In this document: positions 1 to 64,000 of the stretch, in pieces | Numbering within the stretch: the first letter of the stretch is position 1 | Layout: each line of letters starts with the position of its first letter | Position numbers and translations under genes: made by a program | The notes under the pieces: model-generated | Told to the model about the DNA's origin: nothing | What the model saw: the letters and a program-made list of their open reading frames with translations, nothing else | Databases searched by the model: none | Source of the DNA: an uncultured Bacteroidales bacterium | GTDB taxonomy: Bacteria; Bacteroidota; Bacteroidia; Bacteroidales; JAGOPY01 | NCBI GenBank assembly: GCA_963787195.1 | Contig: CAWBCI010000020.1 | Location: 60,237 to 124,236, forward strand | Reading direction: 5' to 3' | DNA: 64,000 nucleotides

Positions 1-103
1 AAGTTTCGGGTATTGAAACTTCTACATAAATCATCAAAATGACGATTAAAAGGGCAAAGATCCCGATGATATATCCCAGGATATTAAAGATCCTTCTAAG
101 CAT
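1..103 (-). CDS. partial CDS, N-terminal 34 aa of a small hydrophobic protein that continues past the window start
   Basis: The ATG (rc of 101-103) overlaps the TAG stop of the upstream oxidoreductase (CATGCTTAG). The translation MLRRIFNILGYIIGIFALLIVILMIYVEVSIPET looks like a TM helix. The frame stays open to position 1. Confidence 0.35.
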   Translation of the reverse strand, partial: MLRRIFNILGYIIGIFALLIVILMIYVEVSIPET

Positions 104-1586
104 GTACAATTTTGTTTAAAAGATACCTGAAGCCAGTCAGTTCCGAAGCCGTGATCACCGCGCTCATGGTGGTCCCCAGCACCCCGTGTATGTTCAGGTT
201 CTGCCCGGTGAACATCAGGTTGGGTATCTTGGTCCGGGGTAAAACGATGGAACGGGTGGGATTGTTGCAATCTTTCAGAATACCATATGCAGTGCCGTCC
301 TTGGTGGCGGTATAATCTTTGAAGGTAAGAGGGGTAGAGACATAAAATTTCTCCACTTTCTGCTGCAAGCCCGGGAATTGTTTTTCAGCCGTTTCCATCA
401 GTTGCAGGGCTTTACCGTCACGGAATTCCCGGTATTCATCGCCTCTTTCAGCAGGAGGGATTTTATCCCACTTCCGGAGTTCATCATATTTCATAAAGGT
501 CATCAAACTCGCGGTTTTGCTGTATTCATATCCCCCGGAATGGGCCGGCGTATAAAGCAGATAGGTATGTGGCCAGGATTTTTTCGGTAAATCATCCCTG
601 AAATAATTATCCCCTTTATAATGAAAATAATTATAATTCAGGTAAGGAAATGAATTTTCCTTCATGACCATATATACTGAGAAAAAGCCGGGCGTATTCT
701 CCAGGTTCTGTATTCTTTGACGGTAGCTCTTGCGGATCTTTCCTTCAGCTATCATCCCGAGAGTTACAGCCGGATGGGCATTCGAAATAAAAGTCTTTGC
801 AGCTACCTGCCTTCCGTCTTTCATCCGGGCGGAAGAAATCTTGTCGCCTTCGAAATCAAATCCTATGACTTCCGCTTCGGTGTATATGCTCCCTCCGTGT
901 TGAAGTATTACTGTTTCAAGGGCTTTGGCGATCTGGTCACTTCCGTCGACCGGCCTGAAGGCGCTGTTTACAAAAGCATTCCTTACGCAGGAGTGGAGGT
1001 AAAGAGGGGTCCGCTGAATAGCTCCGTGATAAAGGGAATTAGCCCCAGCCAGTACCTGCTGCAAGCGTAAATCATGAGTGACGGAACGGATAAAGTCGAT
1101 GGCGCAGGCATCCATTTGTTCCGGCCTTAGCGAAAAGGATACTGCATTATCAAGATCATAGATGGGGATAGCTTTGATAACTTCCCTGATTTTCCTGACA
1201 TATGTCCTGATACCTTCTTTCTCTTTCGGGAACTGTTCCACCAGGGATTCTTCAAAAGCTTTATAGCCCATGGCATGTCTGTAGACTTTATTATCCCCGT
1301 CAAATCCAATACGGTCATAGCCATCTTCATCCAGCCTCTTTAAATTCATCCCCTCTGAAATTCCTAAATAATTGAAAAGCCTGTAAAGGGTTTGCCCCTC
1401 GTCCATGCTGCCTATGTAATGAAGGCCTGTATCGAAAGTGTGGCCATCCCGAGAGAAAGTCTGCAGATTTCCGCCTATATGCTGGTTCTTTTCAAGGATA
1501 CCCACCCTGAAGCCTTCCTTGCTGAGGATAGCGCCGCAAACCAGTCCTCCGATTCCGCTTCCTATGATTGCTATATCAAAATTCAT
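96..1586 (-). CDS. NAD(P)/FAD-dependent oxidoreductase, phytoene desaturase (CrtI)-like, flexirubin-cluster type
   Basis: 496 aa ORF. N-terminal dinucleotide fold IAIIGSGIGGLVCGAILSKEGFRVGILEKN..GG. Length and C-terminal region are typical of the CrtI family. Confidence 0.85.
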   Translation of the reverse strand: MNFDIAIIGSGIGGLVCGAILSKEGFRVGILEKNQHIGGNLQTFSRDGHTFDTGLHYIGSMDEGQTLYRLFNYLGISEGMNLKRLDEDGYDRIGFDGDNKVYRHAMGYKAFEESLVEQFPKEKEGIRTYVRKIREVIKAIPIYDLDNAVSFSLRPEQMDACAIDFIRSVTHDLRLQQVLAGANSLYHGAIQRTPLYLHSCVRNAFVNSAFRPVDGSDQIAKALETVILQHGGSIYTEAEVIGFDFEGDKISSARMKDGRQVAAKTFISNAHPAVTLGMIAEGKIRKSYRQRIQNLENTPGFFSVYMVMKENSFPYLNYNYFHYKGDNYFRDDLPKKSWPHTYLLYTPAHSGGYEYSKTASLMTFMKYDELRKWDKIPPAERGDEYREFRDGKALQLMETAEKQFPGLQQKVEKFYVSTPLTFKDYTATKDGTAYGILKDCNNPTRSIVLPRTKIPNLMFTGQNLNIHGVLGTTMSAVITASELTGFRYLLNKIVHA

Positions 1587-1615
1587 CTATGTTTACTCTC
1601 TTGTTTTTGCTTTAT

Positions 1616-2749
1616 TCAGGTCATCTTTTTGATGGCCATCAGAAGGTTGGATGTATGCCTCGATTCTTCAAGCACTTCAGACTTCATCCCATTATCATGG
1701 CAAATCTTTTCTATTTTTTCCCGGGAGCTAAAGAATAATTTTTTCTTATCATCCAATGTCTTATTAAAACCCGAAAGTGTACTAAAAAGTTCAGTCAGCA
1801 TCGTCCCAAAATGCTTTTTATGCTGTTCGCTGTCAGCATCCCTGATCAGTATGACCCCTCCGGATTCCAGATGCCGGATGCAATTTGTCAGAAGGATTTC
1901 CTGTTCATCTTCCGGCATATAATGCAATACATCACTTAAAATAAAGCCCCGGCTGTTCTCAATTTCAAAGGACCTGATATCAGAGGCGAAAAATTCCAGA
2001 TATTCATTTTTCGCCGAACAATTAGCCGCGACCTCTATTTTTTCAGCATCGTAATCTATAGCGGTAATTTTTCTTCCCCTGGCCATGAAATACAACATAT
2101 AGTCCATATAACCGTATCCGCAGCCTATATCCGTGATTTGACCTTCCTTTGGCAAGTATTTATCAAAAATAACATAATTATTTTCAAGGCGGAGTTTAGT
2201 ACGGAGATACCATTCCAGCACGGGCCCTTTGTAAATATAGTTTTTTATAAGAATATCCCTGTAAAATTGCGGGGTTTCGTATTCCGCAGCCATCTCCTTA
2301 TAAGTACTGATAAAGAATTTCCGGAATGCCCTGGAACGTTCCAGGAGATCCGAACCATAGGCCGGATCAGCGGGTGAAACGCGTGGAAATATTTTCAGTG
2401 TTACATAGCCCGATTTCAGGAAGGGCTCACCTTTTATCATACAATGTCCCGAGCCATGCACAACGATGGGAATGATGTCCAGTCGAAGGGTTTCTGCAAT
2501 ATGGAAGGCCCCTTTGTGAAACCTCTTTATGCTAAGGTCCGCCGATCGGGTACCTTCCGGAAATACCATGATGGAATAGCCCTGTGAAACTTTTTCCCGG
2601 AGCTTGTCCATGATCTTGTCAGAGCCTTCCGAAACAGTATAAAAATCAGCTAAATGGACGATAAACCCATATACCGGATGCTTTTGAACCCAGTCATTGG
2701 TTAAAATGATAAGTTTAGGATGCAGCAGCATCATCAGCACCAGATCCAA
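1616..2749 (-). CDS. C-terminal part of a trifunctional MMPL transporter / lysophospholipid acyltransferase / class I SAM methyltransferase gene (acyltransferase core + methyltransferase)
   Basis: PlsC-type FPEGTRS motif and SAM-MTase motif DIGCGYGYM. The HX4D box is split: NHQSHL ends ORF 2715..5483 and D-LVLMMLLHP opens this ORF in the neighbouring frame, implying a 1-nt indel near 2747-2753. Confidence 0.8.
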   Translation of the reverse strand: MDLVLMMLLHPKLIILTNDWVQKHPVYGFIVHLADFYTVSEGSDKIMDKLREKVSQGYSIMVFPEGTRSADLSIKRFHKGAFHIAETLRLDIIPIVVHGSGHCMIKGEPFLKSGYVTLKIFPRVSPADPAYGSDLLERSRAFRKFFISTYKEMAAEYETPQFYRDILIKNYIYKGPVLEWYLRTKLRLENNYVIFDKYLPKEGQITDIGCGYGYMDYMLYFMARGRKITAIDYDAEKIEVAANCSAKNEYLEFFASDIRSFEIENSRGFILSDVLHYMPEDEQEILLTNCIRHLESGGVILIRDADSEQHKKHFGTMLTELFSTLSGFNKTLDDKKKLFFSSREKIEKICHDNGMKSEVLEESRHTSNLLMAIKKMT

Positions 2750-5483
2750 GATGCGACTGATGATTGGAAATGATCACTGATGGTTTTTTAAAGTCTTCAG
2801 CATTAATATTTATAATTGTTTTCCGTATGGTGAATACTGCGTAAACAATTATACGCGAAGCTATCATGAGCCAGTAATGGAAGATGGCTGATTTTTGTTT
2901 CTTTTTTAAGGGAAGAAGGTAGAAGAGTATAAAACCGGCAATAGTCAGGACAAGGCTTCCGATGAGGAAGATCAACAGGGTCATGATCGAAATGGCAAAA
3001 TTCCCGAAAGTTATGGGGACCACCCTTCTTTTACCGCGGTATGAGATCAGCCACCTGAAGAGTAAGGGCTCCAGTGTGAAAGTAATGAACAGCACCGAAC
3101 TGATCCCGATGATAGCTGAGAGGGCAATGGATTTGAGGGCCGGATGTTTCGCGAGGATCAGAACTCCCAATCCTATCAGGGTCGTAATGGCTGATAATAA
3201 TATTGAAGTTTTGAAGGATGTCAGTTTTTTCTCCCCGAATTTATATTCGTGCAGCATCCCGTTCATAATGAAAATCCCATAGTCGATCCCTATCCCGAAA
3301 ACAAAGGATGAAATGATGATGTTGAAAATATTGAATTGCAATCCGCTTAGTGACATGATACCGAGAGTCCATATCCAGCTAATCAGCATCGGAATGAAGG
3401 TGATGATGGCCAGCTCTATCCTTCCGTAAGCCACCAGCAATATGGCAAAGACCATCAGCAGCGAAACCCAGACAAGAAGATTCAGATCATCTTTCAGTAT
3501 GTCGATAAAAGTAGTTGTGAGGAATTGTTTGTCAAAGATAAAAGTATGAGAGTCCTCTCCCAGGGCATCATAGACTTTTTGTTTATCCTGCAACTTGACT
3601 TTCAATATGGTAGCAACGGTGGAAAAATCTTTGGCCGGGTAGATATACTGGTTCAGGAACATTTTCTCCAGTTTATCAAAGGCTGATGGCGGGAGGGTCT
3701 GATATTCATGATCCAGCACATCATGGAAGAAGGCGTCAAAAGCATCAGGTTTGAAACCCAGTATAGCAGCTTCCTTTAAGATTCCCTTCTTGAGTTCCTC
3801 TTTTTTATCCGGGGTCCAGAATGAATTCCACCGGGCAATCTTTGCTCTCTGGAGCGAGTCGGAGAGCAGTATCCCATCCACGGAAGTGTATTTTTTCACG
3901 ATGCCTTCATCCTGAAGTTTCTTCACCTGTTTGGCTAATTGTTCGTTATTCCTGAGGGCCTCATCCATGTTTTTTCCGGTCGATACCAGGTAGACGGAAC
4001 GGAGGGTGTAATCGTTGATCCGGTCAAGGGTTTTTTCTGCTTTCTGCAGTCTTTTATCCACAAAGCTGAGATTGCTCATATCGCTTTCAAAGGAAATTTT
4101 TCTTGCAGTAAAAATGAAGAGGATAGTGAGTCCCAAAATGATGAACTGCAGGATGCGTTTTTTGTCGAAGGGATAGGAAGCAAGACGATCGATAAAAGGC
4201 AGCCATGATTTTTTTGACCCTGAACTAAGGGCTTTTTTCCCAAGTATTTGCGGAAGCAGGGTAAGGGTCAGCAGCGCTGCGGCCATCACGCTGAAAGCCG
4301 AGAAAAGGCCCAGGTCACGGATGGCTCCGGAACGGACCAGCAAGAGCGTGAAAAATGCCCCGGCGGTTGTCAGGCTACTCATGATAATGGGAGTCGAGAG
4401 GTCTTTGAGGGCCGTGATGGAATCTCCGCTTTTACGTGCATGGTTCAGGAAATGCAAGGCATAATCTACTGAAATACCCAGCAATACGGCACCAAAGCCA
4501 AGGGAGATGGCCGAGATGCTTTTTCCAATCAGGAAGAGTATGGCCAGGGCGAAGCCTGCCCCTAATACTGAAGGCAGAAATATCAGGATGAAACTGGATT
4601 TTTTCCGGAAATACAGGAAGATAAATGCAATTAAAAGAAAAGCGGCCAGGGAAACCGTAAGGTAAATATCTTTTTTTATCTGCCGTGCATTCCCAGCTGC
4701 CACAGCCGCCGACCCGAAATAATCGGCCGTGACTTTATCCTTAAACTGATCTTCGGTTTGATGGATAATCCGGTCCAGTTCCTCCATAAGGATTCCATTC
4801 TCCCCTGTTTTTGACGATGCGTAGGCCGGTACTATGAACATCATCAGGTATTTATCTCCGGAAGAAAATATGTAGCTGTCACGTATCGAATAACTTTGAT
4901 CCAGCTGCAATGACCTGAGCCTTTTTAACCCATAGGAAGTAAGGCTTAGCGGGTCCTTCATGATATAATCCTTCATGATCATACTGGCCGGAGAAAGCAG
5001 GCTCCGGTAGTCTTTGCGGATGATTTCCCTCAGATTATTCTCCTGCAGTGCGGAGTCTATTGAAATGTAATCGGAAGAATCAAGGAAGAAAGGTATGTTC
5101 CGGTAGAATTCCCCGTAAACCTGGCTGAACAGCGAATCCTGAACTTTCAGGCGGATTTCCCTGATATAATCCGGTACGAGCCGGGCCTTGAGTGAATCTT
5201 CCAGGACATTGGCAAAAGCTTCCAGCATTTCCGGGTCCGTTAAAGCCGAACTATCTGTAAGGGTGATATACATGACCAACTGTTCTGAAATACGGGTGTG
5301 CTCGAAAACCCGGTTAAATTTTACCAGTTTTTCATTCTGAGGCAGGACCTTATTAATGTCTTCTTCCAGTTTCAGTCCTGAAGCAAACCACGCGGCCAGG
5401 CCGGTCATTATAATGAATAAGCCTAATGACGCCAGGCGGTAGCGGCGAAAAAGTTTATAAAGTAAGATGAAGAATCCTCCCAT
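2715..5483 (-). CDS. N-terminal part of the same gene: MMPL/RND-like predicted exporter of aryl-polyene/flexirubin clusters
   Basis: 922 aa with two multi-TM bundles separated by large soluble loops. The last ~90 aa (TM + ..VIISNHQSHL) already belong to the acyltransferase domain. Confidence 0.8.
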   Translation of the reverse strand: MGGFFILLYKLFRRYRLASLGLFIIMTGLAAWFASGLKLEEDINKVLPQNEKLVKFNRVFEHTRISEQLVMYITLTDSSALTDPEMLEAFANVLEDSLKARLVPDYIREIRLKVQDSLFSQVYGEFYRNIPFFLDSSDYISIDSALQENNLREIIRKDYRSLLSPASMIMKDYIMKDPLSLTSYGLKRLRSLQLDQSYSIRDSYIFSSGDKYLMMFIVPAYASSKTGENGILMEELDRIIHQTEDQFKDKVTADYFGSAAVAAGNARQIKKDIYLTVSLAAFLLIAFIFLYFRKKSSFILIFLPSVLGAGFALAILFLIGKSISAISLGFGAVLLGISVDYALHFLNHARKSGDSITALKDLSTPIIMSSLTTAGAFFTLLLVRSGAIRDLGLFSAFSVMAAALLTLTLLPQILGKKALSSGSKKSWLPFIDRLASYPFDKKRILQFIILGLTILFIFTARKISFESDMSNLSFVDKRLQKAEKTLDRINDYTLRSVYLVSTGKNMDEALRNNEQLAKQVKKLQDEGIVKKYTSVDGILLSDSLQRAKIARWNSFWTPDKKEELKKGILKEAAILGFKPDAFDAFFHDVLDHEYQTLPPSAFDKLEKMFLNQYIYPAKDFSTVATILKVKLQDKQKVYDALGEDSHTFIFDKQFLTTTFIDILKDDLNLLVWVSLLMVFAILLVAYGRIELAIITFIPMLISWIWTLGIMSLSGLQFNIFNIIISSFVFGIGIDYGIFIMNGMLHEYKFGEKKLTSFKTSILLSAITTLIGLGVLILAKHPALKSIALSAIIGISSVLFITFTLEPLLFRWLISYRGKRRVVPITFGNFAISIMTLLIFLIGSLVLTIAGFILFYLLPLKKKQKSAIFHYWLMIASRIIVYAVFTIRKTIININAEDFKKPSVIISNHQSHLGSGADDAAAS

Positions 5484-5502
5484 CGATGCTTGTTATATAC
5501 TT

Positions 5503-6756
5503 TTAACTTTCCTCATTTTGTTCGTAAATATTCAGCGCTGAAGTGGCGGAGTTCAATGATTCTGCCGTTTTCAGTTCCTTTTCCCTCTTCCTGAAAAGGA
5601 ATAACATTATATAAGTCAAAAGTCCCAGACTTATGGCGAGGATTGAACCAAAGACCAGGGCGCCAGTGGCGTACTGGAAAATGTTGTTTTTTACAAATTC
5701 CAGGTTCAGTCCTTTAGAATAGTCAATATCAGCAGGATTATTCAATATGATTCCACCGGTTTTATAACTTAAATAAAGAATGAATGGAATCATTGGCGGG
5801 ATGCTGATATTTGCTGCCACCAGGGTAATAATTTTATTCAGTTTCAGGAAGTAGGCCAATGCTAGTGCCACGGCCGTCTGCCAGCCCCATATAGGGGCAA
5901 TTCCGACAAAGACACCTAAGGCGACGGATGCAGCTTTCCGGAAGTTAGATTCGTTCGGGTCGAGCAGGTATTTGATGAAAAAATTCCTCAGGTTTTCCCT
6001 GTTCAGTCCTCTTAAAATTTGAAATGGCCTTACAAAAAGCAGGGCCAGCAAAACAAGGACAGTGTTCAGCAGGCTAATCCTGAAGAAATCCCAAAAAGGA
6101 CGAAAATGTGTGACCCTTTCTTCTTTGGAAGGGTAGTAAACACTGACCGGGACACTGCGGATCGGGACTCCTTTCCAGGCGGCCCTGACGATTACCTCTA
6201 TCTCAAATTCAAAACGCCGGGTAAAAAAGTGCATTTTATGCAAGGGCTCCAGTGGATAAAGCCTGTATCCTGATTGTGTGTCAGGGAGTTTGATGCCTGT
6301 TTCCACCCTGAACCAGAAATTCGAAAAGCGGTTCCCGAAGGTAGTTCCGCCCGGAATGCCATCCTGACTGAGGTTCCTGGCGCCTATCACAAGGCTGCCT
6401 GGTTGTTTTTCTATCATATCGATGAAAAACGGCAGGTCCTGCGGTAGATGTTGTCCGTCGGAATCTATAGTAATTGCATACTTATAGCCCAAATTGAAGG
6501 CTTCATTGAATCCTTTCCGGAGCGCATAACCTTTTCCCTTGTTAACTGGGTATGAAATCAGCCTGACTGTGGGAAAAGAATCCAGGATCATCAGGCTGTC
6601 ATCAGTAGAACCGTCATTGACAATCAGGACCTGATCTGTATAGTCAAGGGTTTCCCTGAGTACCCTTTCCAGGGTCAAAGGGTTGTTATAGGTTGGGATG
6701 ATGACACAACAGGAATATTCCCGGAAGCTATCAGTGTATTTAGTCAAGGCAGTCAT
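5503..6756 (-). CDS. glycosyltransferase family 2 fused to a DUF2062-like membrane domain
   Basis: N-terminus CCVIIPTYNN...NDGSTDDS...TIDSDGQH (GT-A, DxD). The C-terminal third is hydrophobic (DUF2062-like). Confidence 0.85.
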   Translation of the reverse strand: MTALTKYTDSFREYSCCVIIPTYNNPLTLERVLRETLDYTDQVLIVNDGSTDDSLMILDSFPTVRLISYPVNKGKGYALRKGFNEAFNLGYKYAITIDSDGQHLPQDLPFFIDMIEKQPGSLVIGARNLSQDGIPGGTTFGNRFSNFWFRVETGIKLPDTQSGYRLYPLEPLHKMHFFTRRFEFEIEVIVRAAWKGVPIRSVPVSVYYPSKEERVTHFRPFWDFFRISLLNTVLVLLALLFVRPFQILRGLNRENLRNFFIKYLLDPNESNFRKAASVALGVFVGIAPIWGWQTAVALALAYFLKLNKIITLVAANISIPPMIPFILYLSYKTGGIILNNPADIDYSKGLNLEFVKNNIFQYATGALVFGSILAISLGLLTYIMLFLFRKREKELKTAESLNSATSALNIYEQNEES

Positions 6757-6789
6757 TCATTAAAACTATGCAGGAACAGGCCTGTCAGA

Positions 6790-7257
6790 TTATTTTTTTT
6801 TCAAAACCTCTTCCCCTGCACTGTCGGTCCAGTCACAAATATCTTTCTTCTCTTTTTCATTTAAATTGGCGCTGCTGTGCATCCACACATAAGATTGGAG
6901 CGGCATCTCATCAGAGTTCAGTTCTTCGCAAATATCATTCAGAAGCTTCAGTTGTTTCTTCTTATCATAGGTTCCCCATTCCGAAAAATTCAGATGCTTT
7001 TTTGCATGAGTGATGTGATAGTTCAGAAACCACGAAACAGGTGCGAAATTGTTATAGAAAGGATAGCGGGTATTGTTCGAATGGCAGTCAAAGCAGGCAT
7101 TGGCAAGGTTGCCCCTCACGTTGGAAGGAATCTGGAGCTGGAATATGATGTCTTCAGTTGTCTCTCCCTTGGAGATGTTTTTTTTAGGCTGGAAAAATTG
7201 AATAATGATAAATATCACAGCCAGGGAAACAAGAATGTAGATCCAGGTTTTTTTCAT
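6790..7257 (-). CDS. heme-binding-domain protein (single CXXCH)
   Basis: Signal/TM MKKTWIYILVSLAVIFIIIQ, then ACFDCHSNNTRYP. Start moved to the internal ATG at 7257. Confidence 0.65.
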   Translation of the reverse strand: MKKTWIYILVSLAVIFIIIQFFQPKKNISKGETTEDIIFQLQIPSNVRGNLANACFDCHSNNTRYPFYNNFAPVSWFLNYHITHAKKHLNFSEWGTYDKKKQLKLLNDICEELNSDEMPLQSYVWMHSSANLNEKEKKDICDWTDSAGEEVLKKK

Positions 7258-7353
7258 GCTGCAGGTATTAATTTTCAGATATAAAAAATGAAGCAACCCA
7301 TTTGGCAGATTGCTTCATCAAAAATAATGTTTTTAACTGGAATATCGGGCAAT

Positions 7354-7770
7354 TTATTCTCCTATCAGCTTTTTTGATTCGTCTTCAGTCCATTTGATGA
7401 AATCCTGTTTCTGTGCATCTGTGAAAGCTTTGTCCGGAAATCTTTCAAGGAATTTTTTGGGAGGCATCTTACCTTTATTGATGACATCCTTAATATCACC
7501 GAGTTTGCCTACTTTCTTCGCATCAGAATAATCATTCCAATGGTCGAAATTCAGCTTGGCCTTGGACTTAATATTGGATGACTTATCAGAATGGCAATTA
7601 AAGCAAGTACTTTCTATAACTGCAGTGACATCCTTAGGGAAACCCAAGTCAGTTTTATCCTGAGGGGCCTGACTTTTTACAATTACATTCTTCACTTCAG
7701 GAACTGTGAAGGCCATAATTACCGCAACTGTAAACAATGCAATAATAATTGATGTGAGTAATTTTTTCAT
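7354..7770 (-). CDS. heme-binding-domain protein (single CXXCH), paralogue of 6790..7257
   Basis: Signal peptide, CFNCHSDKSS motif, and the same C-terminal M-P-x-K/W pattern as its neighbour. Confidence 0.65.
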   Translation of the reverse strand: MKKLLTSIIIALFTVAVIMAFTVPEVKNVIVKSQAPQDKTDLGFPKDVTAVIESTCFNCHSDKSSNIKSKAKLNFDHWNDYSDAKKVGKLGDIKDVINKGKMPPKKFLERFPDKAFTDAQKQDFIKWTEDESKKLIGE

Positions 7771-7927
7771 AGATGTATTAATTTAAGGTTTGTCAGATCT
7801 TAGGCACTATTAACACAAATATATGCATTTTGTTTGAGATTTTAAAAGGAAATTTGCAATAATCATGCCTTACAATAAGGAGAAAAATGCATGCATTGTT
7901 AAGGAGTTATTTCAGGGCATTTCAAAA

Positions 7928-8302
7928 TCAATGCAGGTCAGTTTCAAAGACACCTTTAAACTTCATGAAAACCTCATCCTTGAAATAGATTATTGCATTG
8001 GAGCGATACTCTTGCGTTTCAGTTTTTTCCAGCAGGATTTTCACGAAAACATCCGGATTCACACCAGGATCAATAGGATTCAGGAATTTTATCTGGGAAG
8101 CGTCCCTTAAAGTGAGCGGAAACTCCGCAGCTATCTCCGCTAATTCACGGACGATCTGTACCAGGCACACCCCGGGGACTACCGGATGATCCGGGAAATG
8201 CCCCTCAAAAATGGGGTCAGATGCATTGAAATGAATGGAGCAATCCAATGTCTGGTCCTTTTTATTGATCTGCACTATGGAGTATAAATGGTCTTTCAGC
8301 AT
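7928..8302 (-). CDS. hotdog-fold 3-hydroxyacyl-ACP dehydratase (FabA/FabZ-like)
   Basis: Motif FEGHFPDHPVVPGVCLVQIVRE, 124 aa. Confidence 0.8.
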   Translation of the reverse strand: MLKDHLYSIVQINKKDQTLDCSIHFNASDPIFEGHFPDHPVVPGVCLVQIVRELAEIAAEFPLTLRDASQIKFLNPIDPGVNPDVFVKILLEKTETQEYRSNAIIYFKDEVFMKFKGVFETDLH

Positions 8303-8381
8303 AATATATTGTGATATCCATTAATTCGTCAAATATGAGGTTTATTAACTTATAAGCGACAGATCATCCTTCATAAAAAAC

Positions 8382-9041
8382 CTATTCTATTCTTTTCATT
8401 ATGATATTCAATCCCGAACCTTTATGATGAATATCAATTTCAGAAGGACTGCCCGGATATTTTTCCGAATAAAGAAAGGACGCCCTTGCCTTTGGCATAT
8501 TACATGAAGAAACAGAACGGGCGATAAAGGGTCGGGCTTTTTCTTCGAAACCGATATAATATTTCCGGCTTTTCAATCCCGCATATTCGGCCAGAAAGCT
8601 ATGATTTTTTTTATTTTGATAAAGAGGGAAATCCTGAACTTCATTTTCAGGTTGGAAAATTAACCTGAAACTTTCCTGCAGGGCGCTAATAAGCGCTTTT
8701 CTGTTAAGGGGGCCATAAATCTTCTGAATTTGCAGTACAGGAGCGCCCGAACTGTCCTTCTGAAAATCCCCGTCCAGAAAACTCATTCCCAGTTCATTGA
8801 AAAATGATATACGGAAGTGCTCCCCTGAAACTCTTTTAATCAGCATAAGCCCACCGAATTCATGCCCCCTAACACTTATATTTGTTTTATATAAGCCGCG
8901 ACTAAAGGTATCCGCAAAAGCCGGCCGGATAATTCCGGGAGTGCTCCCCGAAGTCCGTTTGTAATCAGTCAGCGCACAGCCTTGCAAGATGAAAAACAGG
9001 AGGCTAATCCAGCTTAAAGACTTTATCAGGTATTTCCCCAT
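8382..9041 (-). CDS. lipoprotein of unknown function, conserved position in flexirubin-type clusters
   Basis: Lipobox LFFILQGC at the N-terminus. No recognisable catalytic motif. Confidence 0.55.
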   Translation of the reverse strand: MGKYLIKSLSWISLLFFILQGCALTDYKRTSGSTPGIIRPAFADTFSRGLYKTNISVRGHEFGGLMLIKRVSGEHFRISFFNELGMSFLDGDFQKDSSGAPVLQIQKIYGPLNRKALISALQESFRLIFQPENEVQDFPLYQNKKNHSFLAEYAGLKSRKYYIGFEEKARPFIARSVSSCNMPKARASFLYSEKYPGSPSEIDIHHKGSGLNIIMKRIE

Positions 9042-9645
9042 TCAATACTTTGTTTTGAAAAATGATATTGGTATAATCCCCTGATTTTTCAATCATCCGG
9101 ATACTGTCAACTGTGAAATCCTTTTTATTCACGGAAATCTCGATCCGGGCCAGGAAGTCCTTCATACCTTCTGATAGGGGGACAAGGGATAAAATATAAT
9201 GAGAACCGCCATCAAAATATTCAGTCTTAAATTTACCCGAATTCAGGACAGTCCCGTTCACCACCCCCATCATAATTTCATTAATTTCTGAGAACATACG
9301 GTTAGATGTGGCATCAAAGGTATTCGCCTTGCCTTCATCAATGACCTTAATTCTCCCATTATTAAGAATGATGGTATATTGGTAGGGGCTGGTATATTCC
9401 CAACGGAGTTGATTGTCTTTTTTGAAGAAAAATTTTCCATGGGATGTGACCTTGTCCTGCAGGAAACTGAGTTCTTTTTCCTGGATGAAGTCACTTTCTA
9501 TAGTCTTAGTATCAGCGGCAGCTTTATTAATTTGGGAAATAAGTTCTGCAGGATCGGCGACAGGCTTTCTTTCCTGGGCGGTTAAAGTCTGATAACCCGC
9601 TGATAAGACCAAAGCGAGCATTAAACAGATATATCTTGATTTCAT
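9004..9645 (-). CDS. LolA-like outer-membrane lipoprotein carrier family protein
   Basis: 213 aa with a signal peptide. Size and beta-rich pattern match LolA-like proteins of aryl-polyene clusters. Confidence 0.7.
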   Translation of the reverse strand: MKSRYICLMLALVLSAGYQTLTAQERKPVADPAELISQINKAAADTKTIESDFIQEKELSFLQDKVTSHGKFFFKKDNQLRWEYTSPYQYTIILNNGRIKVIDEGKANTFDATSNRMFSEINEIMMGVVNGTVLNSGKFKTEYFDGGSHYILSLVPLSEGMKDFLARIEISVNKKDFTVDSIRMIEKSGDYTNIIFQNKVLNGEIPDKVFKLD

Positions 9646-9649
9646 AAAA

Positions 9650-10078
9650 TTATTCTTCCTGAAATATACTCGTAATTAATGTGATCCTGATAGTATCCTG
9701 ATCAGGGACTGTGAAAACGGATTTATCGTATTTAGGAGGTCCTTTATGATTATTTGAAAACCCAAAACCTTCTTTAGGTATACCCAGTTCATTCTGGTCA
9801 AGTTTGCCATTCAGGTTCATATCCTGAAAAACAGCAATGGCATACTGACCTTCAGGCACATCATTGAAAGTCACGGTTTCATCAGGTTTTTTTACTTCCA
9901 CCATTTTGCCCATATAAGCCGAATCAAATTTCATGAACTGTTCCGGACCTTTGAAAAGTCCGACATAAAGGTTGCCTTGCATGGACTTTATATCGGATAT
10001 TTTTACGACAAGATTATTTTTTTCGCCCGAGGGCAGGAAAAAAACTGTCAATAACAAGAAAGCGAGTTTCAGGTTCAT
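9650..10078 (-). CDS. DUF2141 domain protein
   Basis: GNLYVGLF...QYAIAVFQDMNLNGKLDQNELGIPKEGFGFSNN. Start moved to the internal ATG that precedes the signal peptide. Confidence 0.7.
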   Translation of the reverse strand: MNLKLAFLLLTVFFLPSGEKNNLVVKISDIKSMQGNLYVGLFKGPEQFMKFDSAYMGKMVEVKKPDETVTFNDVPEGQYAIAVFQDMNLNGKLDQNELGIPKEGFGFSNNHKGPPKYDKSVFTVPDQDTIRITLITSIFQEE

Positions 10079-10085
10079 ATTTATA

Positions 10086-10859
10086 TTAATTAAAATTTGT
10101 AAAACCCGGAAGTTCATCCGGCCTCTTTATATTATATTCTGTCTTGTGTGCGTAATCAATGATCATTTGCATCAGTTTGTTCACGTCTCCGAGATTATCG
10201 TGCAATAAAATAATTGCCCCGGGATGCCATTTTTTGCGGATCCTTTCAAAAATGATCTGCACGCTTTCGCCTTTTGTATCCAGGCTCCTTATCGACCAGC
10301 CCATCACTTTGTAAGCCATGGAATCGACCGCTTTTCTGAGCGAAGGGTTGGTCACTCCGTAAGGGGGCCGGAACCAGAGAGGACTTTTTCCGCTAATATC
10401 TTCAAAAATTTTGTGAGTTTTCTGAAGCTCCTTTTTCATCTTTTTTGAACTGTAAAGGTCAAAATAAGCCGAATGTGAATAAGAATGATTTCCTAAAATA
10501 TGACCCTCCTCTACGATCCTTTTAAGCAGTTCCGGATATTTTTCAGCTTTTTCACCTATACAGAAAAAAGCAGCCTTGATGCCCGAAACTTTGAGCAGAT
10601 CAAGCAATAAAGGCGTCGTCCCGGGATCAGGCCCGTCATCAAAACTCAGGGCTATACTTTTTTCAGTTCCATTTCCCCTGCAATACGCCTGAATATAAAA
10701 ACCGGAATTCACAAAAACCGAGCCACGCACCAGGAGGAAGATATAAATTAGTATTATAAGAGCCAATACGAAAAACAGCTCATGCCGAAAATAAGTCAAA
10801 GGGGCCAGGATGAGGATAAGAATGATGAAACTCAGGCTTACGGTTTTGAAATTCAGCAT
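10086..10859 (-). CDS. polysaccharide deacetylase (NodB homology) family protein with N-terminal TM segments
   Basis: ALSFDDGPDP...FFCIG...GNHSYSH...ILLHD motifs. Confidence 0.8.
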   Translation of the reverse strand: MLNFKTVSLSFIILILILAPLTYFRHELFFVLALIILIYIFLLVRGSVFVNSGFYIQAYCRGNGTEKSIALSFDDGPDPGTTPLLLDLLKVSGIKAAFFCIGEKAEKYPELLKRIVEEGHILGNHSYSHSAYFDLYSSKKMKKELQKTHKIFEDISGKSPLWFRPPYGVTNPSLRKAVDSMAYKVMGWSIRSLDTKGESVQIIFERIRKKWHPGAIILLHDNLGDVNKLMQMIIDYAHKTEYNIKRPDELPGFTNFN

Positions 10860-11920
10860 TTTGAAACCAGCATAAGAGAGTGGTTTGTATTCTTGTGTTG
10901 ATTGTAAATCAAGATATTATTCAGGGGACCGGCAGGATTGGCCTGCTTCTCCATCATCAATACCTCAGGTATGGATTGATTTTTAAGGGACTTTGATGCA
11001 AGCCAGAGTGCAAAAGTACTGGCAAGAAAATGGTCCCCGCACAGCTGTTTGAAAATCCCCTGTCTTGTGTTCTGAGGAAAGTTCTGCCGGAATTGATGAT
11101 AGATACCGTCGTACCTGATGTCCCCGTTTAGTCCAAGGAGTAAGAGGTCGATATCGTCTAATCCGAGCTGCAGTTCGCCGAGCAGGGACAGAGTTTCCCT
11201 AAGCAGTTTATCTGCATCCGCTTTATACATGGTTTTAAGGCCCCTTATGACCGCATAATCATTTTCATGAGGAATGCCACTTAGCAGGAAAAATGTGCTG
11301 CCTTCACCTGCAATGGTGCCTTCAGTCTGATGTTTTAATAAATCAAGGTTCCTGATCTCTTCCTTTTTCCAGAAGCCCGCGCTGTCGGTAATTTTGAAAT
11401 GTAAGCTGGTTATTTCTTCTGCCCCCCCGGCCAGGATATTCTCCTGTGGGTTTTCATCCAGTCTCATCATGCTGTCGAGCAGGGCGCTTTCAAATGAAAC
11501 CGGCCCGTGTACGTAAGTGTAATTGTATTTATTACATCCCAACATAACTGCTATATGGGCTCCGACTGTATTGTGCGTCGATTGGATGAAAGACGTAGGG
11601 GTAAGGAATTTTTCATCATTATCGATGACTGAACCAAGGAATTTTTCGGTATCTTCCATCATCCCAAGACCTGTACCGGTGATGATGGCATCAGGCATTT
11701 CCACCCCTGCATCCCTCAAACAGATACCGGCAGATGTGACGCCCATCCGCAACACCCTGCTCATGCGGCGAAGCTGAATAGGCTTGATAAATTCTTTGTA
11801 ATCAGGCTCTACTGAAGTCAACATCCGGCTATTGTAATTGCGGATATCGTCCAGGAAGACCGAGTTATTGTAAGTCGGTTGAGGGGAGATGCTTCCTATG
11901 CCACGGATGTATGCTTTCAT
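10853..11920 (-). CDS. beta-ketoacyl synthase-like chain-length-factor type protein (no active-site Cys)
   Basis: KS fold, but the active-site position reads QSTHNTVGAHIA instead of ACSS. Confidence 0.7.
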   Translation of the reverse strand: MKAYIRGIGSISPQPTYNNSVFLDDIRNYNSRMLTSVEPDYKEFIKPIQLRRMSRVLRMGVTSAGICLRDAGVEMPDAIITGTGLGMMEDTEKFLGSVIDNDEKFLTPTSFIQSTHNTVGAHIAVMLGCNKYNYTYVHGPVSFESALLDSMMRLDENPQENILAGGAEEITSLHFKITDSAGFWKKEEIRNLDLLKHQTEGTIAGEGSTFFLLSGIPHENDYAVIRGLKTMYKADADKLLRETLSLLGELQLGLDDIDLLLLGLNGDIRYDGIYHQFRQNFPQNTRQGIFKQLCGDHFLASTFALWLASKSLKNQSIPEVLMMEKQANPAGPLNNILIYNQHKNTNHSLMLVSKC

Positions 11921-11921
11921 A

Positions 11922-13118
11922 TCAGCAGGCTGAAAAAATTAAAGTTGAATCATTCCCGCCGAAACCAAAAGAATTGCTCAAGACATTTAGGATCTTGCGG
12001 TCTTTCAGGAATTCCCTGGTAGGTTCAAAGTCCAGTTCATCCATCTTCTCGCTGAAATTCAGGTTGGGAAAGATCAATTGTTCCTGAATGGCAAGGGAGG
12101 AAATGACTGCTTCAACAGCTCCTGCCGCTCCCAGGGTATGGCCTGTAAGGGGTTTTGTCGATGAGAATGCCGGGATATGGGGAGAAAAGATTCGTCCTAT
12201 CGCGATTCCCTCTGTCAGGTCATTATTGTCAGTACCGGTCCCGTGAGCATTGATGTAATCAATATCAGCAGACCGCAGACCGGCGCTTTCCAGGGCTCCT
12301 TTCATAGAAAGGTAAGGCCCCAGGCCATTGGGTGATGAGGCGGTTTGATGGTAGGCATCATTCGCATTGGCATATCCTTTGACCTCGCAATATCGTTTTT
12401 TGTTTCGTGTCAGTTCTTCCGCTTCGAGCACCAGGTAAGCCGCGCCTTCACCCAGGTTCAGGCCTGTCCGGTTCTTATCAAAAGGCCGGCATTGTTGTTT
12501 ATCCAGGATCATCAGGGTGTTAAACCCGTTCAGGGTGAATTTGGAAAGCGAATCGGTGCCCCCGACTATGACCCTGTCGAGCAAACCGGCTTTGATCATC
12601 CGGGCCCCCATCATGATAGAATTGGCGGATGAAGAACAGGCGGTGCTGATAGTTGTGATAAAACCATTCAGGCCGAAGAAATCGGCCAAACGTTCGGTAC
12701 TGTCGCCGCAATCATGCGTGAAAATGAAATAATTATAAGGATAACCCTTTTCAAAATTCCGGAAATTGATCTCCGTCTTATCCATACCCCCGACGGTAGT
12801 GGCATTGATAATGCCGGTACGGATACCTTTTTCGGTCGGGTCGATGCCGGCTGATCCGACCGCTTCGCTTGCAGCCGTGAGTCCCAGCAGTGCAGTCCGC
12901 GACATGAATGGATCAAAGGGAATATTCAGAAATTCAGCCAGTTGCTCATTGCCTTTTTTGACCTCACCAACGGGTATGTGCCCTTGATGAACAGTAGACA
13001 GGGATGTGATCGGGCCAATCCCGCTCCTGGAATTTTTGAGGGCATCAAGTACTTCAGCAACATTATTGCCAATAGCACTGATGATACCGATTCCGCTAAC
13101 GATAACCCTTACTCCCAT
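11922..13118 (-). CDS. beta-ketoacyl-ACP synthase (FabF/KS I-II type)
   Basis: TISTACSSSANSI active-site Cys, plus the INAHGTGT and GHTLGAAG histidines and a C-terminal SFGFGGN. Confidence 0.9.
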   Translation of the reverse strand: MGVRVIVSGIGIISAIGNNVAEVLDALKNSRSGIGPITSLSTVHQGHIPVGEVKKGNEQLAEFLNIPFDPFMSRTALLGLTAASEAVGSAGIDPTEKGIRTGIINATTVGGMDKTEINFRNFEKGYPYNYFIFTHDCGDSTERLADFFGLNGFITTISTACSSSANSIMMGARMIKAGLLDRVIVGGTDSLSKFTLNGFNTLMILDKQQCRPFDKNRTGLNLGEGAAYLVLEAEELTRNKKRYCEVKGYANANDAYHQTASSPNGLGPYLSMKGALESAGLRSADIDYINAHGTGTDNNDLTEGIAIGRIFSPHIPAFSSTKPLTGHTLGAAGAVEAVISSLAIQEQLIFPNLNFSEKMDELDFEPTREFLKDRKILNVLSNSFGFGGNDSTLIFSAC

Positions 13119-13125
13119 GCAAATT

Positions 13126-13380
13126 TTACTTTTGGTGCTCCCTGATAAAGTCAGCTATTGTCCTCACAGAGGCAAATATTTTACGACCGTCTTTCGGATC
13201 TTCGATCTTAATACCGTAATTTTTTTCCAAAAGGACGATTAGTTCGAGTGCATCTATTGAATCCAGTCCGAGCCCATCCCCAAATAAGGCGGCATCGGTA
13301 TCTATGTCTTCAGGACGAATATCTTCCAGGTTCAGGACTTCGACGATCTCTTTCTTGAGTTTAGTAATTAGTTCTTCCAT
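13126..13380 (-). CDS. acyl carrier protein
   Basis: 84 aa with the phosphopantetheine site LGLDSIDALELI. Confidence 0.9.
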   Translation of the reverse strand: MEELITKLKKEIVEVLNLEDIRPEDIDTDAALFGDGLGLDSIDALELIVLLEKNYGIKIEDPKDGRKIFASVRTIADFIREHQK

Positions 13381-13985
13381 TATTTTAAGACTGTTTCATT
13401 AAATAATTGGCTTATTGATTTTGGGTCAAAGATAATATTTTCCGATGCTTGCCCGGAAGAAATTAAGCCCGGGTCCCGTTCTACCAGAAAAAGGCAGGAT
13501 TCGAGCCTTTCATGGTAACATTCCACCCATCCGCTAAGCACACACTCAACCTTATCGAGCGCGAAAAGTTCAGTCACATAGCTATGAATAAATTCAGGAT
13601 CGGGTTTTTCAAAGATGAAAACGGAGTTTTCTCCCCTCAGCTTATGCCGTATAGCCATTTCACCGGCCATGATATTGGCAAGCGTATAAACAAAAACTGA
13701 TGGGCTGGGAAAATACTTTGCACGGTCGTCTATAGTTTCCTGGTGCTTCTCATCCGTTTCCAGTGAAGAAGATGAATTCAGGAGGATGATTCCGGTTTTT
13801 TCGGATTTGTATTTTTGGATGATGTCAGTATCTTGCAATAAAAGTTCAGCCGAAAGTAAACCAAGTTTAGCCAGATTATCCATTTTGAAAAACTTGGGAT
13901 ATGAAAGATGCAGTTTGCGATATACAGCTTTTAAAAATTCACTACTCTTTTCAAAATCCTGGCTGAATATTTCTTTATTATTCAC
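13380..13985 (-). CDS. small KS-N-terminal-like / conserved aryl-polyene cluster protein
   Basis: 201 aa, translationally coupled to the ACP gene. No catalytic Cys is evident. Confidence 0.5.
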   Translation of the reverse strand: MNNKEIFSQDFEKSSEFLKAVYRKLHLSYPKFFKMDNLAKLGLLSAELLLQDTDIIQKYKSEKTGIILLNSSSSLETDEKHQETIDDRAKYFPSPSVFVYTLANIMAGEMAIRHKLRGENSVFIFEKPDPEFIHSYVTELFALDKVECVLSGWVECYHERLESCLFLVERDPGLISSGQASENIIFDPKSISQLFNETVLK

Positions 13986-14121
13986 ATGGACTTTGCCACT
14001 TGTTTAGCGATATATATTTAGAAATCTTCAATTGCATTTCATTTTTTTTCATTTTTGAAAGAAGATAAAAAAATCCATTATTTCAAATTCAGGATAAAAT
14101 ACAAACAAGAACGTCAATGAT

Positions 14122-15300
14122 TTAGGGATTTTTATTGAAGATTACCGCTGCATTGCAGCCGCCGAAACCCGATGCAATTTTTAGGCTCATTTTAATATTC
14201 TCATCCTTATTTTCCTTGATTATATTCAGGGGCTGTGAAACGCCATGGATGCGGTATCCGGCCGAGGCAATCAGCTTCCTGTTTTTCATTGAATAGAGTG
14301 TCAGGGCTGATTCGATGATCCCGGCTGCACCGAGTGTATGCCCGATGTATGCTTTGAAGCTGTTCAATGGAACCTGGTTCAGCCCGGCCCTTGTCAAAGC
14401 TTTTGCTTCCATCTCATCATTGTATGGGGTTGCCGTTCCATGGGCCGAGATGTAATCAAGGTCCCCCGGATTTATACCGGCCTGTGCCATAGCTCCAAAT
14501 ATGGAGAGATAAAGCCCTTCGCCTTCCCGGGATGGCCCGGAAATATGGTTTGCATCGTTATTGCTGTTACTTCCGGTGATTGTGATTTTTTCACTGATAC
14601 CGGTCATTTCAACTTGCCGGGATAAGATGACGGCGGCAGATCCTTCTCCCAGTGAAAGGCCGTCGCGATCGCGGTCAAAAGGTTTGCAGATTCCGGGACT
14701 AAGCGATTGGAATGACTGGAAGCCTGAGATCACAAATTCGCTTGCGAGGTCCCCGCCGACAATCACGGCATGATCATATCTTCCGGATCGGATCAGGCGC
14801 TCGCCTGTAATGATGGCAAGCAAACCGGATATACAGGCATTGCTTACAACTATGGGTTTATTCACTGCCCCCAGGTATTTCCCGATGATCTCAGCCATTT
14901 TCCACAGGTAAAGCCTTTCCGGATCAAATTCTTTCTTTCCCCGTTTTTCGAGAAGGTCGATGTTTCCTTTGGTTGATGAAAGTATGAAGATGGTTTTAGT
15001 ATCCTGCAGTTTCACTTCTGATTTTGATAAAACATCTTCCAGGGAGAGGAGCATCATTTTCTCCAGCCGGGTGAATCCGTTTTTTGGGCCCTGTCCTGAA
15101 TGTGAATCCATATAAAAGGAAAAAAGTTTTTCCAATGCGCTGTGGTCTGTTAATGAAATTGCTACAGGGGAAGGATATAAGTTTTTATCATCTGTTAGCC
15201 GAACTCCGGAAATTCCCTGAAGCATATTTTCCGCGTTTTCTGCAGAAGTAAATCCAAGAGAGGAGATAATATTGTCAGCTCCTATGTAGACCTCAGTCAT
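14122..15300 (-). CDS. beta-ketoacyl-ACP synthase
   Basis: VSNACISGLLAI active-site Cys, ISAHGTATP and GHTLGAAG histidines, ASGFGGCNAAV. Start moved to MTEVYIG. Confidence 0.85.
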   Translation of the reverse strand: MTEVYIGADNIISSLGFTSAENAENMLQGISGVRLTDDKNLYPSPVAISLTDHSALEKLFSFYMDSHSGQGPKNGFTRLEKMMLLSLEDVLSKSEVKLQDTKTIFILSSTKGNIDLLEKRGKKEFDPERLYLWKMAEIIGKYLGAVNKPIVVSNACISGLLAIITGERLIRSGRYDHAVIVGGDLASEFVISGFQSFQSLSPGICKPFDRDRDGLSLGEGSAAVILSRQVEMTGISEKITITGSNSNNDANHISGPSREGEGLYLSIFGAMAQAGINPGDLDYISAHGTATPYNDEMEAKALTRAGLNQVPLNSFKAYIGHTLGAAGIIESALTLYSMKNRKLIASAGYRIHGVSQPLNIIKENKDENIKMSLKIASGFGGCNAAVIFNKNP

Positions 15301-15372
15301 AATCAGTAAAATGAAGGGCAAAAGTAAGACATTTCGGAAATCTATTGTTTTTAGGCTGGTTTCTATAAGATA

Positions 15373-15804
15373 TTATTCAGGATGGAAATCCCATTTTTCC
15401 TTCCATTCTGCAAAAAAATGCGGAACAGTCAGGACCAGCTCCCTTTGCATATCCAGGAAAACCTGCACGCTTTCACCGGTAGCGACCAGGACTTTGTCGG
15501 AAGCCCTGTAAATATTGAACTGATAGACAAGTTTTGCTGCGTCACTGTATTTCAGACTGGTTTCGACAAGGGCATGATCGCCATATTCGAGTGACTTTTT
15601 GAAATCGCATTTGAGGCTCACCACAGGTGCCATATAGCCAAAGCTGAGGATATCCATATAGCTGATTCCGTATTTTTTACCGAAATCTTCCCTGCCTTCT
15701 TCCATATATTGAATATAATGCCCATGCCAAACGATCTGCATCATATCCACCTCATTGAAACGGACTTCCACTTCCGTCATGGTCTTTAATTCATTTTCGG
15801 ACAT
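15373..15804 (-). CDS. 4HBT/YbgC-like acyl-CoA (acyl-ACP) thioesterase
   Basis: 143 aa hotdog protein, VRFNEVDMMQIVWHGHY. Confidence 0.8.
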   Translation of the reverse strand: MSENELKTMTEVEVRFNEVDMMQIVWHGHYIQYMEEGREDFGKKYGISYMDILSFGYMAPVVSLKCDFKKSLEYGDHALVETSLKYSDAAKLVYQFNIYRASDKVLVATGESVQVFLDMQRELVLTVPHFFAEWKEKWDFHPE

Positions 15805-17150
15805 AAGGATTATATATTTTATTTATGATGATATGAAATATAATTCAGAACGAAATTAGTAAATCCGGCCAATATCATTCAGTCGGATCGAAGATTATAA
15901 GTAGGGAATGATTTTATTTTTTAGAGATTTTCAGCCAGGAATTTCCACAAAAGCGAGCGCCGTAGGCGCGACATGTCTATAGCAATGAAGTGAGGAAGTC
16001 AATATCAAGAGCTCCGTAGGAGCGGCACTATGGGAAAATATTTTATTGGAATAAATCTTGCCATAATAATGCCGCTCCTACGGAGCTCTGATTCTAAACT
16101 TGATCCATTTTTCTATAGACATGACGCTGCTACGCAGCTCAAATTAATAGCTGGTTCTCACATTTGTGTTAGGATGCTACCAGTACGATTTCGCCAATTG
16201 CCGGTTTGAATTTGATCATGGATAGGTCGTTGGTGTAGGGTTCTATTTTAAAGCCTGATATCGCATCGATTAGAAAATTGAATTGAAGGCAATTGTTTAT
16301 TGAATTTCAGGAAGATCAGAAATAATTAGGTTAGAATTTCCACAAAAGCGAGCGCCGTAGGCGCGGCATGTCTATAGCAATGAAGTGAGGAAGGCAATGT
16401 CAAGAGCTCCGTAGGAGCGGCACTATGGGAAAATATTTTATTGGAATAAATCTTGCCATAATAATGCCGCTCCTACGGAGCTCTGATTCTAAACTTGATC
16501 CATTTTTCTATAGACATGACGCTGCTACGCAGCTCAAATTAATAGCTGGTTCTCACATTTGTGTTAGGATGCTACCAGTACGATTTCGCCAATTGCCGGT
16601 TTGAATTTGATCATGGATAGGTCGTTGGTGTAGGGTTCTATTTTAAAGCCTGATATCGCATCGATTAGAAAATTGAATTGAAGGCAATTGTTTATTGAAT
16701 TTCAGGAGGATCAGAAATAATTAGGTTAGAATTTCCACAAAAGCGAGCGCCGTAGGCGCGACATGTCTATAGCAATGAAGGAGGAAGGGAATATCATGAG
16801 CTCCGTAGGAGCGGCACTATGGGAAAATATTTTATTGGAATAAATCTTGCCATAATAATGCCGCTCCTACGGAGCTCTGGTTTAAAATTTGATCCGTATT
16901 TTCTATAAACATGACGCTGCTACGCAGCTCTAATTAGTAGCTAGTTCTCACATTCGAGTAATAATGCTGCCAACACGTTTCGGCGAATTGCCGGATTTTA
17001 TTTAATCATAGAATTGTCGTTGGTAAACAGACCTATTCTAGTGCTTGATTTGGTGGCGGTATAATGCCTGATAGAAAAATGAATTGGAAGGAGTTTTATT
17101 TATTGAATTTCAGGGGGATTAGAAATATTTAGGCCAGGAATTTCCACAAA

Positions 17151-17761
17151 AGCGAGCGCCGTAGGCGCGGCATGTCTATAGCAATGAAGGAGGAAGGGAA
17201 TATCAAGAGCTCCGTAGGAGCGGCACTATTCGTCATTAAAAATATAATCAGAATTAAAATCTATATCATTGTGATTGAGAAAATCAATGTATTCCTCACG
17301 GAATGTTCTTGTTTTGTGATGTTCTTCCTGATTATTAATATATTCTATAATGAATGGAAGTTGCGTTTGACCCAGGGTAAAAGCCCCAAAGCCTTGTTGC
17401 CATTCAAATTTGCCTGAAACATATTTGTTCTCGTTTATAAATCTTGATGAGTTGGCTTTGACATCTCTCATTATATCAGATAAATTAACATCGGGTTTTA
17501 GCCCAATCAACAAATGAATATGGTTGTTAACACCATTAATTGCAATAAGTTTTTGATTTTTTTTACGGATAATCCCCGTGATGTATTTATAGAGTTCTTC
17601 TTTCCATTTCCTGGAAATTAAGTTGGTTCTGCCTTTAACGGCGTATACCACATGATAATAAAGTTGCGTGTATGTGTTTGCCATAATAATGCCGCTCCTA
17701 CGGAGCTCTGGTTTTAAATTTGATCCGGTTTTTCTATAAACATGTCGCTGCTACGCAGCTC
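17151..17761 (-). mobile_element. RAYT-bearing unit: Y1 transposase gene bracketed by the inner and outer REP inverted repeats
   Basis: The same arms as in the short units, but the ~40 bp loop is replaced by the 459 bp transposase ORF. Confidence 0.6.
17226..17684 (-). CDS. REP-associated tyrosine transposase (RAYT) / IS200-IS605 family Y1 HUH transposase
   Basis: 152 aa. HUH motif NNHIHLLIG and C-terminal catalytic Tyr region IEYINNQEEHH. The gene ends abut the REP hairpins directly. Confidence 0.85.
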   Translation of the reverse strand: MANTYTQLYYHVVYAVKGRTNLISRKWKEELYKYITGIIRKKNQKLIAINGVNNHIHLLIGLKPDVNLSDIMRDVKANSSRFINENKYVSGKFEWQQGFGAFTLGQTQLPFIIEYINNQEEHHKTRTFREEYIDFLNHNDIDFNSDYIFNDE

Positions 17762-18367
17762 TAGTTTAGTGCATAATATACATGTTTTGTGCCAAATCTT
17801 GTAAAATGGGGAAAAGGGTAGGACTGAAAAAGCCTCAAATATCTAAATTTTTTACCACCAAATATGAAATTTCCACAAAAGCGAGCGCCGTAGGCGCGAC
17901 ATGTCTATAGCAATGATGTGAGAAGTCAATGTCAAGAGCTCCGTAGGAGCGGCACTATGGGAAAATATTTTATTGGAATAAATCTTGCCATAATAATGCC
18001 GCTCCTACGGAGATCTGATTCTAAACTTGATCCATTTTTCTATAGACATGATGCTGCTACGCAGCTCTAATTAGTAGCTGGTTCTCACATTCGAGTAATA
18101 ATGCTGCCAACACGTTTCGGCGAATTGCCGCTTTTAATTTAATCATATACACATCGTTCAAATATGGCTCTATTCTAAATCTTGATTTAAAGATTTTGTC
18201 TAGAATAGAAATCGATTTGAAGGGAATTATTTATTGAATTTCAGGGGGATTAGAAATATTTAGGCTGGAATTTCCACAAAAGCGAGCGCCGTAGGCGCGA
18301 CATGTCTATAGCAATGATGGAGGAAGGGAATATCAAGAGCTCCGTAGGAGCGGCACTAAAGGGGCTT

Positions 18368-19651
18368 TCAATAATTCCTCCTGCTTTTATTATAGATGAG
18401 GGCGGTGAAAAGCGATAGCAGGAAAAATGCAAACAGCAAAGCAGCATAAGGCAGGATTTCGAACCATCCCCCTCCTCTTAAAAATATATTGTAAAAACCA
18501 TCCATACCCCAGTTCAGGGGAGATATGATGCTTATTTTCTGCATAAAAGCCGGCATCAGGAAAACAGGTACCCACAAGCCTCCAATGGCCGACAATATGA
18601 TCACCGACACCGAGCCGAAAGAGGCAGCCTGTTCAAAGGTATTCGCAATGGTCCCGATCATTACCCCATAGCCGGTGGCTGCAAGTGCGGTTGCAAAACC
18701 CATGATCATAAGTGCCAGCCTGTGATCACCTATATTCAGGGAAGGCAAACCAAACAGAGGGATAATCAATATCCCCAGCAGCAGTATCAAAACAAACTGT
18801 ACCAGGCAAACCCCGAGGTAAACTATGATCTTTGAGCCAAGTACATGAAAATAAGTTCCGGGCATGATCTTCAATCTCTGGGATGTGCCACTTTCCCTTT
18901 CTTTGATCAGATTCCCCGTAAGCGGGATGACTATAAAGAACATTGCAAAAATAGTCCAGGCAGGAATATTATGCTGGACAGAATTGGGAATCATGGTATT
19001 ATATTCATTGCTCGCATATACCTCCTGCAGGTTGATACCGCCCCTGGTGTCAAATGCCGGGGTTTTAATATTGGGCAGATATTTAGAGATCTCCTGTGCA
19101 AAAGTTTCAAAGGTGATCTTTGCTTCTATCTTATTGGTGAAGTTTTCAAGTACAGTACGGACAGTCTGTTTGAAGGAATTCTTGATCACCGGATCGAAAT
19201 ACAGGATGATATTCGCTTGCGCCAGGGAATCTATATTGAAGGCTGAACTGTCGCTGTTCCCCGATATGGCCTCATCTACCAGGGCTTTGCCTCTTTCCCG
19301 AATAGCTTTGCTTGCCCCCGGCCCGACAATAATCCCGATTTGGTATTTACCTTCAGCGATCTCATTTCTAACTATTTGCTCGTTCAGTGGCTGATCGTTA
19401 ATTTCCGTAACAGGATTTAAAAATTTCTGGGCCTGCAATCCTTTCCCGATATAATATCCAAGTGAATCATGGTCCAGGTCCAGGAAAAGCACCGTCAATT
19501 TAGTCTCATCAAGTTTTCGGAAAGTCATATCCTGTATCAGGGTCATGACCAGCACCAGGAAAACAGGCATGATAAATAGTATCGCCAGACCGGCCCGGTC
19601 GCGGGAGAGCAATAAAATTTCTTTCCATATGGAGGCCAGCATTCTTTTCAT
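18368..19651 (-). CDS. ABC-2 type transporter permease
   Basis: 427 aa with an N-terminal TM, a large periplasmic loop and a 5-TM C-terminal bundle. Start/stop overlap with the ATPase gene (coupled). Confidence 0.8.
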   Translation of the reverse strand: MKRMLASIWKEILLLSRDRAGLAILFIMPVFLVLVMTLIQDMTFRKLDETKLTVLFLDLDHDSLGYYIGKGLQAQKFLNPVTEINDQPLNEQIVRNEIAEGKYQIGIIVGPGASKAIRERGKALVDEAISGNSDSSAFNIDSLAQANIILYFDPVIKNSFKQTVRTVLENFTNKIEAKITFETFAQEISKYLPNIKTPAFDTRGGINLQEVYASNEYNTMIPNSVQHNIPAWTIFAMFFIVIPLTGNLIKERESGTSQRLKIMPGTYFHVLGSKIIVYLGVCLVQFVLILLLGILIIPLFGLPSLNIGDHRLALMIMGFATALAATGYGVMIGTIANTFEQAASFGSVSVIILSAIGGLWVPVFLMPAFMQKISIISPLNWGMDGFYNIFLRGGGWFEILPYAALLFAFFLLSLFTALIYNKSRRNY

Positions 19652-20406
19652 TATTGATCTCTTAATGTCCTCCCGGTAAGTTTAATAAAAACACTTTCCA
19701 GGTTTGTAGAGCCTGGCTGAGCGGCAATGAGTTCTCCGGGCCTGCCTTCTGCAAGTATACGCCCCTGGTCGATAATGGCTATATCGCTGCACAGATGCTC
19801 GGCTTCTTCCATATAATGGGAAGTGTAAATTATCGTAGTCCCTTTTTCATTGATCTCCCTGAGGTATTCAAGTATTACCGCCCTGGATTGCACATCCACA
19901 CCCACTGTGGGTTCATCCAGGATCAAAATGCCAGGTTGGTGAAGGATGCCAGCTATCAGGTTGATCCTTCTTTTCATTCCACCTGAAAAAGTTTTAATCT
20001 TCCTGCGACCATACTTGTGAAGGCCAAATAAATGCAGGCATTCATCTATCCGGCTTTTTAGTTCATGACCCTGTAATCCGTACATTCTGCCTATAAACTG
20101 CAAATTTTCGAGGGCTGTGAGGGTAGGGTAGAGGGCTATATCCTGGGGGACAACCCCAATGAATTGTTTGATTTCAGCCAGGTGATTCCGGATATTCAGG
20201 CCCTTTATCATGATTTTACCGCTATCGGGAAGGAGCAATCCGCAAAGGATGCTGATAGTGGTGGTTTTTCCGGCCCCGTTGGGGCCCAGGAGTCCGTAAA
20301 TACTTCCTGCAGGTATGCCAAGGGATATCTTATCAAGAGCAGGGTCAGACGACCCTTTATAAACTTTGACAAGATCCTTTATCACTATGGCTTCAGCAGA
20401 GTTCAA
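19651..20406 (-). CDS. ABC transporter ATP-binding protein
   Basis: Walker A GPNGAGKTT, signature FSGGMKRR, Walker B ILILDEPT. Confidence 0.9.
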   Translation of the reverse strand: MNSAEAIVIKDLVKVYKGSSDPALDKISLGIPAGSIYGLLGPNGAGKTTTISILCGLLLPDSGKIMIKGLNIRNHLAEIKQFIGVVPQDIALYPTLTALENLQFIGRMYGLQGHELKSRIDECLHLFGLHKYGRRKIKTFSGGMKRRINLIAGILHQPGILILDEPTVGVDVQSRAVILEYLREINEKGTTIIYTSHYMEEAEHLCSDIAIIDQGRILAEGRPGELIAAQPGSTNLESVFIKLTGRTLRDQ

Positions 20407-21425
20407 TCTATCTGTTTAATTTGGCTGAGTTTGATAAAAATCTTTTCTTCCCGGTCAGCGATATCCATCAGCACATCGGAAGCTGCACGGTAACTTTCTT
20501 CTACCCCGTTACGGTTCTTAAATATTCTTCCGGCGATGATGGCAAATTCCCTCCAGCGATCACCAGCTGCTGTCATCTCAGCTGAAACCTCGTTCAGCCA
20601 ATCCTGTTGCAAAACAATGGCAGCTTCCTGCAGGAAAGCCGCGTAAATAAAGCGGAATCCGCCACCGCCCGTACCTATTTCTTCGAGCATCCTCACAAGC
20701 TGACCCAGGTAAAGGGATGCTTTCTTAGGGCCAAGCTTATTTGGCCAGTTGCGCATCCGCCGTGCAGTGTACCTTATTCCCTTCACACCGAAAAGGGGTA
20801 TAGGTATCTTTAACATTTCCTTGCTGGTGTATTTTATGCCGTGCACTATGGCCTTTTTCAAGTCAAAATCTTCCGAAATACCCTCTATATAATACATTCT
20901 TCCCCTTGGAGGGTATGTCCCCCTGGCAAATCTGACCCGCATAAGGTCATGGTAAGTAAGTTTTTCAACTTTCTCCATTACCGGATCACTTATAATGTAT
21001 TCCCCGTTTTCTCGCCCTATCACGACCAGGTTATGGGCATTGAAATGAAAACGGTAAGCTTTGGGGAAATAGGTCAGATGATAAACCCCTACCAAACAAC
21101 CGGTTGGAATACCCTTTTTAAGATTCACATCAAGGGCATCCATGGCTTCCTTCTGATCCCTGAATTTGTCCCTGTGAATTTTGATACCAAGTCTATGAGT
21201 AATGCGGTTGAAGATCATGCCCGGCCATGGCCTGAAAGAGAAAACAGGCAGCCCATTCACTTTGATGAAGGGCATATAGGAATAAAACAGACCACTGCCT
21301 ATACCAAATACCATGGGCTCACTCAGATTTATGCCATGGTATTTCAGCAGGTTTGAAGTTACACCGTTTTCACAGTGGGCAGCCTGGTGATGATTGAAAT
21401 CGATCAGCGTTGCTTTTTCGCTCAT
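20403..21425 (-). CDS. BtrH N-terminal domain / DUF4872-like protein (papain-like acyltransferase/peptidase fold)
   Basis: N-terminus HHQAAHCENGVTSNLLKYHGI..GIGSGLFYSY resembles the BtrH_N family. 340 aa. Confidence 0.55.
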   Translation of the reverse strand: MSEKATLIDFNHHQAAHCENGVTSNLLKYHGINLSEPMVFGIGSGLFYSYMPFIKVNGLPVFSFRPWPGMIFNRITHRLGIKIHRDKFRDQKEAMDALDVNLKKGIPTGCLVGVYHLTYFPKAYRFHFNAHNLVVIGRENGEYIISDPVMEKVEKLTYHDLMRVRFARGTYPPRGRMYYIEGISEDFDLKKAIVHGIKYTSKEMLKIPIPLFGVKGIRYTARRMRNWPNKLGPKKASLYLGQLVRMLEEIGTGGGGFRFIYAAFLQEAAIVLQQDWLNEVSAEMTAAGDRWREFAIIAGRIFKNRNGVEESYRAASDVLMDIADREEKIFIKLSQIKQID

Positions 21426-21838
21426 TTAGTATCAAACTTAGCTTTAAAATCTCGTAATTCTTCAATTGTAATATCAAAAGCATCGGCGTAAACCAGCAGG
21501 ATTTCATCGCCAAGGCTTTTAAAAACTGAGGGTTTCATATGTTTTTTAACAATCCGTTTGGGCAAACCTGCATATTGGGCCAGGAGTTTTAAGTCCATAA
21601 TTCTCAATTCCATATAATAAGCGATTGGGCTTAATTCACCTGCAAGTACTTTTTGTTTTACTTTTTCAGCTTTCTCACGGACGACTTCCCAGGCCTGGAT
21701 CATGGCGTCATTTTTTGGCTTCCATCCTTTGCTCTGGACAGTAGTATATTTCCCGTTTTCATCCAGGACATAACACATATCCAGGTACAAGCCTTCCTGC
21801 AATCCGTCATCATCCTGGGGTACTTCTTTTTTTTTCAT
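21422..21838 (-). CDS. hypothetical protein, possible HTH-containing small protein
   Basis: 138 aa, coupled to neighbours. No motif recognised with confidence. Confidence 0.45.
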   Translation of the reverse strand: MKKKEVPQDDDGLQEGLYLDMCYVLDENGKYTTVQSKGWKPKNDAMIQAWEVVREKAEKVKQKVLAGELSPIAYYMELRIMDLKLLAQYAGLPKRIVKKHMKPSVFKSLGDEILLVYADAFDITIEELRDFKAKFDTK

Positions 21839-21848
21839 CCGAATTATA

Positions 21849-22283
21849 TTAATCTCCTGTGATAAAGATTTTCATTTCACTTTCAGCCAGGATCTCATCT
21901 TCAATATATACTTTACACCTTATCATGCTTGCGTTGAAGATCTCGTTCATTACCCTGACTTCCGAAATTATCCGGACACCGGCTGGAGGCCTCGAATAAA
22001 GTTGAAATCTTGAAATGCTACCTATCACTCCTACGGGAGGCTTCTGCTTCGCTCCACTTGCCTTTAAAGCTGCCATCCAGCCAGTCCGAACTGCAGCCGT
22101 CTGGGCCATTAATTCCATAATCCCGGGCTCTGTAAATATTCCATTCTCTACAAAAATATTTGATGGTTCTATGAGTAGCGTACAAATAGTAGTTTCAGAA
22201 TCACATGATTCCAAAGTATTAATCATGACCATTGGTGGACGCTGCGGGATAAGCTCCAGTATTTTGTCTCCTTCTGCCAGCAT
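21849..22283 (-). CDS. hotdog-fold dehydratase of aryl-polyene clusters
   Basis: ILELIPQRPPMVMINTL near the N-terminus. The ORF could alternatively start at 22340. Confidence 0.7.
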   Translation of the reverse strand: MLAEGDKILELIPQRPPMVMINTLESCDSETTICTLLIEPSNIFVENGIFTEPGIMELMAQTAAVRTGWMAALKASGAKQKPPVGVIGSISRFQLYSRPPAGVRIISEVRVMNEIFNASMIRCKVYIEDEILAESEMKIFITGD

Positions 22284-22366
22284 AATGTTTAATAAAACAC
22301 AATAAGCAAGGGGTTCAGATTGATTTTGTTTGAATTGCAAAATTTCTGCAAAAATACGGAAAGAAA

Positions 22367-23506
22367 TTACACCACGGTCATCAAAGCATATACATAAGAG
22401 AACCGGGCGCTTTCAGGAATCATGAGTAAAAGTTTCTGGCCTTTTTCCAGCTTTCCGGAATGAAAAAGTTCTTCTATCATGAAATAAATACTTGCTGCCC
22501 CCACATTCCCCAGCCTCACCAGATTAGTATACCATTTTTCCTGGGGTATCGGAAATCCGTAACGTTTTAAATCTTCATCGACCTGAGAACGAAAGTATTC
22601 AGAAGATATATGGGGGAGGAAATAATCAATTTCTTCAGGGTTGAGATTTCTCCGTTTAGCAATGTCGGCAATGAAATATCCGCCCTGATTAACAATATTT
22701 TTCCCAAGAAGTTTTACATCCTGCCGGAGCGAAAAGATGGATTTATCGAGCATTTCTTCCGGCATAAAACTGCACCAGGGGATGATCCTCCCGTCAGGAG
22801 CTTTTTCACCTCCTGCATACATGCATGTTTCCAGCTGGTTAGCATATGAAATGTTCTCTATCCATTCAATTTTTAAAGAGGGTCCATCGGTGTTGGGATG
22901 ATCCTGCAGCAAGGCAGCACCGGCCCCGTCGCTCAGCATCCAACGGAGGAATTCTTTTTCAAAGGCAATGATAGGTTCCTTTTCGAGCACTTGCAGGTTC
23001 CTGGTTTCCTTCTCAAAAAACCTGGCCTGCATCATAAGTGAAAATCTTTCAGATCCGGCGCAAACAGCATTATGCACTTCTCCAGATTTGATAGCCAGGT
23101 AACAATATTTCATTGCGTGCATACCTGAAGCGCAGGAGCCGGCAGGGGACAAAATCTCCATCGGTCTGACTCCCAATTCACCATGCACCATAGCAGTATG
23201 TGAAGGAAGTATCTGGTCAGAAATAGTTGTTCCGCAAGACAAAAGTTCTATGTCCATCGTACTGAACTTTTCATCCATCAGTCCGCGTATTGCTTCAGTA
23301 GCCAACCCTGCGTTCGTATGAGTTGCCCTGCCTTGTTCATCAAGGGCATAATACCTGGTTTTGATCTGGTTGTTCCTCAGAATGATCCGTTTTGCCCTGG
23401 AAGGCTTTCCATCGATCATTCCCAGGTACCTTTCCATATCATCATTTTCCACGGGCCGGTTGGGCATGAACTTGGATAAACGGGTGAGGTAAACTTCATT
23501 AGACAT
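22367..23506 (-). CDS. darB: KAS III (FabH)-like condensing enzyme, DarB-type (dialkylresorcinol)
   Basis: 379 aa with AGSCASGMHA active-site Cys, adjacent to a DarA-like gene. Confidence 0.75.
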   Translation of the reverse strand: MSNEVYLTRLSKFMPNRPVENDDMERYLGMIDGKPSRAKRIILRNNQIKTRYYALDEQGRATHTNAGLATEAIRGLMDEKFSTMDIELLSCGTTISDQILPSHTAMVHGELGVRPMEILSPAGSCASGMHAMKYCYLAIKSGEVHNAVCAGSERFSLMMQARFFEKETRNLQVLEKEPIIAFEKEFLRWMLSDGAGAALLQDHPNTDGPSLKIEWIENISYANQLETCMYAGGEKAPDGRIIPWCSFMPEEMLDKSIFSLRQDVKLLGKNIVNQGGYFIADIAKRRNLNPEEIDYFLPHISSEYFRSQVDEDLKRYGFPIPQEKWYTNLVRLGNVGAASIYFMIEELFHSGKLEKGQKLLLMIPESARFSYVYALMTVV

Positions 23507-23620
23507 ACGAACAACTCTTTCTTACAATTTTATTGTGGCAAAGATAAAAATAGTTTAGATATCGGGATGATTCTGAAGGATTATTGGATTGATACAAGTG
23601 ATAGGTAGAAAGAATAATTT

Positions 23621-24547
23621 TCAATGCCCTTTCAGACTCAGGCCGGAAAAATAATCCAGCATTTTCTTTGTCCTGCGGGGAGTTAATTTATGGAACAGCC
23701 AGATGACGACCGACCCAATAGGTGAAACCAGATATATGACTGCAAAAAGATAATATTTGAAAGCCCTTAACCTGCCTTCTCTTGCCGGATCATTAAAATG
23801 TCCCTTTTTTAAGACATATTTCGACCAGAATCCGAACATCATTTTTCCTCTTTTTTCTACGCTCAGGAGCAAGTGGCTTGCCTTAACCGCCCCATGGGAG
23901 AGAAGCTCTGCCTGCAGGTTTTCGGTATGATCTTCCCTGAAGGCCTTTGCAATAATTTCCCCGAAAACTGAAGCTCCCCTGATGTCTTTTTCAGGAACCC
24001 CGGCTGGAGGAAACATTTTTTGATAAAGTCCGCTGCCTTGTTTTTCACCCTTCATCATCCAGCGAACAATGGTAATTACACTCAGCAGATTTGGACTGGG
24101 ATCCACCAGGACAATGTTCCCTATCAGTTTTCCTCCTGCCTCAAATATCCTGGTTTTTACACTTTCCTGGGCCATGGCCCACATATTGCGAACGCCTGAA
24201 ATGGTGATCACAGGCTTTCCGTTCAATAAGTTTTTTGCATCCTGGTTTTGAAGAAAGGAAGACATTGGAATACAGGGCGAAAGGTACCAGACGGGATAGG
24301 CAAGGATTATCAGATTATAGCTTGTTTTCGGATCAAAAGAAAAAGGCTGTAAGCGGCAGGGAATTTCCCTGACAGACTCAGGAAAAGCCTGGAAGAAGGA
24401 CATGCCTGTCCATGGAAATGGAAATGCTTCAAGCGGCTTCAACTCCTCAAAATGAATTTCTGAAAATTCTACCAGTGGTTCTACTACCGAATCAATTATG
24501 GCTTTTGTCTGTCCGGTCTGAGAGTAATATATTACCAGGGTTTTCAT
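23621..24547 (-). CDS. darA: DarA-type dialkylresorcinol condensing enzyme (flavodoxin-like N-terminus)
   Basis: MKTLVIYYSQTGQTK N-terminus, C-terminal TM segment, ~300 aa, paired with darB. Confidence 0.65.
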   Translation of the reverse strand: MKTLVIYYSQTGQTKAIIDSVVEPLVEFSEIHFEELKPLEAFPFPWTGMSFFQAFPESVREIPCRLQPFSFDPKTSYNLIILAYPVWYLSPCIPMSSFLQNQDAKNLLNGKPVITISGVRNMWAMAQESVKTRIFEAGGKLIGNIVLVDPSPNLLSVITIVRWMMKGEKQGSGLYQKMFPPAGVPEKDIRGASVFGEIIAKAFREDHTENLQAELLSHGAVKASHLLLSVEKRGKMMFGFWSKYVLKKGHFNDPAREGRLRAFKYYLFAVIYLVSPIGSVVIWLFHKLTPRRTKKMLDYFSGLSLKGH

Positions 24548-24592
24548 GAAATTATTTAAAAATTAAGACTGATATTGATGAATTTCAGGTCT

Positions 24593-24904
24593 TTACTTCC
24601 TTTTCTGCTCTTCCTCCCAAAATTGATAATAATTAAACCATTGTTCGGGATATCTTAAAAGTTTGTCTTCAAATTCAATCAGATAATCTTCAAGGATGGC
24701 CCGGAGATTTTCCTCCGGAACTTTCCTCTTTCCTTTATTCTCATATGAACGGGAAGGCGTAGCATAAAAATGATAATGTGTGGGCCCTTCCTTCATGGCA
24801 AAAACAAAACTTACGGGAACGCCAAAACGCAAAGCCAGGTAGAATGGCCCTTCAGGGAAACCTGGCGGGCTGTCCGAGAAAATTTGCCGTGATGGTCTTG
24901 GCAC
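24593..24904 (-). CDS. C-terminal part of an LpxL/HtrB-like lysophospholipid (lipid A type) acyltransferase
   Basis: Continues ORF 24852..25493 after a 1-nt frame change: ...ANFLGQPARFP* versus PPGFPEGPFYLALRFGVPV. The junction is at the TTTCCC run, 24852-24862. Confidence 0.7.
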   Translation of the reverse strand: MPRPSRQIFSDSPPGFPEGPFYLALRFGVPVSFVFAMKEGPTHYHFYATPSRSYENKGKRKVPEENLRAILEDYLIEFEDKLLRYPEQWFNYYQFWEEEQKRK

Positions 24905-25493
24905 CTTCTAAAAAGCGGTCCCCGTGAATTGCGATGAGTTCCCTGTTTTTCAGCGCTTCATGGATTTGAATAAGATGCGAAAGGTCATTTTTTATCACTA
25001 TCACTTTGATATTCTTTTCCTTCATGACATCATCCAGATAATGTTTGATGTTTTCATGTTCTTCATCAAACATCACGATATTAAAGGGCCTGTCGAGCCT
25101 TTTCAAAAGATTTCCGGCGACTTCCCAGTTCCCGATATGGGCACTTATGAGCAGGCCCCCGTTTTGCATCCCGCGGAGGTATTCTTCCCCATCAAAGTCA
25201 TAGCTAAATTTATCAGCCAGACCAGCCATGGCAGCAACTTTATCTATTAGCACCTGTCCGAAGATAAAATAATTCCTGTAAATAGTCCAGCGGGCACGGG
25301 TTGAGCTGTATTTCAAGCGTTTATGATAGAGATAATAGATATGATGATTGGATTTTCGGGCAAAGAGGAAATAGTAAAAGGAAACGAAGACGAGCAGGAG
25401 GTAAGCAGGGTAAAGGCCCAGGTGGCGGATGGTAAAAACAAATATCCTGTAACCGCTTAGACCACCCCTGGTTTTTCCTTCCCACCTGGCCAT
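24852..25493 (-). CDS. N-terminal part of the LpxL/HtrB-like acyltransferase
   Basis: N-terminal TM followed by ISAHIGNWEVAG (HX4-type acyltransferase motif). Confidence 0.75.
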   Translation of the reverse strand: MARWEGKTRGGLSGYRIFVFTIRHLGLYPAYLLLVFVSFYYFLFARKSNHHIYYLYHKRLKYSSTRARWTIYRNYFIFGQVLIDKVAAMAGLADKFSYDFDGEEYLRGMQNGGLLISAHIGNWEVAGNLLKRLDRPFNIVMFDEEHENIKHYLDDVMKEKNIKVIVIKNDLSHLIQIHEALKNRELIAIHGDRFLEGAKTITANFLGQPARFP

Positions 25494-25496
25494 TCC

Positions 25497-25745
25497 TTAA
25501 TTATTGGAATGAACCCGGTCAAATATATGCTTATAAAACTGGCTAAGGGTTGCTATATTGGCCATTTCTTCACCTTTCAGTTTAAAGCCATATTTTTTTT
25601 CAATAATGACGACAATATCCACAAAGTCAAGGCTGTCGATACCGATCTGTTTCCAGGTGGCATCAGGCGTAATGAGGTTCTCTTCAATTTCAAATTCTTC
25701 GACCAGGAAATTATTCACATCCCGGGTGATTTCTTCTTGTGTCAT
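25497..25745 (-). CDS. acyl carrier protein
   Basis: 82 aa, IGIDSLDFVDIV. Confidence 0.9.
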   Translation of the reverse strand: MTQEEITRDVNNFLVEEFEIEENLITPDATWKQIGIDSLDFVDIVVIIEKKYGFKLKGEEMANIATLSQFYKHIFDRVHSNN

Positions 25746-25792
25746 ATAGAGTGAGTGCTTACCTTGATTTTCGGGTGTAAAATTAAGAATAA

Positions 25793-27013
25793 TTATGGAA
25801 TATTCTTAATGATTAGTGTAGAATTTGTCCCCCCAAAACCGAAAGCATTTGAGAGGAATATATTAAAGCCCTGCTGGATGGTACGTGTTGCGATATTCAG
25901 TTTGGCTGAATATTCGTCAGGATTTTCAAAGTTGATATTTGGAGCAATAAAGCCATTTTTCATCATAAGGATGGAATAGACAACTTCGCTGGCGCCTCCC
26001 ATCCACATCTCATGGCCGGTCATCGACTTTGTAGAGCTGATAATAGGTTTGCGGTCGCCGAATACCTTGTCTATTGCCTGGGCTTCCTTTGCATCTCCCA
26101 CCGGGGTGGAAGTTGCATGGGCATTGATATAGCCTATTTCTTTTGCGTCCAGGCCCGAATCTTTAATGGCCAGATTCATGGCTTTCATAGGACCATCCAG
26201 GTTAGGGACCGAAATATGGTCGCCATTGGATGAAAAACCATAGCCGATGATTTCGGCTAAGATCGGGGCTCCTCTTTTTACAGCCGAATCATAGCTTTCG
26301 AGAATGACAGTAGCACCTCCTCCGCTGGGAACCAGGCCATCCCGGTCGCGGTCGAAAGGTTTGGATGCTTTGCTTGGTTCCTTTTCCAAAGTGGAAAAGG
26401 CATTCAATGCATCAAAATTCCCCATGGATTCTTTGTTGATCTCCTGTCCACCCCCGGTAATGATACATTCCTGCAAACCGAATTTAATTAGCAGGTAAGC
26501 CAGGCCTATGGCATGTGAACCACTGGCACAGGCTCCGCTGAGCGTATAATTTACACCTTTCAGCTTGAAGATCACCGAAAGGTTCATGGTGATCGTTGAA
26601 TTCATCGTCTGGAAGATAGAACCCGAACCTATCATGGCGGTATCTTTCTTTTCCCGCATCAGGTCAAAAGCCTCTATGACAGGTACGGCTGAACTGTCAT
26701 TTCCGAAAATAATCCCGGCTTCAACACGTTCCAGGTAGTCTGGTTCGATGCGGGCATTCTTAAGTGCTTCGATGGTCGACATATAGGCATATTCAGCCTG
26801 CTCGGGCATGCCGATACGTTGCCGCCGGTCGAGCAGTCCTTTCAGCACAGGCCTCTCAATCACTCCGGTGAGCCCTGAGCGATAGCCAAGTTCCTTCCTT
26901 TCAGGATCAAATCCAATTCCGGATTTGCCATGATAAAGTGAATCCCTGACAGCATCCAGATTGGTGCCGATAGTTGAATAGATGCCCATACCGGTTATAA
27001 CGACCCGTTGCAT
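25793..27013 (-). CDS. beta-ketoacyl-ACP synthase (FabB/FabF-like)
   Basis: LSGACASGSHAIG active-site Cys, INAHATSTP, GHEMWMGG, AFGFGGTNS. Confidence 0.9.
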   Translation of the reverse strand: MQRVVITGMGIYSTIGTNLDAVRDSLYHGKSGIGFDPERKELGYRSGLTGVIERPVLKGLLDRRQRIGMPEQAEYAYMSTIEALKNARIEPDYLERVEAGIIFGNDSSAVPVIEAFDLMREKKDTAMIGSGSIFQTMNSTITMNLSVIFKLKGVNYTLSGACASGSHAIGLAYLLIKFGLQECIITGGGQEINKESMGNFDALNAFSTLEKEPSKASKPFDRDRDGLVPSGGGATVILESYDSAVKRGAPILAEIIGYGFSSNGDHISVPNLDGPMKAMNLAIKDSGLDAKEIGYINAHATSTPVGDAKEAQAIDKVFGDRKPIISSTKSMTGHEMWMGGASEVVYSILMMKNGFIAPNINFENPDEYSAKLNIATRTIQQGFNIFLSNAFGFGGTNSTLIIKNIP

Positions 27014-27101
27014 AATCTTTTCTCTAACTGATGAGTATTAATATCCGTAACAAATGAAAAGCAAAATTAGTAAAAAAAACCTGTCCAAAAAAAAGTAAAA
27101 A

Positions 27102-27833
27102 TCAACCTAAAATACCTCCATTTATTGATATAACCTGTCCTGTAATATATGAAGCTTTTTCAGAAGCAAGGAAACTGACCAGTTCAGCAACCTCCTCCGG
27201 TTCACCAAAACGATTCATAGGTACCATGGCCTTGAACTCTTTCTCGTCCACATCTTTAATCATATCCGTACGAATGAAACCGGGCGCTACGGCATTTACG
27301 GTTACGTTCTTCCTGGCCACCTCCTGAGCAAGTGAACGGGTGGCACCCATCAAACCTGCCTTGGCAGCTGAGTAATTGGTTTGGCCTGCTACTCCTTTCA
27401 GTCCGGAAAGGGATACAATATTGATGATACGGCCGAATTTCCGGAATAACATGTCTTTCAGGACCATCCTCGTTACGTTGAAGAACCCCCCGAGATTGGT
27501 GTCCATAACATTGGTCCATTCGTTGTGTTCCATGAAGACCATCAGGTTATCCTGCCTGATCCCTGCATTATTGATCAGCACGTGAATGTATGTGTCAGGA
27601 TGGGCTTTTAACCAATCACCGATCACATTTTCGACCTGCTCCCTTTTACTCACATCAAATTGAAGCAGTTCAGCTTCTCCTCCTCTACTAATGATCATTT
27701 CACGGGTTTTCTCAGCTTCCTCTATGCGTCCCAAATAATTCACGAGGATAAAATAACCGTCTTCAGCAAGTTTCAGGCATATAGCCCTGCCTATTCCACG
27801 CGATCCCCCGGTTATTAATGCATATTTCTTCAT
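27102..27833 (-). CDS. fabG: 3-oxoacyl-ACP reductase (SDR)
   Basis: TGGSRGIGRA, NNAG, and YSAAKAG catalytic Tyr-Lys. 243 aa. Confidence 0.9.
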   Translation of the reverse strand: MKKYALITGGSRGIGRAICLKLAEDGYFILVNYLGRIEEAEKTREMIISRGGEAELLQFDVSKREQVENVIGDWLKAHPDTYIHVLINNAGIRQDNLMVFMEHNEWTNVMDTNLGGFFNVTRMVLKDMLFRKFGRIINIVSLSGLKGVAGQTNYSAAKAGLMGATRSLAQEVARKNVTVNAVAPGFIRTDMIKDVDEKEFKAMVPMNRFGEPEEVAELVSFLASEKASYITGQVISINGGILG

Positions 27834-27835
27834 GC

Positions 27836-29371
27836 TCAGATATTTAGTCCGTTTGCTTCTATATATTCTTTCATCTTCCTGATCTCATTATAATGGACTT
27901 TATCCTGCACGAACTTCGGGAATATCTTCCGCAGGTTCATGTATATGTCCCTGTTGAATTTTGATAATTTCGCCTGAATTTCCAGGTATTCGATAGCCTG
28001 CAGGAGGGTCATCAGGTGTATGGCCATTACTTCAAAGCTGTTTTCGATCACACGGGAACTGAGCAAAGCTGCATTGGTGCCCATGCTCACTATATCCTGG
28101 TTATCGTTATTGGTTGGGATGCTGTGCACATACATGGGATTTGAAAGAGTTTGGTTCTCAGCAACCGTTGAAGTTGCTGTAAACTGCGTTCCCTGCATCC
28201 CCAGATTTAATCCCAGTGTTCCAAGATTTACGAAGGGAGGTAATTTTTCATTCAGTTTATTATTCATCAGGAAATTGAGTTGCCTCTCGGTCAGCATCGA
28301 CAATTTTGTGACAGCTATTTTCAGCTTGTCCATTTCCAGGGAAACATAATCCCCATGGAAGTTACCGCCATGAAATACGTTCTGGTTCCTGTGGTCTATA
28401 ACCGGATTATCATTTACCGAGTTTATTTCATCCAGGACCACTTTTTCAGCGTTGTGAAGGGTGTCGGTTATGGGTCCGAGGATCTGTGTAATGCAACGTA
28501 TGGAATAGTATTCCTGTATTTTCCTGGCAAAGACAAGTTCTCCGTTCTTCCCGTTAAAAAGATGTTCTTCCCGTTTTTTTACAAGGGAACTGTCTTTTAA
28601 AATTTTCTGGAGCAGGGCGGTGATTTCCTGTTGCCCGGGATGCAACTTGACCTGGTTCAGCTCTACGCTGAAATGATCGTCATAGGATTCCACAATTTCG
28701 TTAATACAAGCCGAGGCAGCCACCGACCAGTTTAAAAGTCTTTTGGCTTTTATGATATTGACAATTCCTATACCTGACATGACTGAGGTGCCATTGATCA
28801 GGGAAAGGGCTTCCCGGATATGCATGGAAATGGGAAGTAGTTTATTTTGTGAAAAGGCCTGGGATGTCGGAATTATCTGTCCCTTGTAAACAACTTCTCC
28901 TTCCCCGATAAGGGCCAGGGCCAGATGTGCGAGTTGCACAAGGTCCCCGCTGGCTCCAACGCCCCCGTGGCGTGGTATCACCGGAAGGATCTCCCGGTTG
29001 ATCAATTCTTTGAGCAATTCAACCACTTCAGGATGTATGCCCGAATAGGCCCTCATGAGGGTATTTAAACGGGCTACCATCAGTGCCATAACATGCAGGT
29101 CTTCCAGCTTTTCGCCGGTTCCGGCAGCGTGACTCCGGATCAGATTGTACTGAAGCGCTTCCCTGTCCTTGTCAGCAACTTTGTATTGCGACATGGGCCC
29201 CAGTCCGGTATTGATGCCGTAAATAATTTTATCCCGGGCAAAAGACTCCAGGAAAAGATAGTTTTCCTGAACATCTTTGAGGGCAGTAGCGTCAAGATTT
29301 ACCGCTTCTTTATCGAAAAGTATCCTGCTGAAATCATCCGTAGTGATCTGCCGGCCTCCAATTGTGATCAT
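27836..29371 (-). CDS. aromatic amino acid ammonia-lyase (HAL/TAL family; expected tyrosine ammonia-lyase of flexirubin synthesis)
   Basis: 511 aa with the MIO-forming GGVGASGDLVQLAH motif. It is the first gene of the cluster on the minus strand. Confidence 0.9.
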   Translation of the reverse strand: MITIGGRQITTDDFSRILFDKEAVNLDATALKDVQENYLFLESFARDKIIYGINTGLGPMSQYKVADKDREALQYNLIRSHAAGTGEKLEDLHVMALMVARLNTLMRAYSGIHPEVVELLKELINREILPVIPRHGGVGASGDLVQLAHLALALIGEGEVVYKGQIIPTSQAFSQNKLLPISMHIREALSLINGTSVMSGIGIVNIIKAKRLLNWSVAASACINEIVESYDDHFSVELNQVKLHPGQQEITALLQKILKDSSLVKKREEHLFNGKNGELVFARKIQEYYSIRCITQILGPITDTLHNAEKVVLDEINSVNDNPVIDHRNQNVFHGGNFHGDYVSLEMDKLKIAVTKLSMLTERQLNFLMNNKLNEKLPPFVNLGTLGLNLGMQGTQFTATSTVAENQTLSNPMYVHSIPTNNDNQDIVSMGTNAALLSSRVIENSFEVMAIHLMTLLQAIEYLEIQAKLSKFNRDIYMNLRKIFPKFVQDKVHYNEIRKMKEYIEANGLNI

Positions 29372-29502
29372 TCGCTTAATTAAAGTTATTCAGTGATCCT
29401 TAAATAAATTGATATATATTTATTTCATCCCCCAAAAAATCAAACCTTAATATAAAACACGTTAAATCAATATGTTAACTAAGGAATTTTTTTTTCAGAC
29501 TG

Positions 29503-29510
29503 CAAATTTA
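29503..29510 (-). promoter_or_regulatory. candidate Bacteroidota -7 promoter box TAAATTTG (TAnnTTTG) upstream of the ammonia-lyase gene
   Basis: The reverse complement of caaattta matches TAnnTTTG, ~130 nt upstream of the ATG at 29371. Confidence 0.3.
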
Positions 29511-29592
29511 ACTATTTTTATGAAACAAGCTTTTGATTCATTTCAGATTGCCCGGGGCGGATTTCAGATTTACGAAGCTTTGTTGAACCGCC

Positions 29593-29719
29593 AATGGTTA
29601 ATGGTATAATGGTTAGTGGTTAATCATCATTAGTTAGAGGTTATTGGAGGAAGGAAATGTAATAATACTGCTGACCGCTGACTGCTGACCGCTGACGTTG
29701 ACCGCGATTGCTGACTGCT
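29593..29719. repeat. two heptanucleotide tandem arrays (AATGGTT-type at 29593-29648; CTGACCG-type at 29668-29719)
   Basis: Read directly: aatggtt aatggta taatggt tagtggt ... and ctgaccg ctgactg ctgaccg ctgacgt tgaccgc. Confidence 0.8.
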
Positions 29720-29723
29720 ATAT

Positions 29724-30065
29724 TTAGAAAATTCCCTTTTCAAAAGCAGCTATCAGATCACCCGATATACTCAGACCAGAGGCATGGGGCGGCAGATTTC
29801 CCCTCTCAAACCAGCCTGCTTCTTTAATTTCCTTTTCATCAATGATTATTTGCCGGGTATCGTCGGCTTCAGCTGTAAAACCCAGCATGAGTGAGGCGGA
29901 GAAGGGCCAGGGCTGGCTTTTATAATATTTCAGATTCTTAATTTCCAGTCCTACTTCTTCTTTAACTTCTCTTATGACTGTCTCTTCGATTGATTCTCCG
30001 ACATCGACATAACCGGCAATGAGTGCATAAAAATCACCTTTATAGTTGTTGCCTTTGGCCAGCAA
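29724..30065 (-). CDS. nudC: Nudix hydrolase part of a disrupted NADH pyrophosphatase gene
   Basis: Nudix box GYVDVGESIEETVIREVKEEVGL. It is separated from the zinc-ribbon part by two frame changes. Confidence 0.75.
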   Translation of the reverse strand: MLAKGNNYKGDFYALIAGYVDVGESIEETVIREVKEEVGLEIKNLKYYKSQPWPFSASLMLGFTAEADDTRQIIIDEKEIKEAGWFERGNLPPHASGLSISGDLIAAFEKGIF

Positions 30066-30112
30066 TATTTTATTGTTGCATGGTGATGGCTACAATGACG
30101 GCGGGTAATATT

Positions 30113-30550
30113 TTAGGAAAGATGACCAAGCTTGCATTCCGGACAAACAATTGCTCTCTCATCCTTTTTCAATTCTGTTTTGGAACCGCATCTTCCGCAA
30201 TATCTGTTATTATTGTACCAGGTCATTAATTGATAACCTACAGAGCCGATCCATGCAAACTCTATGTTTTTCAGGTTTCTTAACATGAAAATATCATGGA
30301 ATTCAAATGAACCAGGATTTACCTGAGATTCAAATACTCCAAAACAATGATAGGAATTGATTGAAAACAAATAAAGCGGCGATTCTATGCTTTCATTGAA
30401 ATCCCTTTTTCTCGGAATTTCAAAATCATCTCCGGATTTCTTTAATAAGACCTGATTGTCCCTGTAACACAATAAAAAATCATCATCAGCTATTTCCTGA
30501 TCATGAATATATTTGTTATCGAAAATGCCCGGGCTTATTTCATTTAACAT
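30113..30550 (-). CDS. nudC: N-terminal domain + zinc ribbon part of the disrupted NADH pyrophosphatase gene
   Basis: CGRCGSKTELKKDERAIVCPECK zinc ribbon. The linking segment IFPKILPAVIVAIT is readable only in a third frame between 30065 and 30127. Confidence 0.75.
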   Translation of the reverse strand: MLNEISPGIFDNKYIHDQEIADDDFLLCYRDNQVLLKKSGDDFEIPRKRDFNESIESPLYLFSINSYHCFGVFESQVNPGSFEFHDIFMLRNLKNIEFAWIGSVGYQLMTWYNNNRYCGRCGSKTELKKDERAIVCPECKLGHLS

Positions 30551-31032
30551 GGATTTTATTTTTAAAATTTCTTAAGTAAAGGATGTTGAACAGGGTATTT
30601 TCTTATTTCATACTGCATCTGAGAGTGAAGGGCAATTTAATTTCAATGAAATGCGGCACAAAAATATTAAGAAGATAAATAACAAGCAATTATCTGTATA
30701 GCAATATTTTTTCATTCCTGAATTCTATATTCCTTTTTTAAGATGATTAAGGAGGCATTTGACAGGTCAAATTGTTGATTATCAATAGCTGTCGATGGGG
30801 TATTGGCGATTGTTGATTTTCGGAGTGATTGGAAATTTGGACATCTAAAATGAACTAGAACCTATGATATCCTGGCTTTTAGTGATTAAATTCCACTTTT
30901 GCCGGTATTGATATGATTCTCAGTTGGGGCGCATTATAATTTAAAATTAAAACCCGGCTATTCACATTTTATACAAGTTTTCCTCTTTGATTTGAGGCCA
31001 AAAATTTTCTATATGGTACGGTTGTATCGAAT

Positions 31033-31403
31033 CTATTTTCTTTCAAATGTAGTCATAGATGGATTTTCAGGTATACTTGGGAATAAATCCCAGATAGTTA
31101 ATTCGTCATTTTTTTTATTCAAAATTATTCTATGATTACTCATACCTGCATCATTTGAAAGATAAAGTAGTTCTTTTGATTTATTGAGATTGTAATTTAA
31201 AGTATCAGTCGTTTGATTGGGTTTTGTAAGAAAAACACTTGAATTGTCATTAAACGTTATTTGAGTTTTTTATGTGCTGCTTGTCTTTTCTATCCAATTT
31301 CCTTCAATATCGCTATTGCCTGGAAATATCTCTTTTTTACATGATACAATGACAAGTAATCCTGTCAAAATAAAAAGAATAATTAATCTTTTATTTTTTT
31401 CAT
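31033..31403 (-). pseudogene. degenerate small lipoprotein gene
   Basis: My own translation of the minus strand gives MKK..LIILFILTGLLVIVSCKKE.. (lipobox). This needs a frame change in an A-run and contains an in-frame TAA. It is absent from the ORF track. Confidence 0.3.
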
Positions 31404-31612
31404 ATCTGTTTTTTTTAATGTGGTATAAGGTATTGCGGCTGTGTTGCATACCGCTTTTTTTACCTTTATGTTTGTTAGATTACACACGACTTAAATTTAC
31501 AATTATTTATCTTAAAAATACTATGTGCTGCATGCAGAATGAGCCGTTATTGTATGCTGGCATTCTCCGTTAATATAATCTTAAAATGCTATTATCATGA
31601 AAACATAAGCTT

Positions 31613-32827
31613 TCATTTTTCAAAGATTAACCATTGATTAACCTGTCTGTCAAAGTCCTTTTCCGGCTCATTGGCCCACATGTATTTAACGTCGTAGTAA
31701 ATTGAGTACGTTCTTTTATTGTTACAGTATATTCTTTCTCCGATTTTAGTAGTTTTATATTTTTTCCCGGTGAAAACGAGCATCCTGAGCTTCATCCTTC
31801 TGATGTATTCATTGGCAAATTTATCATCAATAAAACCAGGGATTCCTATTACATTTTCAACACTTGTTGTCGGATTAATGTAAACCATTCCATTATATAG
31901 CTCCTGATAAGACAAAATTCCTTTTTCGACCGGCCAAACATCAAAAGTGTCTTTCCCAAAAGGACTATTAATAAAATCAAATCCGATTTTGGGATAATTA
32001 CAATATTTAAAAGCTGCTTCCCATTTTCCATCAACAAGCGGTAGGAAATTAATTGTATAAGGATTAACAATAATGTAACATACTTTTCCTGGCAGTTCTT
32101 TGTTTATTAGAGCGCCAAAGGATTTTTCGTAGGTGATATTTTCTTTTGATGTCCATTTTTTAAGGCTATGAGGATAATTCATGATAAGGAATGCTTTATT
32201 TCTGGCAAGGTTCTGTCGTGAATTAAAGTTCTCTATAAAATTATCAGCCATAAACCTATCATATTTCTTTTCGACTTCTTCCGTTTTTACACGACAGGTA
32301 GTTGTATCCCTAATTTCATTCCAGTTAAACGGGGGTGAAAGCATTTCAATGTGCAATGAATAATCAGGATGGGTTTTATTGAATTGATAGATTGTTTTCC
32401 ATAGATAGAATAAATTATACTTTTCCCAAAACGCCTGGTAAGAAATATCTCTGTAAATTCCGATTAACTGTTTTTCGAGTTCCTTATTGTCAAGATTGTA
32501 ATTTTGGAGTACTTTGTTTAAGGTGTCGTTAAAGTTTGATGAACCTGCTTCTGTATAAATCACGCTAACCTTTTTATAAAACTCCGGATTATTCAGCAGG
32601 TCCTTAATGAAATAATATTGTGTGATATCTCTATGATCTCTTTCCCCAAATACTATGATATCGTATGATTCATATTTATTTAGCAAATACTTGGCCGGTG
32701 ATTGATCTTGTTCTTTAATAAATCCGATATAGGATTCAATTTCAGGCTGAAATCCTGTAATATTCTCCTGTCCTGAAATATATTGTATTGAAAACAACAG
32801 GATTAAAAAGATTGCAGTTCCTTTCAT
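31613..32827 (-). CDS. secreted hypothetical protein in an AT-rich island (weak resemblance to the ChaN/Tiki/erythromycin-esterase superfamily)
   Basis: 404 aa with a signal peptide. DIIVFGERDHRD is the only suggestive motif. Confidence 0.5.
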   Translation of the reverse strand: MKGTAIFLILLFSIQYISGQENITGFQPEIESYIGFIKEQDQSPAKYLLNKYESYDIIVFGERDHRDITQYYFIKDLLNNPEFYKKVSVIYTEAGSSNFNDTLNKVLQNYNLDNKELEKQLIGIYRDISYQAFWEKYNLFYLWKTIYQFNKTHPDYSLHIEMLSPPFNWNEIRDTTTCRVKTEEVEKKYDRFMADNFIENFNSRQNLARNKAFLIMNYPHSLKKWTSKENITYEKSFGALINKELPGKVCYIIVNPYTINFLPLVDGKWEAAFKYCNYPKIGFDFINSPFGKDTFDVWPVEKGILSYQELYNGMVYINPTTSVENVIGIPGFIDDKFANEYIRRMKLRMLVFTGKKYKTTKIGERIYCNNKRTYSIYYDVKYMWANEPEKDFDRQVNQWLIFEK

Positions 32828-33178
32828 AAGTTATATTATTTGTTGATTTTTTGGGCTAAAGTGACCTTTAAATTTTGATATGGTAGATTTAATCAAATCT
32901 GACTATTTTAACTGGCATTAAATTTAGAAGGCTTTTCTTATATATCCAAATTATGCGGCGGGCTATTTATGTTTTTTATTTTATTATTTGTTGGATGGAA
33001 GGAGAAGATTTCAGCCCCCCTCCCAACCTCCCCCCAAATCGGGGGCTACTCTTTATACACATTTTTTGTCAGGTAAAAATCTTCATTTATCAAATTGAAT
33101 TTATCCAGTCCCCATTTAAAAAAGATTGGGTCGGGGAAGGGCATGTATCTGAATTCATTTCTTATATGCATGTGTCTA

Positions 33179-33325
33179 CCAGATCCCTCCTGCGTCGGGA
33201 TGACGGTCATTTGAAGGAGTTAAGAAAAAGCGGCGCGGCACGCCTTTGAAAATCATTATGGTGTGCCGCGCCGCTTTTTCTAAATCAGCCCAGAGATCGT
33301 CATCCCGGCGCAGGCCGGGATCTGG
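33179..33325. repeat. ~147 bp composite palindromic element: outer REP-type inverted repeats around an 18-bp-stem GC-rich hairpin
   Basis: Outer arms 33179-33208 (CCAGATCCCTCCTGCGTCGGGATGACGGTC) and 33295-33325 (GATCGTCATCCCGGCGCAGGCCGGGATCTGG). Inner arms GAAAAAGCGGCGCGGCAC at 33224-33241 and GTGCCGCGCCGCTTTTTC at 33263-33280. Confidence 0.75.
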
Positions 33326-33671
33326 TAGCGGATTGCAGATGGCAACTTCGAAGTTTAAAATCCAAGATGCAAATTCAATGAGACTGCGTCAACCCCTATA
33401 AAACTGGACTAATTTCATGCAAGTTAATAATTGATTGATTTGAAGCCATAATCATTTGATTGCAGTTCATCCGTCCTGTAAAGGACGGCTGAAATTAGCC
33501 CCGGTTTTCAAACCGGGGAATGGAGGAAATCGGCACAAAACCGGGTTCAAAGTGCAAAATGCAAAGTGAAGAGTTTAAGTTGGACAGTTATAAAGTTATA
33601 TCAACGCCTATATTACAACTGCAAAAATGGACGGAGGCTGTACAAAACGTCTCAAAACACGAATGTGTAGT

Positions 33672-33689
33672 GACAGGTCGCGACCTGTC
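33672..33689 (-). terminator. possible terminator hairpin after the rubrerythrin-like gene (perfect 18-bp palindrome GACAGGTCGCGACCTGTC)
   Basis: Lies ~25 nt downstream of the stop at 33714. The T-tract on the minus strand is weak. Confidence 0.3.
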
Positions 33690-33713
33690 CATACAGGTAT
33701 TGTATAACCAGCA

Positions 33714-34172
33714 TCAATTATCCTTCAGCACCACCTCATCATATTCGAGTTCGAAACGCAGTTTGTGCTTCGACTCTTCCTGGGCGAGGCTTTCGAAGAG
33801 AGAGCGGAGTAGCTGGTCGCTGACCCTGGCTGCAAGGTCGGAATAGAGCCTGAAAGCGGCCTTTTCCTTCTTCATTGCCACGATGAGCGCTTCCTGATAG
33901 CTCATGCCGGCATGGGGCTCAACGTCGACCAGATAATCGCTGACCTTTATATCCTGTACTTGTTTGGGAGTGAACTGGAACTGCCCACTGCTCTTGATAT
34001 TTTCCAGACGTCTTTTATGGCCGCGTTCCTCGCCTGCAAACTGCAGAAAAACATTCTTCATTTCCGGGTTACGGGCGGTTTCTGAAAGACCTGTATACAA
34101 ATCTACGCTTTCCTGCTCGCGACCAATGGCGAATTCTAATATGTGGTCGGATGAATTAAATTCCTGTAACAT
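33714..34172 (-). CDS. rubrerythrin/ferritin-like diiron protein (no rubredoxin domain)
   Basis: 152 aa with E..E..H-type pairs: AIGREQESVDLY, FAGEERGHKRRL, and C-terminal LAQEESKHKLRF. Confidence 0.8.
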   Translation of the reverse strand: MLQEFNSSDHILEFAIGREQESVDLYTGLSETARNPEMKNVFLQFAGEERGHKRRLENIKSSGQFQFTPKQVQDIKVSDYLVDVEPHAGMSYQEALIVAMKKEKAAFRLYSDLAARVSDQLLRSLFESLAQEESKHKLRFELEYDEVVLKDN

Positions 34173-34194
34173 GGTATTATGGTTTTTCAGTTAT

Positions 34195-35973
34195 TTATTT
34201 AGAACTAAGCATGGCATCGATTCCTTTGGCGGCCCTGTGGCCGTCGGCTATGGCACTGATGGCATCGGCGGTCCGGTTCACCGAATCACCCCCTGCATAC
34301 AACTTTTTAATGGAAGTTTGCTGGTGTTCATCCGTAACAATATGTCCGTGCTCTATCTTCAGCTTTTCCAGCCATTCGCTGCCCAGGAAATCAAAATATC
34401 CTTCCTGGCCTATGGCGCCTATAACGGTGCTTATCTTTAGTGTGGTCTCGCTGCCTTCTATCGGCACCGGCCGGGGACGGCGTCCCTTGGGGTCGTCAAC
34501 CATTTCAGCTTTCAGGTAAACGATTTCTTTAACGTGACCCTGCTCATCTTTTATAATATGGACCGGAATTGCTTGGGGCTCTATATGGATGCCTTCCTGT
34601 TCGCAGCCTTCGATTTCTTCCGGGTCGGAAGGCATGTCTTCAATACGCCTGCGGTACAGGACCTTAACTTCTGATCCCAGACGGCGGCTGACACGCGCAG
34701 CATCCATAGCCACATTACCTCCTCCGATCACCACGACATGCGGTCCCAGTTCTGGCTTTTTTCCTTCATTCACATCCCGCAGGAAGTCGATGGCTTGCAT
34801 GGAACCTATTGCTTCTTCGCCTTCTATGGCGATGAGGTAAGGTTTTTCGAAACCTATGCCCATGAAGATGGCATCGTAGGCTGCATAGAGTTCATCAAAT
34901 TTTACTTCCCGGCCTATCATGGTATTAAAATTGAACTGTACACCCATTTCCTCCAGCAAACCAATCTCTTTTTCAAGGATATCCATCGGCAGGCGGTACT
35001 TTGGAATACCATACATGGTAGCTCCACCCGGATGTTCTTTAGCTTCAAAAATAGTAATCCGGTAACCAAGAGTGCGCAGATAATAAGCAGCGCTGATGCC
35101 GGAAGGGCCTGCGCCTATGATGGCTATGTGCTTCTTAGCCTCCGGAAGTGAATCCAGGCCTAATATGCGCTTGTAATCTTCGAAAGGCACATTGTCGGCA
35201 ATGTAGCGCTTCAGCCAGCGTATTGCCAGCGGATCGCCCTTTACACCCACCGAACAGACTTCCTCGCAACGATGGGTACATACCCTACCACAGATTTCCG
35301 GAAGAGGGTTGGTGTCGTAAAGTAATTTCAGCCCTAAATCCAGATCACCCACGCGAACGGCATTAATATAACCCGGTATGTCCATATGGGCAGGGCAGGA
35401 GGCCACACAGATCCCACAGGATACGCAACGGTCGGCTTCCTTCTCGGCCTGCTCTTTGGAATAACCCTTGACGATCTCAATGAAATTGGTGACACGTTCA
35501 CCGGGTTCTATCTCCTCCATGTTGACCCGCTCGGGGTTGTAAAGCGAATAGCCAGGATTTGTCCAGCCTTTTTCACTGTTGTCCCAGGGCTTTTTGTCAA
35601 CCCCGGGGATATAGCGGAATTCATCCGGATTATCGGCAATCCAGGTATATTCGTTCGACATAGTAAGTGAACCCGTGGTGCATACATCCACGCAAAGAGC
35701 GCACCAGCAGCAACGTCCGTAGTCGACCATGGGCCTCAGGCCGCTGTCGCCTTTTTTGGTTTCTATTCCTTCAACCGGGACCAGGTCTATGGCCTGGTTT
35801 TCGCAGACAGCCTCACAACTTCCGCAGCCTATACAGGCCTGCACATCATTCTTATGGAAACCCCGGTAGCGGTCGGCACCCGGCCGTTCTGTGAAAGGAT
35901 CCCGCACCGTCACCGGCGAGCGGACTATATTGCTCCAGGCACTGAAGGGACCTATGATATCTTTGATCTTCAT
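34195..35973 (-). CDS. fusion protein: NuoI/MbxN-like 2x[4Fe-4S] subunit + GltD/NfnB/SudA-like NAD(P)H-dependent FAD oxidoreductase
   Basis: N-terminus PVTVRDPF..RYRGFH, CIGCGSCEAVC and CCWCALCVDVC. This is followed by CVSCGICVASCP, ICGRVCTHRCEEVC, IAIIGAGPSGISAA and VVVIGGGNVAMDAAR. Single uninterrupted 592 aa frame. Confidence 0.85.
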   Translation of the reverse strand: MKIKDIIGPFSAWSNIVRSPVTVRDPFTERPGADRYRGFHKNDVQACIGCGSCEAVCENQAIDLVPVEGIETKKGDSGLRPMVDYGRCCWCALCVDVCTTGSLTMSNEYTWIADNPDEFRYIPGVDKKPWDNSEKGWTNPGYSLYNPERVNMEEIEPGERVTNFIEIVKGYSKEQAEKEADRCVSCGICVASCPAHMDIPGYINAVRVGDLDLGLKLLYDTNPLPEICGRVCTHRCEEVCSVGVKGDPLAIRWLKRYIADNVPFEDYKRILGLDSLPEAKKHIAIIGAGPSGISAAYYLRTLGYRITIFEAKEHPGGATMYGIPKYRLPMDILEKEIGLLEEMGVQFNFNTMIGREVKFDELYAAYDAIFMGIGFEKPYLIAIEGEEAIGSMQAIDFLRDVNEGKKPELGPHVVVIGGGNVAMDAARVSRRLGSEVKVLYRRRIEDMPSDPEEIEGCEQEGIHIEPQAIPVHIIKDEQGHVKEIVYLKAEMVDDPKGRRPRPVPIEGSETTLKISTVIGAIGQEGYFDFLGSEWLEKLKIEHGHIVTDEHQQTSIKKLYAGGDSVNRTADAISAIADGHRAAKGIDAMLSSK

Positions 35974-35990
35974 TTTTATTGACTTGATGA

Positions 35991-37190
35991 TTATCGTTCT
36001 ATTTCAGGCGGACAGGTGGCCAGGGAAACCATAATGGCGCTGACGTCTGAAATATTGGCGTTTACCAGTAATTTTTCCAATAATGCAATAGCATGGGTAT
36101 AGCTTGGTCCTCGCAGGTTGATACGGCGGGGATATTCGCTACCGTCACTCACGGCAAAGAAACCATACTCACCGCGGGATGATTCGCTGCGGACATAGGT
36201 CTGCCCGGTAGGGATACTCCAGTGCAGCGCATTGGGGATCTTCCCTAATATTTCGCCATCCTTCGGCATTTTGTCCAGGATCTGTCTTATCAATTCCACT
36301 GTATATTTTAGGTCCATGTAACGCACCCAGGTGCGGCTGAAAATGTCGCTGGCGGCATCTTTATCCACATATGGTTCAAAGTCGAGTCGGTCATAAACAA
36401 GGTAAGGATTGTCCTTGCGTACATCGCGCCTGTAACCTGCTGCACGTGCATTTGGACCTACTATCCCGAATTTATCCACCCACTTCGGATCAAGGTATCC
36501 GGTGCCTATAGCACGTTTCTTGAAAACAGCGTTGTCGATCACCAGTCTTTTAAAGCGGACCAGGAAATCGTCTATAGCGTCCAGGTTGCTGATGAGGCGC
36601 TCTTTGAAGCCTTCCGGCATTTTGCCCCTCACCCCGCCAGGGATGATATACATATGATAGATGCGGGCGCCTGTAATTTCCTCGAAGCGGTCCAGGATGA
36701 GGTCGCGCAGGTAGACGCCCCATTGCACGCCAAGTCCGAGGCCCATAGTGCCCCCGTGAGCGGGCAGCAGGCGGAGCAGGTTAGCCATCCTGGCCATCTC
36801 CAGTATGAGGGTACGCATCCACTGGGCATATTCCGGAACCTCAATTCCTGAAAGCTCTTCCATGGCGGCGGCCAGATTGTATTCGTTGCTGTCGGGTTCT
36901 GGTACGCACATACGGACAACTGTCGGGAAGCACTGCATCCAGGTGCGGCGCTCGAAGATCTTCTCAAAACCGCGGTGCAGGTAGCCTACGTGGGTTTTGG
37001 ATTCCACCACTTCATCCCCGCAGACGGTCAGCTCTAGCGACATATTCCCGGTGACACCGGGATGGTTAGGGCCATGCCACAGCTTGATGTATTTGCCCGA
37101 ACTCAGGTCTATCTGCAGTTTACCGTCTTCTCCGGGCTGTGGATATACGCTCCGGTCGGGCTGTATCAGTATTTTGGTGTTATTACTCAT
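35991..37190 (-). CDS. NuoD / group-4 [NiFe]-hydrogenase large-subunit homologue lacking NiFe ligands (MbxL/Ehr-like)
   Basis: 399 aa with GYLHRGFEK. The N-terminal motif reads RMCVPEPD (CxxE instead of CxxC) and the C-terminal motif reads ATCPPEIER (CxxE instead of CxxC). Confidence 0.85.
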   Translation of the reverse strand: MSNNTKILIQPDRSVYPQPGEDGKLQIDLSSGKYIKLWHGPNHPGVTGNMSLELTVCGDEVVESKTHVGYLHRGFEKIFERRTWMQCFPTVVRMCVPEPDSNEYNLAAAMEELSGIEVPEYAQWMRTLILEMARMANLLRLLPAHGGTMGLGLGVQWGVYLRDLILDRFEEITGARIYHMYIIPGGVRGKMPEGFKERLISNLDAIDDFLVRFKRLVIDNAVFKKRAIGTGYLDPKWVDKFGIVGPNARAAGYRRDVRKDNPYLVYDRLDFEPYVDKDAASDIFSRTWVRYMDLKYTVELIRQILDKMPKDGEILGKIPNALHWSIPTGQTYVRSESSRGEYGFFAVSDGSEYPRRINLRGPSYTHAIALLEKLLVNANISDVSAIMVSLATCPPEIER

Positions 37191-37710
37191 TCGGATACAA
37201 TTTTTCTTTCATATAAGTCGCGGGATCATGGCTCTGACGGCCGGGTCTCGGAAAATAAGTTTCCTGACTGTATTTCAGCGTATCGAATTCTCGCCGCATG
37301 GGCGGTACATTATCCCAGCCCTCCAGGAGGAAGCTTTCGTCCACGCGAGGGCTCCCCGGGAAATCGATCCCGTACATTTCTTTCAGTTCACGCTGATATG
37401 TCCATGCCTGTTCCCAAAGGTGATGGGCCGAATGCATGACGGCTTCTTCCCGGTCGATATTAGTGCAAATGGAAATATCGGCGTGAAGTTTATGATTATG
37501 AATGATATAATTTAGTTCGAAGACTCCTTTTTCTATCCAGTCGGCAACGGTGATCATCACCAGATGTGAAAAGCCTTCCGCATCACGCAGATAGGTGACC
37601 GCAGGTATAGCCTGGTCTTTCCCGACTGTCACAAAGTACAGGTCTTCACGCTGCTTTTTAACAGTCGTAACTTTAAACATGCCCTGCAGACGTTCTATTA
37701 TCTTTTCCAT
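37183..37710 (-). CDS. NuoC (30 kDa)-like subunit (MbxK-like)
   Basis: 175 aa. Position and size fit between the NuoB-like and NuoD-like genes, and the stop overlaps the next start. Confidence 0.75.
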   Translation of the reverse strand: MEKIIERLQGMFKVTTVKKQREDLYFVTVGKDQAIPAVTYLRDAEGFSHLVMITVADWIEKGVFELNYIIHNHKLHADISICTNIDREEAVMHSAHHLWEQAWTYQRELKEMYGIDFPGSPRVDESFLLEGWDNVPPMRREFDTLKYSQETYFPRPGRQSHDPATYMKEKLYPNE

Positions 37711-37716
37711 AGTCGC

Positions 37717-38379
37717 TTACCAGTTATAATCGGGCATGTTCCAGTCCCGAATGATCTTCTTCTGATTTTCCTTGTAAAAGTCAAAGTTCTCGGCATAGCG
37801 GTTGGCCCCTTCGGCCTTGCCTGCTTTAATCCTTTTCTTCAGTGCCTCAAATCCGGCCAGTATGGCTTCCGGGCGGGGCATACAACCGGCCACATAAACA
37901 TCCACCGGCATATATTTATCCAGGCGGTTGATGGTGTTATAGCTGTCGAAATACATCCCGCCGTTTATAGTGCAGCTTCCTAAAGCCATCACGAATTTGG
38001 GGTTTTGCATTTGCTCGTAGCTGCGGATAGCCCTCTTGAGTGTTTTCACACTCAGGTAGCCCGAGATGATCATCAGGTTGGCCTGACGGGGAGTGGGACG
38101 CATCTGCACCCCGAAGCGGTAGGCGTCGAAGCGGGGAGTGAGCAGGGGATAGAGTTCTATGCTCCCGCAACCTGTCCCGAAACCCAGCACCCAAATGCTT
38201 TCGGCCCGGGCCCAGTTGAAGAAACTCTCGAATATTTTGGAACGCTTCGGCTCATGAATTTTCGGCCTGGCATCGCAGAAGTAATCCTGGATGGGGTCCA
38301 CCGTGATGTCCTCACCATTGGGGCCGATAACCGTACGTTTTTCTAAATCCGGATCTTTAAATGTTTTATTGCTTTCCAT
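37717..38379 (-). CDS. NuoB (PSST)-like Fe-S subunit (MbxJ-like) with only three conserved cluster cysteines
   Basis: FGTGCGSIEL (canonical CC or CxxC reduced to one Cys), LGSCTINGGMY, AGCMPRPEAIL, RPTPRQANLMIISG. Confidence 0.85.
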   Translation of the reverse strand: MESNKTFKDPDLEKRTVIGPNGEDITVDPIQDYFCDARPKIHEPKRSKIFESFFNWARAESIWVLGFGTGCGSIELYPLLTPRFDAYRFGVQMRPTPRQANLMIISGYLSVKTLKRAIRSYEQMQNPKFVMALGSCTINGGMYFDSYNTINRLDKYMPVDVYVAGCMPRPEAILAGFEALKKRIKAGKAEGANRYAENFDFYKENQKKIIRDWNMPDYNW

Positions 38380-38388
38380 CTTTATAAT

Positions 38389-39294
38389 TTATAAGATGAT
38401 TATTCCGATGATGCTGAGTGCCAGCGGCAGTTTCAGGAACCAGGGTATGCTCTGGTCGATGCGGAAACGAGGGAAAACCAGTCCCACGAACACCGGCCAG
38501 AAGAAGATTAAGAAGGCTTTTATGAATAGTACTATCCAGTTGGTGGCCCCCCCGAAGAAGAGGTTGACCATGAGGATGGATTCACTTACATAAAGTATGG
38601 CCCTGTTAGTCTGTAAAAGTCCCAGGTAAGTTCCGTGGTATTCGGTGGGAGGCCCTATTGGGATCTCCTGCGGGGCCTGTACCACGTTAAAAGGGGCTGC
38701 CCCCATCATACCCAGGAAAGCCAGCATGGCCGCTATCCCGGCAAAGGGATTGGTCATGATGTTCCAGTGCATGATCCCGCCCTGTTGTCCGGCAACAATG
38801 TCTGTCAAAGAAAATGAATGATGCTGAACGGCAATGGCAATAACTGCCAGGGTAAAGGGAACCTCTACAGTGGTAAACTGAGACAGACCGCGGCTGATGC
38901 CGATGAAAGAGTAGGGGTGTCCGCCTTCGCTGGCGCCCAGGGCCATTCCCAGCATTCCGAAGAACATGAAGTACATGATCAGGATCACATCCCCTGAAAA
39001 GGAGTAATTGCTCCAGTAATAGCTCCCGTAGATCAGCGGCATGAACATGAAGATGCCGACCCCGCCTGCGACACGGAAAACCGGGCCCAGGTAGAACATC
39101 ACCCCATGGGTGATCTGGCTGCGCATGGAGTAATTCTTGATCAGGTCTATATATGGCTGATAAATGGGCATGCCGATACGTTTGCCTATGCGCGCCGTGA
39201 TGCGGCGGATCAGCCCGTACTGCAGCAGGCCGTAATTCAGCACTATGAATAGTCCCAGGAGGGAGAACAACAGTTTTATCCAATCGATACTCAT
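38389..39294 (-). CDS. NuoH/ND1-like membrane subunit (MbxM/HycD-like)
   Basis: 301 aa, ~8 TM. PFNVVQAPQEIPIGPPTEYHG corresponds to the PFD..E.E...G..TEY loop. Confidence 0.8.
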   Translation of the reverse strand: MSIDWIKLLFSLLGLFIVLNYGLLQYGLIRRITARIGKRIGMPIYQPYIDLIKNYSMRSQITHGVMFYLGPVFRVAGGVGIFMFMPLIYGSYYWSNYSFSGDVILIMYFMFFGMLGMALGASEGGHPYSFIGISRGLSQFTTVEVPFTLAVIAIAVQHHSFSLTDIVAGQQGGIMHWNIMTNPFAGIAAMLAFLGMMGAAPFNVVQAPQEIPIGPPTEYHGTYLGLLQTNRAILYVSESILMVNLFFGGATNWIVLFIKAFLIFFWPVFVGLVFPRFRIDQSIPWFLKLPLALSIIGIIIL

Positions 39295-40838
39295 AATAAT
39301 TTTCCTCCGCTGATTAAGAGATACAGAACGAATGCATAAAGTAGCAGGTGCAGTGCGTAGGTCTGCCCGTTGCCGGTATACCAGGTACGCATTTTGTCGG
39401 CTATGGCCTCAGCCCATTCCGAAACGCCGTTCCAGAAACGTGTGGCCAGGGGCTTTACCAGGAAGCCCAGGGCTTTATTATAGCCTGCGAACATATTGTA
39501 GGAGACATGCGTTGTCTCGGGCCTGAAAGGCCTTTCGGCCGCGAAGACTATATTGAATTGTTTTACTTTCTGGGCCTTGCGGCTGTGGTACATTAGCCAG
39601 CCCAATATCACCGCAAACATCACCACCACCACGCTCATAACGCTAAAAGCGTTCCAGTATCCGAAGGAAGTGAAAGCCAGCTTTCCGTCCCATTGCAGAC
39701 CTTCTCCGGCAATACCAGCCGGAATGATTGTAGCGAGGGGTTTTAGCAGCACCTGCGGCGCTACCGAAAGGACCATGATAGCGATCATGAAAATGACTTG
39801 CGGCAGCATATAGGCAAAGGGGGCTTCTTTTACCCTGCGGTGATTATCTTTCAGCTGCCCCAGGAAGACCGATGCAATGAGTTTATAAAGGTAAAGGAAG
39901 GCCACTATACCGGAGAAGAACACCATGGTACCTTGTATGTACCAACCCTTCATGACCACGGCATTGTAGAACATCCATTTGCCGGCGAAACCGGCAAGGG
40001 GAGGCATACCTGCCACGGTGATGATGCCTATCAGCACCACGATGAAGGAAAGTGGCATGCTTTTGATCAGTCCGCCCATCTCATACATATTCCTCGTTTT
40101 GGTCCGGTAAATAACCCCGGCTGCCGACATGAACAGCATGGTCTTGTAAATAAAGTGCAATACCATATAGTAAAGTGCGATCAGAAGGCCCAGCTTTGAG
40201 TTCATGGCCAGGGCAAAGATGATATATCCCATAGCTCCTACACTGGAGTAGGCAATAAGCCTTTTCATATCTTCTTCATAAATGGCCAGCATATTACCTC
40301 CGATGGCAGTGATGGCCCCTATCCAGCCCATAAAGGTGTAAATGTCATAACCAAAAAGTTGTTGCGGACCGAAGGAGGTCACCAGCCAGAAGAGCCCGAG
40401 TATACCCGCATTAATGAGCACCCCCGAAACCAGCGGTGTAGCGTCATCTTCGGCTTCGCTATATGCACCCGGCAACCAGATATGCAGTCCGATAGCTGCC
40501 ATTTTCAGCATAAATGCCAGTGCAAAAAGTATGAATACCAGTCCGGCTCCCGGGACCACTCCGCCCAGGCTGCCGAAAAACTGTCCGCCGGCGTGCTGAG
40601 CTAACATTCCAAAAGCGGCTAACATCAGGTAAGCGCCGCCGGCCGAGAAGAGCATATACCGTAATGCAGCGGGTTCGGCTTTTTTACCGCGGAGTATCAG
40701 TACATAACTTCCTAATGCCATCAATTCCCATCCCATAAAGAAGGTCAGGTTATCGCCCGGCCTCACGAGCATTGTCAGACCGAAGATTGTCATGGCGGCA
40801 AAGGGATAGAAACCGGCCCTTATACCCTTTCTGCACAA
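39291..40838 (-). CDS. second MrpD/NuoL-M-N family antiporter-like subunit (MbxH'-like); N-terminus lies in another frame
   Basis: DNLTFFMGWELMALGSYVLI motif at residue ~30 instead of ~110. The missing N-terminal TMs are encoded in the tail of ORF 40750..42426. The frame junction is at CAGAAAGGGTAT, 40813-40824. Confidence 0.8.
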   Translation of the reverse strand: MCRKGIRAGFYPFAAMTIFGLTMLVRPGDNLTFFMGWELMALGSYVLILRGKKAEPAALRYMLFSAGGAYLMLAAFGMLAQHAGGQFFGSLGGVVPGAGLVFILFALAFMLKMAAIGLHIWLPGAYSEAEDDATPLVSGVLINAGILGLFWLVTSFGPQQLFGYDIYTFMGWIGAITAIGGNMLAIYEEDMKRLIAYSSVGAMGYIIFALAMNSKLGLLIALYYMVLHFIYKTMLFMSAAGVIYRTKTRNMYEMGGLIKSMPLSFIVVLIGIITVAGMPPLAGFAGKWMFYNAVVMKGWYIQGTMVFFSGIVAFLYLYKLIASVFLGQLKDNHRRVKEAPFAYMLPQVIFMIAIMVLSVAPQVLLKPLATIIPAGIAGEGLQWDGKLAFTSFGYWNAFSVMSVVVVMFAVILGWLMYHSRKAQKVKQFNIVFAAERPFRPETTHVSYNMFAGYNKALGFLVKPLATRFWNGVSEWAEAIADKMRTWYTGNGQTYALHLLLYAFVLYLLISGGKLL

Positions 40839-42426
40839 AGCCGGGGATCAGCGTCAGTATTCCTCCCACAAGGAAAACACCCATAAACAAAAGCTGCATA
40901 AGGTCGCCGCTGATCTCGGGATAGATGAGATATCCGTATGCTGCGAGTGAGATGATGAGTAATGTGTTTTTCGCAAATGCTGGCAGGAAGTCAATGACGA
41001 AGAATACAGCTATGACCGCCAGCGGCAGAAGTACGAAAAGCGGATCGAAACCGAGGTAGTCCGTAAAGTATGCCGAAGAGATCAGCAGGCTGGCACCGAA
41101 CAGCCAGACAGGTAGTTCCTTAAACCAGACCATTTCAGTTTCGGCGCTTTCATCCCTTTCAGCATGAAATACTTTTCCTAACCATTTAAACAGGAAGCTG
41201 ATTTCAAAAATGCTTCCCAGCAGTATCAGTATGATCCAGCTCCATGCATTACTCTGGGCAAGTAGCATGATCATATGCCATTTGGCGAAGAAAGAGGGGA
41301 AGGGCGGAAGTCCTGCCATGGCGGCTATGAAGACTCCGAAGAAAAAGAAAAGTATGGGTTTACTTCTGAGCATGGCCCATTTGTCTTTATCATCACTGTT
41401 CACCATGCCCTGCAGCCAGAAAAGTCCGGCCTTGGCGAAGAAGTTGGTGAGCAGGAAGCCTAATATGATGAACCAGAAGCTATTTCCGAAGTATCCTGCC
41501 ATAGGCACTACTGCCAGCATAAGTCCGCCCTGGGCCACAGAAGAGTAACCCAGCATGCGCCTTACATTTTCCTGACGTGTTGCAAGGTAGTTAGAAGCCG
41601 CGAAGGTGATCAGCCCGACGAGACCAATCACAGGTTGCCAGCTTTCCGGAACCAGAGGCATGATCTTATAGATAGCGAAAAGTACCGCAGGGGCTGTTGC
41701 CACAGAAAGTGCGGCCCCGACAGCAGGATGAGCTGATTGATACATGTCCAGCGCCCATCCGTTGGCTGGGAAAGGCTTGCTTTCGAGAAGCAGGGCGGTT
41801 ATGACCAGGAAAACCGCTACCGTGCCCCCTTTGATGGCCGCCAGGTTTCCCATGAAATCGATGTTGAGGTTACTGATATAGGAATAAGCGAAGATGATAC
41901 CCAGCAGCAATAAACCTGAGATCACCGAAGAGGCCATCAGATACTTGAATCCGGCCGAGATAGAATTTCTGTCCTGTATCAGTATCATCAGCCCTGCTGT
42001 GGCTATGGAGGTGATCTCCATAAAGACGAAGAGGTTGAACAGGTCGCGGGTCATCACTACCACATTCAAACCTAATATGAATACGATGAAGATTGACAGG
42101 ATATGCTTTCCTGATTTCTTCAATACATCAAACAAATAAATTACTGATACAAGACCGAAAAGGTTTATCATAGTAGTCAGCACGGCCTCTTCCAGTCCCA
42201 TGCGCAGGTTAATGGCGAAGGGAGGCTTGAAGCCGGCGGTGTACACATCCGTAGGTTGCAGTGATCCGGTCAGTAGGCCTGTCAGCCAGGAGCCGGAGAT
42301 AAAGGTCATGGCGCCTATGGCTATCAGCAATATATAGACCATGGCGTTTTGCTGGCGTTTGGTTCCCATTCCGAGCAGGAAGGCCGTGATCAGTGCGACG
42401 GAGACTATATGAACAGGACTTACCAT
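40750..42426 (-). CDS. first MrpD/NuoN family antiporter-like subunit (MbxH-like); the last ~100 aa belong to the next subunit
   Basis: 558 aa, multi-TM, FNLFVFMEITSIATAGLMIL motif. A possible internal start of the next subunit is MVWFKELP at 41133. Confidence 0.8.
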   Translation of the reverse strand: MVSPVHIVSVALITAFLLGMGTKRQQNAMVYILLIAIGAMTFISGSWLTGLLTGSLQPTDVYTAGFKPPFAINLRMGLEEAVLTTMINLFGLVSVIYLFDVLKKSGKHILSIFIVFILGLNVVVMTRDLFNLFVFMEITSIATAGLMILIQDRNSISAGFKYLMASSVISGLLLLGIIFAYSYISNLNIDFMGNLAAIKGGTVAVFLVITALLLESKPFPANGWALDMYQSAHPAVGAALSVATAPAVLFAIYKIMPLVPESWQPVIGLVGLITFAASNYLATRQENVRRMLGYSSVAQGGLMLAVVPMAGYFGNSFWFIILGFLLTNFFAKAGLFWLQGMVNSDDKDKWAMLRSKPILFFFFGVFIAAMAGLPPFPSFFAKWHMIMLLAQSNAWSWIILILLGSIFEISFLFKWLGKVFHAERDESAETEMVWFKELPVWLFGASLLISSAYFTDYLGFDPLFVLLPLAVIAVFFVIDFLPAFAKNTLLIISLAAYGYLIYPEISGDLMQLLFMGVFLVGGILTLIPGFVQKGYKGRFLSLCRHDNLRSDNAREAGR

Positions 42427-42791
42427 TTTGTTTCTTTAAAATCGTTAATATCCAGTGATTGACGGCTCTTGAACATTTTCAGCGCATAGGTGAGCATCAC
42501 CCCGGTAACCCCGACGCCGATGACGATGGAGGTCAGTACCAGGGCCTGCGGTATGGGGTCCACAAATTTCTCCGAGAGATGGTGTATACCCGTAGTGCTG
42601 TCGATGATAGGGGCCACGCGGCCTTTCATGTATGACAGGGCCACGATCACCAGGTTGAGGCCCCCGTCGAAGAGGGTGAAGGCCACGATGATGCGCAGTA
42701 TGTTCTTGCTGGTAAGGGCCCCGTAAAGACCTATGAGCATTAGCAGGAAACCCGTAGCAAGACCGATATTCTGAAGACTTAGATATTCCAT
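42420..42791 (-). CDS. MrpC/MnhC (NuoK-like) subunit
   Basis: 123 aa, 3 TM, GLYGALTSKNILRIIVAFTLFDGGLNLVIV. Confidence 0.8.
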   Translation of the reverse strand: MEYLSLQNIGLATGFLLMLIGLYGALTSKNILRIIVAFTLFDGGLNLVIVALSYMKGRVAPIIDSTTGIHHLSEKFVDPIPQALVLTSIVIGVGVTGVMLTYALKMFKSRQSLDINDFKETKW

Positions 42792-43490
42792 TATGCTTCG
42801 TTTTGAACTTCTTTAAGATGATGCAGTATATTCGACAGTTCAGCCCCGACTTTCAGCCCGATAAAACTGTAAATGATGGGTATGACGCCGGCGCTGAAAA
42901 GTTTACCCAGATCTCCCAGGGGCAGTATGTGGTTATTCAGGAAACCCAGACCTAGCAAGGCCCCTAAAATGCCTATAATGACATAGCTGGTACCCGAGAC
43001 GCTCTCGATAGCATTCAGCAGTCCGTGGCGGAAGTCACGCTCGCGGGTTGGCCATCAGCAGCAGCAGGAATCCCGTGGCTATGATGGCGCCACCCTGGAA
43101 ACCCCCTCCGGGGGTGAGGTGCCCATTGGCAAAGACATAAACCCCAAATAGTACGATCAATGGGAAGAGCAGCTTCTGCGCCGTAGTTAGTATCACCGAA
43201 GCCGGCCTGGGGTGATGTTCCTTATTAGGTTCATGCCCGGTCTTCAGGAACATTGCGATGAGCGATGCGGCCACGAAGAGTATGGTGACTTCCCCCAGTG
43301 TGTCGAAACCGCGGTAAGTGACTACCACGGCAGTCACCACGTTGGCGGCCCCCACTTCAGTTGGGGTATTGTCGGCGTAATAGGCCGGCAGTTCGGGAAG
43401 CTGTTTGTTCTCCTGGTGGGTGAACAGGTAGCTCCCCAGCAGCAGTCCGAAAGCCGCCAGTATAGCGATGATGAACATATTCTTATACAT
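42791..43490 (-). CDS. MrpB/MnhB-like subunit, interrupted by a frameshift near 43035-43050
   Basis: The track ORF 43035..43490 ends ..GHLTPGGGFQGGAIIATGFLLLLMANPRA*. My translation of the next frame continues REREFRHGLLNAIESVSGTSYVIIGILGALLGLGFLNNHILPLGDLGKLFSAGVIPIIYSFIGLKVGAEL..* and ends in TAATG overlap with the mrpC-like start. Confidence 0.75.
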
Positions 43491-43728
43491 CTGACCTCCT
43501 GATTTTATTCAGTACATAAAAGAAGATGATAGTGGTGAGCCCGCTACCGATTGCTGCTTCAGTCATGGCCACGTCGGGTGCGGCCAGCAGCAGATACAGT
43601 ATAGATGCGATAAGGCTCACGATGCCCGAAGCCAGAACGGCAGCCCTTACCCTTTTGGCTGTCAGGGCCGCGATAGCCATGCCCACCATGACCAGCCCCA
43701 GTACGATTGCTAAGATTATTCCTACCAT
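43483..43728 (-). CDS. MbhD/DUF4040-like (MrpB N-terminal type) membrane subunit
   Basis: 3 TM, AAPDVAMTEAAIGSGLTTIIF. Start set to the ATG at 43728, 1 nt after the mrpG-like stop. Confidence 0.7.
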   Translation of the reverse strand: MVGIILAIVLGLVMVGMAIAALTAKRVRAAVLASGIVSLIASILYLLLAAPDVAMTEAAIGSGLTTIIFFYVLNKIRRSDV

Positions 43729-43729
43729 A

Positions 43730-44077
43730 TTACTTTTCCTCCTTGTTTTCTTCGGCATTAGCCTCCTGCAGTTTGTCGATGACCGTCTTGTCCGACAGTG
43801 GGATGCCTATATGATGCGCCGCCCTGGCCAGGGTATGCGACGATACCGGGTTGGTCATCATCACGAAGGATATCAGTATGAAAGCCTTGCCGGCCCAGGC
43901 CGGGTTGATGATGGCCAGGCCTGCTATCGACAGTATGGTCCCCAGGGTGCTGGCCTTGGTGCCGGTTTGCAGGCGGTTGTAAAGGTCGGGCATGCGCACT
44001 ATGCCCAGGGCCCCCAGGAAAATGAAGATGGCCCCTATCAGGGTCACTATGCTTCCGATTAACATTCGTATTTCCAT
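43730..44077 (-). CDS. MrpG/MnhG subunit
   Basis: GALGIVRMPDLYNRLQTGTKASTLG. Confidence 0.8.
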   Translation of the reverse strand: MEIRMLIGSIVTLIGAIFIFLGALGIVRMPDLYNRLQTGTKASTLGTILSIAGLAIINPAWAGKAFILISFVMMTNPVSSHTLARAAHHIGIPLSDKTVIDKLQEANAEENKEEK

Positions 44078-44078
44078 A

Positions 44079-44339
44079 TTACAGTCCTTTCTCCAGGAAA
44101 CGGGCTATGACGATCACCCCGGTGAAGCTCAGAAGGCCATACACCAGCGCGACGTCGAGATAAATAATCCGGTTGTTGAAAAAAGCGATCAGCGCAATCA
44201 GCGCGATCGAGGTTACCGTCATCACATCAAAGGACATGATGCGGTCGGCCGAACTTGGGCCTTTCACAAAGCGCCAGAGGGCCGTAAGCATTCCCATCAG
44301 TATGAGTCCGCCTGCTATATAAAGAATGATCTCAACCAT
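44079..44339 (-). CDS. MrpF/MnhF subunit
   Basis: 86 aa, KGPSSADRIMSFDVM. Confidence 0.75.
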   Translation of the reverse strand: MVEIILYIAGGLILMGMLTALWRFVKGPSSADRIMSFDVMTVTSIALIALIAFFNNRIIYLDVALVYGLLSFTGVIVIARFLEKGL

Positions 44340-44826
44340 ACATTACCTCCAGGTATTTTTCAAATTTCGAAACGATAGAACGGGTTGCCTCCTCAATGTC
44401 GGTGCTGCTCACGTCTATCCAGTGAATGAACATGCGGTCATCACGGATATCCACGGTAAGGGTACCGGGTGTGAGGGTGATAGCGTTGGCCAGGAGCATT
44501 TTGCCGATGTTGGATTTAAGTTGCGTCTTTACCTCTACTATGCCCGGATTGATGGGCAGGGCAGGATTCAGCACCCGCAGGGCCACGTCGATATTGGATT
44601 TCAATAGCTCCCACCAGAACACTCCCACGAAAGCGATGGCGTAAGCGAAGCTCTTCGGCGTGAGGCGCACGTTCTGCAGTACCGTGCATGAGCTGCAGAG
44701 CAGCAGCCCGATCAGCAGGGAGATGATGGCCCCCGTGATGAGCACATCCGCATCCACAGACCAGTTCAGGGCCAGCCAGGTGAGGTAGGACAACACGAAG
44801 ATCAGTGTTACATTTTTCAGGTTCAT
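44332..44826 (-). CDS. MrpE/MnhE subunit, first gene of the operon
   Basis: LLANAITLTPGTLTVDI...FIHWID. Confidence 0.75.
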   Translation of the reverse strand: MNLKNVTLIFVLSYLTWLALNWSVDADVLITGAIISLLIGLLLCSSCTVLQNVRLTPKSFAYAIAFVGVFWWELLKSNIDVALRVLNPALPINPGIVEVKTQLKSNIGKMLLANAITLTPGTLTVDIRDDRMFIHWIDVSSTDIEEATRSIVSKFEKYLEVMYG

Positions 44827-44848
44827 GCCTTGAATATTAAATTCATGA

Positions 44849-44856
44849 CAAAATTA
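44849..44856 (-). promoter_or_regulatory. candidate -7 box TAATTTTG for the Mrp/Mbx-like operon
   Basis: The reverse complement of caaaatta matches TAnnTTTG, ~23 nt upstream of the ATG at 44826. Confidence 0.35.
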
Positions 44857-45152
44857 TATACACTGAACCTGAAATCGGAGCCATGGCTATAGAGATGGGT
44901 TTACTCCGGAATGAAAGTATGTGGAATTAAAAATAGACGTAGCGCAATAAAAAAGTTGACGTGACCTCAGCCCCCCCCTCCTCATCCCGGCTAAAGCGGA
45001 ATGTCGAGCAGTATTCTCAACCGACGGGTTAACCCGTCGGTTATGATTTCGAATTCCCGTCGGTTCTGATAAAGATACAGGTTAGTTTCCTGTGAGATGG
45101 TCCGTCAATAGCCGGACAGATCCACTCCGATTTTTTATGAACTATTTATAGC

Positions 45153-45194
45153 CCGTCATCCCGGCGCAGGCCGGAATCTGTAAGCGATGTGCAG
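45153..45194. repeat. single copy of the REP-type hairpin element seen at 33295-33340
   Basis: CGTCATCCCGGCGCAGGCCGGAATCTGTAAGCGATGTGCAG versus CGTCATCCCGGCGCAGGCCGGGATCTGGTAGCGGATTGCAG. Hairpin TCCCGGC-GCAG-GCCGGGA. Confidence 0.75.
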
Positions 45195-45256
45195 TTCCCC
45201 TTTTTTATGCAATGCAATTACCTTATTAAATATGTCCCCACCTTACCAAAATGAAC

Positions 45257-45264
45257 TAATTTTG
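45257..45264 (+). promoter_or_regulatory. candidate -7 box TAATTTTG for the FNR-like regulator gene
   Basis: Matches TAnnTTTG, 29 nt upstream of the ATG at 45293. Confidence 0.35.
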
Positions 45265-45292
45265 TACCCTGAATTTGAATGAAAGATTAACG

Positions 45293-45982
45293 ATGTTTGA
45301 TAATAAGAAAAGTTGCCCTATATGCGAAGCCAAGGCGGGATGTTTCCGCAAGCTCAGTCCATTGGAGCTTGAGGTAGCTGACTCCAGGCGGGTGGAACTG
45401 CGTTACCGCAAGGGCGAGAACATTGCAAAGCAGGGATCCTTTGTTACCCATATCCTCTATCTGCAGAAGGGACTGGTGAAGCTGTATATGGAAGTGGAAG
45501 GGGACAATGATATGATACTGAATATATTCACCAAAGGCGGCATGATAGGTCTGCCCAACCTGTTCACCAACGCCCCCTTGCAGTATTCGGTGTCGGCCAT
45601 AGAAGATTCGGTCATATGCGCCATCGACAAGAAAGTGATGGAAGACCTGGTGAAGAACAACGGCGACTTTGCCCAAAGCATAGTCGAGAGCATTAACCAA
45701 TGCACCTTATATCATTACAGGAGACTTATCACCGCCTCCCAGAAGCAGCTTAACGGCCGCATGGCCGACGCCCTGCTACACCTTTCCGACGATGTTTACC
45801 ACAGTGAAGATTTCAGCATGGCCCTATCTCGCAAGGAGCTGGCCGAATTAGCCGGAATGAGTATGATGAGCGCCGTAAGGGTCATAAAGGACCTGGAACA
45901 AAACGGCATCATAGCTGAAAGTAACGGCAGAATTTTGATTTCTGATCGGAATAAGCTGGAGCAGATCAGTCGGTATGGGTGA
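45293..45982 (+). CDS. Crp/Fnr family transcriptional regulator with an FNR-type N-terminal Cys cluster
   Basis: MFDNKKSCPICEAKAGCF (C-x2-C-x5-C) plus a central Cys (VICAID). cNMP-binding-like barrel and C-terminal HTH SRKELAELAGMSMMSAVRVIKDLE. Start moved from a TTG to the ATG at 45293. Confidence 0.85.
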   Translation: MFDNKKSCPICEAKAGCFRKLSPLELEVADSRRVELRYRKGENIAKQGSFVTHILYLQKGLVKLYMEVEGDNDMILNIFTKGGMIGLPNLFTNAPLQYSVSAIEDSVICAIDKKVMEDLVKNNGDFAQSIVESINQCTLYHYRRLITASQKQLNGRMADALLHLSDDVYHSEDFSMALSRKELAELAGMSMMSAVRVIKDLEQNGIIAESNGRILISDRNKLEQISRYG

Positions 45983-46382
45983 TTCCTTGTTTGATTTCTC
46001 TAAGTTAAAGTAGATTCTGAGTTTGTGATTAAATGTTATTTTTTCATATTAATACCATCCGCCAAGAAGCGGCAATAATGAGAAATATCACGGGTTGTCT
46101 TATATGCCATCTTACACTACTGTCCATTTAAATTAATCATAGATTCTGTAGGCCGAAATATTGATAAATTCCCCACATTAACATGCTTTTGTATCATATC
46201 AGTTATTTGCTGGTGTTTCGTGCATTATTGAATTTATAAAATTTCTTATCATTTTAATTCCTTGTTTTAGGCTGATTCAAATCTTCCCGCTTAAAAAATT
46301 GCTCTCAAGATATATCTTTCTAAAGTAATAAAGAATCAATATGTTAATAAATATTATTGGTAATCAGCATTGTGATGTAAAA

Positions 46383-46595
46383 TTATCTCACTGCTATTGC
46401 AATAAAATTCTCATTATAATTGCCTAATGTTTCACTAAAGTTCCAAGTCAAAGTATCATGGTTAATTTCCAAAATTTTTCCTTCACCCTCAACAAGCCAT
46501 TCATAATTTGGATTCTGACTAGGTATATCTATTTTATTAGATAATACTATTCCATAGCATGAAGTGTCAAATCCAAATGCGCCAAAATTTTTCAT
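46383..46595 (-). CDS. hypothetical small protein (AT-rich island)
   Basis: 70 aa ORF directly downstream of the lipoprotein gene. No motif recognised. Confidence 0.35.
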   Translation of the reverse strand: MKNFGAFGFDTSCYGIVLSNKIDIPSQNPNYEWLVEGEGKILEINHDTLTWNFSETLGNYNENFIAIAVR

Positions 46596-46618
46596 AATTT
46601 GGTTTTATTAAAAGATAT

Positions 46619-47836
46619 TTAGTTTAAACTAAAATATGTATCGCTTAAGTCACTTGAATAATTTACTCGAACTTCAACTGAATAATCATTTCCAGGAGCT
46701 AAATTTGTTGGGATATCCCAATCCCATTCATGATCACCATTGTTACTCTGAACGATGATATGGAGATTTTTCACATAAATTGCATTTTTATACAAATTAA
46801 TATCGCAGTTACCTAAGAATTTTTGATGCCATTTAATCTTTTGAGTTGTTCCTCTTAACCAATTTTCACCTCCATTAGGTGAAATTACTGTTACATCAGG
46901 TACATTGGGTCCGATCCAAAAAGGACTATCACTATAATCAAAAGTACTTTCATTATTCGCGTCCCAGACAAATATTCTATAACTTGGAGGTGGGTCAAGA
47001 CTTGAAGGAATTGTCCAAATGAATGACCCATCATTTTCGGTGTTTTCAGTTAGAGTCAAGTAATAGATGTCATTTTTCGTAATGGTAATCATAATATTAT
47101 CATTAATTGTACCATCACTTGACCATGTAATTTCATGTGACTCACCCCAATACCATGATTCGCTACCATTCGGGGATAGTACTTGAATCCAAGAAATGTT
47201 GGTAGGCTTTTTTATGGTAAAATAATCATTGCTAAAATCAAAATAATTTTCACTAGTGAAATCTTCGATTTTAACTTTATATTTATTCGAATTTTCAAAT
47301 GTGCTAGGCACTTGGAATATATAAGAACCAGAGTTTTGGACATTAAATATCCAGAAAATAGGCTCTGTTTCTCTGAAGATTCCTATGTCAACTTTATCGC
47401 TAATATTAGTTGATTGCCATGATATATCATAGTAATGTCCAATTTCCCAAATCTCTCCACCATTGGGGTTAGTGATATTTATTGATTTTTCAGGTACTAC
47501 ACTAAATTGTCTAGATTTAATATTAGACTTTAATCCTTTTTTATCAATGGCAAAAATGTAAAAATAGTGTTGACCTTCAGTTACGTTGTTGAAGTACCAA
47601 TCACTCCGATTAACAAATGTTACTGGTGGATTCTTATCGAGATCTATATAATACCCATTAATATCCGCATCAGCATCATACCCTTCCCATTCGAAATGTA
47701 CATCAGTATAATTAATAGTTCCTACTGGACCTGATAATATATCTACTGTCGGTGGGGAGGGATTACTTTCTTTATTACAATTACAAAAAAAACAAATAGA
47801 AACCAAAATTTGGATAATAATATAATATTTTTTCAT
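46619..47836 (-). CDS. lipoprotein with three repeated Ig-like (Kre9/KNH-like) modules
   Basis: Lipobox SICFFCNC. Repeats ITNPNGGEIWEIGHYYDISWQS / VLSPNGSESWYWGESHEITWSS / VISPNGGENWLRGTTQKIKWHQ. Confidence 0.6.
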   Translation of the reverse strand: MKKYYIIIQILVSICFFCNCNKESNPSPPTVDILSGPVGTINYTDVHFEWEGYDADADINGYYIDLDKNPPVTFVNRSDWYFNNVTEGQHYFYIFAIDKKGLKSNIKSRQFSVVPEKSINITNPNGGEIWEIGHYYDISWQSTNISDKVDIGIFRETEPIFWIFNVQNSGSYIFQVPSTFENSNKYKVKIEDFTSENYFDFSNDYFTIKKPTNISWIQVLSPNGSESWYWGESHEITWSSDGTINDNIMITITKNDIYYLTLTENTENDGSFIWTIPSSLDPPPSYRIFVWDANNESTFDYSDSPFWIGPNVPDVTVISPNGGENWLRGTTQKIKWHQKFLGNCDINLYKNAIYVKNLHIIVQSNNGDHEWDWDIPTNLAPGNDYSVEVRVNYSSDLSDTYFSLN

Positions 47837-48205
47837 GCTAAATAGTTTTGAAAATAATTGTTATTCAGTCCTGTAAATAGTATTTATAAAACTATTGTTT
47901 GAATCTTTCATTATTATAAATTTACGTGGCTTAATACATCGAGTTCCGATACTTTTCTATCAATTGTTCATATTCTGTTGTTTTATTCAATATCTCTTAA
48001 AGTAAAAACTTATGTAGATGCACTTTCTTAATTATAAAGTTACCTATTTTGGGTTTTATCATCCTATTATTTCAACCCGCAACCGCAAAAATAAACCAGC
48101 ATTCTAGAAATGTAAAACTCTTCATTCTTGTCTATTTATTGCACGAAATTTCCGAATTAAAAATCTAATATCCAAGAAAAAAGAGAAACATTTCAGATTT
48201 ACGAA

Positions 48206-48613
48206 TCAGAAATTATCCTCATTCCTCAAAAGATTCCTTAGGGTATCCACCTGGAACATCAGGACATTGCCGGGAATGGTTTCGTGGAAGATCTTATTGA
48301 TGATTTTGCGGTCTACCTGGTTAAAGCCGTATATTTCCACGCATAGGGAATCGAACAGGTCTTCGTGCTGCCGGTATTTATCGTCCTGCAGGTCGTCGAG
48401 GAAGAAGGGCAGGGGGTGGCCATTGCAGGTAAATTCCAGTCTTTCAAAAGCATAGGCGGCAAGGGGCGCGGGAAAGGCGGTTCTGGCTAAACCCGCCGGG
48501 GAGATGCCGATGTTGCGGGAACCCATACCGGTTTCACCGGTATAAGCGCTATCCGCCGGGTTATACACAACATATACATCGCCGGTAAAACCGGGATGCA
48601 GATCAAAGTTCAA
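48206..48613 (-). CDS. hypothetical protein, possibly a 5'-truncated remnant
   Basis: 135 aa ORF with a non-ATG start lying directly against repeat sequences. GC-richer than the flanking island. Confidence 0.4.
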   Translation of the reverse strand: MNFDLHPGFTGDVYVVYNPADSAYTGETGMGSRNIGISPAGLARTAFPAPLAAYAFERLEFTCNGHPLPFFLDDLQDDKYRQHEDLFDSLCVEIYGFNQVDRKIINKIFHETIPGNVLMFQVDTLRNLLRNEDNF

Positions 48614-48727
48614 AATTCAAAGTGATGAGTTGAAGTTAAAAAGTTATAAAGTTGCAACTGGAAAGGCTTTTATGTTCTATGTAATATGTGGTATGTTCTA
48701 TGTTCTATGTACTATGTACTATATATA
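48604..48727. repeat. heptanucleotide tandem arrays: CAAAGTT-type (48604-48624) and ATGTNNT-type x8 (48672-48727)
   Basis: caaagtt caaaatt caaagtg; atgttct atgtaat atgtggt atgttct atgttct atgtact atgtact atatata. An approximate inverted copy follows at ~48760-48790. Confidence 0.8.
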
Positions 48728-48974
48728 AAAACAGACAATTACAAACAAAATAGTTCATACTACATACCACATAATAAATAGTACATTTTGCAGATTTGCT
48801 GCGAGTTCCACCAGATACCTCCCTGCGGTCGGAATGCTCTTTTACACCTCACCCCACAGATCTCACAATAAAAATTAATCCCGTAGAAACTGAAAAAAAA
48901 TTCCCTTTCCGACAGGTATAAAAATCCATGAAATGGATTAACCGGAAAGTCCAATCAAATAATACCCATTAAAC

Positions 48975-49427
48975 ATGGCTTCACATTTTAATTCCGTCCA
49001 CATCCATTTTGTGTTCAGCACCCTGAACAGGCAGAAACTCATCGCACCTGAAATCAGGGAAAGCCTATGGGCCTACATGGCCGGCATAGCATCAAATAAC
49101 AATATGAAAGCCCTGGTAATTGGAGGCGTCAGCGACCATGTCCACATGTTGATTTCCATGCCAACGACTATTACCATCGCAAAAGCCATACAATTAATCA
49201 AGGGTAATTCATCAAAATGGATCCATGAAGAATATAAGGACATAAGCAGGTTTGCCTGGCAGGTGGGATACGCATCCATCAGCGTAAGCCCCGGCCGGGT
49301 TGAAAGGACCGTCCGTTATATCCGCAACCAGGAATCGCATCATCGTGAAATGACCTTCAGGGAAGAATACCTGAAATTCATCAAAGAGGCCGGCCTTTCA
49401 TACGATGAACGGTTCATCTGGGGTTGA
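48975..49427 (+). CDS. IS200/IS605 family Y1 HUH transposase, RAYT-like (second, divergent copy)
   Basis: 150 aa with HUH SDHVHMLIS and a catalytic Tyr region VRYIRNQESHH. Small TTC/GAA-loop hairpins lie on both sides (AATCCAT-GAA-ATGGATT upstream; GTCCC-TTC-GGGAC and GGTCCG-TTC-CGGACC downstream). Confidence 0.85.
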   Translation: MASHFNSVHIHFVFSTLNRQKLIAPEIRESLWAYMAGIASNNNMKALVIGGVSDHVHMLISMPTTITIAKAIQLIKGNSSKWIHEEYKDISRFAWQVGYASISVSPGRVERTVRYIRNQESHHREMTFREEYLKFIKEAGLSYDERFIWG

Positions 49428-49687
49428 GACATGTACCGTCCCTTCGGGACTCGGAAACTTATTCTTGCCACCTTACCCAGACCTGAAGGGCGGGGCTATT
49501 GCTGTGCGGTCCGTTCCGGACCAGGGACATTGCTGATTTCGGAATTCAGATTGACGGAATTCACCCCCGTTTTAGTCTCAGTGGGGAGTCTCAGGCTAAG
49601 TGGGTGATTATGGAAGCTTGGATTGGTGGGTTAATATTGATTGCAGCTTGTTGATAGCCGATGGCGGATTCCTCATTGTCATTTTCA

Positions 49688-49878
49688 GTCGCGAAGCGAC
49701 GGTTGAACATAGCCCCGACATTCATGTCGGGGTAGGGAGAGCGGAAGAAAAATTGAAAGTCCCGTAAGGGACATAACAACAATAGCCCGGGCATTTATGC
49801 CCGGGGGAAAGGTGCAGTCTCGTAATTACAAGTCCCGTAAGGGACGAAACAGCCATTCCTGACATTTATGTCGGGAAT
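49688..49878. repeat. three tandem ~72 bp units, each with two short GC-stem hairpins
   Basis: Hairpins: GTCGC-GAA-GCGAC (49688-49700), CCCCGACATTCATGTCGGGG (49713-49732), GTCCC-GTAA-GGGAC (49759-49772), CCCGGGCATTTATGCCCGGG (49786-49805), GTCCC-GTAA-GGGAC (49832-49845) and CCTGACATTTATGTCGGG (~49858-49875). Confidence 0.8.
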
Positions 49879-49895
49879 TTCATAATGAGAAATAA

Positions 49896-50120
49896 TTAAG
49901 AAAAAAACCTCCTTATCAACCAAAGAATGATGCTGATAGCCAGACTGAGCAATATCATGCTGGTGATGGGCATGTAAAATGAAAAATTGTCGCGCTTGAT
50001 GCGGATATCCCCCGGGAGGTGGCCAAACCAGCTCAGCTTGTCGCCAAAACCCCAATATGCCAGTCCGGCCAGGATGATCAGGCCGCCAAGGATCAGGAGT
50101 ATTTTAGTTATACCGGGCAA
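49896..50120 (-). CDS. DUF2905 family small membrane protein
   Basis: 74 aa, FGHLPGDIRIKRDNFSFYMPITSMILLS. Confidence 0.75.
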   Translation of the reverse strand: MPGITKILLILGGLIILAGLAYWGFGDKLSWFGHLPGDIRIKRDNFSFYMPITSMILLSLAISIILWLIRRFFS

Positions 50121-50127
50121 TTTGATC

Positions 50128-50844
50128 TTATTTAATTGGGATGTCTTTTTCAGTCCTTACTAATTCCTTCTTCCCATAAAAATCATGATATAATACAGAA
50201 GCATGGCCAAAGAACCCAGAGCTGCAACTCACGTATGTATAAGCCGCCCATTTAAGTGCATCCTGTGCTTTATCATGGTTTTGCACATTGGTAATTCCAC
50301 TGCTGTTTAACCAGACAAGCGCCCTGTGGCTGGCATCGATCTCCACCGGCAGGGTTATAAAACTGAAAAGTGTCATAAAGGCAAACATGATAATGCCGAT
50401 AAGTAAGATCTGAGGAGCGGTCTGTATCAATAAAATGCCGGCAAGCAATACCCATTGCACCCAGCGGGATGTGAGGCTTACAATGGGAACCAGGCTGGAA
50501 CGCATTTGCAGGAAACTGTATGCTGTGGCATGCTGAACTGCATGCCCGCACTCATGGGCTGCCACTGCTGCAGCTGAAACATTGCTGCTTTTATACACGC
50601 CTTCACTCAGGTTAACGGTCTTATCCTTCGGGTTATAATGGTCGCTGAGCTGCCCGGGAGTGGAGATGACTTTCACATCGAAAATGCCATTGTCGTGCAG
50701 CATCTTTTCAGCAACTTCTTTTCCCGTCAGGTTTTGATTAATAGGGACTTTCGAATACTCTTTGAATTTGGAACGAAGCTGATGAGAGATCAGCCAGCTG
50801 ATAAGCATGAATACCAGGAATATTATCCAGATCGGGGCTATCAT
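50128..50844 (-). CDS. putative neutral zinc metallopeptidase (YugP-like), C-terminus frameshifted
   Basis: HECGHAVQH motif. After ..AAYTYV the neighbouring frame reads VAALGSLAMLLYYIMIFMGRRN* (stop at 50160), which looks like the genuine TM tail. The junction is near 50223-50231. Confidence 0.85.
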   Translation of the reverse strand: MIAPIWIIFLVFMLISWLISHQLRSKFKEYSKVPINQNLTGKEVAEKMLHDNGIFDVKVISTPGQLSDHYNPKDKTVNLSEGVYKSSNVSAAAVAAHECGHAVQHATAYSFLQMRSSLVPIVSLTSRWVQWVLLAGILLIQTAPQILLIGIIMFAFMTLFSFITLPVEIDASHRALVWLNSSGITNVQNHDKAQDALKWAAYTYVSCSSGFFGHASVLYHDFYGKKELVRTEKDIPIK

Positions 50845-50986
50845 AGTTTTAAGGTTTTAAATCAGGAAATTTTCCTTACAAATTTACTGCCAAAAAACCT
50901 GAGATTATTCTCAGGACATTTTGGCATTTACAGAGATGAGAAGCCCCTCAACAATAAAATTGGAAAAGTTATGAAAATTTTGAAAA

Positions 50987-51418
50987 TCAAAGTTGAGGTC
51001 CTTCCCCCACGCTCATCTTTCCTTTGTAATAGCGCAATTTAATCCCAGGACTTTGCTCTATAAAGGCTTCCAGTCCGGAGCGCTGTATTTTATTGAGGTT
51101 AAACACCTTCAGATTATGCGGAAGAACCTCTGCACGGTCTGCTGAAGGATGCAGTTTTAAACAGGGGAATTCATTGCATTCGTAACAGAAATCAACTTTA
51201 TGCTCAACAACACATTTATAAGTTGCACACTTCATACCCAACACAGGGCAATTTCCCGCAACTGCCCGGCAGCCTTTGCAGGGCAGCTTTTCTTCAGGGA
51301 TACCTCTTCCCAAAAGATAATTGAAAAGCTGGGGATTGTCTTTGCAAATATAAAGTTCACATATACCGCAATCAATACCGCAGGGCGCTACAATTTCCAT
51401 TCTTTCAGTCTTTTCCAT
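50987..51418 (-). CDS. DUF3795 domain (Cys-rich) protein
   Basis: CGIDCGICELY...CKGC...CATYKC...CYEC. Confidence 0.7.
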   Translation of the reverse strand: MEKTERMEIVAPCGIDCGICELYICKDNPQLFNYLLGRGIPEEKLPCKGCRAVAGNCPVLGMKCATYKCVVEHKVDFCYECNEFPCLKLHPSADRAEVLPHNLKVFNLNKIQRSGLEAFIEQSPGIKLRYYKGKMSVGEGPQL

Positions 51419-51554
51419 TGGTTTAATAATCTGAATTAGTGTTATTTAAAAAAATGCATTATAAAACAGCATTATGTAAAAACACTGCAATTTAGGAAAA
51501 AAATATACTAAACCATCCAATGAGAAAAAGGAATGAAAAGAAAGGAAACCGGGA

Positions 51555-52103
51555 TTAATCTTTCTTGAAATACATTATAATGGAGGCCTTCTCAATAGTA
51601 TTTGCCCAGAGGTTATAGCCGACCATTTCGGGATTGGCCGTGGCGTCCAGACCAAGTTTTGGGACTTTAAGGGCGTAGACGGTAATGACATATGCATGAA
51701 ATCCATCGCCTGCAGGGGGGCAAGGGCCGCCGTAGCCGGCTTTGCCGAAGCTGGTTGGACTCATTATTGCACCTTTGGGGGCCAGCCCTGATTCGGGATT
51801 ACCGGCATTGGATTTCAGTTCGCTCACACTGGCCGGGATATCGAACATGACCCAATGCCACCAACCAGCCCCGGTAGGGGCATCTGGATCGTACATGGTG
51901 ATGGCAAAGCTTTTGGTGCCTGCCGGGGTATTGCTCCAGCTCAGTTCAGGTGAAATGTTTTCGCCGGTACATCCAAAGCCGTTAAAGACTTGTTTCATAG
52001 TAGCCTGTCCGCCGATATCATTGCTCTTCAAAGTGAAAGTCTGGGCCGAGGCGGTACCTGTGATTAAAACCATAGCGATCATGAGGATTTTTTTTGTGTT
52101 CAT
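51555..52103 (-). CDS. YbhB/YbcL family Raf-kinase-inhibitor-like (PEBP) protein
   Basis: Signal peptide, YDPDAPTGAGWWHW, GGPCPPAGDGFHAYVITVYAL. Confidence 0.85.
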   Translation of the reverse strand: MNTKKILMIAMVLITGTASAQTFTLKSNDIGGQATMKQVFNGFGCTGENISPELSWSNTPAGTKSFAITMYDPDAPTGAGWWHWVMFDIPASVSELKSNAGNPESGLAPKGAIMSPTSFGKAGYGGPCPPAGDGFHAYVITVYALKVPKLGLDATANPEMVGYNLWANTIEKASIIMYFKKD

Positions 52104-52249
52104 ATTTTATTTCGATGTTTATAATTTTGACAAGATGCAATGGAAAAGTAAATTCGGATGAGGATATTTGCCTTGCCATCAAGGTCCTAAACAAATAATG
52201 GTGGGGGATTGTTTGAGGGATTTCTTCGTGTATTTATAAAAAAGCTTCC

Positions 52250-53362
52250 TTAAGCATTGGAACTACTATGCAATCTGAAATTCACTTCCGATTCTTTTCC
52301 AAAAAATTGTCCGATTCGCCTGGTTTCCAATTCCAACTGCTTTTGAATTGCTTTACCCGGTAATTTGGGATTAAAAAAACTCAGTTCGAAGAAGTATTTG
52401 TTTTTGACAGTCGAAATTTTCCAGATGCCGCTGATATGCGCATTTTCCACGATGAGGGGCCGGAAGATCCCGTTGTTGGATATAGTATTTTTATTATGGG
52501 TTGAAGGAAGTGAGGCGCTGCGGTCGGCATAGCTGATGAGGAATTCATCATAGGCCGGGAGGAGAAAGAGGCTCTTTCCAGCCCTATCCGGATTATGATC
52601 TGCCGGGGAAAACCAGTAGGCCTGTCCATCGACTTCTATCTCTTCGAAATCCTTTTTTATCATTTGCAGGGCTTTCCTTGCATCTGTCAGGCTTAATCCC
52701 GACCACCATGAAAAATCCCGGATACTTGCCGGACCATGGCTCCTGAAATATTTCCCTGCCAGCTGTGACAGAGCTTCTTCCCGGCTAAGCCTGTTCTTTA
52801 CCGGAACTCTTTCTTCCAGCAGGGCATATGTAGGCTTATTATTTTTATCGGCGCCACTACAAACCAAGGTATCCAGCTCGGCAGTCAGCATAATGTGCGA
52901 AGCCCGGTTATCAGCGGGTTTTGTGTCTATGCCGGAGGCTGCCAGCAATCCAACAAGTTCATCTCTTGAGCAATGTTTATTTCCCTCCAGGGCTTTTATA
53001 ATGATGTCATAGCTTTTATTGATAATTGCTTTCGTAAGTCCAAGCCTCTGATGGCGGCCCTTCATCCCCGACCTGATGCGTGGGGCGGTGAGTTCCAGCA
53101 TCCAATAGATATCTTCTGCGGAAACAAAATGCCAGGTAGGGCGCATCACATGGGTACGGAGTATTTCCCCAGAAGCAATAGCTTCGGAGATGGTATTCTC
53201 ATTTATCCCCGGCAACCTGGCCCCTATGGCCCATTTGGCCATACGGTAATCCTGCGCTTGCATAGCACCCATATAATTGACCAGGTCTCCGGCTCTTGTA
53301 AAAGATGTATTGAGAACCTGCTGGTTATACAGGCGGGTGGTCGAGATATCTTTGAAGTTCAT
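52250..53362 (-). CDS. winged-helix DNA-binding protein, YcaQ/AlkZ-like DNA glycosylase family
   Basis: MNFKDISTTRLYNQQV...MGAMQAQDYRMAKWAIGAR...GEILRTHVMRPTWHFV. Start moved to the ATG at 53362. Confidence 0.8.
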   Translation of the reverse strand: MNFKDISTTRLYNQQVLNTSFTRAGDLVNYMGAMQAQDYRMAKWAIGARLPGINENTISEAIASGEILRTHVMRPTWHFVSAEDIYWMLELTAPRIRSGMKGRHQRLGLTKAIINKSYDIIIKALEGNKHCSRDELVGLLAASGIDTKPADNRASHIMLTAELDTLVCSGADKNNKPTYALLEERVPVKNRLSREEALSQLAGKYFRSHGPASIRDFSWWSGLSLTDARKALQMIKKDFEEIEVDGQAYWFSPADHNPDRAGKSLFLLPAYDEFLISYADRSASLPSTHNKNTISNNGIFRPLIVENAHISGIWKISTVKNKYFFELSFFNPKLPGKAIQKQLELETRRIGQFFGKESEVNFRLHSSSNA

Positions 53363-53836
53363 GTCCCTAATGCAAAATAAAGGTTTATAAGCATTTTCAG
53401 CAATGTCTCTTTCGCTTTGTATACAAAAGCAAAAATACACGAATTAATTTGCATTTAGAATAATAAGCGTTAGAGTGTAAATCATTAACAATTAATCATA
53501 TAATAAGTCTGAATGATTTTATTTTGATGAAAGCAGAATTGACTGGCGGATGATAAATCAAGATGTATGAAATTAATTATAAAGGTTTAAAAAGGCTAAG
53601 AAATCGGATAATTACAATTTAAAATACATATAAATTGTAGCTGAAATATCTATCTGGCAATAGGTTTCAGGGATATTGCCTATCAAAGCTTCACATATAA
53701 TTATTTTAAATTATGAATATGTGGCCTGATCTTTGAATATTTTTTTCAAATTTGTATAGAGAATGAAAAAATGATGTTTAATGAGATTAACTTTATAAAC
53801 CGAAAATTTAGTATTAACAAAAAGAAAGGAATATTT

Positions 53837-54367
53837 ATGATGACAAAAAAGATTATTTGGTTTATTGGCTTGTTTTTTCTGACAGCCAATTTTGCTCTTG
53901 CACAGGACTTTGCCTATATAGGAGCAGCTAAATGTAAGATGTGCCATAATTCGGCCAAGAGCGGTTACCAGTACAAGAAGTGGACTGAATCGCTTCATTC
54001 CAAGGCGCTGGAATCCTTGAAGAGCCCGAAGGCAATGGAATATGCAAAGGCAAACAATATAGCTGATCCTTCCAAAGACCAGAAATGTCTGAAATGCCAC
54101 AGCACCTATCATTCAGTAAGCAAGGATATGATCGAATCATTAACTGAGTCAGAAGGTGTTTCCTGCGAATCATGCCATGGACCAGGGAGTGCTTACAAAG
54201 CTATGAATGTTATGAAAAACCAGGAACTTGCTATGAAAAAGGGCTTGATTCTTCCCACCAAGGAAGTATGCTTAAAATGTCATAACAAGGAAAATCCTTT
54301 CTACAAACCATTCAACTTTGATGAAGCTGTAAAGAAAATTGCTCATCCGACACCCAAAGCCGAATAA
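53837..54367 (+). CDS. tetraheme c-type cytochrome (cytochrome c554-like small multiheme protein)
   Basis: Signal peptide MMTKKIIWFIGLFFLTANFALAQ and four CXXCH motifs: CKMCH, CLKCH, CESCH, CLKCH. Start moved to 53837. Confidence 0.8.
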   Translation: MMTKKIIWFIGLFFLTANFALAQDFAYIGAAKCKMCHNSAKSGYQYKKWTESLHSKALESLKSPKAMEYAKANNIADPSKDQKCLKCHSTYHSVSKDMIESLTESEGVSCESCHGPGSAYKAMNVMKNQELAMKKGLILPTKEVCLKCHNKENPFYKPFNFDEAVKKIAHPTPKAE

Positions 54368-54388
54368 AGATCTACTATTTCATACAAG

Positions 54389-54436
54389 GCCCGTGTATGG
54401 CCGGTTTAACCGGTTTGCACGGGCTTTTTGTTTTTT
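54389..54436 (+). terminator. Rho-independent terminator after the cytochrome gene
   Basis: GCCCGTG..CCGGTT-T-AACCGG..CACGGGC followed by TTTTTGTTTTTT. Confidence 0.65.
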
Positions 54437-54487
54437 GGGTATCAGGTATTGGGTATCAGGTATTGGGTATCAGGTATTGGGTATTGG
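54437..54487. repeat. tandem repeat of GGTATCA/GGTATTG heptamers (14-bp unit x3.5)
   Basis: gggtatcaggtatt x3 then gggtattgg, between convergent genes. Confidence 0.85.
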
Positions 54488-56377
54488 TTAAAATGTATAT
54501 TTTATAATCTTCTTTGTGATGAATGAATTATGTAATGATATCCTCACAAAATATATCCCCGAAGGCAATTCGGCTATATCAAATTCCATCCCATCCCCCG
54601 AAAATCCTTCAAAGCCTTTCACCACCTTCCCAAACATATCCACCACCTCAACTTTATAACTCCCAACTTCAACTTTGCACTTTGCACTTTGCACTTTGAA
54701 CTTGGATTGAGTGGGGTTGGGGTAGATTTGAACATTCTCAGGCAGGGCCTTTTCACTATAACCAACATAGCCCCCTTCAACAATAACATACCACCACTTT
54801 TCAATCTGTTCATCGAAAGAGGTGATATTATACCATACTGGCTCTATAAAACTGGTAGTGATTTCATCTTCCGGATACATGCATGAATTTTCCGATCGCG
54901 TGATATAAGGAACAAGATAGGCCAGGTTTGCCGTATCGTTAACCGTGGCAATTACCCTTCTGTTTTCGTAATCAATGACCGGGGGAGAAACCTGGGATTC
55001 AAAGTAAACATCCAGAATATCAGCTTCGTAATTGGGGGGCGTTGCGGCCTGATAACGAATGGTTGTGGCATCATCCACCTGAATGGAATCGAAGGCTCCT
55101 GCTGCAACGACGAAGTCATCATCACCTATTACTTTAATTTCCCAAGGAATTCCATAAAGCTTTGGAACCCATTCATCCCAGGCTATTTCTCCCTGAGGGT
55201 TGATCTTAACTATTGTAACAAATGTATAGCTGTAGCAGCTCTTCATCGTGATACCGCATACATACACATCACCCGATGGTCCCAAATCAAAATCGAAAGG
55301 ATGGTCATTCAGGAAGTTATGATGATCGTAGCGTGCATCCCAGATCAGGCTGCCTGAAGGAGAGTATTTCAGCAAAATATAATCCTTTCCTGTGCCGGGA
55401 TAGGGGTCTTCGTAAGCGCTATAGCCACCAACCAGTAGATCACCGGCTTCGGTCATGGCGAGATAATAGGCGTTATTATCTCTGTATCCGGGGTTCCCAT
55501 AACTTTGTTTCCATTGAAAAACCCCGTTTTGATTGTATTTTGCGGTAACAATATCTGTCAGGTTGGAGCTGATCTGGTTGTAACCGGTGATATATACATT
55601 TCCGGCATCATCTACTAAAACGCTTTCAGCAATATCGGTATTGTGATACACTTCGCCGTCCAGGAATTCGTTCCACTCCAAATTGCCATTGGGATCAAAT
55701 TTTGCGACACAATAGTCAATGGAGGCATTCCAGGCATCACCGGCTACGTAAACATAACCCGACTGATCAACGCATATGCTTTTACCGTTAGCATAAATGC
55801 CCGTACCTGAAATCGTTTCAGACCATAGTATTTGTCCATCGAAAGTCAGTTTCATCACCAGCATTTTCGATCCGGTAATACCGGGTTCGAATTTAGTGCC
55901 GGCAACATATAAATAGCTGTCGTCAATGGTCATGTAGGTAGGTTTGACCTGCCACTCGAAGCCGTTAAACTGAGCATTGGCAAGTTCGGATGTCCAAACA
56001 ATTGTTCCATCGCTGCCATTATATTTCTGCACAGCTATTGACCAATAAGTACCGCCAGGTGTATGTTTCATAAAAGTGATGTATGCATTTCCCTGGTTGT
56101 CGATGCATAATGTATTTGGCGCTTCCGAAATTGTATCGCCACTGTCATAGGTTTGCAACCACAATACTTCACCTTCAGGATTGTGTTTTATGACAAAATT
56201 ATTTCCTGCTGTTCCACCCGAAAACACATTGCCGGATTGATCTACTGCCACAACGCGTGCAGTTGAAGAATTTGAAGCGGGAAAATGGCCATTTGATATC
56301 CATGAGGGGTAAACCTGGGCCAGTGAACTGTATAAAACGAATAGTGAGAAATTTAAAATAAGGATAAGTTTTTTCAT
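54488..56377 (-). CDS. secreted beta-propeller (SBBP-like repeat) protein with T9SS C-terminal sorting domain
   Basis: Signal peptide. Repeated D.SGNVY..G / D..GN..W modules. CTD IYPNPTQSKFKVQSAKCKV...LPSGIYFVRI. Confidence 0.7.
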   Translation of the reverse strand: MKKLILILNFSLFVLYSSLAQVYPSWISNGHFPASNSSTARVVAVDQSGNVFSGGTAGNNFVIKHNPEGEVLWLQTYDSGDTISEAPNTLCIDNQGNAYITFMKHTPGGTYWSIAVQKYNGSDGTIVWTSELANAQFNGFEWQVKPTYMTIDDSYLYVAGTKFEPGITGSKMLVMKLTFDGQILWSETISGTGIYANGKSICVDQSGYVYVAGDAWNASIDYCVAKFDPNGNLEWNEFLDGEVYHNTDIAESVLVDDAGNVYITGYNQISSNLTDIVTAKYNQNGVFQWKQSYGNPGYRDNNAYYLAMTEAGDLLVGGYSAYEDPYPGTGKDYILLKYSPSGSLIWDARYDHHNFLNDHPFDFDLGPSGDVYVCGITMKSCYSYTFVTIVKINPQGEIAWDEWVPKLYGIPWEIKVIGDDDFVVAAGAFDSIQVDDATTIRYQAATPPNYEADILDVYFESQVSPPVIDYENRRVIATVNDTANLAYLVPYITRSENSCMYPEDEITTSFIEPVWYNITSFDEQIEKWWYVIVEGGYVGYSEKALPENVQIYPNPTQSKFKVQSAKCKVEVGSYKVEVVDMFGKVVKGFEGFSGDGMEFDIAELPSGIYFVRISLHNSFITKKIIKYTF

Positions 56378-56421
56378 AATATATTTCTTTGATTAATTGA
56401 TACGAAAGGGATGTAATATTC

Positions 56422-57036
56422 TTACTTGCCCAGGGTAAAATCGGCAATCACAATCACCTCTCCTTCACTGTTTTTAACTAATAAATCTTCGCCATCAAAA
56501 AATAATACGCAAGAGCCTACAGGCGGATCATCCGGATAATCGTCTGCTGAAATTAACACTTTCTCTCCGATTGAAAGATTGTCAGAGGGGCTGTCTGTTA
56601 GTATACCCACTCTTCCATTACCTGTTTCCACCCTCATTATCTCCATAAGACCTCCAAAAAACGCGATATTTGCGTCGACCCCGTCTCCTGCTATCAGCAT
56701 AATCTGGTGGTCGGAAGTTCCGATTTTTTCTTCTCCGCCTTTGAAAAGTTCAATTTTTGTATCATAATGCGAATTTGGTAATACAATCTTACCATCTGTT
56801 CCGCTTATTTCAACATTTCCCTGGATATCCAGTTTTTCTTCCGGGTTAATGGTACCAATTCCAACATTCCCATTTTCACCGGGCTCAAAGAGGATGTGTT
56901 TACATGCAGTATCCCCTTTTACGTGGAGAATGCTGTTAGTGGCGGGATTAGTGCCATCTTTGTTTATTGCTACCTGTGCATTCATTGATCCTGCAATAAG
57001 CAGCATCGCTGTTGAAATGATAAAAAGTTTCTTCAT
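56422..57036 (-). CDS. secreted hypothetical protein (no CTD)
   Basis: Signal peptide. GNVGIGTINPEEKLDIQGN resembles motifs in tail-fibre-like Bacteroidota proteins, but the match is weak. Confidence 0.45.
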   Translation of the reverse strand: MKKLFIISTAMLLIAGSMNAQVAINKDGTNPATNSILHVKGDTACKHILFEPGENGNVGIGTINPEEKLDIQGNVEISGTDGKIVLPNSHYDTKIELFKGGEEKIGTSDHQIMLIAGDGVDANIAFFGGLMEIMRVETGNGRVGILTDSPSDNLSIGEKVLISADDYPDDPPVGSCVLFFDGEDLLVKNSEGEVIVIADFTLGK

Positions 57037-57126
57037 GATATTTTTTTTATTTCACCCCCTTTCTCCCTCCCGCTTAATGCGGGACAGACTCTCTCCAACT
57101 TGAAGAGGGGGTCGGGGCCGATGTAT

Positions 57127-58317
57127 TTATAATTTGATTACCTTCTTTACAATCATTTGATCTTCAAGATATATTCGGACAAAATAGATACCTGCCGGCA
57201 ACTCACTTACATCACAACCAATCTCCCCTTTTCCTCTTCTCCCTTTCTCCTCTTCTAAAATCACATTACCAAACAAATCAATTATTTCAAGTTTTAAATT
57301 ATTTTGGATTTTCGAGCTTTTAATTTGGAGCTTATCTAAGCAGGGATTTGGGTGTACTTCAAATATTAATTCCTCAAGACCATCTTCTACGATCCCCGAA
57401 ACCTCACCGTATTTCAACAGCGTTTTGTTGCCACCGGCAACATAGCCATTAGTGGGGGAGGTGAAATGAATAGAGCTTAGAACTTCTGTTGTAAGTCCTT
57501 CTCCAACAATGGCCCAGTTTGTTCCGCCGTCTGTTGTGTGAAGTATAAGACCATCCGGTCCTACAGCCCATCCATCATCTTCATTATAAAAAAACACGCC
57601 AAAAAGAGTTCTGTCCTGGGGATCAGGATTTGTCTGAGTAGTCCAGCTTGCTCCTCCATCTACAGTATATCCTATTACTCCAGCATCCCCTACAACCCAT
57701 CCTTTCTGGTTATCTATAAAGTGAATATCATTAAAGGTTCCTGCTGGGGCTATCTGAGATGTGAAATCAACACCATTGTAATAGTATATACGGTTACCCC
57801 CGGTAGCCCAAACATGATCAACAGAAGGTGCGCTTATTCCTCTTAAAGTTGATGCACTTGGGCAGTTCAAATTAGTTACAGATGTACCGGCAATGCTATA
57901 TACAGTGCCACTACTACCACTGGCATATCCCTGGCTAGTGGAAGGAAAATCTAAATCAGAAAGTGTAACACCTATACTTCCAATGGCCGGCCAGTTTAAC
58001 CCACCATCTGAAGTATAGTAGATTCTTCCATTTAGACCGCCAGCATATGCATAAGTGGTGTCAAATGCACAAACCGCCTGTGTTCCGTACTGGGTCGTCT
58101 GAGTTATGAAAGAAAAACCCCCATCATTCGTTTTAAAGATGTTATTCGTTGTATTTGTAGTTATCCAGCCTTCATTCTCAGAAACAAAAAATACATCTGT
58201 AAAATCAATTATACCGGGGATTATATCGGTATTTATTTTTGTCCAGCCATATTCTTGCGAGAAGGAAAATGGCTGAAGGAAAATGGATAATGTAAAAATG
58301 AGTTGAAGTTTTTTCAA
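57127..58317 (-). CDS. BNR/Asp-box (Ycf48-like) beta-propeller protein with T9SS CTD
   Basis: Asp-boxes TSDGGLNW, TVDGGASW, TTDGGTNW. CTD VHPNPCLDKLQI...LPAGIYFVRI. Confidence 0.7.
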   Translation of the reverse strand: MKKLQLIFTLSIFLQPFSFSQEYGWTKINTDIIPGIIDFTDVFFVSENEGWITTNTTNNIFKTNDGGFSFITQTTQYGTQAVCAFDTTYAYAGGLNGRIYYTSDGGLNWPAIGSIGVTLSDLDFPSTSQGYASGSSGTVYSIAGTSVTNLNCPSASTLRGISAPSVDHVWATGGNRIYYYNGVDFTSQIAPAGTFNDIHFIDNQKGWVVGDAGVIGYTVDGGASWTTQTNPDPQDRTLFGVFFYNEDDGWAVGPDGLILHTTDGGTNWAIVGEGLTTEVLSSIHFTSPTNGYVAGGNKTLLKYGEVSGIVEDGLEELIFEVHPNPCLDKLQIKSSKIQNNLKLEIIDLFGNVILEEEKGRRGKGEIGCDVSELPAGIYFVRIYLEDQMIVKKVIKL

Positions 58318-58323
58318 GGCTTT

Positions 58324-59316
58324 TTATTTTTGGATGATTAGTTTTTGGCTTGAAATTTTATTTTCGGAAATCAAACGGCAGAAATACATCCCACTTTGTA
58401 AACTGCTCACATCTATCTCAATAGTTTCATTTCCTGCCGGAATTTGTTTTTCAATCAAATTTTTTCCATTCAAATCATAAATTATCAAAACTGCCGACTG
58501 CTGACTGAAGACTGAAGACTGAAGACTGACGACTGAACTTGCAGGGTTGGGATATACTTTTACCTGCACATTTTCATTTTCCTGAATTCCGTTAGGGGAA
58601 AGTGAAGCGATGTAAAAATGATAGGAAACAAAAGAGGCATCCTGCAGGTTTTCGAAATCAATGATCAGTGATTTCAATGGGATATCGGGCATAAAGAAGG
58701 CTCCTGCAGCCTCACTTTCATTTAAACCGCCAATGACCAAATTATTATATACCGTGTAATCTTCGGGTGTGTTAAATCCCAGAAGTGCAGCATGAGCAGG
58801 GTCCCACTTGGGCGTATTTATTCCATTGGTGATAAGGTCGGCATCAAAAAGTTCAATCAGCCAATCATCAATATCTTCAACAGCTACCTCGTTGTCATTT
58901 TCATCGATCCCTGAAATCAGGCAATTTTCCACGTCAATGTCCACCACACAAAATCCCCAGCCGGCAGCAGGGGTCTTTTCATCAAAATTGAGGGTGAGTC
59001 TGGATTTCGAGAGTATCGGTTGGCCGACTGTCCCCATGCCATTCGGGTAAATCTGTGTGCGCAGATTTTCTGCATTATTCGCCTGACCGAAGATGTTTTC
59101 GAACTCATTTCCATCGTCAAATACTTCATCGTCAAGTAATTGAACTTCTCCATTTATCGTTCCGGTAGCTACCCATGTAAAATCGGGTAAAAGGGCATTG
59201 GTGAAAGAACCGGTTCCCTGGTTTGTTCCTGTAATTTCGAAATCGGCGAATTCCTGTGCCTGAGGTGAGGTGTAAAAGAAAAAGGCAAATGAGAAAAATA
59301 AAAGTAATTTTTTCAT
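58324..59316 (-). CDS. secreted hypothetical protein with T9SS CTD
   Basis: Signal peptide MKKLLLFFSFAFFFYTSPQAQ (start moved to 59316). CTD VYPNPASSVVSLQ...LQSGMYFCRL. Confidence 0.65.
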   Translation of the reverse strand: MKKLLLFFSFAFFFYTSPQAQEFADFEITGTNQGTGSFTNALLPDFTWVATGTINGEVQLLDDEVFDDGNEFENIFGQANNAENLRTQIYPNGMGTVGQPILSKSRLTLNFDEKTPAAGWGFCVVDIDVENCLISGIDENDNEVAVEDIDDWLIELFDADLITNGINTPKWDPAHAALLGFNTPEDYTVYNNLVIGGLNESEAAGAFFMPDIPLKSLIIDFENLQDASFVSYHFYIASLSPNGIQENENVQVKVYPNPASSVVSLQSSVFSQQSAVLIIYDLNGKNLIEKQIPAGNETIEIDVSSLQSGMYFCRLISENKISSQKLIIQK

Positions 59317-59388
59317 GGTTTTTTGGTTTTTGACCTCACCCCTTTCTCCAACTCTCAAAATTGGAGAAGGCTACTGGAGGAATGGTGA

Positions 59389-59685
59389 TTAAAGTTTTAT
59401 TATTTTTTTAATAATGATTGATTTATGTAATGATATCCTCACAAAATATATCCCTGAAGGCAATTCTCTAATATCGCATTCCATCCCATCCCCCGAAAAT
59501 CCTTTAAACACTTTCACCACCTTCCCAAACATATCCACCACCTCAACTTTATAAGTCTCAACTCCAACTTTGCACTTTGCACTTTGCACTTTGAACTTTG
59601 AGTGGGTGGGATTAGGATAGATCCTTACAAGTGGCAACTTCAGGTTCTGAACACACTCGTGCTGAAATCCACCGTCACCACCCAA
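59389..59685 (-). CDS. T9SS CTD cassette; displaced C-terminus of the 59640..62258 gene
   Basis: RIYPNPTHSKFKVQSAKCKV...LPSGIYFVRISLHKSIIIKKIIKL. It joins ..VTVDFSTSVF after a 1-nt frame change at ~59646-59654. Confidence 0.75.
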   Translation of the reverse strand: MGGDGGFQHECVQNLKLPLVRIYPNPTHSKFKVQSAKCKVGVETYKVEVVDMFGKVVKVFKGFSGDGMECDIRELPSGIYFVRISLHKSIIIKKIIKL

Positions 59686-62258
59686 TTCTTCACCGTCTGG
59701 CCGTTCTCTGAAGTGACCGTATAGGTGAAGGGATTGCTGAAGTTTTGCATGGAGCCGCCCGGGGGATTGATGCCGGCACCCGGGGAAATGAATATTTCAG
59801 GGATTAATTGCGTTAGGTCGGTGCCCTGTTCTACTGCAACATGTACGGTCTGTTCCTCAGTATTAATCTCTGCAGGTTCCACCTGCTGGTCAAGCACGAA
59901 ATCCAGGATGTCGGCGCCACCGGCCGGGAAGCCTTCCAACAGTCCGTAGCGGTAAAGGGAACCGTTGTTGCCGATGGCCCAGGCATGATGCCCGTCCACG
60001 GCAAAGACATCGCTGAGCCAGGCATCCGCGAGATGGTCGACATTGAAATGCACAGTGTCGGCATTGGCATTGGAGGACATCAGGACATCCCCACCGGTGG
60101 TCACCGCCCAGATGGAATCAATATCAAGGGTAAACACGCCCTGTATACTTTGTGCCGTATCTTCATAAAAATGCTGGAACACTCCATTCCTCAGACGCAA
60201 CATTTCACCTCCGTAGCTTAGCCAGGCCTGGTCGGGACTATCGAACTGCACATCTCCGAAGCATGGAAAGTACTGCGCACCTCCGTAAAAGGTCCAGGTG
60301 CCGTCATCATAGATCAATTTCCGTCCGAAGCAGCCTGTTGCCCAGCCATAATGATTGGAACCAAACGAGATGGCGTCCCAGTCCGTGTAAGTGCCGGTAT
60401 TCTGTGGTGCCAGTCCTGTTTCCGTGATCTCAGCGATCCAGCCTTCCACGCAGCCGCACCAGCCCACGGAGCCATCGGGAGAAAAATCAATACTGAGAAT
60501 TTGACCGGGTGATACACCAAAGAAGTTCCAATTTTGGCCCCCATCAGTGGTTTTGCAGAGTAAACCACTCTCACCGCCGGCATAACCTGTTTCGGAGGAC
60601 AACATGTAGATGGCATGATTTGCACCCAATGTTGTCTGAATATCCCATGTTTCCCCACCGTCCGAAGTGTGGTAGATTTCGTTATAAAAGCAACTGTTGG
60701 TGATCCATCCCTCGTCACCGATGAACCAGAGGCTGGAAAGGCAGCCCCCGGCAGCACCGCCAACAGGGAAGAGGTTCTCGCTGATATCCACCCAGCCATA
60801 AGCACGGGTGTATGTGGCGTCGAAGTTGCAGGTTGATGTGCTGTTGTTTAAGGTCACACTGCACGTCAATGGATCGAAGCGGGCGTATTTGTGAGTTGGT
60901 GTGACAGTATAATTCCCGTTTGGAAGATGATTAAATTCATACTCCCCATTAAGATTTGTCCGGATAAAACCGCTGATAGGGCCGTTCAGGTAGACTTCCG
61001 CCCTGGGGTATGGATTGCCATCCAGTGTAATCGTACCGTTGATGGAGGAAGTTGGCAGGGGATTGTTGTCGGTCCGCACTGGCCAGACATGCCAGTCGGC
61101 TGTTTTCAAATATTGCAACCTGTTTCCTCCACCCATCATCCCATCGGTAAACCAGACTATCCAGGCCTGATCAGTCTCATCGGCACGTGTTGTAGAGGTC
61201 CAGTAAGCCAGATCGTAATTGAAACCCATAAGATTGGTAAATGGGTACCCCTCAGGGATAGCAGGCAGCTTCCGGCTCATATCCACAAGGCTGGTCATCT
61301 CGTTGCGGTTGGGCATGCGCCAGTCATTATGCCCAAGATAATTTTCTGAATTCAGCAAAGCGATATAATCCAGTGCATGCTGCCAGTTGATGGCCCCGTC
61401 GACCCACTGGTTGGTATCGAAGTCCGGATCGCGGCTGAGCATGAGGTTAGCATCTTTTGTCCACATAAGCCCCGTGAGCCTGTCGGTGACCGTGTTATTG
61501 TTATTATCCACCAGCCGGGGGGTGGGCCAGGTACTGCCCTCTTTCAGGAAGCCGTCGTCTCCGGGATAAAAGGTATATTGCTGACCTGTCTTAGGGTTTT
61601 CGATCGTTCCCGTGGATGTAGTATTTCGAACAGGGAGGAGGTAGTACTTCCAATAGTTAGAGCCGGTGATATCAGGATCCTTGGCAAAATCCACCGTTTC
61701 ACCCGCAGGGTTGATAATGTTTGAATGGGCATAATGCTCCTTTAGCAGTACACCGATTGCCAGGCTGCGAAGATCTTCAGAAGTGCTTGAGCTCCAGTAA
61801 AGGTCCTGCAGGTTAATAAAAGGATGGTCGGGAGGAAGGGCAATATCCGGGTATTGCAGGTTCACGAGCGACCGCATTTCCAGCAAGTTGGGCACCCGCC
61901 AGTCGTTATGACCCAGGTAATTATCGTTGTTAAGAAACTCGATATAATCGAATGCTGTTTTCCAGTCGATGTCCCCGTCGCCGGGTGTCCGGTCCTGGTC
62001 GAATGAAGGGTTACGGGTAGCGATCAGGTTGGCGTCTTTGGTCCACATCAAGCCCGTGAAGGCATCGGTGATGGAGCCGTCCCCATTATCCGTAAATCGG
62101 TTTGATGGAATGGGCACCCCTTTTTGCAGGTCGCCGTCGTCACCGGGATAAAAACTGGTTAATTGGCCGGTAGCAGGGACTTGAATGATGCCTTGCTGAG
62201 CGAGTGCAAAGTTCAAAGTGCAAAGTGTAAAGAGAAGGAGGATGTTGGATTTTTTCAT
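59640..62258 (-). CDS. large T9SS cargo: 2x DUF1566 (Lcl C-terminal-like) + CarboxypepD_reg-like + Ycf48/BNR-like propeller
   Basis: An internal signal peptide MKKSNILLLFTLCTLNFALAQQ at 62258 marks the true start within the 1434 aa track ORF. DUF1566 motifs GLMWTKDAN...GHNDWRVPN (twice). HTSDGGETW, TTDGGQNW. Confidence 0.75.
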   Translation of the reverse strand: MKKSNILLLFTLCTLNFALAQQGIIQVPATGQLTSFYPGDDGDLQKGVPIPSNRFTDNGDGSITDAFTGLMWTKDANLIATRNPSFDQDRTPGDGDIDWKTAFDYIEFLNNDNYLGHNDWRVPNLLEMRSLVNLQYPDIALPPDHPFINLQDLYWSSSTSEDLRSLAIGVLLKEHYAHSNIINPAGETVDFAKDPDITGSNYWKYYLLPVRNTTSTGTIENPKTGQQYTFYPGDDGFLKEGSTWPTPRLVDNNNNTVTDRLTGLMWTKDANLMLSRDPDFDTNQWVDGAINWQHALDYIALLNSENYLGHNDWRMPNRNEMTSLVDMSRKLPAIPEGYPFTNLMGFNYDLAYWTSTTRADETDQAWIVWFTDGMMGGGNRLQYLKTADWHVWPVRTDNNPLPTSSINGTITLDGNPYPRAEVYLNGPISGFIRTNLNGEYEFNHLPNGNYTVTPTHKYARFDPLTCSVTLNNSTSTCNFDATYTRAYGWVDISENLFPVGGAAGGCLSSLWFIGDEGWITNSCFYNEIYHTSDGGETWDIQTTLGANHAIYMLSSETGYAGGESGLLCKTTDGGQNWNFFGVSPGQILSIDFSPDGSVGWCGCVEGWIAEITETGLAPQNTGTYTDWDAISFGSNHYGWATGCFGRKLIYDDGTWTFYGGAQYFPCFGDVQFDSPDQAWLSYGGEMLRLRNGVFQHFYEDTAQSIQGVFTLDIDSIWAVTTGGDVLMSSNANADTVHFNVDHLADAWLSDVFAVDGHHAWAIGNNGSLYRYGLLEGFPAGGADILDFVLDQQVEPAEINTEEQTVHVAVEQGTDLTQLIPEIFISPGAGINPPGGSMQNFSNPFTYTVTSENGQTVKNWVVTVDFSTSVFRT

Positions 62259-62326
62259 GGTTTGGTTTTTGACCTCACCCCCATCCCTCTCTCCGCAACG
62301 GAGAGGGGATGACTGAGGAGGAGAAT

Positions 62327-64000
62327 TTAAGGTTTTATTATCTTTTTTGTTATGAAATAATTCTGTAATTGAAATCCTCACAAAATATATCCCTGATGGC
62401 AATTCAGCTATATCATATTCCATCCCGTTCCCGGAAACTCCTTCAAAGCCTTTCACCACCTTCCCAAACATATCCACTATATCAACTTTATATCTTCCCA
62501 CACCTTCAACTTTCCACTTTGCACCTTGCACTTTGAACTTACTTTTGGTGGGATTGGGATAGATGACCATTCCTGGAGCCTTTAGTTGCTCGATCTTATT
62601 ATAAAGTGATACTGATATGGCCCAGTTCTCCACTATGCCTCCGTCGGCTGAGGTGACTGTATAAACCACCGGGTCGGTAAAATCCTGGGAATCGCCGCTT
62701 AACGGATTGCATGTTGCCCCGGCTGATAAGAAAAGCTCCGGGATAAGCGATGTCAGATCGGCTTCAGGATCCACTTCAGCATAAACAGTCATATTTTCAC
62801 TATTTATAATGGAAGTCCCAACCTGATCCGAAACAGAAAACCCCAGAATATCGGCACCTTCCGGGGCACCTTCGAGCAGTGTATATTTCAGTAAGGCACC
62901 ATTGCTTCCTGACGCGTAACCGTTTGTGGGGGAAGTAAAGAATACGGCTTGCAGATAATCATTTGTAAGGCCTGCTGCCTGCTGGTACCAGATAGTGTTG
63001 TTTTCGAAAACAGGTGGATCAATGTAAAAAGCATTGCCATTGGGTGAATACCAGATTACTCCGGAGGAACCCACCACCCACACGTCTTTGCCATTTGGTG
63101 AATGCACATCTGTAAAATGATATTGAATGGTATCGTCAGAAGGTTTTAATCTTATACAATTATAAATCCCAATACCGCCACTGCCGTCAATTCCACCGTA
63201 CTCCTTCGATAACCAGCCCAGGGTGTCGTTGTGGAAGTGGATCCCGCCGCTCCCGCCACCCATGGTGCAACAATCCACAATCTCGTTCCCGTCGTAATGC
63301 CATAAGCGGTGAGGAGAAGCGCCAATAAAAGTGTGACCAATAGAGGGGGTGCTTATACGTAGATCAAGATTACTTCCGGTGACGATTTGCGCTACCCCAC
63401 CGGGGTTGATCTCCCAGAAAGAACCATTGGCACCACTGCAAAATCCTGTGGTGGAACCGGGGGGGAATGAAATATCCAGTACCCATTGTCCTGTAAAGCC
63501 GAACAGGGTCCACACATTTCCACCATCGATCGTATGGTATATAATGCCACCTGAACTTCCGGCATAGCCTTCATTTTCATCGAACATAAATATAGCGCTG
63601 CTGTAATCCCCTTCCAGTTGTAACGTCTGTTTTTCAAAGGTCTGCCCCCCGTCGGTTGTATGATAGATGTCTTTGCTGGAGGTTATCCAGCCTTCATCAT
63701 CATTGATGAAAAAGATATCACTTAAACCAGCGCCATAAGAGTCGTCAATCGAGAACAGACTGGAACTGATATCGGTCCAGCCATACGCCCGGATGTAATA
63801 AGCTTCAAAATCACAACTGACCGCTGAGCCGGAAACTGTTACCGTTCTCGACTCAGGGGTAAAAGCGATATTTTCATTTGAGGGTGTAACCATGTATGAA
63901 CCATCCGGAATTCCTGCGAATGAGTACTGGCCATTGGCACCCACTGCAGTGCGTGCATTGACCGGTCCTTCGAGTGTGATTTCGATGCCCTTTTTCGGTA
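62327..64000 (-). CDS. partial T9SS cargo (5' end outside the window): CarboxypepD_reg-like + Ycf48/BNR-like propeller + CTD
   Basis: The frame is open to position 64000. HTTDGGQTF, HTIDGGNVW. CTD VIYPNPTKSKFKVQGAKWKV...SGIYFVRI. The genuine end ..HNKKIIKP* (stop 62327-62329) is reached only if one base of the T-run at 62343-62348 is removed. Confidence 0.7.

Follow-up and report, generated by a model that had tools for sequence, protein, structure and literature searches.

In the window analysed here, a 64-kb stretch of DNA from an uncultured Bacteroidales-like bacterium, a tandem array of about 2.4 kb lies between a 4HBT thioesterase gene and an ABC-2 permease gene. The array consists of five units and a closing half unit (Table 1). 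Each unit carries two direct and two inverted hairpins, and the whole is laid out as five intervals bounded by six left arms in direct repeat. The array is best read as a local amplification. Units measure 395–409 bp, including a spacer of 190–207 bp. In unit 4 a tnpA gene lies between the inverted arms, which are 73% complementary over 77 nt around the gene; here the start codon is located inside the inner tail of the right arm.

The unit starts given in the initial annotation (15938, 16334, 16729, 17138, 17866 and 18268) were recovered on direct reading of the sequence. The units themselves are real, but the extent of the array had to be corrected, with homology beginning about 17 nt before 15938, at about 15921, and ending at 18358, and the spacer of unit 4, S4, proved unrelated to the other four. 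Tandem Repeats Finder reported a period of 395 bp (3.2 copies, 91% matches) for 15939–17229. The call ends at 17229 because the gene interrupts unit 4; units 5 and 6 were recovered by a repeat search of the window.

Table 1. Positions of the array components and flanking genes in the 64-kb window
Feature	Positions	Strand	Description
4HBT thioesterase gene	15373..15804	-	flanks the array
Whole array	15921..18358	.	fills the gap between two co-oriented genes
Unit 1 left arm	15938..16031	+	leader 17 nt, outer hairpin, linker 24 nt, inner hairpin
Unit 1 left-arm outer hairpin	within 15938..16031	+	GCGCC-GTA-GGCGC, full tail GACATGTCTATAGC
Unit 1 left-arm inner hairpin	within 15938..16031	+	GCTCC-GTA-GGAGC, short tail GGCACTAT
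Unit 1 central loop	16032..16058	.	identical in units 1, 2, 3 and 5 (0 differences)
Unit 1 right arm	16059..16140	-	inverted inner module (tail with ATGGC) and outer module GCTGC-GTA-GCAGC
Spacer S1	16141..16333	.	non-coding; 99.5% identical to S2, 70–73% to S3 and S5
Unit 2 left arm	16334..16426	+	96.9% identity to unit 1
Unit 2 right arm	16454..16535	-	
Spacer S2	16536..16728	.	
Unit 3 left arm	16729..16820	+	
Unit 3 right arm	16848..16930	-	94% identity to unit 4 right arm
Spacer S3	16931..17137	.	79% identity to S5
Unit 4 left arm	17138..17229	+	downstream of tnpA; inner tail overlaps the TAG stop codon
tnpA	17226..17684	-	152-aa HUH/Y1 transposase; NHIH, WQ and YINNQEEHH motifs
Unit 4 right arm	17679..17761	-	on the upstream side of tnpA; carries two direct modules directed towards the ATG
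Spacer S4	17762..17865	.	unrelated to S1–S3 and S5 except for about 12 nt at the left end and the leader at the right end
Unit 5 left arm	17866..17958	+	
Unit 5 right arm	17986..18067	-	1 mismatch in each hairpin
Spacer S5	18068..18267	.	
Closing left arm (half unit)	18268..18358	+	ends GGCACTA, 9 nt before the permease stop codon
ABC-2 permease gene	18368..19651	-	flanks the array

The repeated signal was quantified with the motif GAGCNNCGTAGNNGCG. Allowing at most one mismatch, 22 matches were found in the window where 0.07 were expected (none of 100 shuffles reached 22), all of them confined to 15955–18352. They fall into six outer-left, six inner-left, five inner-right and five outer-right copies, two copies in unit 5 carrying one mismatch each. 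The stem occurs in three variants, GCGCC/GGCGC, GCTCC/GGAGC and GCTGC/GCAGC, whose differences are compensatory. This agrees with the earlier remark that the outer right arm departs from the left one by paired changes preserving its own hairpin. The element formed by a short unit folds into a long REPIN-like hairpin (-49.8 kcal/mol, z = -9.0). Other classes of repeat were considered and set aside. A CRISPR array does not fit spacers that are homologous to each other and units with four hairpins, and no cas genes were found among the eight neighbouring genes scanned (11922–21425). Terminators do not fit either, as judged by the absence of T-runs after the hairpins. A permissive Rfam scan of 15000–19000 gave only sub-threshold matches to plant and animal miRNA hairpins.

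In syntenic relatives the thioesterase and permease genes are separated by between some tens of bp and about 170 bp, a gap devoid of hairpins. The array has been inserted into a gene cluster of fatty-acid/polyketide type, at a place where the intergenic distance is usually short; for the genome, this amounts in practice to a structured insert of 2.4 kb separating two genes that lie side by side in relatives. Identity to the best permease relatives is no higher than 54–60%. Exact-protein look-ups of tnpA, permease and thioesterase returned nothing on record, and a JGI metagenome scan with a 28-mer spanning leader and outer hairpin gave 0 matches. The region is present in salt-marsh metagenomes, which bear on whether the array could be an assembly artefact, namely a repeat collapsed or expanded in a metagenome-derived contig. 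Units 1 and 2 are 99% identical, so that the unit number could be misjudged; public runs cover the region at low depth and in pieces, and one metagenome contig joins S3 straight to S5 (16995 to 18132). However, the spacers of units 3, 4 and 5 differ by 20–40% and therefore do not represent one unit miscounted. Junctions U2/U3, U3/U4 and U4/U5, as well as the left boundary, were found again in independent low-coverage salt-marsh and soil contigs, whose reach does not extend to the unit number, and comparable arrays exist in isolate genomes, e.g. that of Dyadobacter jejuensis. We consider an artefact extremely improbable.

Divergence between units is unevenly distributed: 0–8% in the modules, up to 33% in the linkers and up to 42% in the spacers, with differences at 0 of 34 positions in the central loop. 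The units are mosaic, since the linkers of unit 5 resemble those of unit 1 while its spacer resembles that of unit 3, and the exchange points fall in the best-conserved segments. Such a pattern might be produced by host processes only, unequal RecA recombination or replication slippage, with a transposase that is uninvolved and maybe inactive. Recombination between direct repeats classically yields n intervals and n+1 direct arms, as seen here. With about 95 nt and 96–97% identity the arms would suffice for RecA, the exchange points fall where conservation is highest, and the near identity of units 1 and 2 is consistent with a recent duplication. Host processes alone would nevertheless leave unexplained the contrast between nearly invariant modules and loop and linkers and spacers diverging by 33–42%. 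They would also leave unexplained why module arrays of many periods recur specifically beside homologous genes; in other genomes, arrays with periods from 26 to about 280 bp adjoin homologous genes or modules. In addition, the HUH motif, the Tyr and the whole reading frame of TnpA are intact. An exclusively host-driven origin thus appears rather unlikely to us. Tandem amplification next to the gene recurs in the family and resembles the REPtron/BIME-2 arrays of E. coli. Given these recurrent arrays, and since reiteration of REP clusters together with flanking DNA has already been published, the long tandem unit appears less out of the ordinary than first proposed.

No recognisable origin was found for the spacers of about 200 bp. 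They are not a duplicated flank, for the match to the left flank is limited to its final ~35 nt, and for S4 no match was found at all. Nor do they look like coding or pseudogene remnants: tblastn against the flanking genes, tnpA and its paralogue gave no significant match, third codon positions show no excess of differences, and a stop is present in unit 3. Derivation of the short units by internal deletion of tnpA was likewise rejected. Similarity of the unit 1 central loop to tnpA is not significant (p between about 0.1 and 0.4), and this origin was dropped because the shared ATGGC belongs to the module tail.

The 152-aa TnpA protein matches Pfam Y1_Tnp with 99.2 bits. It passed the NCBIfam IS200/IS605 equivalog NF033573 (79 bits for a cut-off of 55) and failed the RAYT model NF047646, REP_Tyr_transpos (30.5 bits for a cut-off of 80). 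The closest solved structures are those of IS608 and ISDra2 TnpA (E=1e-6 for IS608 TnpA), and NHIH and YINNQ align with the HUH and the Y127 region of IS608 TnpA. E. coli TnpA-REP was not among the PDB matches even at E<=10. The signature Y---Q--HH is present as YINNQEEHH, together with EWQQ. A second paralogue in the window shares HHxxxTFREEY with TnpA at 31% identity. As judged by its sequence, TnpA belongs to an IS200-like Y1 lineage, subclass 1.2 of Quentin et al. (2018, PMC6006769). This subclass probably corresponds to what Bertels et al. (2017, PMC5581495) called ‘RAYT-like IS200 Group 3’. The initial description of a RAYT gene was therefore right as to a Y1/HUH gene between inverted hairpin arms, but not as to the sequence family, for which the RAYT model failed.

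Beyond this locus, we compared 80 homologues of 51–73% identity. The conserved element consists of a covarying 5-bp stem followed by a 14-nt 3′ tail, GRMATRTYWRTAGM. GC-rich 5-bp hairpins located at most 160 nt from the gene occur at 9.4 per kb compared to a background of 0.28 per kb (34-fold). At least one is present at 75 of the 80 loci, and 45 loci have them on both sides. Tails are aimed at the gene, both upstream (53/120 versus 11/118) and downstream (39/120 versus 10/119). In the commonest map hairpins lie at about -77+, -26+, gene, +19- and +72-, which is the two-and-two layout of unit 4, and in most homologues the proximal hairpin is found 8–15 nt before the tnpA ATG. Across Bacteroidota, Acidobacteria and Verrucomicrobia the inner hairpin GAGCTCCGTAGGAGCGGCA hardly changes, in contrast to a lineage-specific outer hairpin.

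Stem and tail were further examined in a separate set of loci, selected for carrying the 19-mer. A perfect stem abuts 170 of 319 tail matches, compared to 1.4 in shuffles, and when matches preceded by the GCTCC-GTA-GGAGC hairpin were removed, 135 of 284 still had a stem. The covariation score was 0.328 versus 0.194, and none of 500 shuffles reached 0.328. The module is closed by G.A mismatches. For the bases 5′ of the stem, mutual information with the distal tail did not rise above background, so no IS608-type pairing of guide and cleavage site was detected there; covariation was confined to -1/tail 0 and -2/tail 1, the A.G and G.A pairs that close the module. GTAG, at first proposed as the conserved determinant, does not play that part: GTA is the loop here, loops vary in the homologues (GTA 57, AGA 36, AGC 30, ATA 22, ATC 16, and others), and it is the 3′ tail that is conserved. 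Neither GTAG nor GTGG stands at the 5′ foot of the hairpins in the array. A full-text literature search with the 13-mer GCTCCGTAGGAGC retrieved no paper.

These positional data also bear on a possible role of the hairpins mainly as RNA, where they would serve to stabilise the messages of permease and thioesterase, to process them or to uncouple them, tnpA being incidental. The array does lie within an operon-like run on the minus strand whose flanking genes are co-oriented and close in relatives, each short unit would give a very stable long hairpin, and the distance of the proximal hairpin to the ATG suits translational control. However, across phyla the modules follow the transposase gene and not this operon. 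Their orientation is symmetric about tnpA rather than about the direction of transcription, and no Rfam family was matched. A function exercised chiefly at the RNA level is, in our view, very improbable.

We then considered dispersal. The exact inner 19-mer was found at more than 116 loci in Bacteroidota, Acidobacteriota, Verrucomicrobiota, Ignavibacteria and others, and tnpA was nearby at only 9 of 116 of these. The count beyond this genome thus bears out a real and widely shared hairpin family. In Hymenobacter gummosus, 14 loci carry its own outer module; the same four-hairpin element is dispersed there and, in an alignment of eight loci, ends sharply at the feet of the outer hairpins. The situation appears different in the present organism. 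No hairpin copies lie outside the array in the 64-kb window, and metagenome depth was 16.4 for the contig of the shared core versus 2.5–8.8 for unit-specific contigs (~2–6x), which suggests only a handful of copies. The element appears confined to the array. The dispersed REP population that had been supposed for this organism is accordingly not supported, and dispersal, a defining property of REPs, appears to be missing here, as suggested by the lack of copies outside the array in the 64 kb and the low metagenome depth.

The sharp ends in H. gummosus, like those of a mobile element, could be taken as a sign that unit 4 is an ordinary active IS of the IS200 family. The element would then be purely selfish and still transpose as a unit, the short units being MITE-like derivatives and the array the outcome of repeated insertion beside earlier copies. 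The passed IS200/IS605 equivalog, the labelling of homologues as IS200/IS605 by PGAP and the IS608 and ISDra2 TnpA structures as nearest relatives point the same way, and homologues in other phyla with 70–73% identity suggest horizontal transfer. Against this, the end hairpins of IS200/IS605 elements are co-oriented and lack inverted repeats, whereas the arms here are inverted. The window has one complete copy, its second paralogue being only 31% identical, and published surveys describe a lineage of low copy number whose paralogues are divergent and in which duplicates are lacking. It is also nearly absent from plasmids (only two close matches among 72,556). Finally, the spacers between units are homologous, which fits duplication of units and not independent insertions. 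We regard an ordinary insertion sequence as quite improbable.

Taken together, these results suggest that the locus is probably a REPtron-like system built on an IS200-like Y1 lineage. Two direct modules make up an arm, and two inverted arms with a short loop a REPIN-like element of four hairpins. The same arms placed around tnpA form the full unit, in which the gene lies between inverted copies of its putative cognate module. By analogy with TnpA-REP and BIME-2, TnpA most likely binds the hairpin-plus-tail as single-stranded DNA, and cleavage would take place within the tail or close to it. The intervals could then be duplicated, deleted and reshuffled by strand transfer from one module to another of like orientation, with RecA recombination between the ~95-nt arms assisting or replacing it. 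More tentatively, and with some doubt on our part, subclass 1.2 proteins and the hairpin-plus-tail may constitute a distinct REP/RAYT-like system across phyla. This would be a single-strand DNA recombination system retained by the host, either domesticated independently of the classical RAYTs or representing their IS200-like sister, whose enzyme would build arrays by its own gene.

When domesticated transposases of bacteria are discussed, REP/RAYT systems serve as the standard example; to our knowledge, they have been described almost exclusively in Proteobacteria and for a single Y1 clade. The same hairpin-plus-tail flanks related genes in several phyla and would extend systems of this type to a second transposase lineage. 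This locus and the 80 homologous ones would represent a second, IS200-like clade with a REP/RAYT lifestyle, catalogued so far without repeats, whose signal is also seen as dispersed four-hairpin elements and local arrays. Since the signal is short, with a clear consensus and natural covariation, it offers a candidate enzyme substrate that can be tested at once. That it hardly varies from phylum to phylum sets it apart from the species-specific REPs and raises the question of horizontal transfer or of an unusually tight constraint between protein and DNA.

The repeat unit of BIME-2 is roughly 100 bp or less. The present array shares with BIME-2 the head-to-tail REP pairs at one locus with variable linkers, but its unit is longer and includes a spacer, where BIME-2 consists of REPs and the short linkers by which it is defined (Ton-Hoang et al. 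2012, PMC3333891). In the E. coli REPtron, tnpA-REP (RAYT) is flanked by REP/BIME, with tandem BIME-2 arrays (Ton-Hoang et al. 2012; Nunvar 2010). As there, a Y1/HUH gene lies here between inverted hairpin repeats, the locus shows head-to-tail amplification of hairpin doublets with conserved hairpins and variable linkers, and the gene is single or low copy; mobility appears to reside in the repeats and not in the gene. The differences lie in the Y1 lineage (RAYT HMM failed; YxxxQxxHH here, Y..NP there), in the signal, a hairpin with a 3′ tail instead of a 5′ GTAG foot, and in the repeats, which appear not to be dispersed in this organism.

Short units also resemble the REPINs of Pseudomonas (Bertels and Rainey 2011, PMC3116915) in being inverted repeats that fold as one hairpin, and the homologous element of H. 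gummosus is, like them, dispersed and sharp-ended. Unlike REPINs, which are typically lineage-specific, the inner hairpin hardly varies across phyla, an arm of the array carries two hairpins (four per element), and the copies in the 64-kb window are tandem and none is dispersed. Reiteration of REP clusters together with flanking DNA is known from TIRtrons/TIRYT (Di Nocera et al. 2013, PMC3733652). The TIR motifs there (e.g. GGGGWSAS) and the set of species are different, and the hairpin sequence of the array is found neither in that study nor in the other papers searched. With IS200/IS605 (IS608, ISDra2) the system has in common the catalytic core and HMM membership. The enzyme of that family recognises small DNA hairpins, and a cut is expected a few nt from the hairpin. 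Here, unlike in IS200/IS605, the ends are inverted, tnpB is absent, the window gives no sign of a multicopy full-length element, and no guide/cleavage-site covariation was detected.

The closest correspondence is with TnpA-Y1 subclass 1.2, described with Y---Q--HH, WQ, a length of about 148 aa and a conserved C-terminal segment, at 1.7 copies per genome with paralogues 36% identical (Quentin et al. 2018, PMC6006769). Our TnpA agrees in motifs, length (~150 aa), C-terminal segment, Bacteroidetes host and absence from ordinary plasmids, as well as in low copy number and divergent paralogues (31% here). For ‘RAYT-like IS200 Group 3’, abundant flanking 16-mers were noted by Bertels et al. (2017, PMC5581495). 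Subclass 1.2 was listed without REP, and since its published survey mentions no repeats associated with it, the present work would be the first to define the cognate DNA signal. In contrast to the subclass as published, a defined hairpin module flanks the gene here and in 75 of the 80 homologues, and the spread is wider, including Verrucomicrobiota, Acidobacteriota, Ignavibacteria and Poribacteria.

Tandem Repeats Finder reported the array with a period of 395 bp, 3.2 copies and 91% matches as far as 17229, and the copies past tnpA, the transposase gene of unit 4, were recovered by a separate repeat search of the window. In a motif scan of the 64 kb, all 22 matches to GAGCNNCGTAGNNGCG (0.07 expected by chance) fell within the array and none in the rest of the window. 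Together with direct reading, these searches showed the unit coordinates and array description of the initial annotation to be correct to within a few nucleotides. A left arm, composed of two hairpin-plus-tail modules in direct order, is present at both array ends (6 left arms, 5 right arms, 5 intervals, termed units 1-5 or U1-U5). The start and stop codons of tnpA fall in the two inner tails, one in each. In the short units, the ATG equivalent to the tnpA start codon opens a 19-codon frame, MARFIPIKYFPIVPLLRSS, spanning the central loop and inner hairpin. This frame is probably meaningless, its conservation resulting from the identity of loop and hairpin among these units.

Features of the array and of the second Y1 gene (positions in the window)
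Feature	Position	Strand or orientation	Description
Head-to-tail array	15921-18358		recognised by direct sequence reading
Unit part 1, leader			17 nt
Unit part 2, outer-left hairpin			GCGCC-GTA-GGCGC, tail GACATGTCTATAGC
Unit part 3, left linker			24 nt
Unit part 4, inner-left hairpin			GCTCC-GTA-GGAGC, tail GGCACTAT
Unit part 5, central loop			short
Unit part 6, right arm		inverted hairpins	inner hairpin, linker, then outer hairpin GCTGC-GTA-GCAGC
Unit part 7, spacer			190-207 bp
tnpA ORF	17226-17684	minus	152 codons; takes the place of the central loop in unit 4
19-codon frame	16019-16078, with equivalents in units 2, 3 and 5	minus	short units
Second Y1 gene	48975-49427	plus	150 aa, subclass 1.2
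Module 3′ of its stop codon	~49439	inverted	GTCCC-TTC-GGGAC
Module 3′ of its stop codon	~49509	inverted	GTCCG-GAA-CGGAC
Two modules (region 48975-49860)	49759, 49833	plus	GTCCC-GTAA-GGGAC

Because their spacers differ by 20-40%, units 3, 4 and 5 are not explained by one miscounted repeat. The number of units 1 and 2, which share 99% identity, is less secure. The left boundary (15602-15960) and the junctions U2/U3, U3/U4 and U4/U5 are independently present in low-coverage salt-marsh/soil metagenome contigs, whose reach covers these junctions but not the unit number. One salt-marsh contig (metagenome run X2) joins 16995 to 18132, passing straight from the spacer of unit 3 to that of unit 5 and omitting unit 4 with tnpA as well as the unit 5 arms. 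The contig reflects either a naturally occurring deletion of unit 4 or an artefact of the short-read assembly graph. In another metagenome (X1), a ~95%-identical strain carries other bases (TTATTTATGA) directly before 18366 (window 18358-18367), and the right array junction may therefore differ between strains.

Divergence among units is very uneven between segments: 0-2 differences in 23-30 nt for the hairpin-plus-tail segments, none in 34 nt for the central loop, up to 8 in 24 nt for the linkers and 14-42% for the non-coding spacers, that of unit 4 being unrelated to the others. Unit 5 resembles unit 1 in its linkers and unit 3 in the first part of its spacer, which indicates that segments were exchanged among units. 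Comparison of the central loop with tnpA detected no derivation from that gene. No module of the array type was found elsewhere in the 64-kb window, and in the best metagenome the contig common to the short units had a depth of 16.4 against 2.5-8.8 for unit-specific contigs, pointing to a handful of copies instead of a large dispersed family.

The array is flanked by minus-strand genes for an ABC-2 permease and a 4HBT thioesterase, which share a cluster with two ketosynthases, an ACP, an ABC ATPase and a BtrH_N/DUF4872 protein. The nearest permease relatives (54-60% identity) come from Bacteroidales MAGs, two of them labelled 'delta proteobacterium'. The hairpin motif was absent from 80/80 permease-relative loci examined. 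In 18 of these 80 the permease is followed by the thioesterase, with a gap of tens of bp to ~170 bp in 16 and of ~0.9-1.2 kb in two. Compared with these mostly short intervals, the gap of 2,563 bp in the window makes the array an insertion and expansion. The two MAGs labelled 'uncultured delta proteobacterium' (L117 and L118) are the top permease relatives (59-60% identity), the remaining close matches being all Bacteroidales or Bacteroidota, a pattern suggestive of bin mislabelling or gene transfer.

TnpA scored 99.2 bits against Pfam Y1_Tnp. The gene had been taken for a RAYT, but its product fails the NCBI REP-associated tyrosine transposase model (30.5 bits, cut-off 80) and passes the IS200/IS605 equivalog (79 bits, cut-off 55). 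Among solved structures, IS608 TnpA (E=1e-6; the HUH motif and the catalytic Tyr align) and ISDra2 TnpA are nearest; E. coli TnpA-REP was not among the matches even at E<=10. Judged from sequence, the motifs NHIH, WQ and YINNQEEHH and the length match subclass 1.2, for which no REP was reported (Quentin et al. 2018, PMC6006769). For 'RAYT-like IS200 Group 3', Bertels et al. 2017 (PMC5581495) report an absence of duplicates and of plasmid-borne members along with abundant flanking 16-mers; this group probably corresponds to the TnpA lineage. Close TnpA relatives were found on plasmids in 2/72,556, both records of ~600 kb. The second Y1 protein (DHVH, WQ, YIRNQESHH) is 31% identical to TnpA over its full length, and inverted modules also accompany its gene, but their stem is another one, GTCCC/GGGAC. 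The two plus-strand modules at 49759 and 49833 are interleaved with further small palindromes (CCCGGGCATTTATGCCCGGG, CCCCGACATTCATGTCGGGG).

Among 80 loci homologous to tnpA (51-73% identity), GC-rich 5-bp hairpins reach a density of 9.4 per kb up to 160 nt from the gene, compared to 0.28 per kb elsewhere, with at least one in 75/80 loci and both gene sides occupied in 45/80. A conserved tail follows the hairpin. Tails aimed at the gene numbered 53/120 versus 11/118 on the upstream side and 39/120 versus 10/119 on the downstream side. The most frequent map (-77+, -26+, gene, +19-, +72-) is matched by the two-and-two layout of unit 4.

The exact inner 19-mer GAGCTCCGTAGGAGCGGCA, whose count in other genomes had been called for, occurs in >116 loci of species-representative genomes, and the hairpin thus forms a real family. 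By record titles, the loci listed belong to Bacteroidota, Acidobacteriota, Verrucomicrobiota, Ignavibacteria, Planctomycetes and Sumerlaeia. Most also carry, ~25 nt upstream, a second hairpin with tail, and in many an inverted copy follows closely downstream; a tnpA homologue is near only 9/116. When the tail matrix trained on protein-side loci was run on this separate set, a perfect 5-bp stem abutted 170/319 tail matches versus 1.4 in shuffles, part of which follows from selecting loci for GAGCTCCGTAGGAGCGGCA; with matches after GAGCTCCGTAGGAGCGGCA-type hairpins omitted, the stem was still present in 135/284. Abutting stems include GCTCC, GCCCC, GTCCC, GCCGC, GCGCC, GCCAC and ACCCC, each with its complement. 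When 150 distinct sequences were aligned on their tails without gaps, 64% of helix cells were paired (52% in shuffles, 42-45% in slid controls), and the helix covariation score was 0.328 versus 0.194 and was reached in 0/500 shuffles. The hairpin structure is therefore selected. The tail consensus over 564 distinct modules is G-R-M-A-T-R-T-Y-W-R-T-A-G-M. Covariation links the A preceding the stem to the G that opens the tail, and is likewise seen for the next pair outwards, a pattern that fits closing G.A pairs. Loops vary among homologues (GTA 57, AGA 36, AGC 30, ATA 22, ATC 16), so that GTAG, initially proposed as the conserved recognition tetranucleotide, is not the determinant of the family; in E. 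coli REPs this tetranucleotide lies outside the stem, as a 5′ foot (Quentin et al. 2018, PMC6006769; Ton-Hoang et al. 2012, PMC3333891).

In Hymenobacter gummosus, an alignment of 8 copies from different contigs, whose flanks are unrelated, shows the same four-hairpin element ending sharply at the outer hairpin feet, its modules kept and its linkers variable. In a scan of 185,579 species representatives, its outer hairpin plus tail, the 21-mer GTAGCGGCGCCACGTCAATAG, was found at 14 loci, all of them in this species, paired with the cross-phylum GAGCTCCGTAGGAGCGGCA (loci of this species: L005, L014, L021, L039, L056, L082, L112, L113, L277-L283). Outer modules thus look lineage-specific and inner ones near-universal.

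Arrays beside the gene, or of modules alone, are common. Beside tnpA homologues, periods are ~26, 47, 50, 52 bp and 150-200 bp; in the shorter class, 5 to 11 direct-repeat modules precede or follow some homologues (26, 47, 50 or 52 nt; L240:2710-3000 and the flanks of L234, L214, L242 and L261) as hairpin-tail concatemers with almost no linker. Periods reach 265 bp in Dyadobacter jejuensis and 275-281 bp in a Saprospiraceae MAG array adjoining a tnpA. A Chitinophagaceae MAG (L006, L087, L106) carries inner-hairpin arrays of 56-57 nt, with no tnpA homologue in the contig parts examined; these adjoin a separate 62-nt tandem repeat carrying another palindrome, CACCCGCCTGAAGGCGGGC. The 395-bp unit, first regarded as unusual, lies at the long end of this range and is not a new type of arrangement.

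REPtrons include tandem BIME-2 copies with variable linkers and locus-specific copy number, for which enzyme-based amplification models have been put forward (Ton-Hoang et al. 2012, PMC3333891). Reiteration of REP clusters along with adjoining DNA has also been described (Di Nocera et al. 2013, PMC3733652). By analogy with IS608 TnpA and TnpA-REP, TnpA would bind and cleave the hairpin-plus-tail and may take part in array amplification. As an alternative, homologous recombination between the ~95-nt arms would suffice to explain the amplification.

Compared to the literature searched, the definition of a cognate module for the TnpA lineage, the rule of module orientation about the tnpA gene and the invariance of the inner hairpin across phyla are apparently new. 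The locus is REPtron-like: its low-copy Y1 gene is enclosed by its presumed recognition signal in inverted copies, and four-hairpin derivatives resembling REPINs have been amplified at the site. The proposal of a REP/RAYT system holds insofar as inverted hairpins bracket a Y1 gene and derivatives are amplified, but the protein is not a RAYT family member by sequence, and the locus lacks the end structure of an IS200/IS605 element.

Follow-up and report, generated by a model that had tools for sequence, protein, structure and literature searches.

Analysis of a stretch of 64,000 nucleotides from an uncultured Bacteroidales bacterium, referred to here as the window, revealed a gene cluster that is a Bacteroidota copy of a widespread and already noted membrane complex, related to the sulfur-reducing MBS of archaea, in which an NADPH-binding flavoprotein is fused to the electron-input subunit. 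The complex is proposed to be a bacterial-type MBS ('Mbx') complex acting as a NAD(P)H:sulfane-sulfur oxidoreductase that pumps ions and may be reversible, an assignment in which we place about even confidence.

Pfam searches indicated that the MBS/Mbx-type cluster runs on the minus strand, between 44826 and 34195, and that its genes are co-directional and tightly packed (Table 1). The domains found were, in gene order, MNHE, MrpF, MnhG, MbhD, MbhE with MnhB, Oxidored_q2, two Proton_antipo_M and NADHdh, followed at the end of the cluster by Oxidored_q6, Complex1_30kDa, Complex1_49kDa and finally Fer4x2 with Fer4_20 and Pyr_redox_2. NuoEFG were absent from the cluster, as the first-pass annotation of this DNA had reported. 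Of 48 related loci, 46 have the mbsA-like gene in first place in the operon, and the whole A-L set was present in 46 of 48 loci.

Table 1. Genes of the MBS/Mbx-type cluster and its immediate neighbours in the window
Feature	Coordinates	Strand	Evidence
mbsA-like (MrpE/MnhE), 164 aa	44332..44826	-	PF01899 MNHE, E 2.1e-40
mbsB-like (MrpF), 86 aa	44079..44339	-	PF04066, E 1.2e-16
mbsC-like (MrpG), 115 aa	43730..44077	-	PF03334, E 4.1e-25
mbsD-like (MbhD), 91 aa	43483..43758	-	PF13244 MbhD, E 5.3e-20
mbsE-like (MbhE + MnhB/MrpB), frame-broken	42791..43490	-	PF20501 + PF04039
mbsG-like (MrpC/NuoK), 123 aa	42420..42791	-	PF00420, E 1.3e-21
Fused mbsH-mbsH' gene, frame-broken	39291..42426	-	two PF00361 domains
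mbsM-like (NuoH-type membrane anchor), 301 aa	38389..39294	-	PF00146
mbsJ-like (NuoB-type), 220 aa	37717..38379	-	best solved relative 6u8y_J
mbsK-like (NuoC-type), 175 aa	37183..37710	-	PF00329
mbsL-like large subunit, 399 aa	35991..37190	-	6u8y_L full-length match
mbsN-NfnB/GltD fusion, 592 aa	34195..35973	-	Pfam, 6u8y_N, 4ylf_B, 5jca_L
Rubrerythrin/ferritin-like di-iron protein, 152 aa	33714..34172	-	PF02915, E 1.1e-16
Divergent Crp/Fnr-family regulator	45275..45982	+	PF00027 + PF13545

Comparison with related loci showed that the first-pass gene list had overlooked two frameshifts and one gene fusion. Its 'MrpD' (558 aa) and 'MrpD'' (515 aa, with a TTG start and lacking TM1-3) are ORFs that overlap by 88 nt and correspond to a single H-H' ORF of 1044-1046 aa in the closest relatives L001 (1044 aa), L002 and L004, so that the 13 genes counted previously become 12. 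DNA alignment placed one extra base, a +1 insertion, near position 40833 of mbsHH'. The N-terminal half resembles 6u8y_H and the C-terminal half 6u8y_X (MbsH') through residue 613 of 618; the fused gene combines two antiporter-like pump modules with a C-terminal region alignable to the MbsH' end. H and H' were fused in 34 related loci and separate in 21. The mbsE-like gene is likewise an intact ORF of 231-233 aa in L001 (232 aa), L002 and L004, while in the window the PF04039 MnhB match ends at profile position 50 of 127 (1-50), the C-terminal part sits in a different frame (42791-43030) and, against L001-L003, a +1 insertion lies near 43038. Of 50 loci scanned by script, 48 had the two halves of mbsE joined in a single ORF; the two exceptions appear to be artefacts of the script.

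Outside the operon, the window contains a nudC-like gene that is also broken, its frame changing twice in about 70 nt, so that assembly error is a plausible source of these frameshifts; the nudC-like gene points to a general rate of indel error in the assembly. The converse explanation, that both insertions are true mutations and the operon is here an inactivated pseudogene cluster, is considered rather unlikely, although neither insertion lies inside a long homopolymer run and the block resembles an acquired island, with a GC content of 50.6% against 43-44% in most of the window and 35-37% in the sequence immediately flanking it, and nucleotide homology to the relatives confined to 33716-45982. 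It fits poorly with the remaining ORFs, which are intact, contain no more stops and share 74-97% protein identity with L001. Because two genes are frame-broken, the sequence of the present assembly may not yield an intact complex.

Searches against solved structures with subunits L, J, K, M, N and H/H' identified Pyrococcus furiosus MBS (PDB 6U8Y) as the best solved relative of each, ahead of complex I and the hydrogenases, in agreement with the first reading of the cluster as a Mrp-NuoHBCD complex of MBS/Mbx type that is neither a hydrogenase nor a canonical complex I. The large subunit matched 6u8y_L over its full length (E 3.8e-84, 286 bits, 40% identity). NuoD aligned only partially, with about 187 bits, and the scores of MbhL and HycE were 115 and 86. 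The best solved relative of the mbsM-like subunit was 6u8y_M (154 bits, against at most 61 bits for NdhA, MbhM and NuoH), and 6u8y_K was the sole solved match of the mbsK-like subunit (E 8.8e-11). The CVPE and CPPE motifs noted previously are indeed present in the large subunit, as in MbsL, at C95-V-P-E and C393-P-P-E; its C-terminus, which had been described as lacking the canonical NuoD form, is better described as MbsL-type (CPPEIER, CPPDIDR in MbsL). Alignment of 63 family members revealed that the equivalents of MbsL C85 and C385 vary (C/A and C/Y), as expected of non-catalytic positions, while the VPEP and PPE(I/V)ER motifs are strongly conserved. Cys95 and Cys393 are taken to be vestigial NiFe-site residues.

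The MbsJ-like subunit has 6u8y_J as its best solved relative (E 4.6e-63, 216 bits, 53% identity) and carries GFGTGC71GS, C136 and C166, the only three cluster cysteines, as had been read from the sequence before. The motif is GFGTGCGSIE in the window and AFCTGCGGIE in MbsJ. In MbsJ the cluster is bound by C28, C93 and C123 only; this three-cysteine proximal cluster is the catalytic site of MBS and the vestigial cysteines are dispensable (PMC7684303), which bears out the site-differentiated proximal cluster that the first-pass annotation ascribed to MBS. The three ligating cysteines were invariant in the 63 aligned members and the C25 position was Gly in nearly all; the window protein lacks even the non-ligating C25 of MbsJ.

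The NuoI-GltD fusion proved to be real and not a read-through artefact, being encoded by a continuous ORF of 592 aa with full-length homologues. Residues 1 to about 120 form a MbsN/NuoI domain with two [4Fe-4S] clusters, of which residues 7-110 match 6u8y_N (E 1.3e-19), and residues about 150-592 carry two further [4Fe-4S] clusters with Rossmann domains for FAD and NAD(P)H, residues 150-590 matching NfnB 4ylf_B (E 1.5e-89) and NfnI-L 5jca_L. Two ferredoxin-type (47-57, 88-98) and two GltD-type (183-193, 228-240) cysteine motifs were identified together with GAGPSG and GGGNVAMD...YRRR. Across 80 sequences, with identities down to 53%, no change was seen in any of the 16 cluster cysteines, in the FAD motif or in GGGNVAMD...Y440-R-R-R443. 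The NfnB-like module aligns end to end with NfnB, the NfnI large subunit, GltD and the NfnB-like domains of NfnABC and StnC (300-320 bits and about 38-41% identity), with conservation of the two [4Fe-4S], FAD and NADPH (YRR) motifs, the last shared with the NADPH-binding NfnB and NfnI-L chains. Unlike Nfn, the locus contains no gene for the NfnA/[2Fe-2S] partner, and unlike both Nfn and GltD the module is joined to a NuoI/MbsN domain inside a membrane-complex operon. In the AF2 model of the fusion (pLDDT 89.2) the pTM of 0.84 and an ordered linker suggest that the domains may be held in a fixed arrangement; the top Foldseek match was NfnI-L (target TM 0.88). The NCBIfam model NF010590/PRK13984, 'putative oxidoreductase', covers the whole protein with 708 bits, which is below its equivalog cut-off of 946 bits.

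The first-pass annotation could not place this architecture, but PRK13984 covers the fusion and an identical operon, with the fused N subunit directly seen and a rubrerythrin/ferritin-like gene trailing it, occurs in Thermosipho melanesiensis (L081), a member of the Thermotogae. The last subunit there is a Fer4-Fer4_20-Pyr_redox_2 protein of 616 aa that is 46% identical along its entire length, and the MbsL motifs are conserved; unlike the window, Thermosipho has separate genes for H and H' (450 and 614 aa) and its MbsJ retains the CxxC (HYCTGCG) of P. furiosus. The Thermotogae operon is named 'Mbx' in the literature, and a Thermotoga mbx-like operon with a gltD-related flavoprotein and a trailing rubrerythrin-type gene was noted by Degli Esposti (2015). 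With P. furiosus MBS (the membrane-bound sulfane sulfur reductase, formerly Mbx) the window shares the gene order A-B-C-D-E-G-H-H'-M-J-K-L-N, the MbsL motifs R-x-CVPEPD and CPP(D/E)I(D/E)R, three Cys ligands at the proximal cluster, a MbsE made of MbhE and MnhB, and two antiporter-like pump subunits, with a C-terminal region that aligns with the MbsH' end. It differs in the fusion of MbsN to a flavoprotein of about 440 aa, in H and H' forming one polypeptide, in the Gly at MbsJ C25 and in its mesophilic bacterial host, and the L subunits are no more than 40% identical, the J subunits 53%. The fusion is encoded in at least 540 species genomes of many phyla, with more than 120 clusters (at 90% identity) of full-length homologues of about 590 aa; a MbsL-like gene lies directly upstream in 68 of 70 loci.

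For the NAD(P)H:sulfane-sulfur oxidoreductase proposed here, the sequences show that each subunit tested is homologous to MBS, that the motifs for cofactor binding are present, and how the fusion is conserved and set in its operon; the donor, acceptor, direction and ion stoichiometry are inferred. In archaeal MBS, MbsN stands alone and is reduced by free ferredoxin, while in the window MbsN is covalently extended by the NfnB/GltD-type module, and NAD(P)H, instead of or beside free ferredoxin, is therefore the likely partner. Hydride from NAD(P)H, probably NADPH, would pass to FAD, and electrons would then travel through the two GltD-type and the two MbsN [4Fe-4S] clusters to the site-differentiated proximal cluster. 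GltD, with its FAD and two [4Fe-4S] clusters, is a precedent for such a module serving as a simple wire from NADPH to Fe-S. The putative catalytic site is the proximal [4Fe-4S] cluster that three cysteines bind in the MbsJ-like subunit. It would face a chamber built from the MbsL-, MbsM- and MbsH'-like parts and reductively cleave the sulfane S-S bond of polysulfide or an organic persulfide/polysulfide, a step that would power both H+ pumping by the two antiporter-like modules of H-H' and the exchange of Na+ and H+ through the Mrp module. Ferredoxin may also dock on the MbsN domain, and since the NfnB module is a bifurcating subunit in Nfn, electron routing may be more complex.

The standard potentials are about -320 mV for NADP+/NADPH and about -260 to -270 mV for polysulfide/sulfide. 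As this gap is small, the enzyme probably works near equilibrium and may be reversible. Against the sulfane-reductase reading, only about -10 to -12 kJ per 2 e- would be available, too little for a two-pump machine unless ratios in vivo widen the gap; the fusion also occurs in sulfur-oxidising Gammaproteobacteria, for which the forward direction is not obviously useful, and mbsE and mbsHH' are frameshifted in the window. The reading is supported by the 4.4-fold rise of mbxA with S0 in T. maritima (PMC9431562). This S0-induced transcription was the only evidence found for Thermotogae Mbx; no biochemical or structural characterisation of the fused form was found.

The same small gap renders the reaction readily reversible, and complex I is a precedent for reverse electron transport. 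An enzyme running physiologically in reverse, with the ion gradient driving uphill reduction of NAD(P)+ at the expense of sulfide/polysulfide or some other substrate of the chamber, would fit the carriers among the Chromatiales, Thioalkalivibrio, Ectothiorhodospiraceae and a Thiosymbion ectosymbiont, and would mean NADPH supply, especially for sulfur-oxidising Gammaproteobacteria with the operon. It is considered improbable here, as most carriers live by fermentation (Cloacimonadota, Spirochaetia, Ignavibacteria, Thermotogae), the window host is a Bacteroidales/Marinilabiliales-like heterotroph with a FNR-type regulator, and mbxA is induced by S0.

The 'Mbx' model that dates from before 2018 and was adopted by Degli Esposti (2015) describes an ion-translocating reduced-ferredoxin:NAD(P)+ oxidoreductase, Rnf-like in function, in which ferredoxin feeds the Fe-S chain and the flavoprotein domain, assigned in that study as the site of NAD(P)+ reduction, reduces NAD(P)+. 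Mbx was treated in this way in a Mesotoga model, NfnB naturally links ferredoxin with NADP(H), and the driving force is larger from ferredoxin to NADP+ than from NADPH to sulfur. However, electrons passing from ferredoxin through MbsN to FAD would bypass the proximal cluster and the membrane-adjacent chamber, the three-Cys cluster and the MbsL motifs VPEP and PPE(I/V)ER are strongly conserved, and archaeal Mbx itself has been re-assigned as a sulfane reductase; we regard this model as quite improbable.

Complex I (Nuo/Nqo) and photosynthetic NDH-1 share with the window homologues of NuoB/C/D/H/I/K and of the antiporter-like subunits, and they follow the same general plan, a Fe-S wire to a membrane-proximal chamber. 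A NADPH-dependent analogue whose chamber serves to reduce menaquinone or a different acceptor that is not sulfur would parallel this layout of nucleotide-flavin module, Fe-S chain, NuoB/D/H-like chamber and antiporter-like pumps and would have ample energy for two pumps with menaquinone, but is very improbable, since alignment showed Thr and Val at the quinone-site His and Tyr of NuoD, a single Cys replaces the NuoB tandem Cys, the large subunit scores higher with MbsL than with NuoD, and a Mrp Na+/H+ module stands in the place of NuoA and NuoJ, which are lacking together with NuoEFG.

The Crp/Fnr-family regulator harbors FNR-like cysteines (C14-x2-C17-x5-C23 ... C115), which suggest that the operon may be induced anaerobically; conservation of its position next to the operon is confined to the three closest relatives. 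The rubrerythrin-like protein, encoded 22 nt downstream of the fusion gene, has no rubredoxin domain and no Cys; of 66 related loci, 16 have a homologue immediately downstream, and this di-iron protein probably gives protection against O2 or peroxide.

The operon is a tight co-directional gene array, and the Pfam assignments collected in the table confirm the gene content and order that the first-pass annotation had read from the sequence. As in MBS, whose subunits are listed in PMC7684303, the Mrp-type module (A, B, C, D, E and G) and H/H' are followed by M, J, K, L and N, while H and H', two antiporter-like subunits in MBS, are a single gene in the closest relatives of the window operon.

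Features of the window, with coordinates and assignments
Feature	Position	Strand	Remarks
Pigment-like cluster	96-29371	-	long, co-directional
nudC-like NADH pyrophosphatase gene	29724-30550	-	Zn-ribbon ORF ends at 30113; middle piece in a second frame; Nudix-box ORF 29724-30065 in a third frame
Acido-Lenti-1 motif, first match	33472-33518	-	just downstream of the rubrerythrin gene
Rubrerythrin-operon-regulator block	33714-45982		12.3 kb
Rubrerythrin-family gene			PF02915; 22 nt downstream of the fusion
MBS/Mbx-like operon	34195-44826	-	transcription order: MNHE, MrpF, MnhG, MbhD, MbhE+MnhB, Oxidored_q2 (NuoK/MrpC), two Proton_antipo_M, NADHdh (NuoH), Oxidored_q6 (NuoB), Complex1_30kDa (NuoC), Complex1_49kDa (NuoD), fusion
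Fusion gene	34195-35973	-	last gene, 592 aa; two ferredoxin-type 4Fe-4S motifs, Fer4_20, Pyr_redox_2
MbsJ-like gene	37717-38379	-	
Crp/Fnr-family regulator	45275-45982	+	divergent, upstream of the operon
IS200-type transposase gene	48975-49427	+	
Acido-Lenti-1 motif, second match	49687-49732	-	adjoins the transposase gene
Type IX secretion substrate genes	54488-63944	-	four large proteins

The number of genes is twelve and not the thirteen first counted, two of them being frame-broken in this assembly. In the fifth gene the MnhB domain ends after 50 of the 127 profile positions and the remainder lies in another frame; the antiporter-like ORFs share an overlap of 88 nt, and the second has a TTG start and is without the first three helices. 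The loci most closely related are L001 (Bacteroidales MAG), L002 (Saccharicrinis sp. FJH62) and L004 (Chlorobiota MAG); there the fifth gene is one uninterrupted ORF of 231-233 aa and the antiporter-like parts form one ORF of 1044-1046 aa, and DNA alignments indicated one extra base in the window near 43038 and another near 40833. The H-H' fusion of the relatives and the extra bases together give the count of twelve. H-H' was one ORF in 34 of 55 related loci and two genes in 21; where the genes are separate the boundary divides about 500 from 620 aa. A natural MrpD/MrpD' boundary in the window was rejected because the split has the wrong size (558 + 515), each of the three nearest relatives has a single ORF, and an extra base is present. 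In the nudC-like gene, too, the reading frame changes twice within some 70 nt. Indels thus occur outside the operon as well, and the frame breaks may well be assembly errors. The window operon is an ordinary family member that may have been mis-assembled, or inactivated, at two places.

Sequence searches against all PDB chains revealed that P. furiosus MBS (6U8Y) provides the best relative of every subunit tested. The large subunit matched 6u8y_L over its full length (E 3.8e-84, 286 bits; NuoD about 187 bits over part of the protein, MbhL 115, HycE 86), the NuoB-like subunit 6u8y_J (E 4.6e-63), the NuoH-like subunit 6u8y_M (154 bits, others at most 61 bits) and fusion residues 7-110 6u8y_N (E 1.3e-19), while 6u8y_K was the only match of the NuoC-like subunit.

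Alignment of the NuoB-like motif GFGTGC71GSIE with AFC25TGC28GGIE of MbsJ placed C71, C136 and C166 at the positions of C28, C93 and C123, with Gly at that of C25. In MbsJ the proximal cluster is ligated only by C28, C93 and C123, the MbsJ C25A and MbsL C85A/C385A mutants are still active, and the free iron of the cluster is the proposed catalytic site (PMC7684303). At sequence level the proximal [4Fe-4S] cluster of the NuoB-like subunit is accordingly a putative three-Cys, site-differentiated cluster of the MBS kind, a parallel which the first-pass annotation had drawn and which the alignment and the published ligands bear out. Among 63 MbsJ-like sequences from related loci the three ligating cysteines were invariant and Gly occupied the C25 position in nearly all. 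MbsJ of the Thermosipho melanesiensis locus L081 (7836-8378 of that locus) carries a CxxC, HYCTGCGAVE, like P. furiosus, while a mesophilic bacterial clade including the window protein has Gly at the first Cys; fused (34 loci) versus separate (21 loci) H-H' is a second split within the family.

The large-subunit motifs RMC95VPEPD and TC393PPEIER correspond to RICVPEPD and NCPPDIDR of MbsL (6u8y_L), and two of the four NiFe-ligand cysteines are kept, as in MBS (MbsL C85 and C385). In 72 MbsL-like sequences from related loci these two positions are variable (C/A and C/Y), which would be expected of vestigial residues. Canonical complex I was rejected: the NuoD quinone-site His of the beta1-beta2 loop is replaced by Thr and the Tyr by Val (alignment to NUCM), the NuoB-like subunit has a single Cys (GTGCG) in place of the tandem CC, no NuoE, F or G was found in the cluster by gene calls and Pfam, and the MbsL score is far higher than that of NuoD. 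A group 4 [NiFe]-hydrogenase (MBH/Ech/Hyc), with its two CxxC motifs, was rejected, as already proposed from CVPE and CPPE, since both pairs are absent and the MbhL and HycE scores are weak; PF00374 gave 17.4 bits, below its 25.8 cut-off.

MBS has a stand-alone 2x[4Fe-4S] MbsN that takes electrons from ferredoxin, while the MbsN domain of the window is fused to an NfnB/GltD flavoprotein. Residues about 150-592 can be aligned over their whole length with T. maritima NfnB (4ylf_B, E 1.5e-89) and P. furiosus NfnI-L (5jca_L), and also with GltD and the NfnB-like domains of NfnABC and StnC. Comparison of 80 family members, down to 53% identity, revealed that all eight cysteines of both GltD-type clusters are invariant, as are GAGPSG, GGGNVAMD and Y440-R-R-R443. 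The YRR coincides in the alignment with that of the NADP(H)-binding Nfn subunits, and because of this homology we infer that the fusion would prefer NADPH. An AlphaFold2 model built on the family alignment (mean pLDDT 89.2, pTM 0.84) has an ordered linker and suggests that the two domains are held in a fixed arrangement; Foldseek matched it to NfnI-L (target TM 0.88) and found no solved structure in the PDB spanning both domains. Since there are hundreds of full-length homologues, the fusion cannot be ascribed to read-through or mis-assembly, and the NuoI-GltD/NfnB fusion first noticed in the sequence is real. In the NfnAB transhydrogenase the NfnB-type subunit is paired with NfnA ([2Fe-2S]/FAD), while gene calls and Pfam detected no NfnA-like gene in the operon or its immediate flanks.

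A species scan (one genome per species; at least 600 pattern matches) indicated that at least 540 species genomes encode a relative of the fusion. The carriers include members of Bacteroidales/Marinilabiliales, Chlorobiota/Ignavibacteria, Cloacimonadota, Spirochaetia, Gammaproteobacteria (including Chromatiales, Thioalkalivibrio and Ectothiorhodospiraceae), Deferribacteres, Neomarinimicrobiota and Thermotogae. In 68 of 70 loci the gene immediately upstream of the fusion is MbsL-like, and in 46 of 48 the whole A-L set is upstream. The exceptions in layout are L006 (a Thiosymbion ectosymbiont) and L024, in which the MbsL-like gene is about 1 kb from the fusion gene; upstream in L006 none of the A-M genes (Mrp-type module, H/H', M) was detected. 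Six Spirochaetia loci (L038, L047, L049, L060, L069 and L073) carry a second NfnB/GltD-like paralogue about 1-3 kb downstream of the fusion gene, 37-40% identical to its C-terminal module and possibly of the nfn type.

When 1.84 billion 50%-identity representatives were searched exhaustively, about eleven full-length clusters were found, one of them Thermosipho melanesiensis P0128 (46% identity, residues 4-590). In Thermosipho the same 13 genes make up the operon, a rubrerythrin/ferritin-like gene comes after them, and the fusion lies in a matching neighbourhood, and the window fusion occupies the place of the Thermotogae-type terminal subunit, directly downstream of the MbsL-like gene. The Thermotogae operon is the 'Mbx' of the T. 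maritima and Mesotoga literature. Residues 2-591 of the window fusion also align with 7-608 of the 611 positions of the full-length NCBIfam model PRK13984 (NF010590, 'putative oxidoreductase'), with 708 bits, below the equivalog cut-off of 946; by this score the window fusion is a diverged subfamily. The architecture, which could not at first be assigned to any family, is therefore already known from comparative genomics, and the window locus adds a new Bacteroidota member to a bacterial MBS/Mbx family that is known and widespread. A literature search, noisy because 'Mbx' and 'mbsl' have other meanings, returned no enzymology or structure of the fused enzyme; the only experimental datum found was a 4.4-fold transcriptional induction of T. 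maritima mbxA by S0 (PMC9431562).

The best-supported reading of the cofactor sites, subunit homologies and conservation described here is a complex-I-like wire from NAD(P)H to sulfane sulfur, the donor, acceptor, direction and stoichiometry of which we infer. Electrons would pass from NAD(P)H to FAD, the two GltD-type clusters and the two MbsN clusters, and then through the three-Cys proximal cluster to a sulfane S-S bond in the chamber, and ion translocation would fall to both antiporter-like modules and to the Mrp module. The ion-coupled polysulfide/dimethyltrisulfide reductase activity of MBS is predicted for the window complex. The standard-potential gap from NAD(P)H to sulfur is only about 50-60 mV, which is the main energetic difficulty for this model and fits a near-equilibrium enzyme. 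Such a small gap leaves room for a reverse, gradient-driven role, which may matter for the sulfur-oxidising carriers. It is conceivable, though improbable, that the fused enzymes act as a reversible 'NADP(H):sulfane-sulfur complex I' or, alternatively, that electrons are bifurcated at the NfnB-type flavin, towards the membrane chain and towards ferredoxin. A reversible enzyme would in fermenters place NAD(P)H electrons onto polysulfide with ion pumping, and in sulfur-oxidising Gammaproteobacteria would use the ion gradient to make NADPH straight from sulfide or polysulfide, if true a previously unrecognised reverse-electron-flow route. Published models of the Thermotogae enzyme are still ferredoxin-driven. 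The older Fd:NAD(P)+ oxidoreductase model is less attractive than the NAD(P)H-to-sulfane path, since its electrons would skip the proximal cluster and chamber, which are strongly conserved and in which the complex-I-like superfamily has its coupling step. The absence of the NuoD His and Tyr, together with a NuoB motif of the MBS type, speaks against a quinone acceptor.

In evolution MBS is placed midway between membrane-bound hydrogenases and complex I, and studies of it have, to our knowledge, been confined to hyperthermophilic archaea. The window locus is part of a much larger bacterial branch in which an NADPH flavoprotein appears permanently attached to the catalytic core. Should NAD(P)H prove to be the true partner, energy conservation and sulfur cycling by common mesophilic anaerobes would have to be re-estimated, and the fusion would represent a natural non-NuoEFG nucleotide-input module on a complex-I-like scaffold.

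Of 66 loci, 16 have a homologue of the rubrerythrin-like gene behind the fusion, and the Thermotogae-type operon often ends in such a gene, as noted by Degli Esposti (2015) and as found in the window. The divergent regulator adjoins the operon only in the three closest relatives. It carries Cys14-x2-Cys17-x5-Cys23 and Cys115, with the spacing that the [4Fe-4S] ligands have in E. coli FNR. The regulator is probably an oxygen sensor, and its motif suggests that the operon is under anaerobic control. The GC content of the block is 50.6%, that of the bulk of the window 43-44% and that of the adjacent 4 kb on each side 35-37%, and the DNA homologous to that of the three closest relatives extends precisely to the limits of the block (33716-45982) and no further. 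These data are compatible with a module that may be laterally transferred or mobile. A scan for sigma-70 promoters and terminators, unsuited to Bacteroidota promoters, performed no better than on shuffled controls.

The two matches to the Rfam Acido-Lenti-1 sRNA motif, one on either side of the block, scored 40-42 bits, above the gathering threshold. They have in common only a hairpin core of about 46 nt, with unrelated flanks and no longer repeats, and gave no evidence of a composite element bounded by the pair. The pigment-like cluster resembles a flexirubin/aryl-polyene-type pathway, with several ketoacyl synthases, an aromatic amino acid ammonia-lyase, an MMPL transporter, a glycosyltransferase, an acyltransferase-methyltransferase, a BtrH_N/DUF4872 protein, an ABC-2 permease and an amine-oxidase-like FAD protein. 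At the other end of the window the four large proteins carry type IX secretion C-terminal sorting domains (Por_Secre_tail), one of them, of 1434 aa, together with Lcl_C, BNR and CarboxypepD_reg domains; these sorting domains support a Bacteroidota origin.
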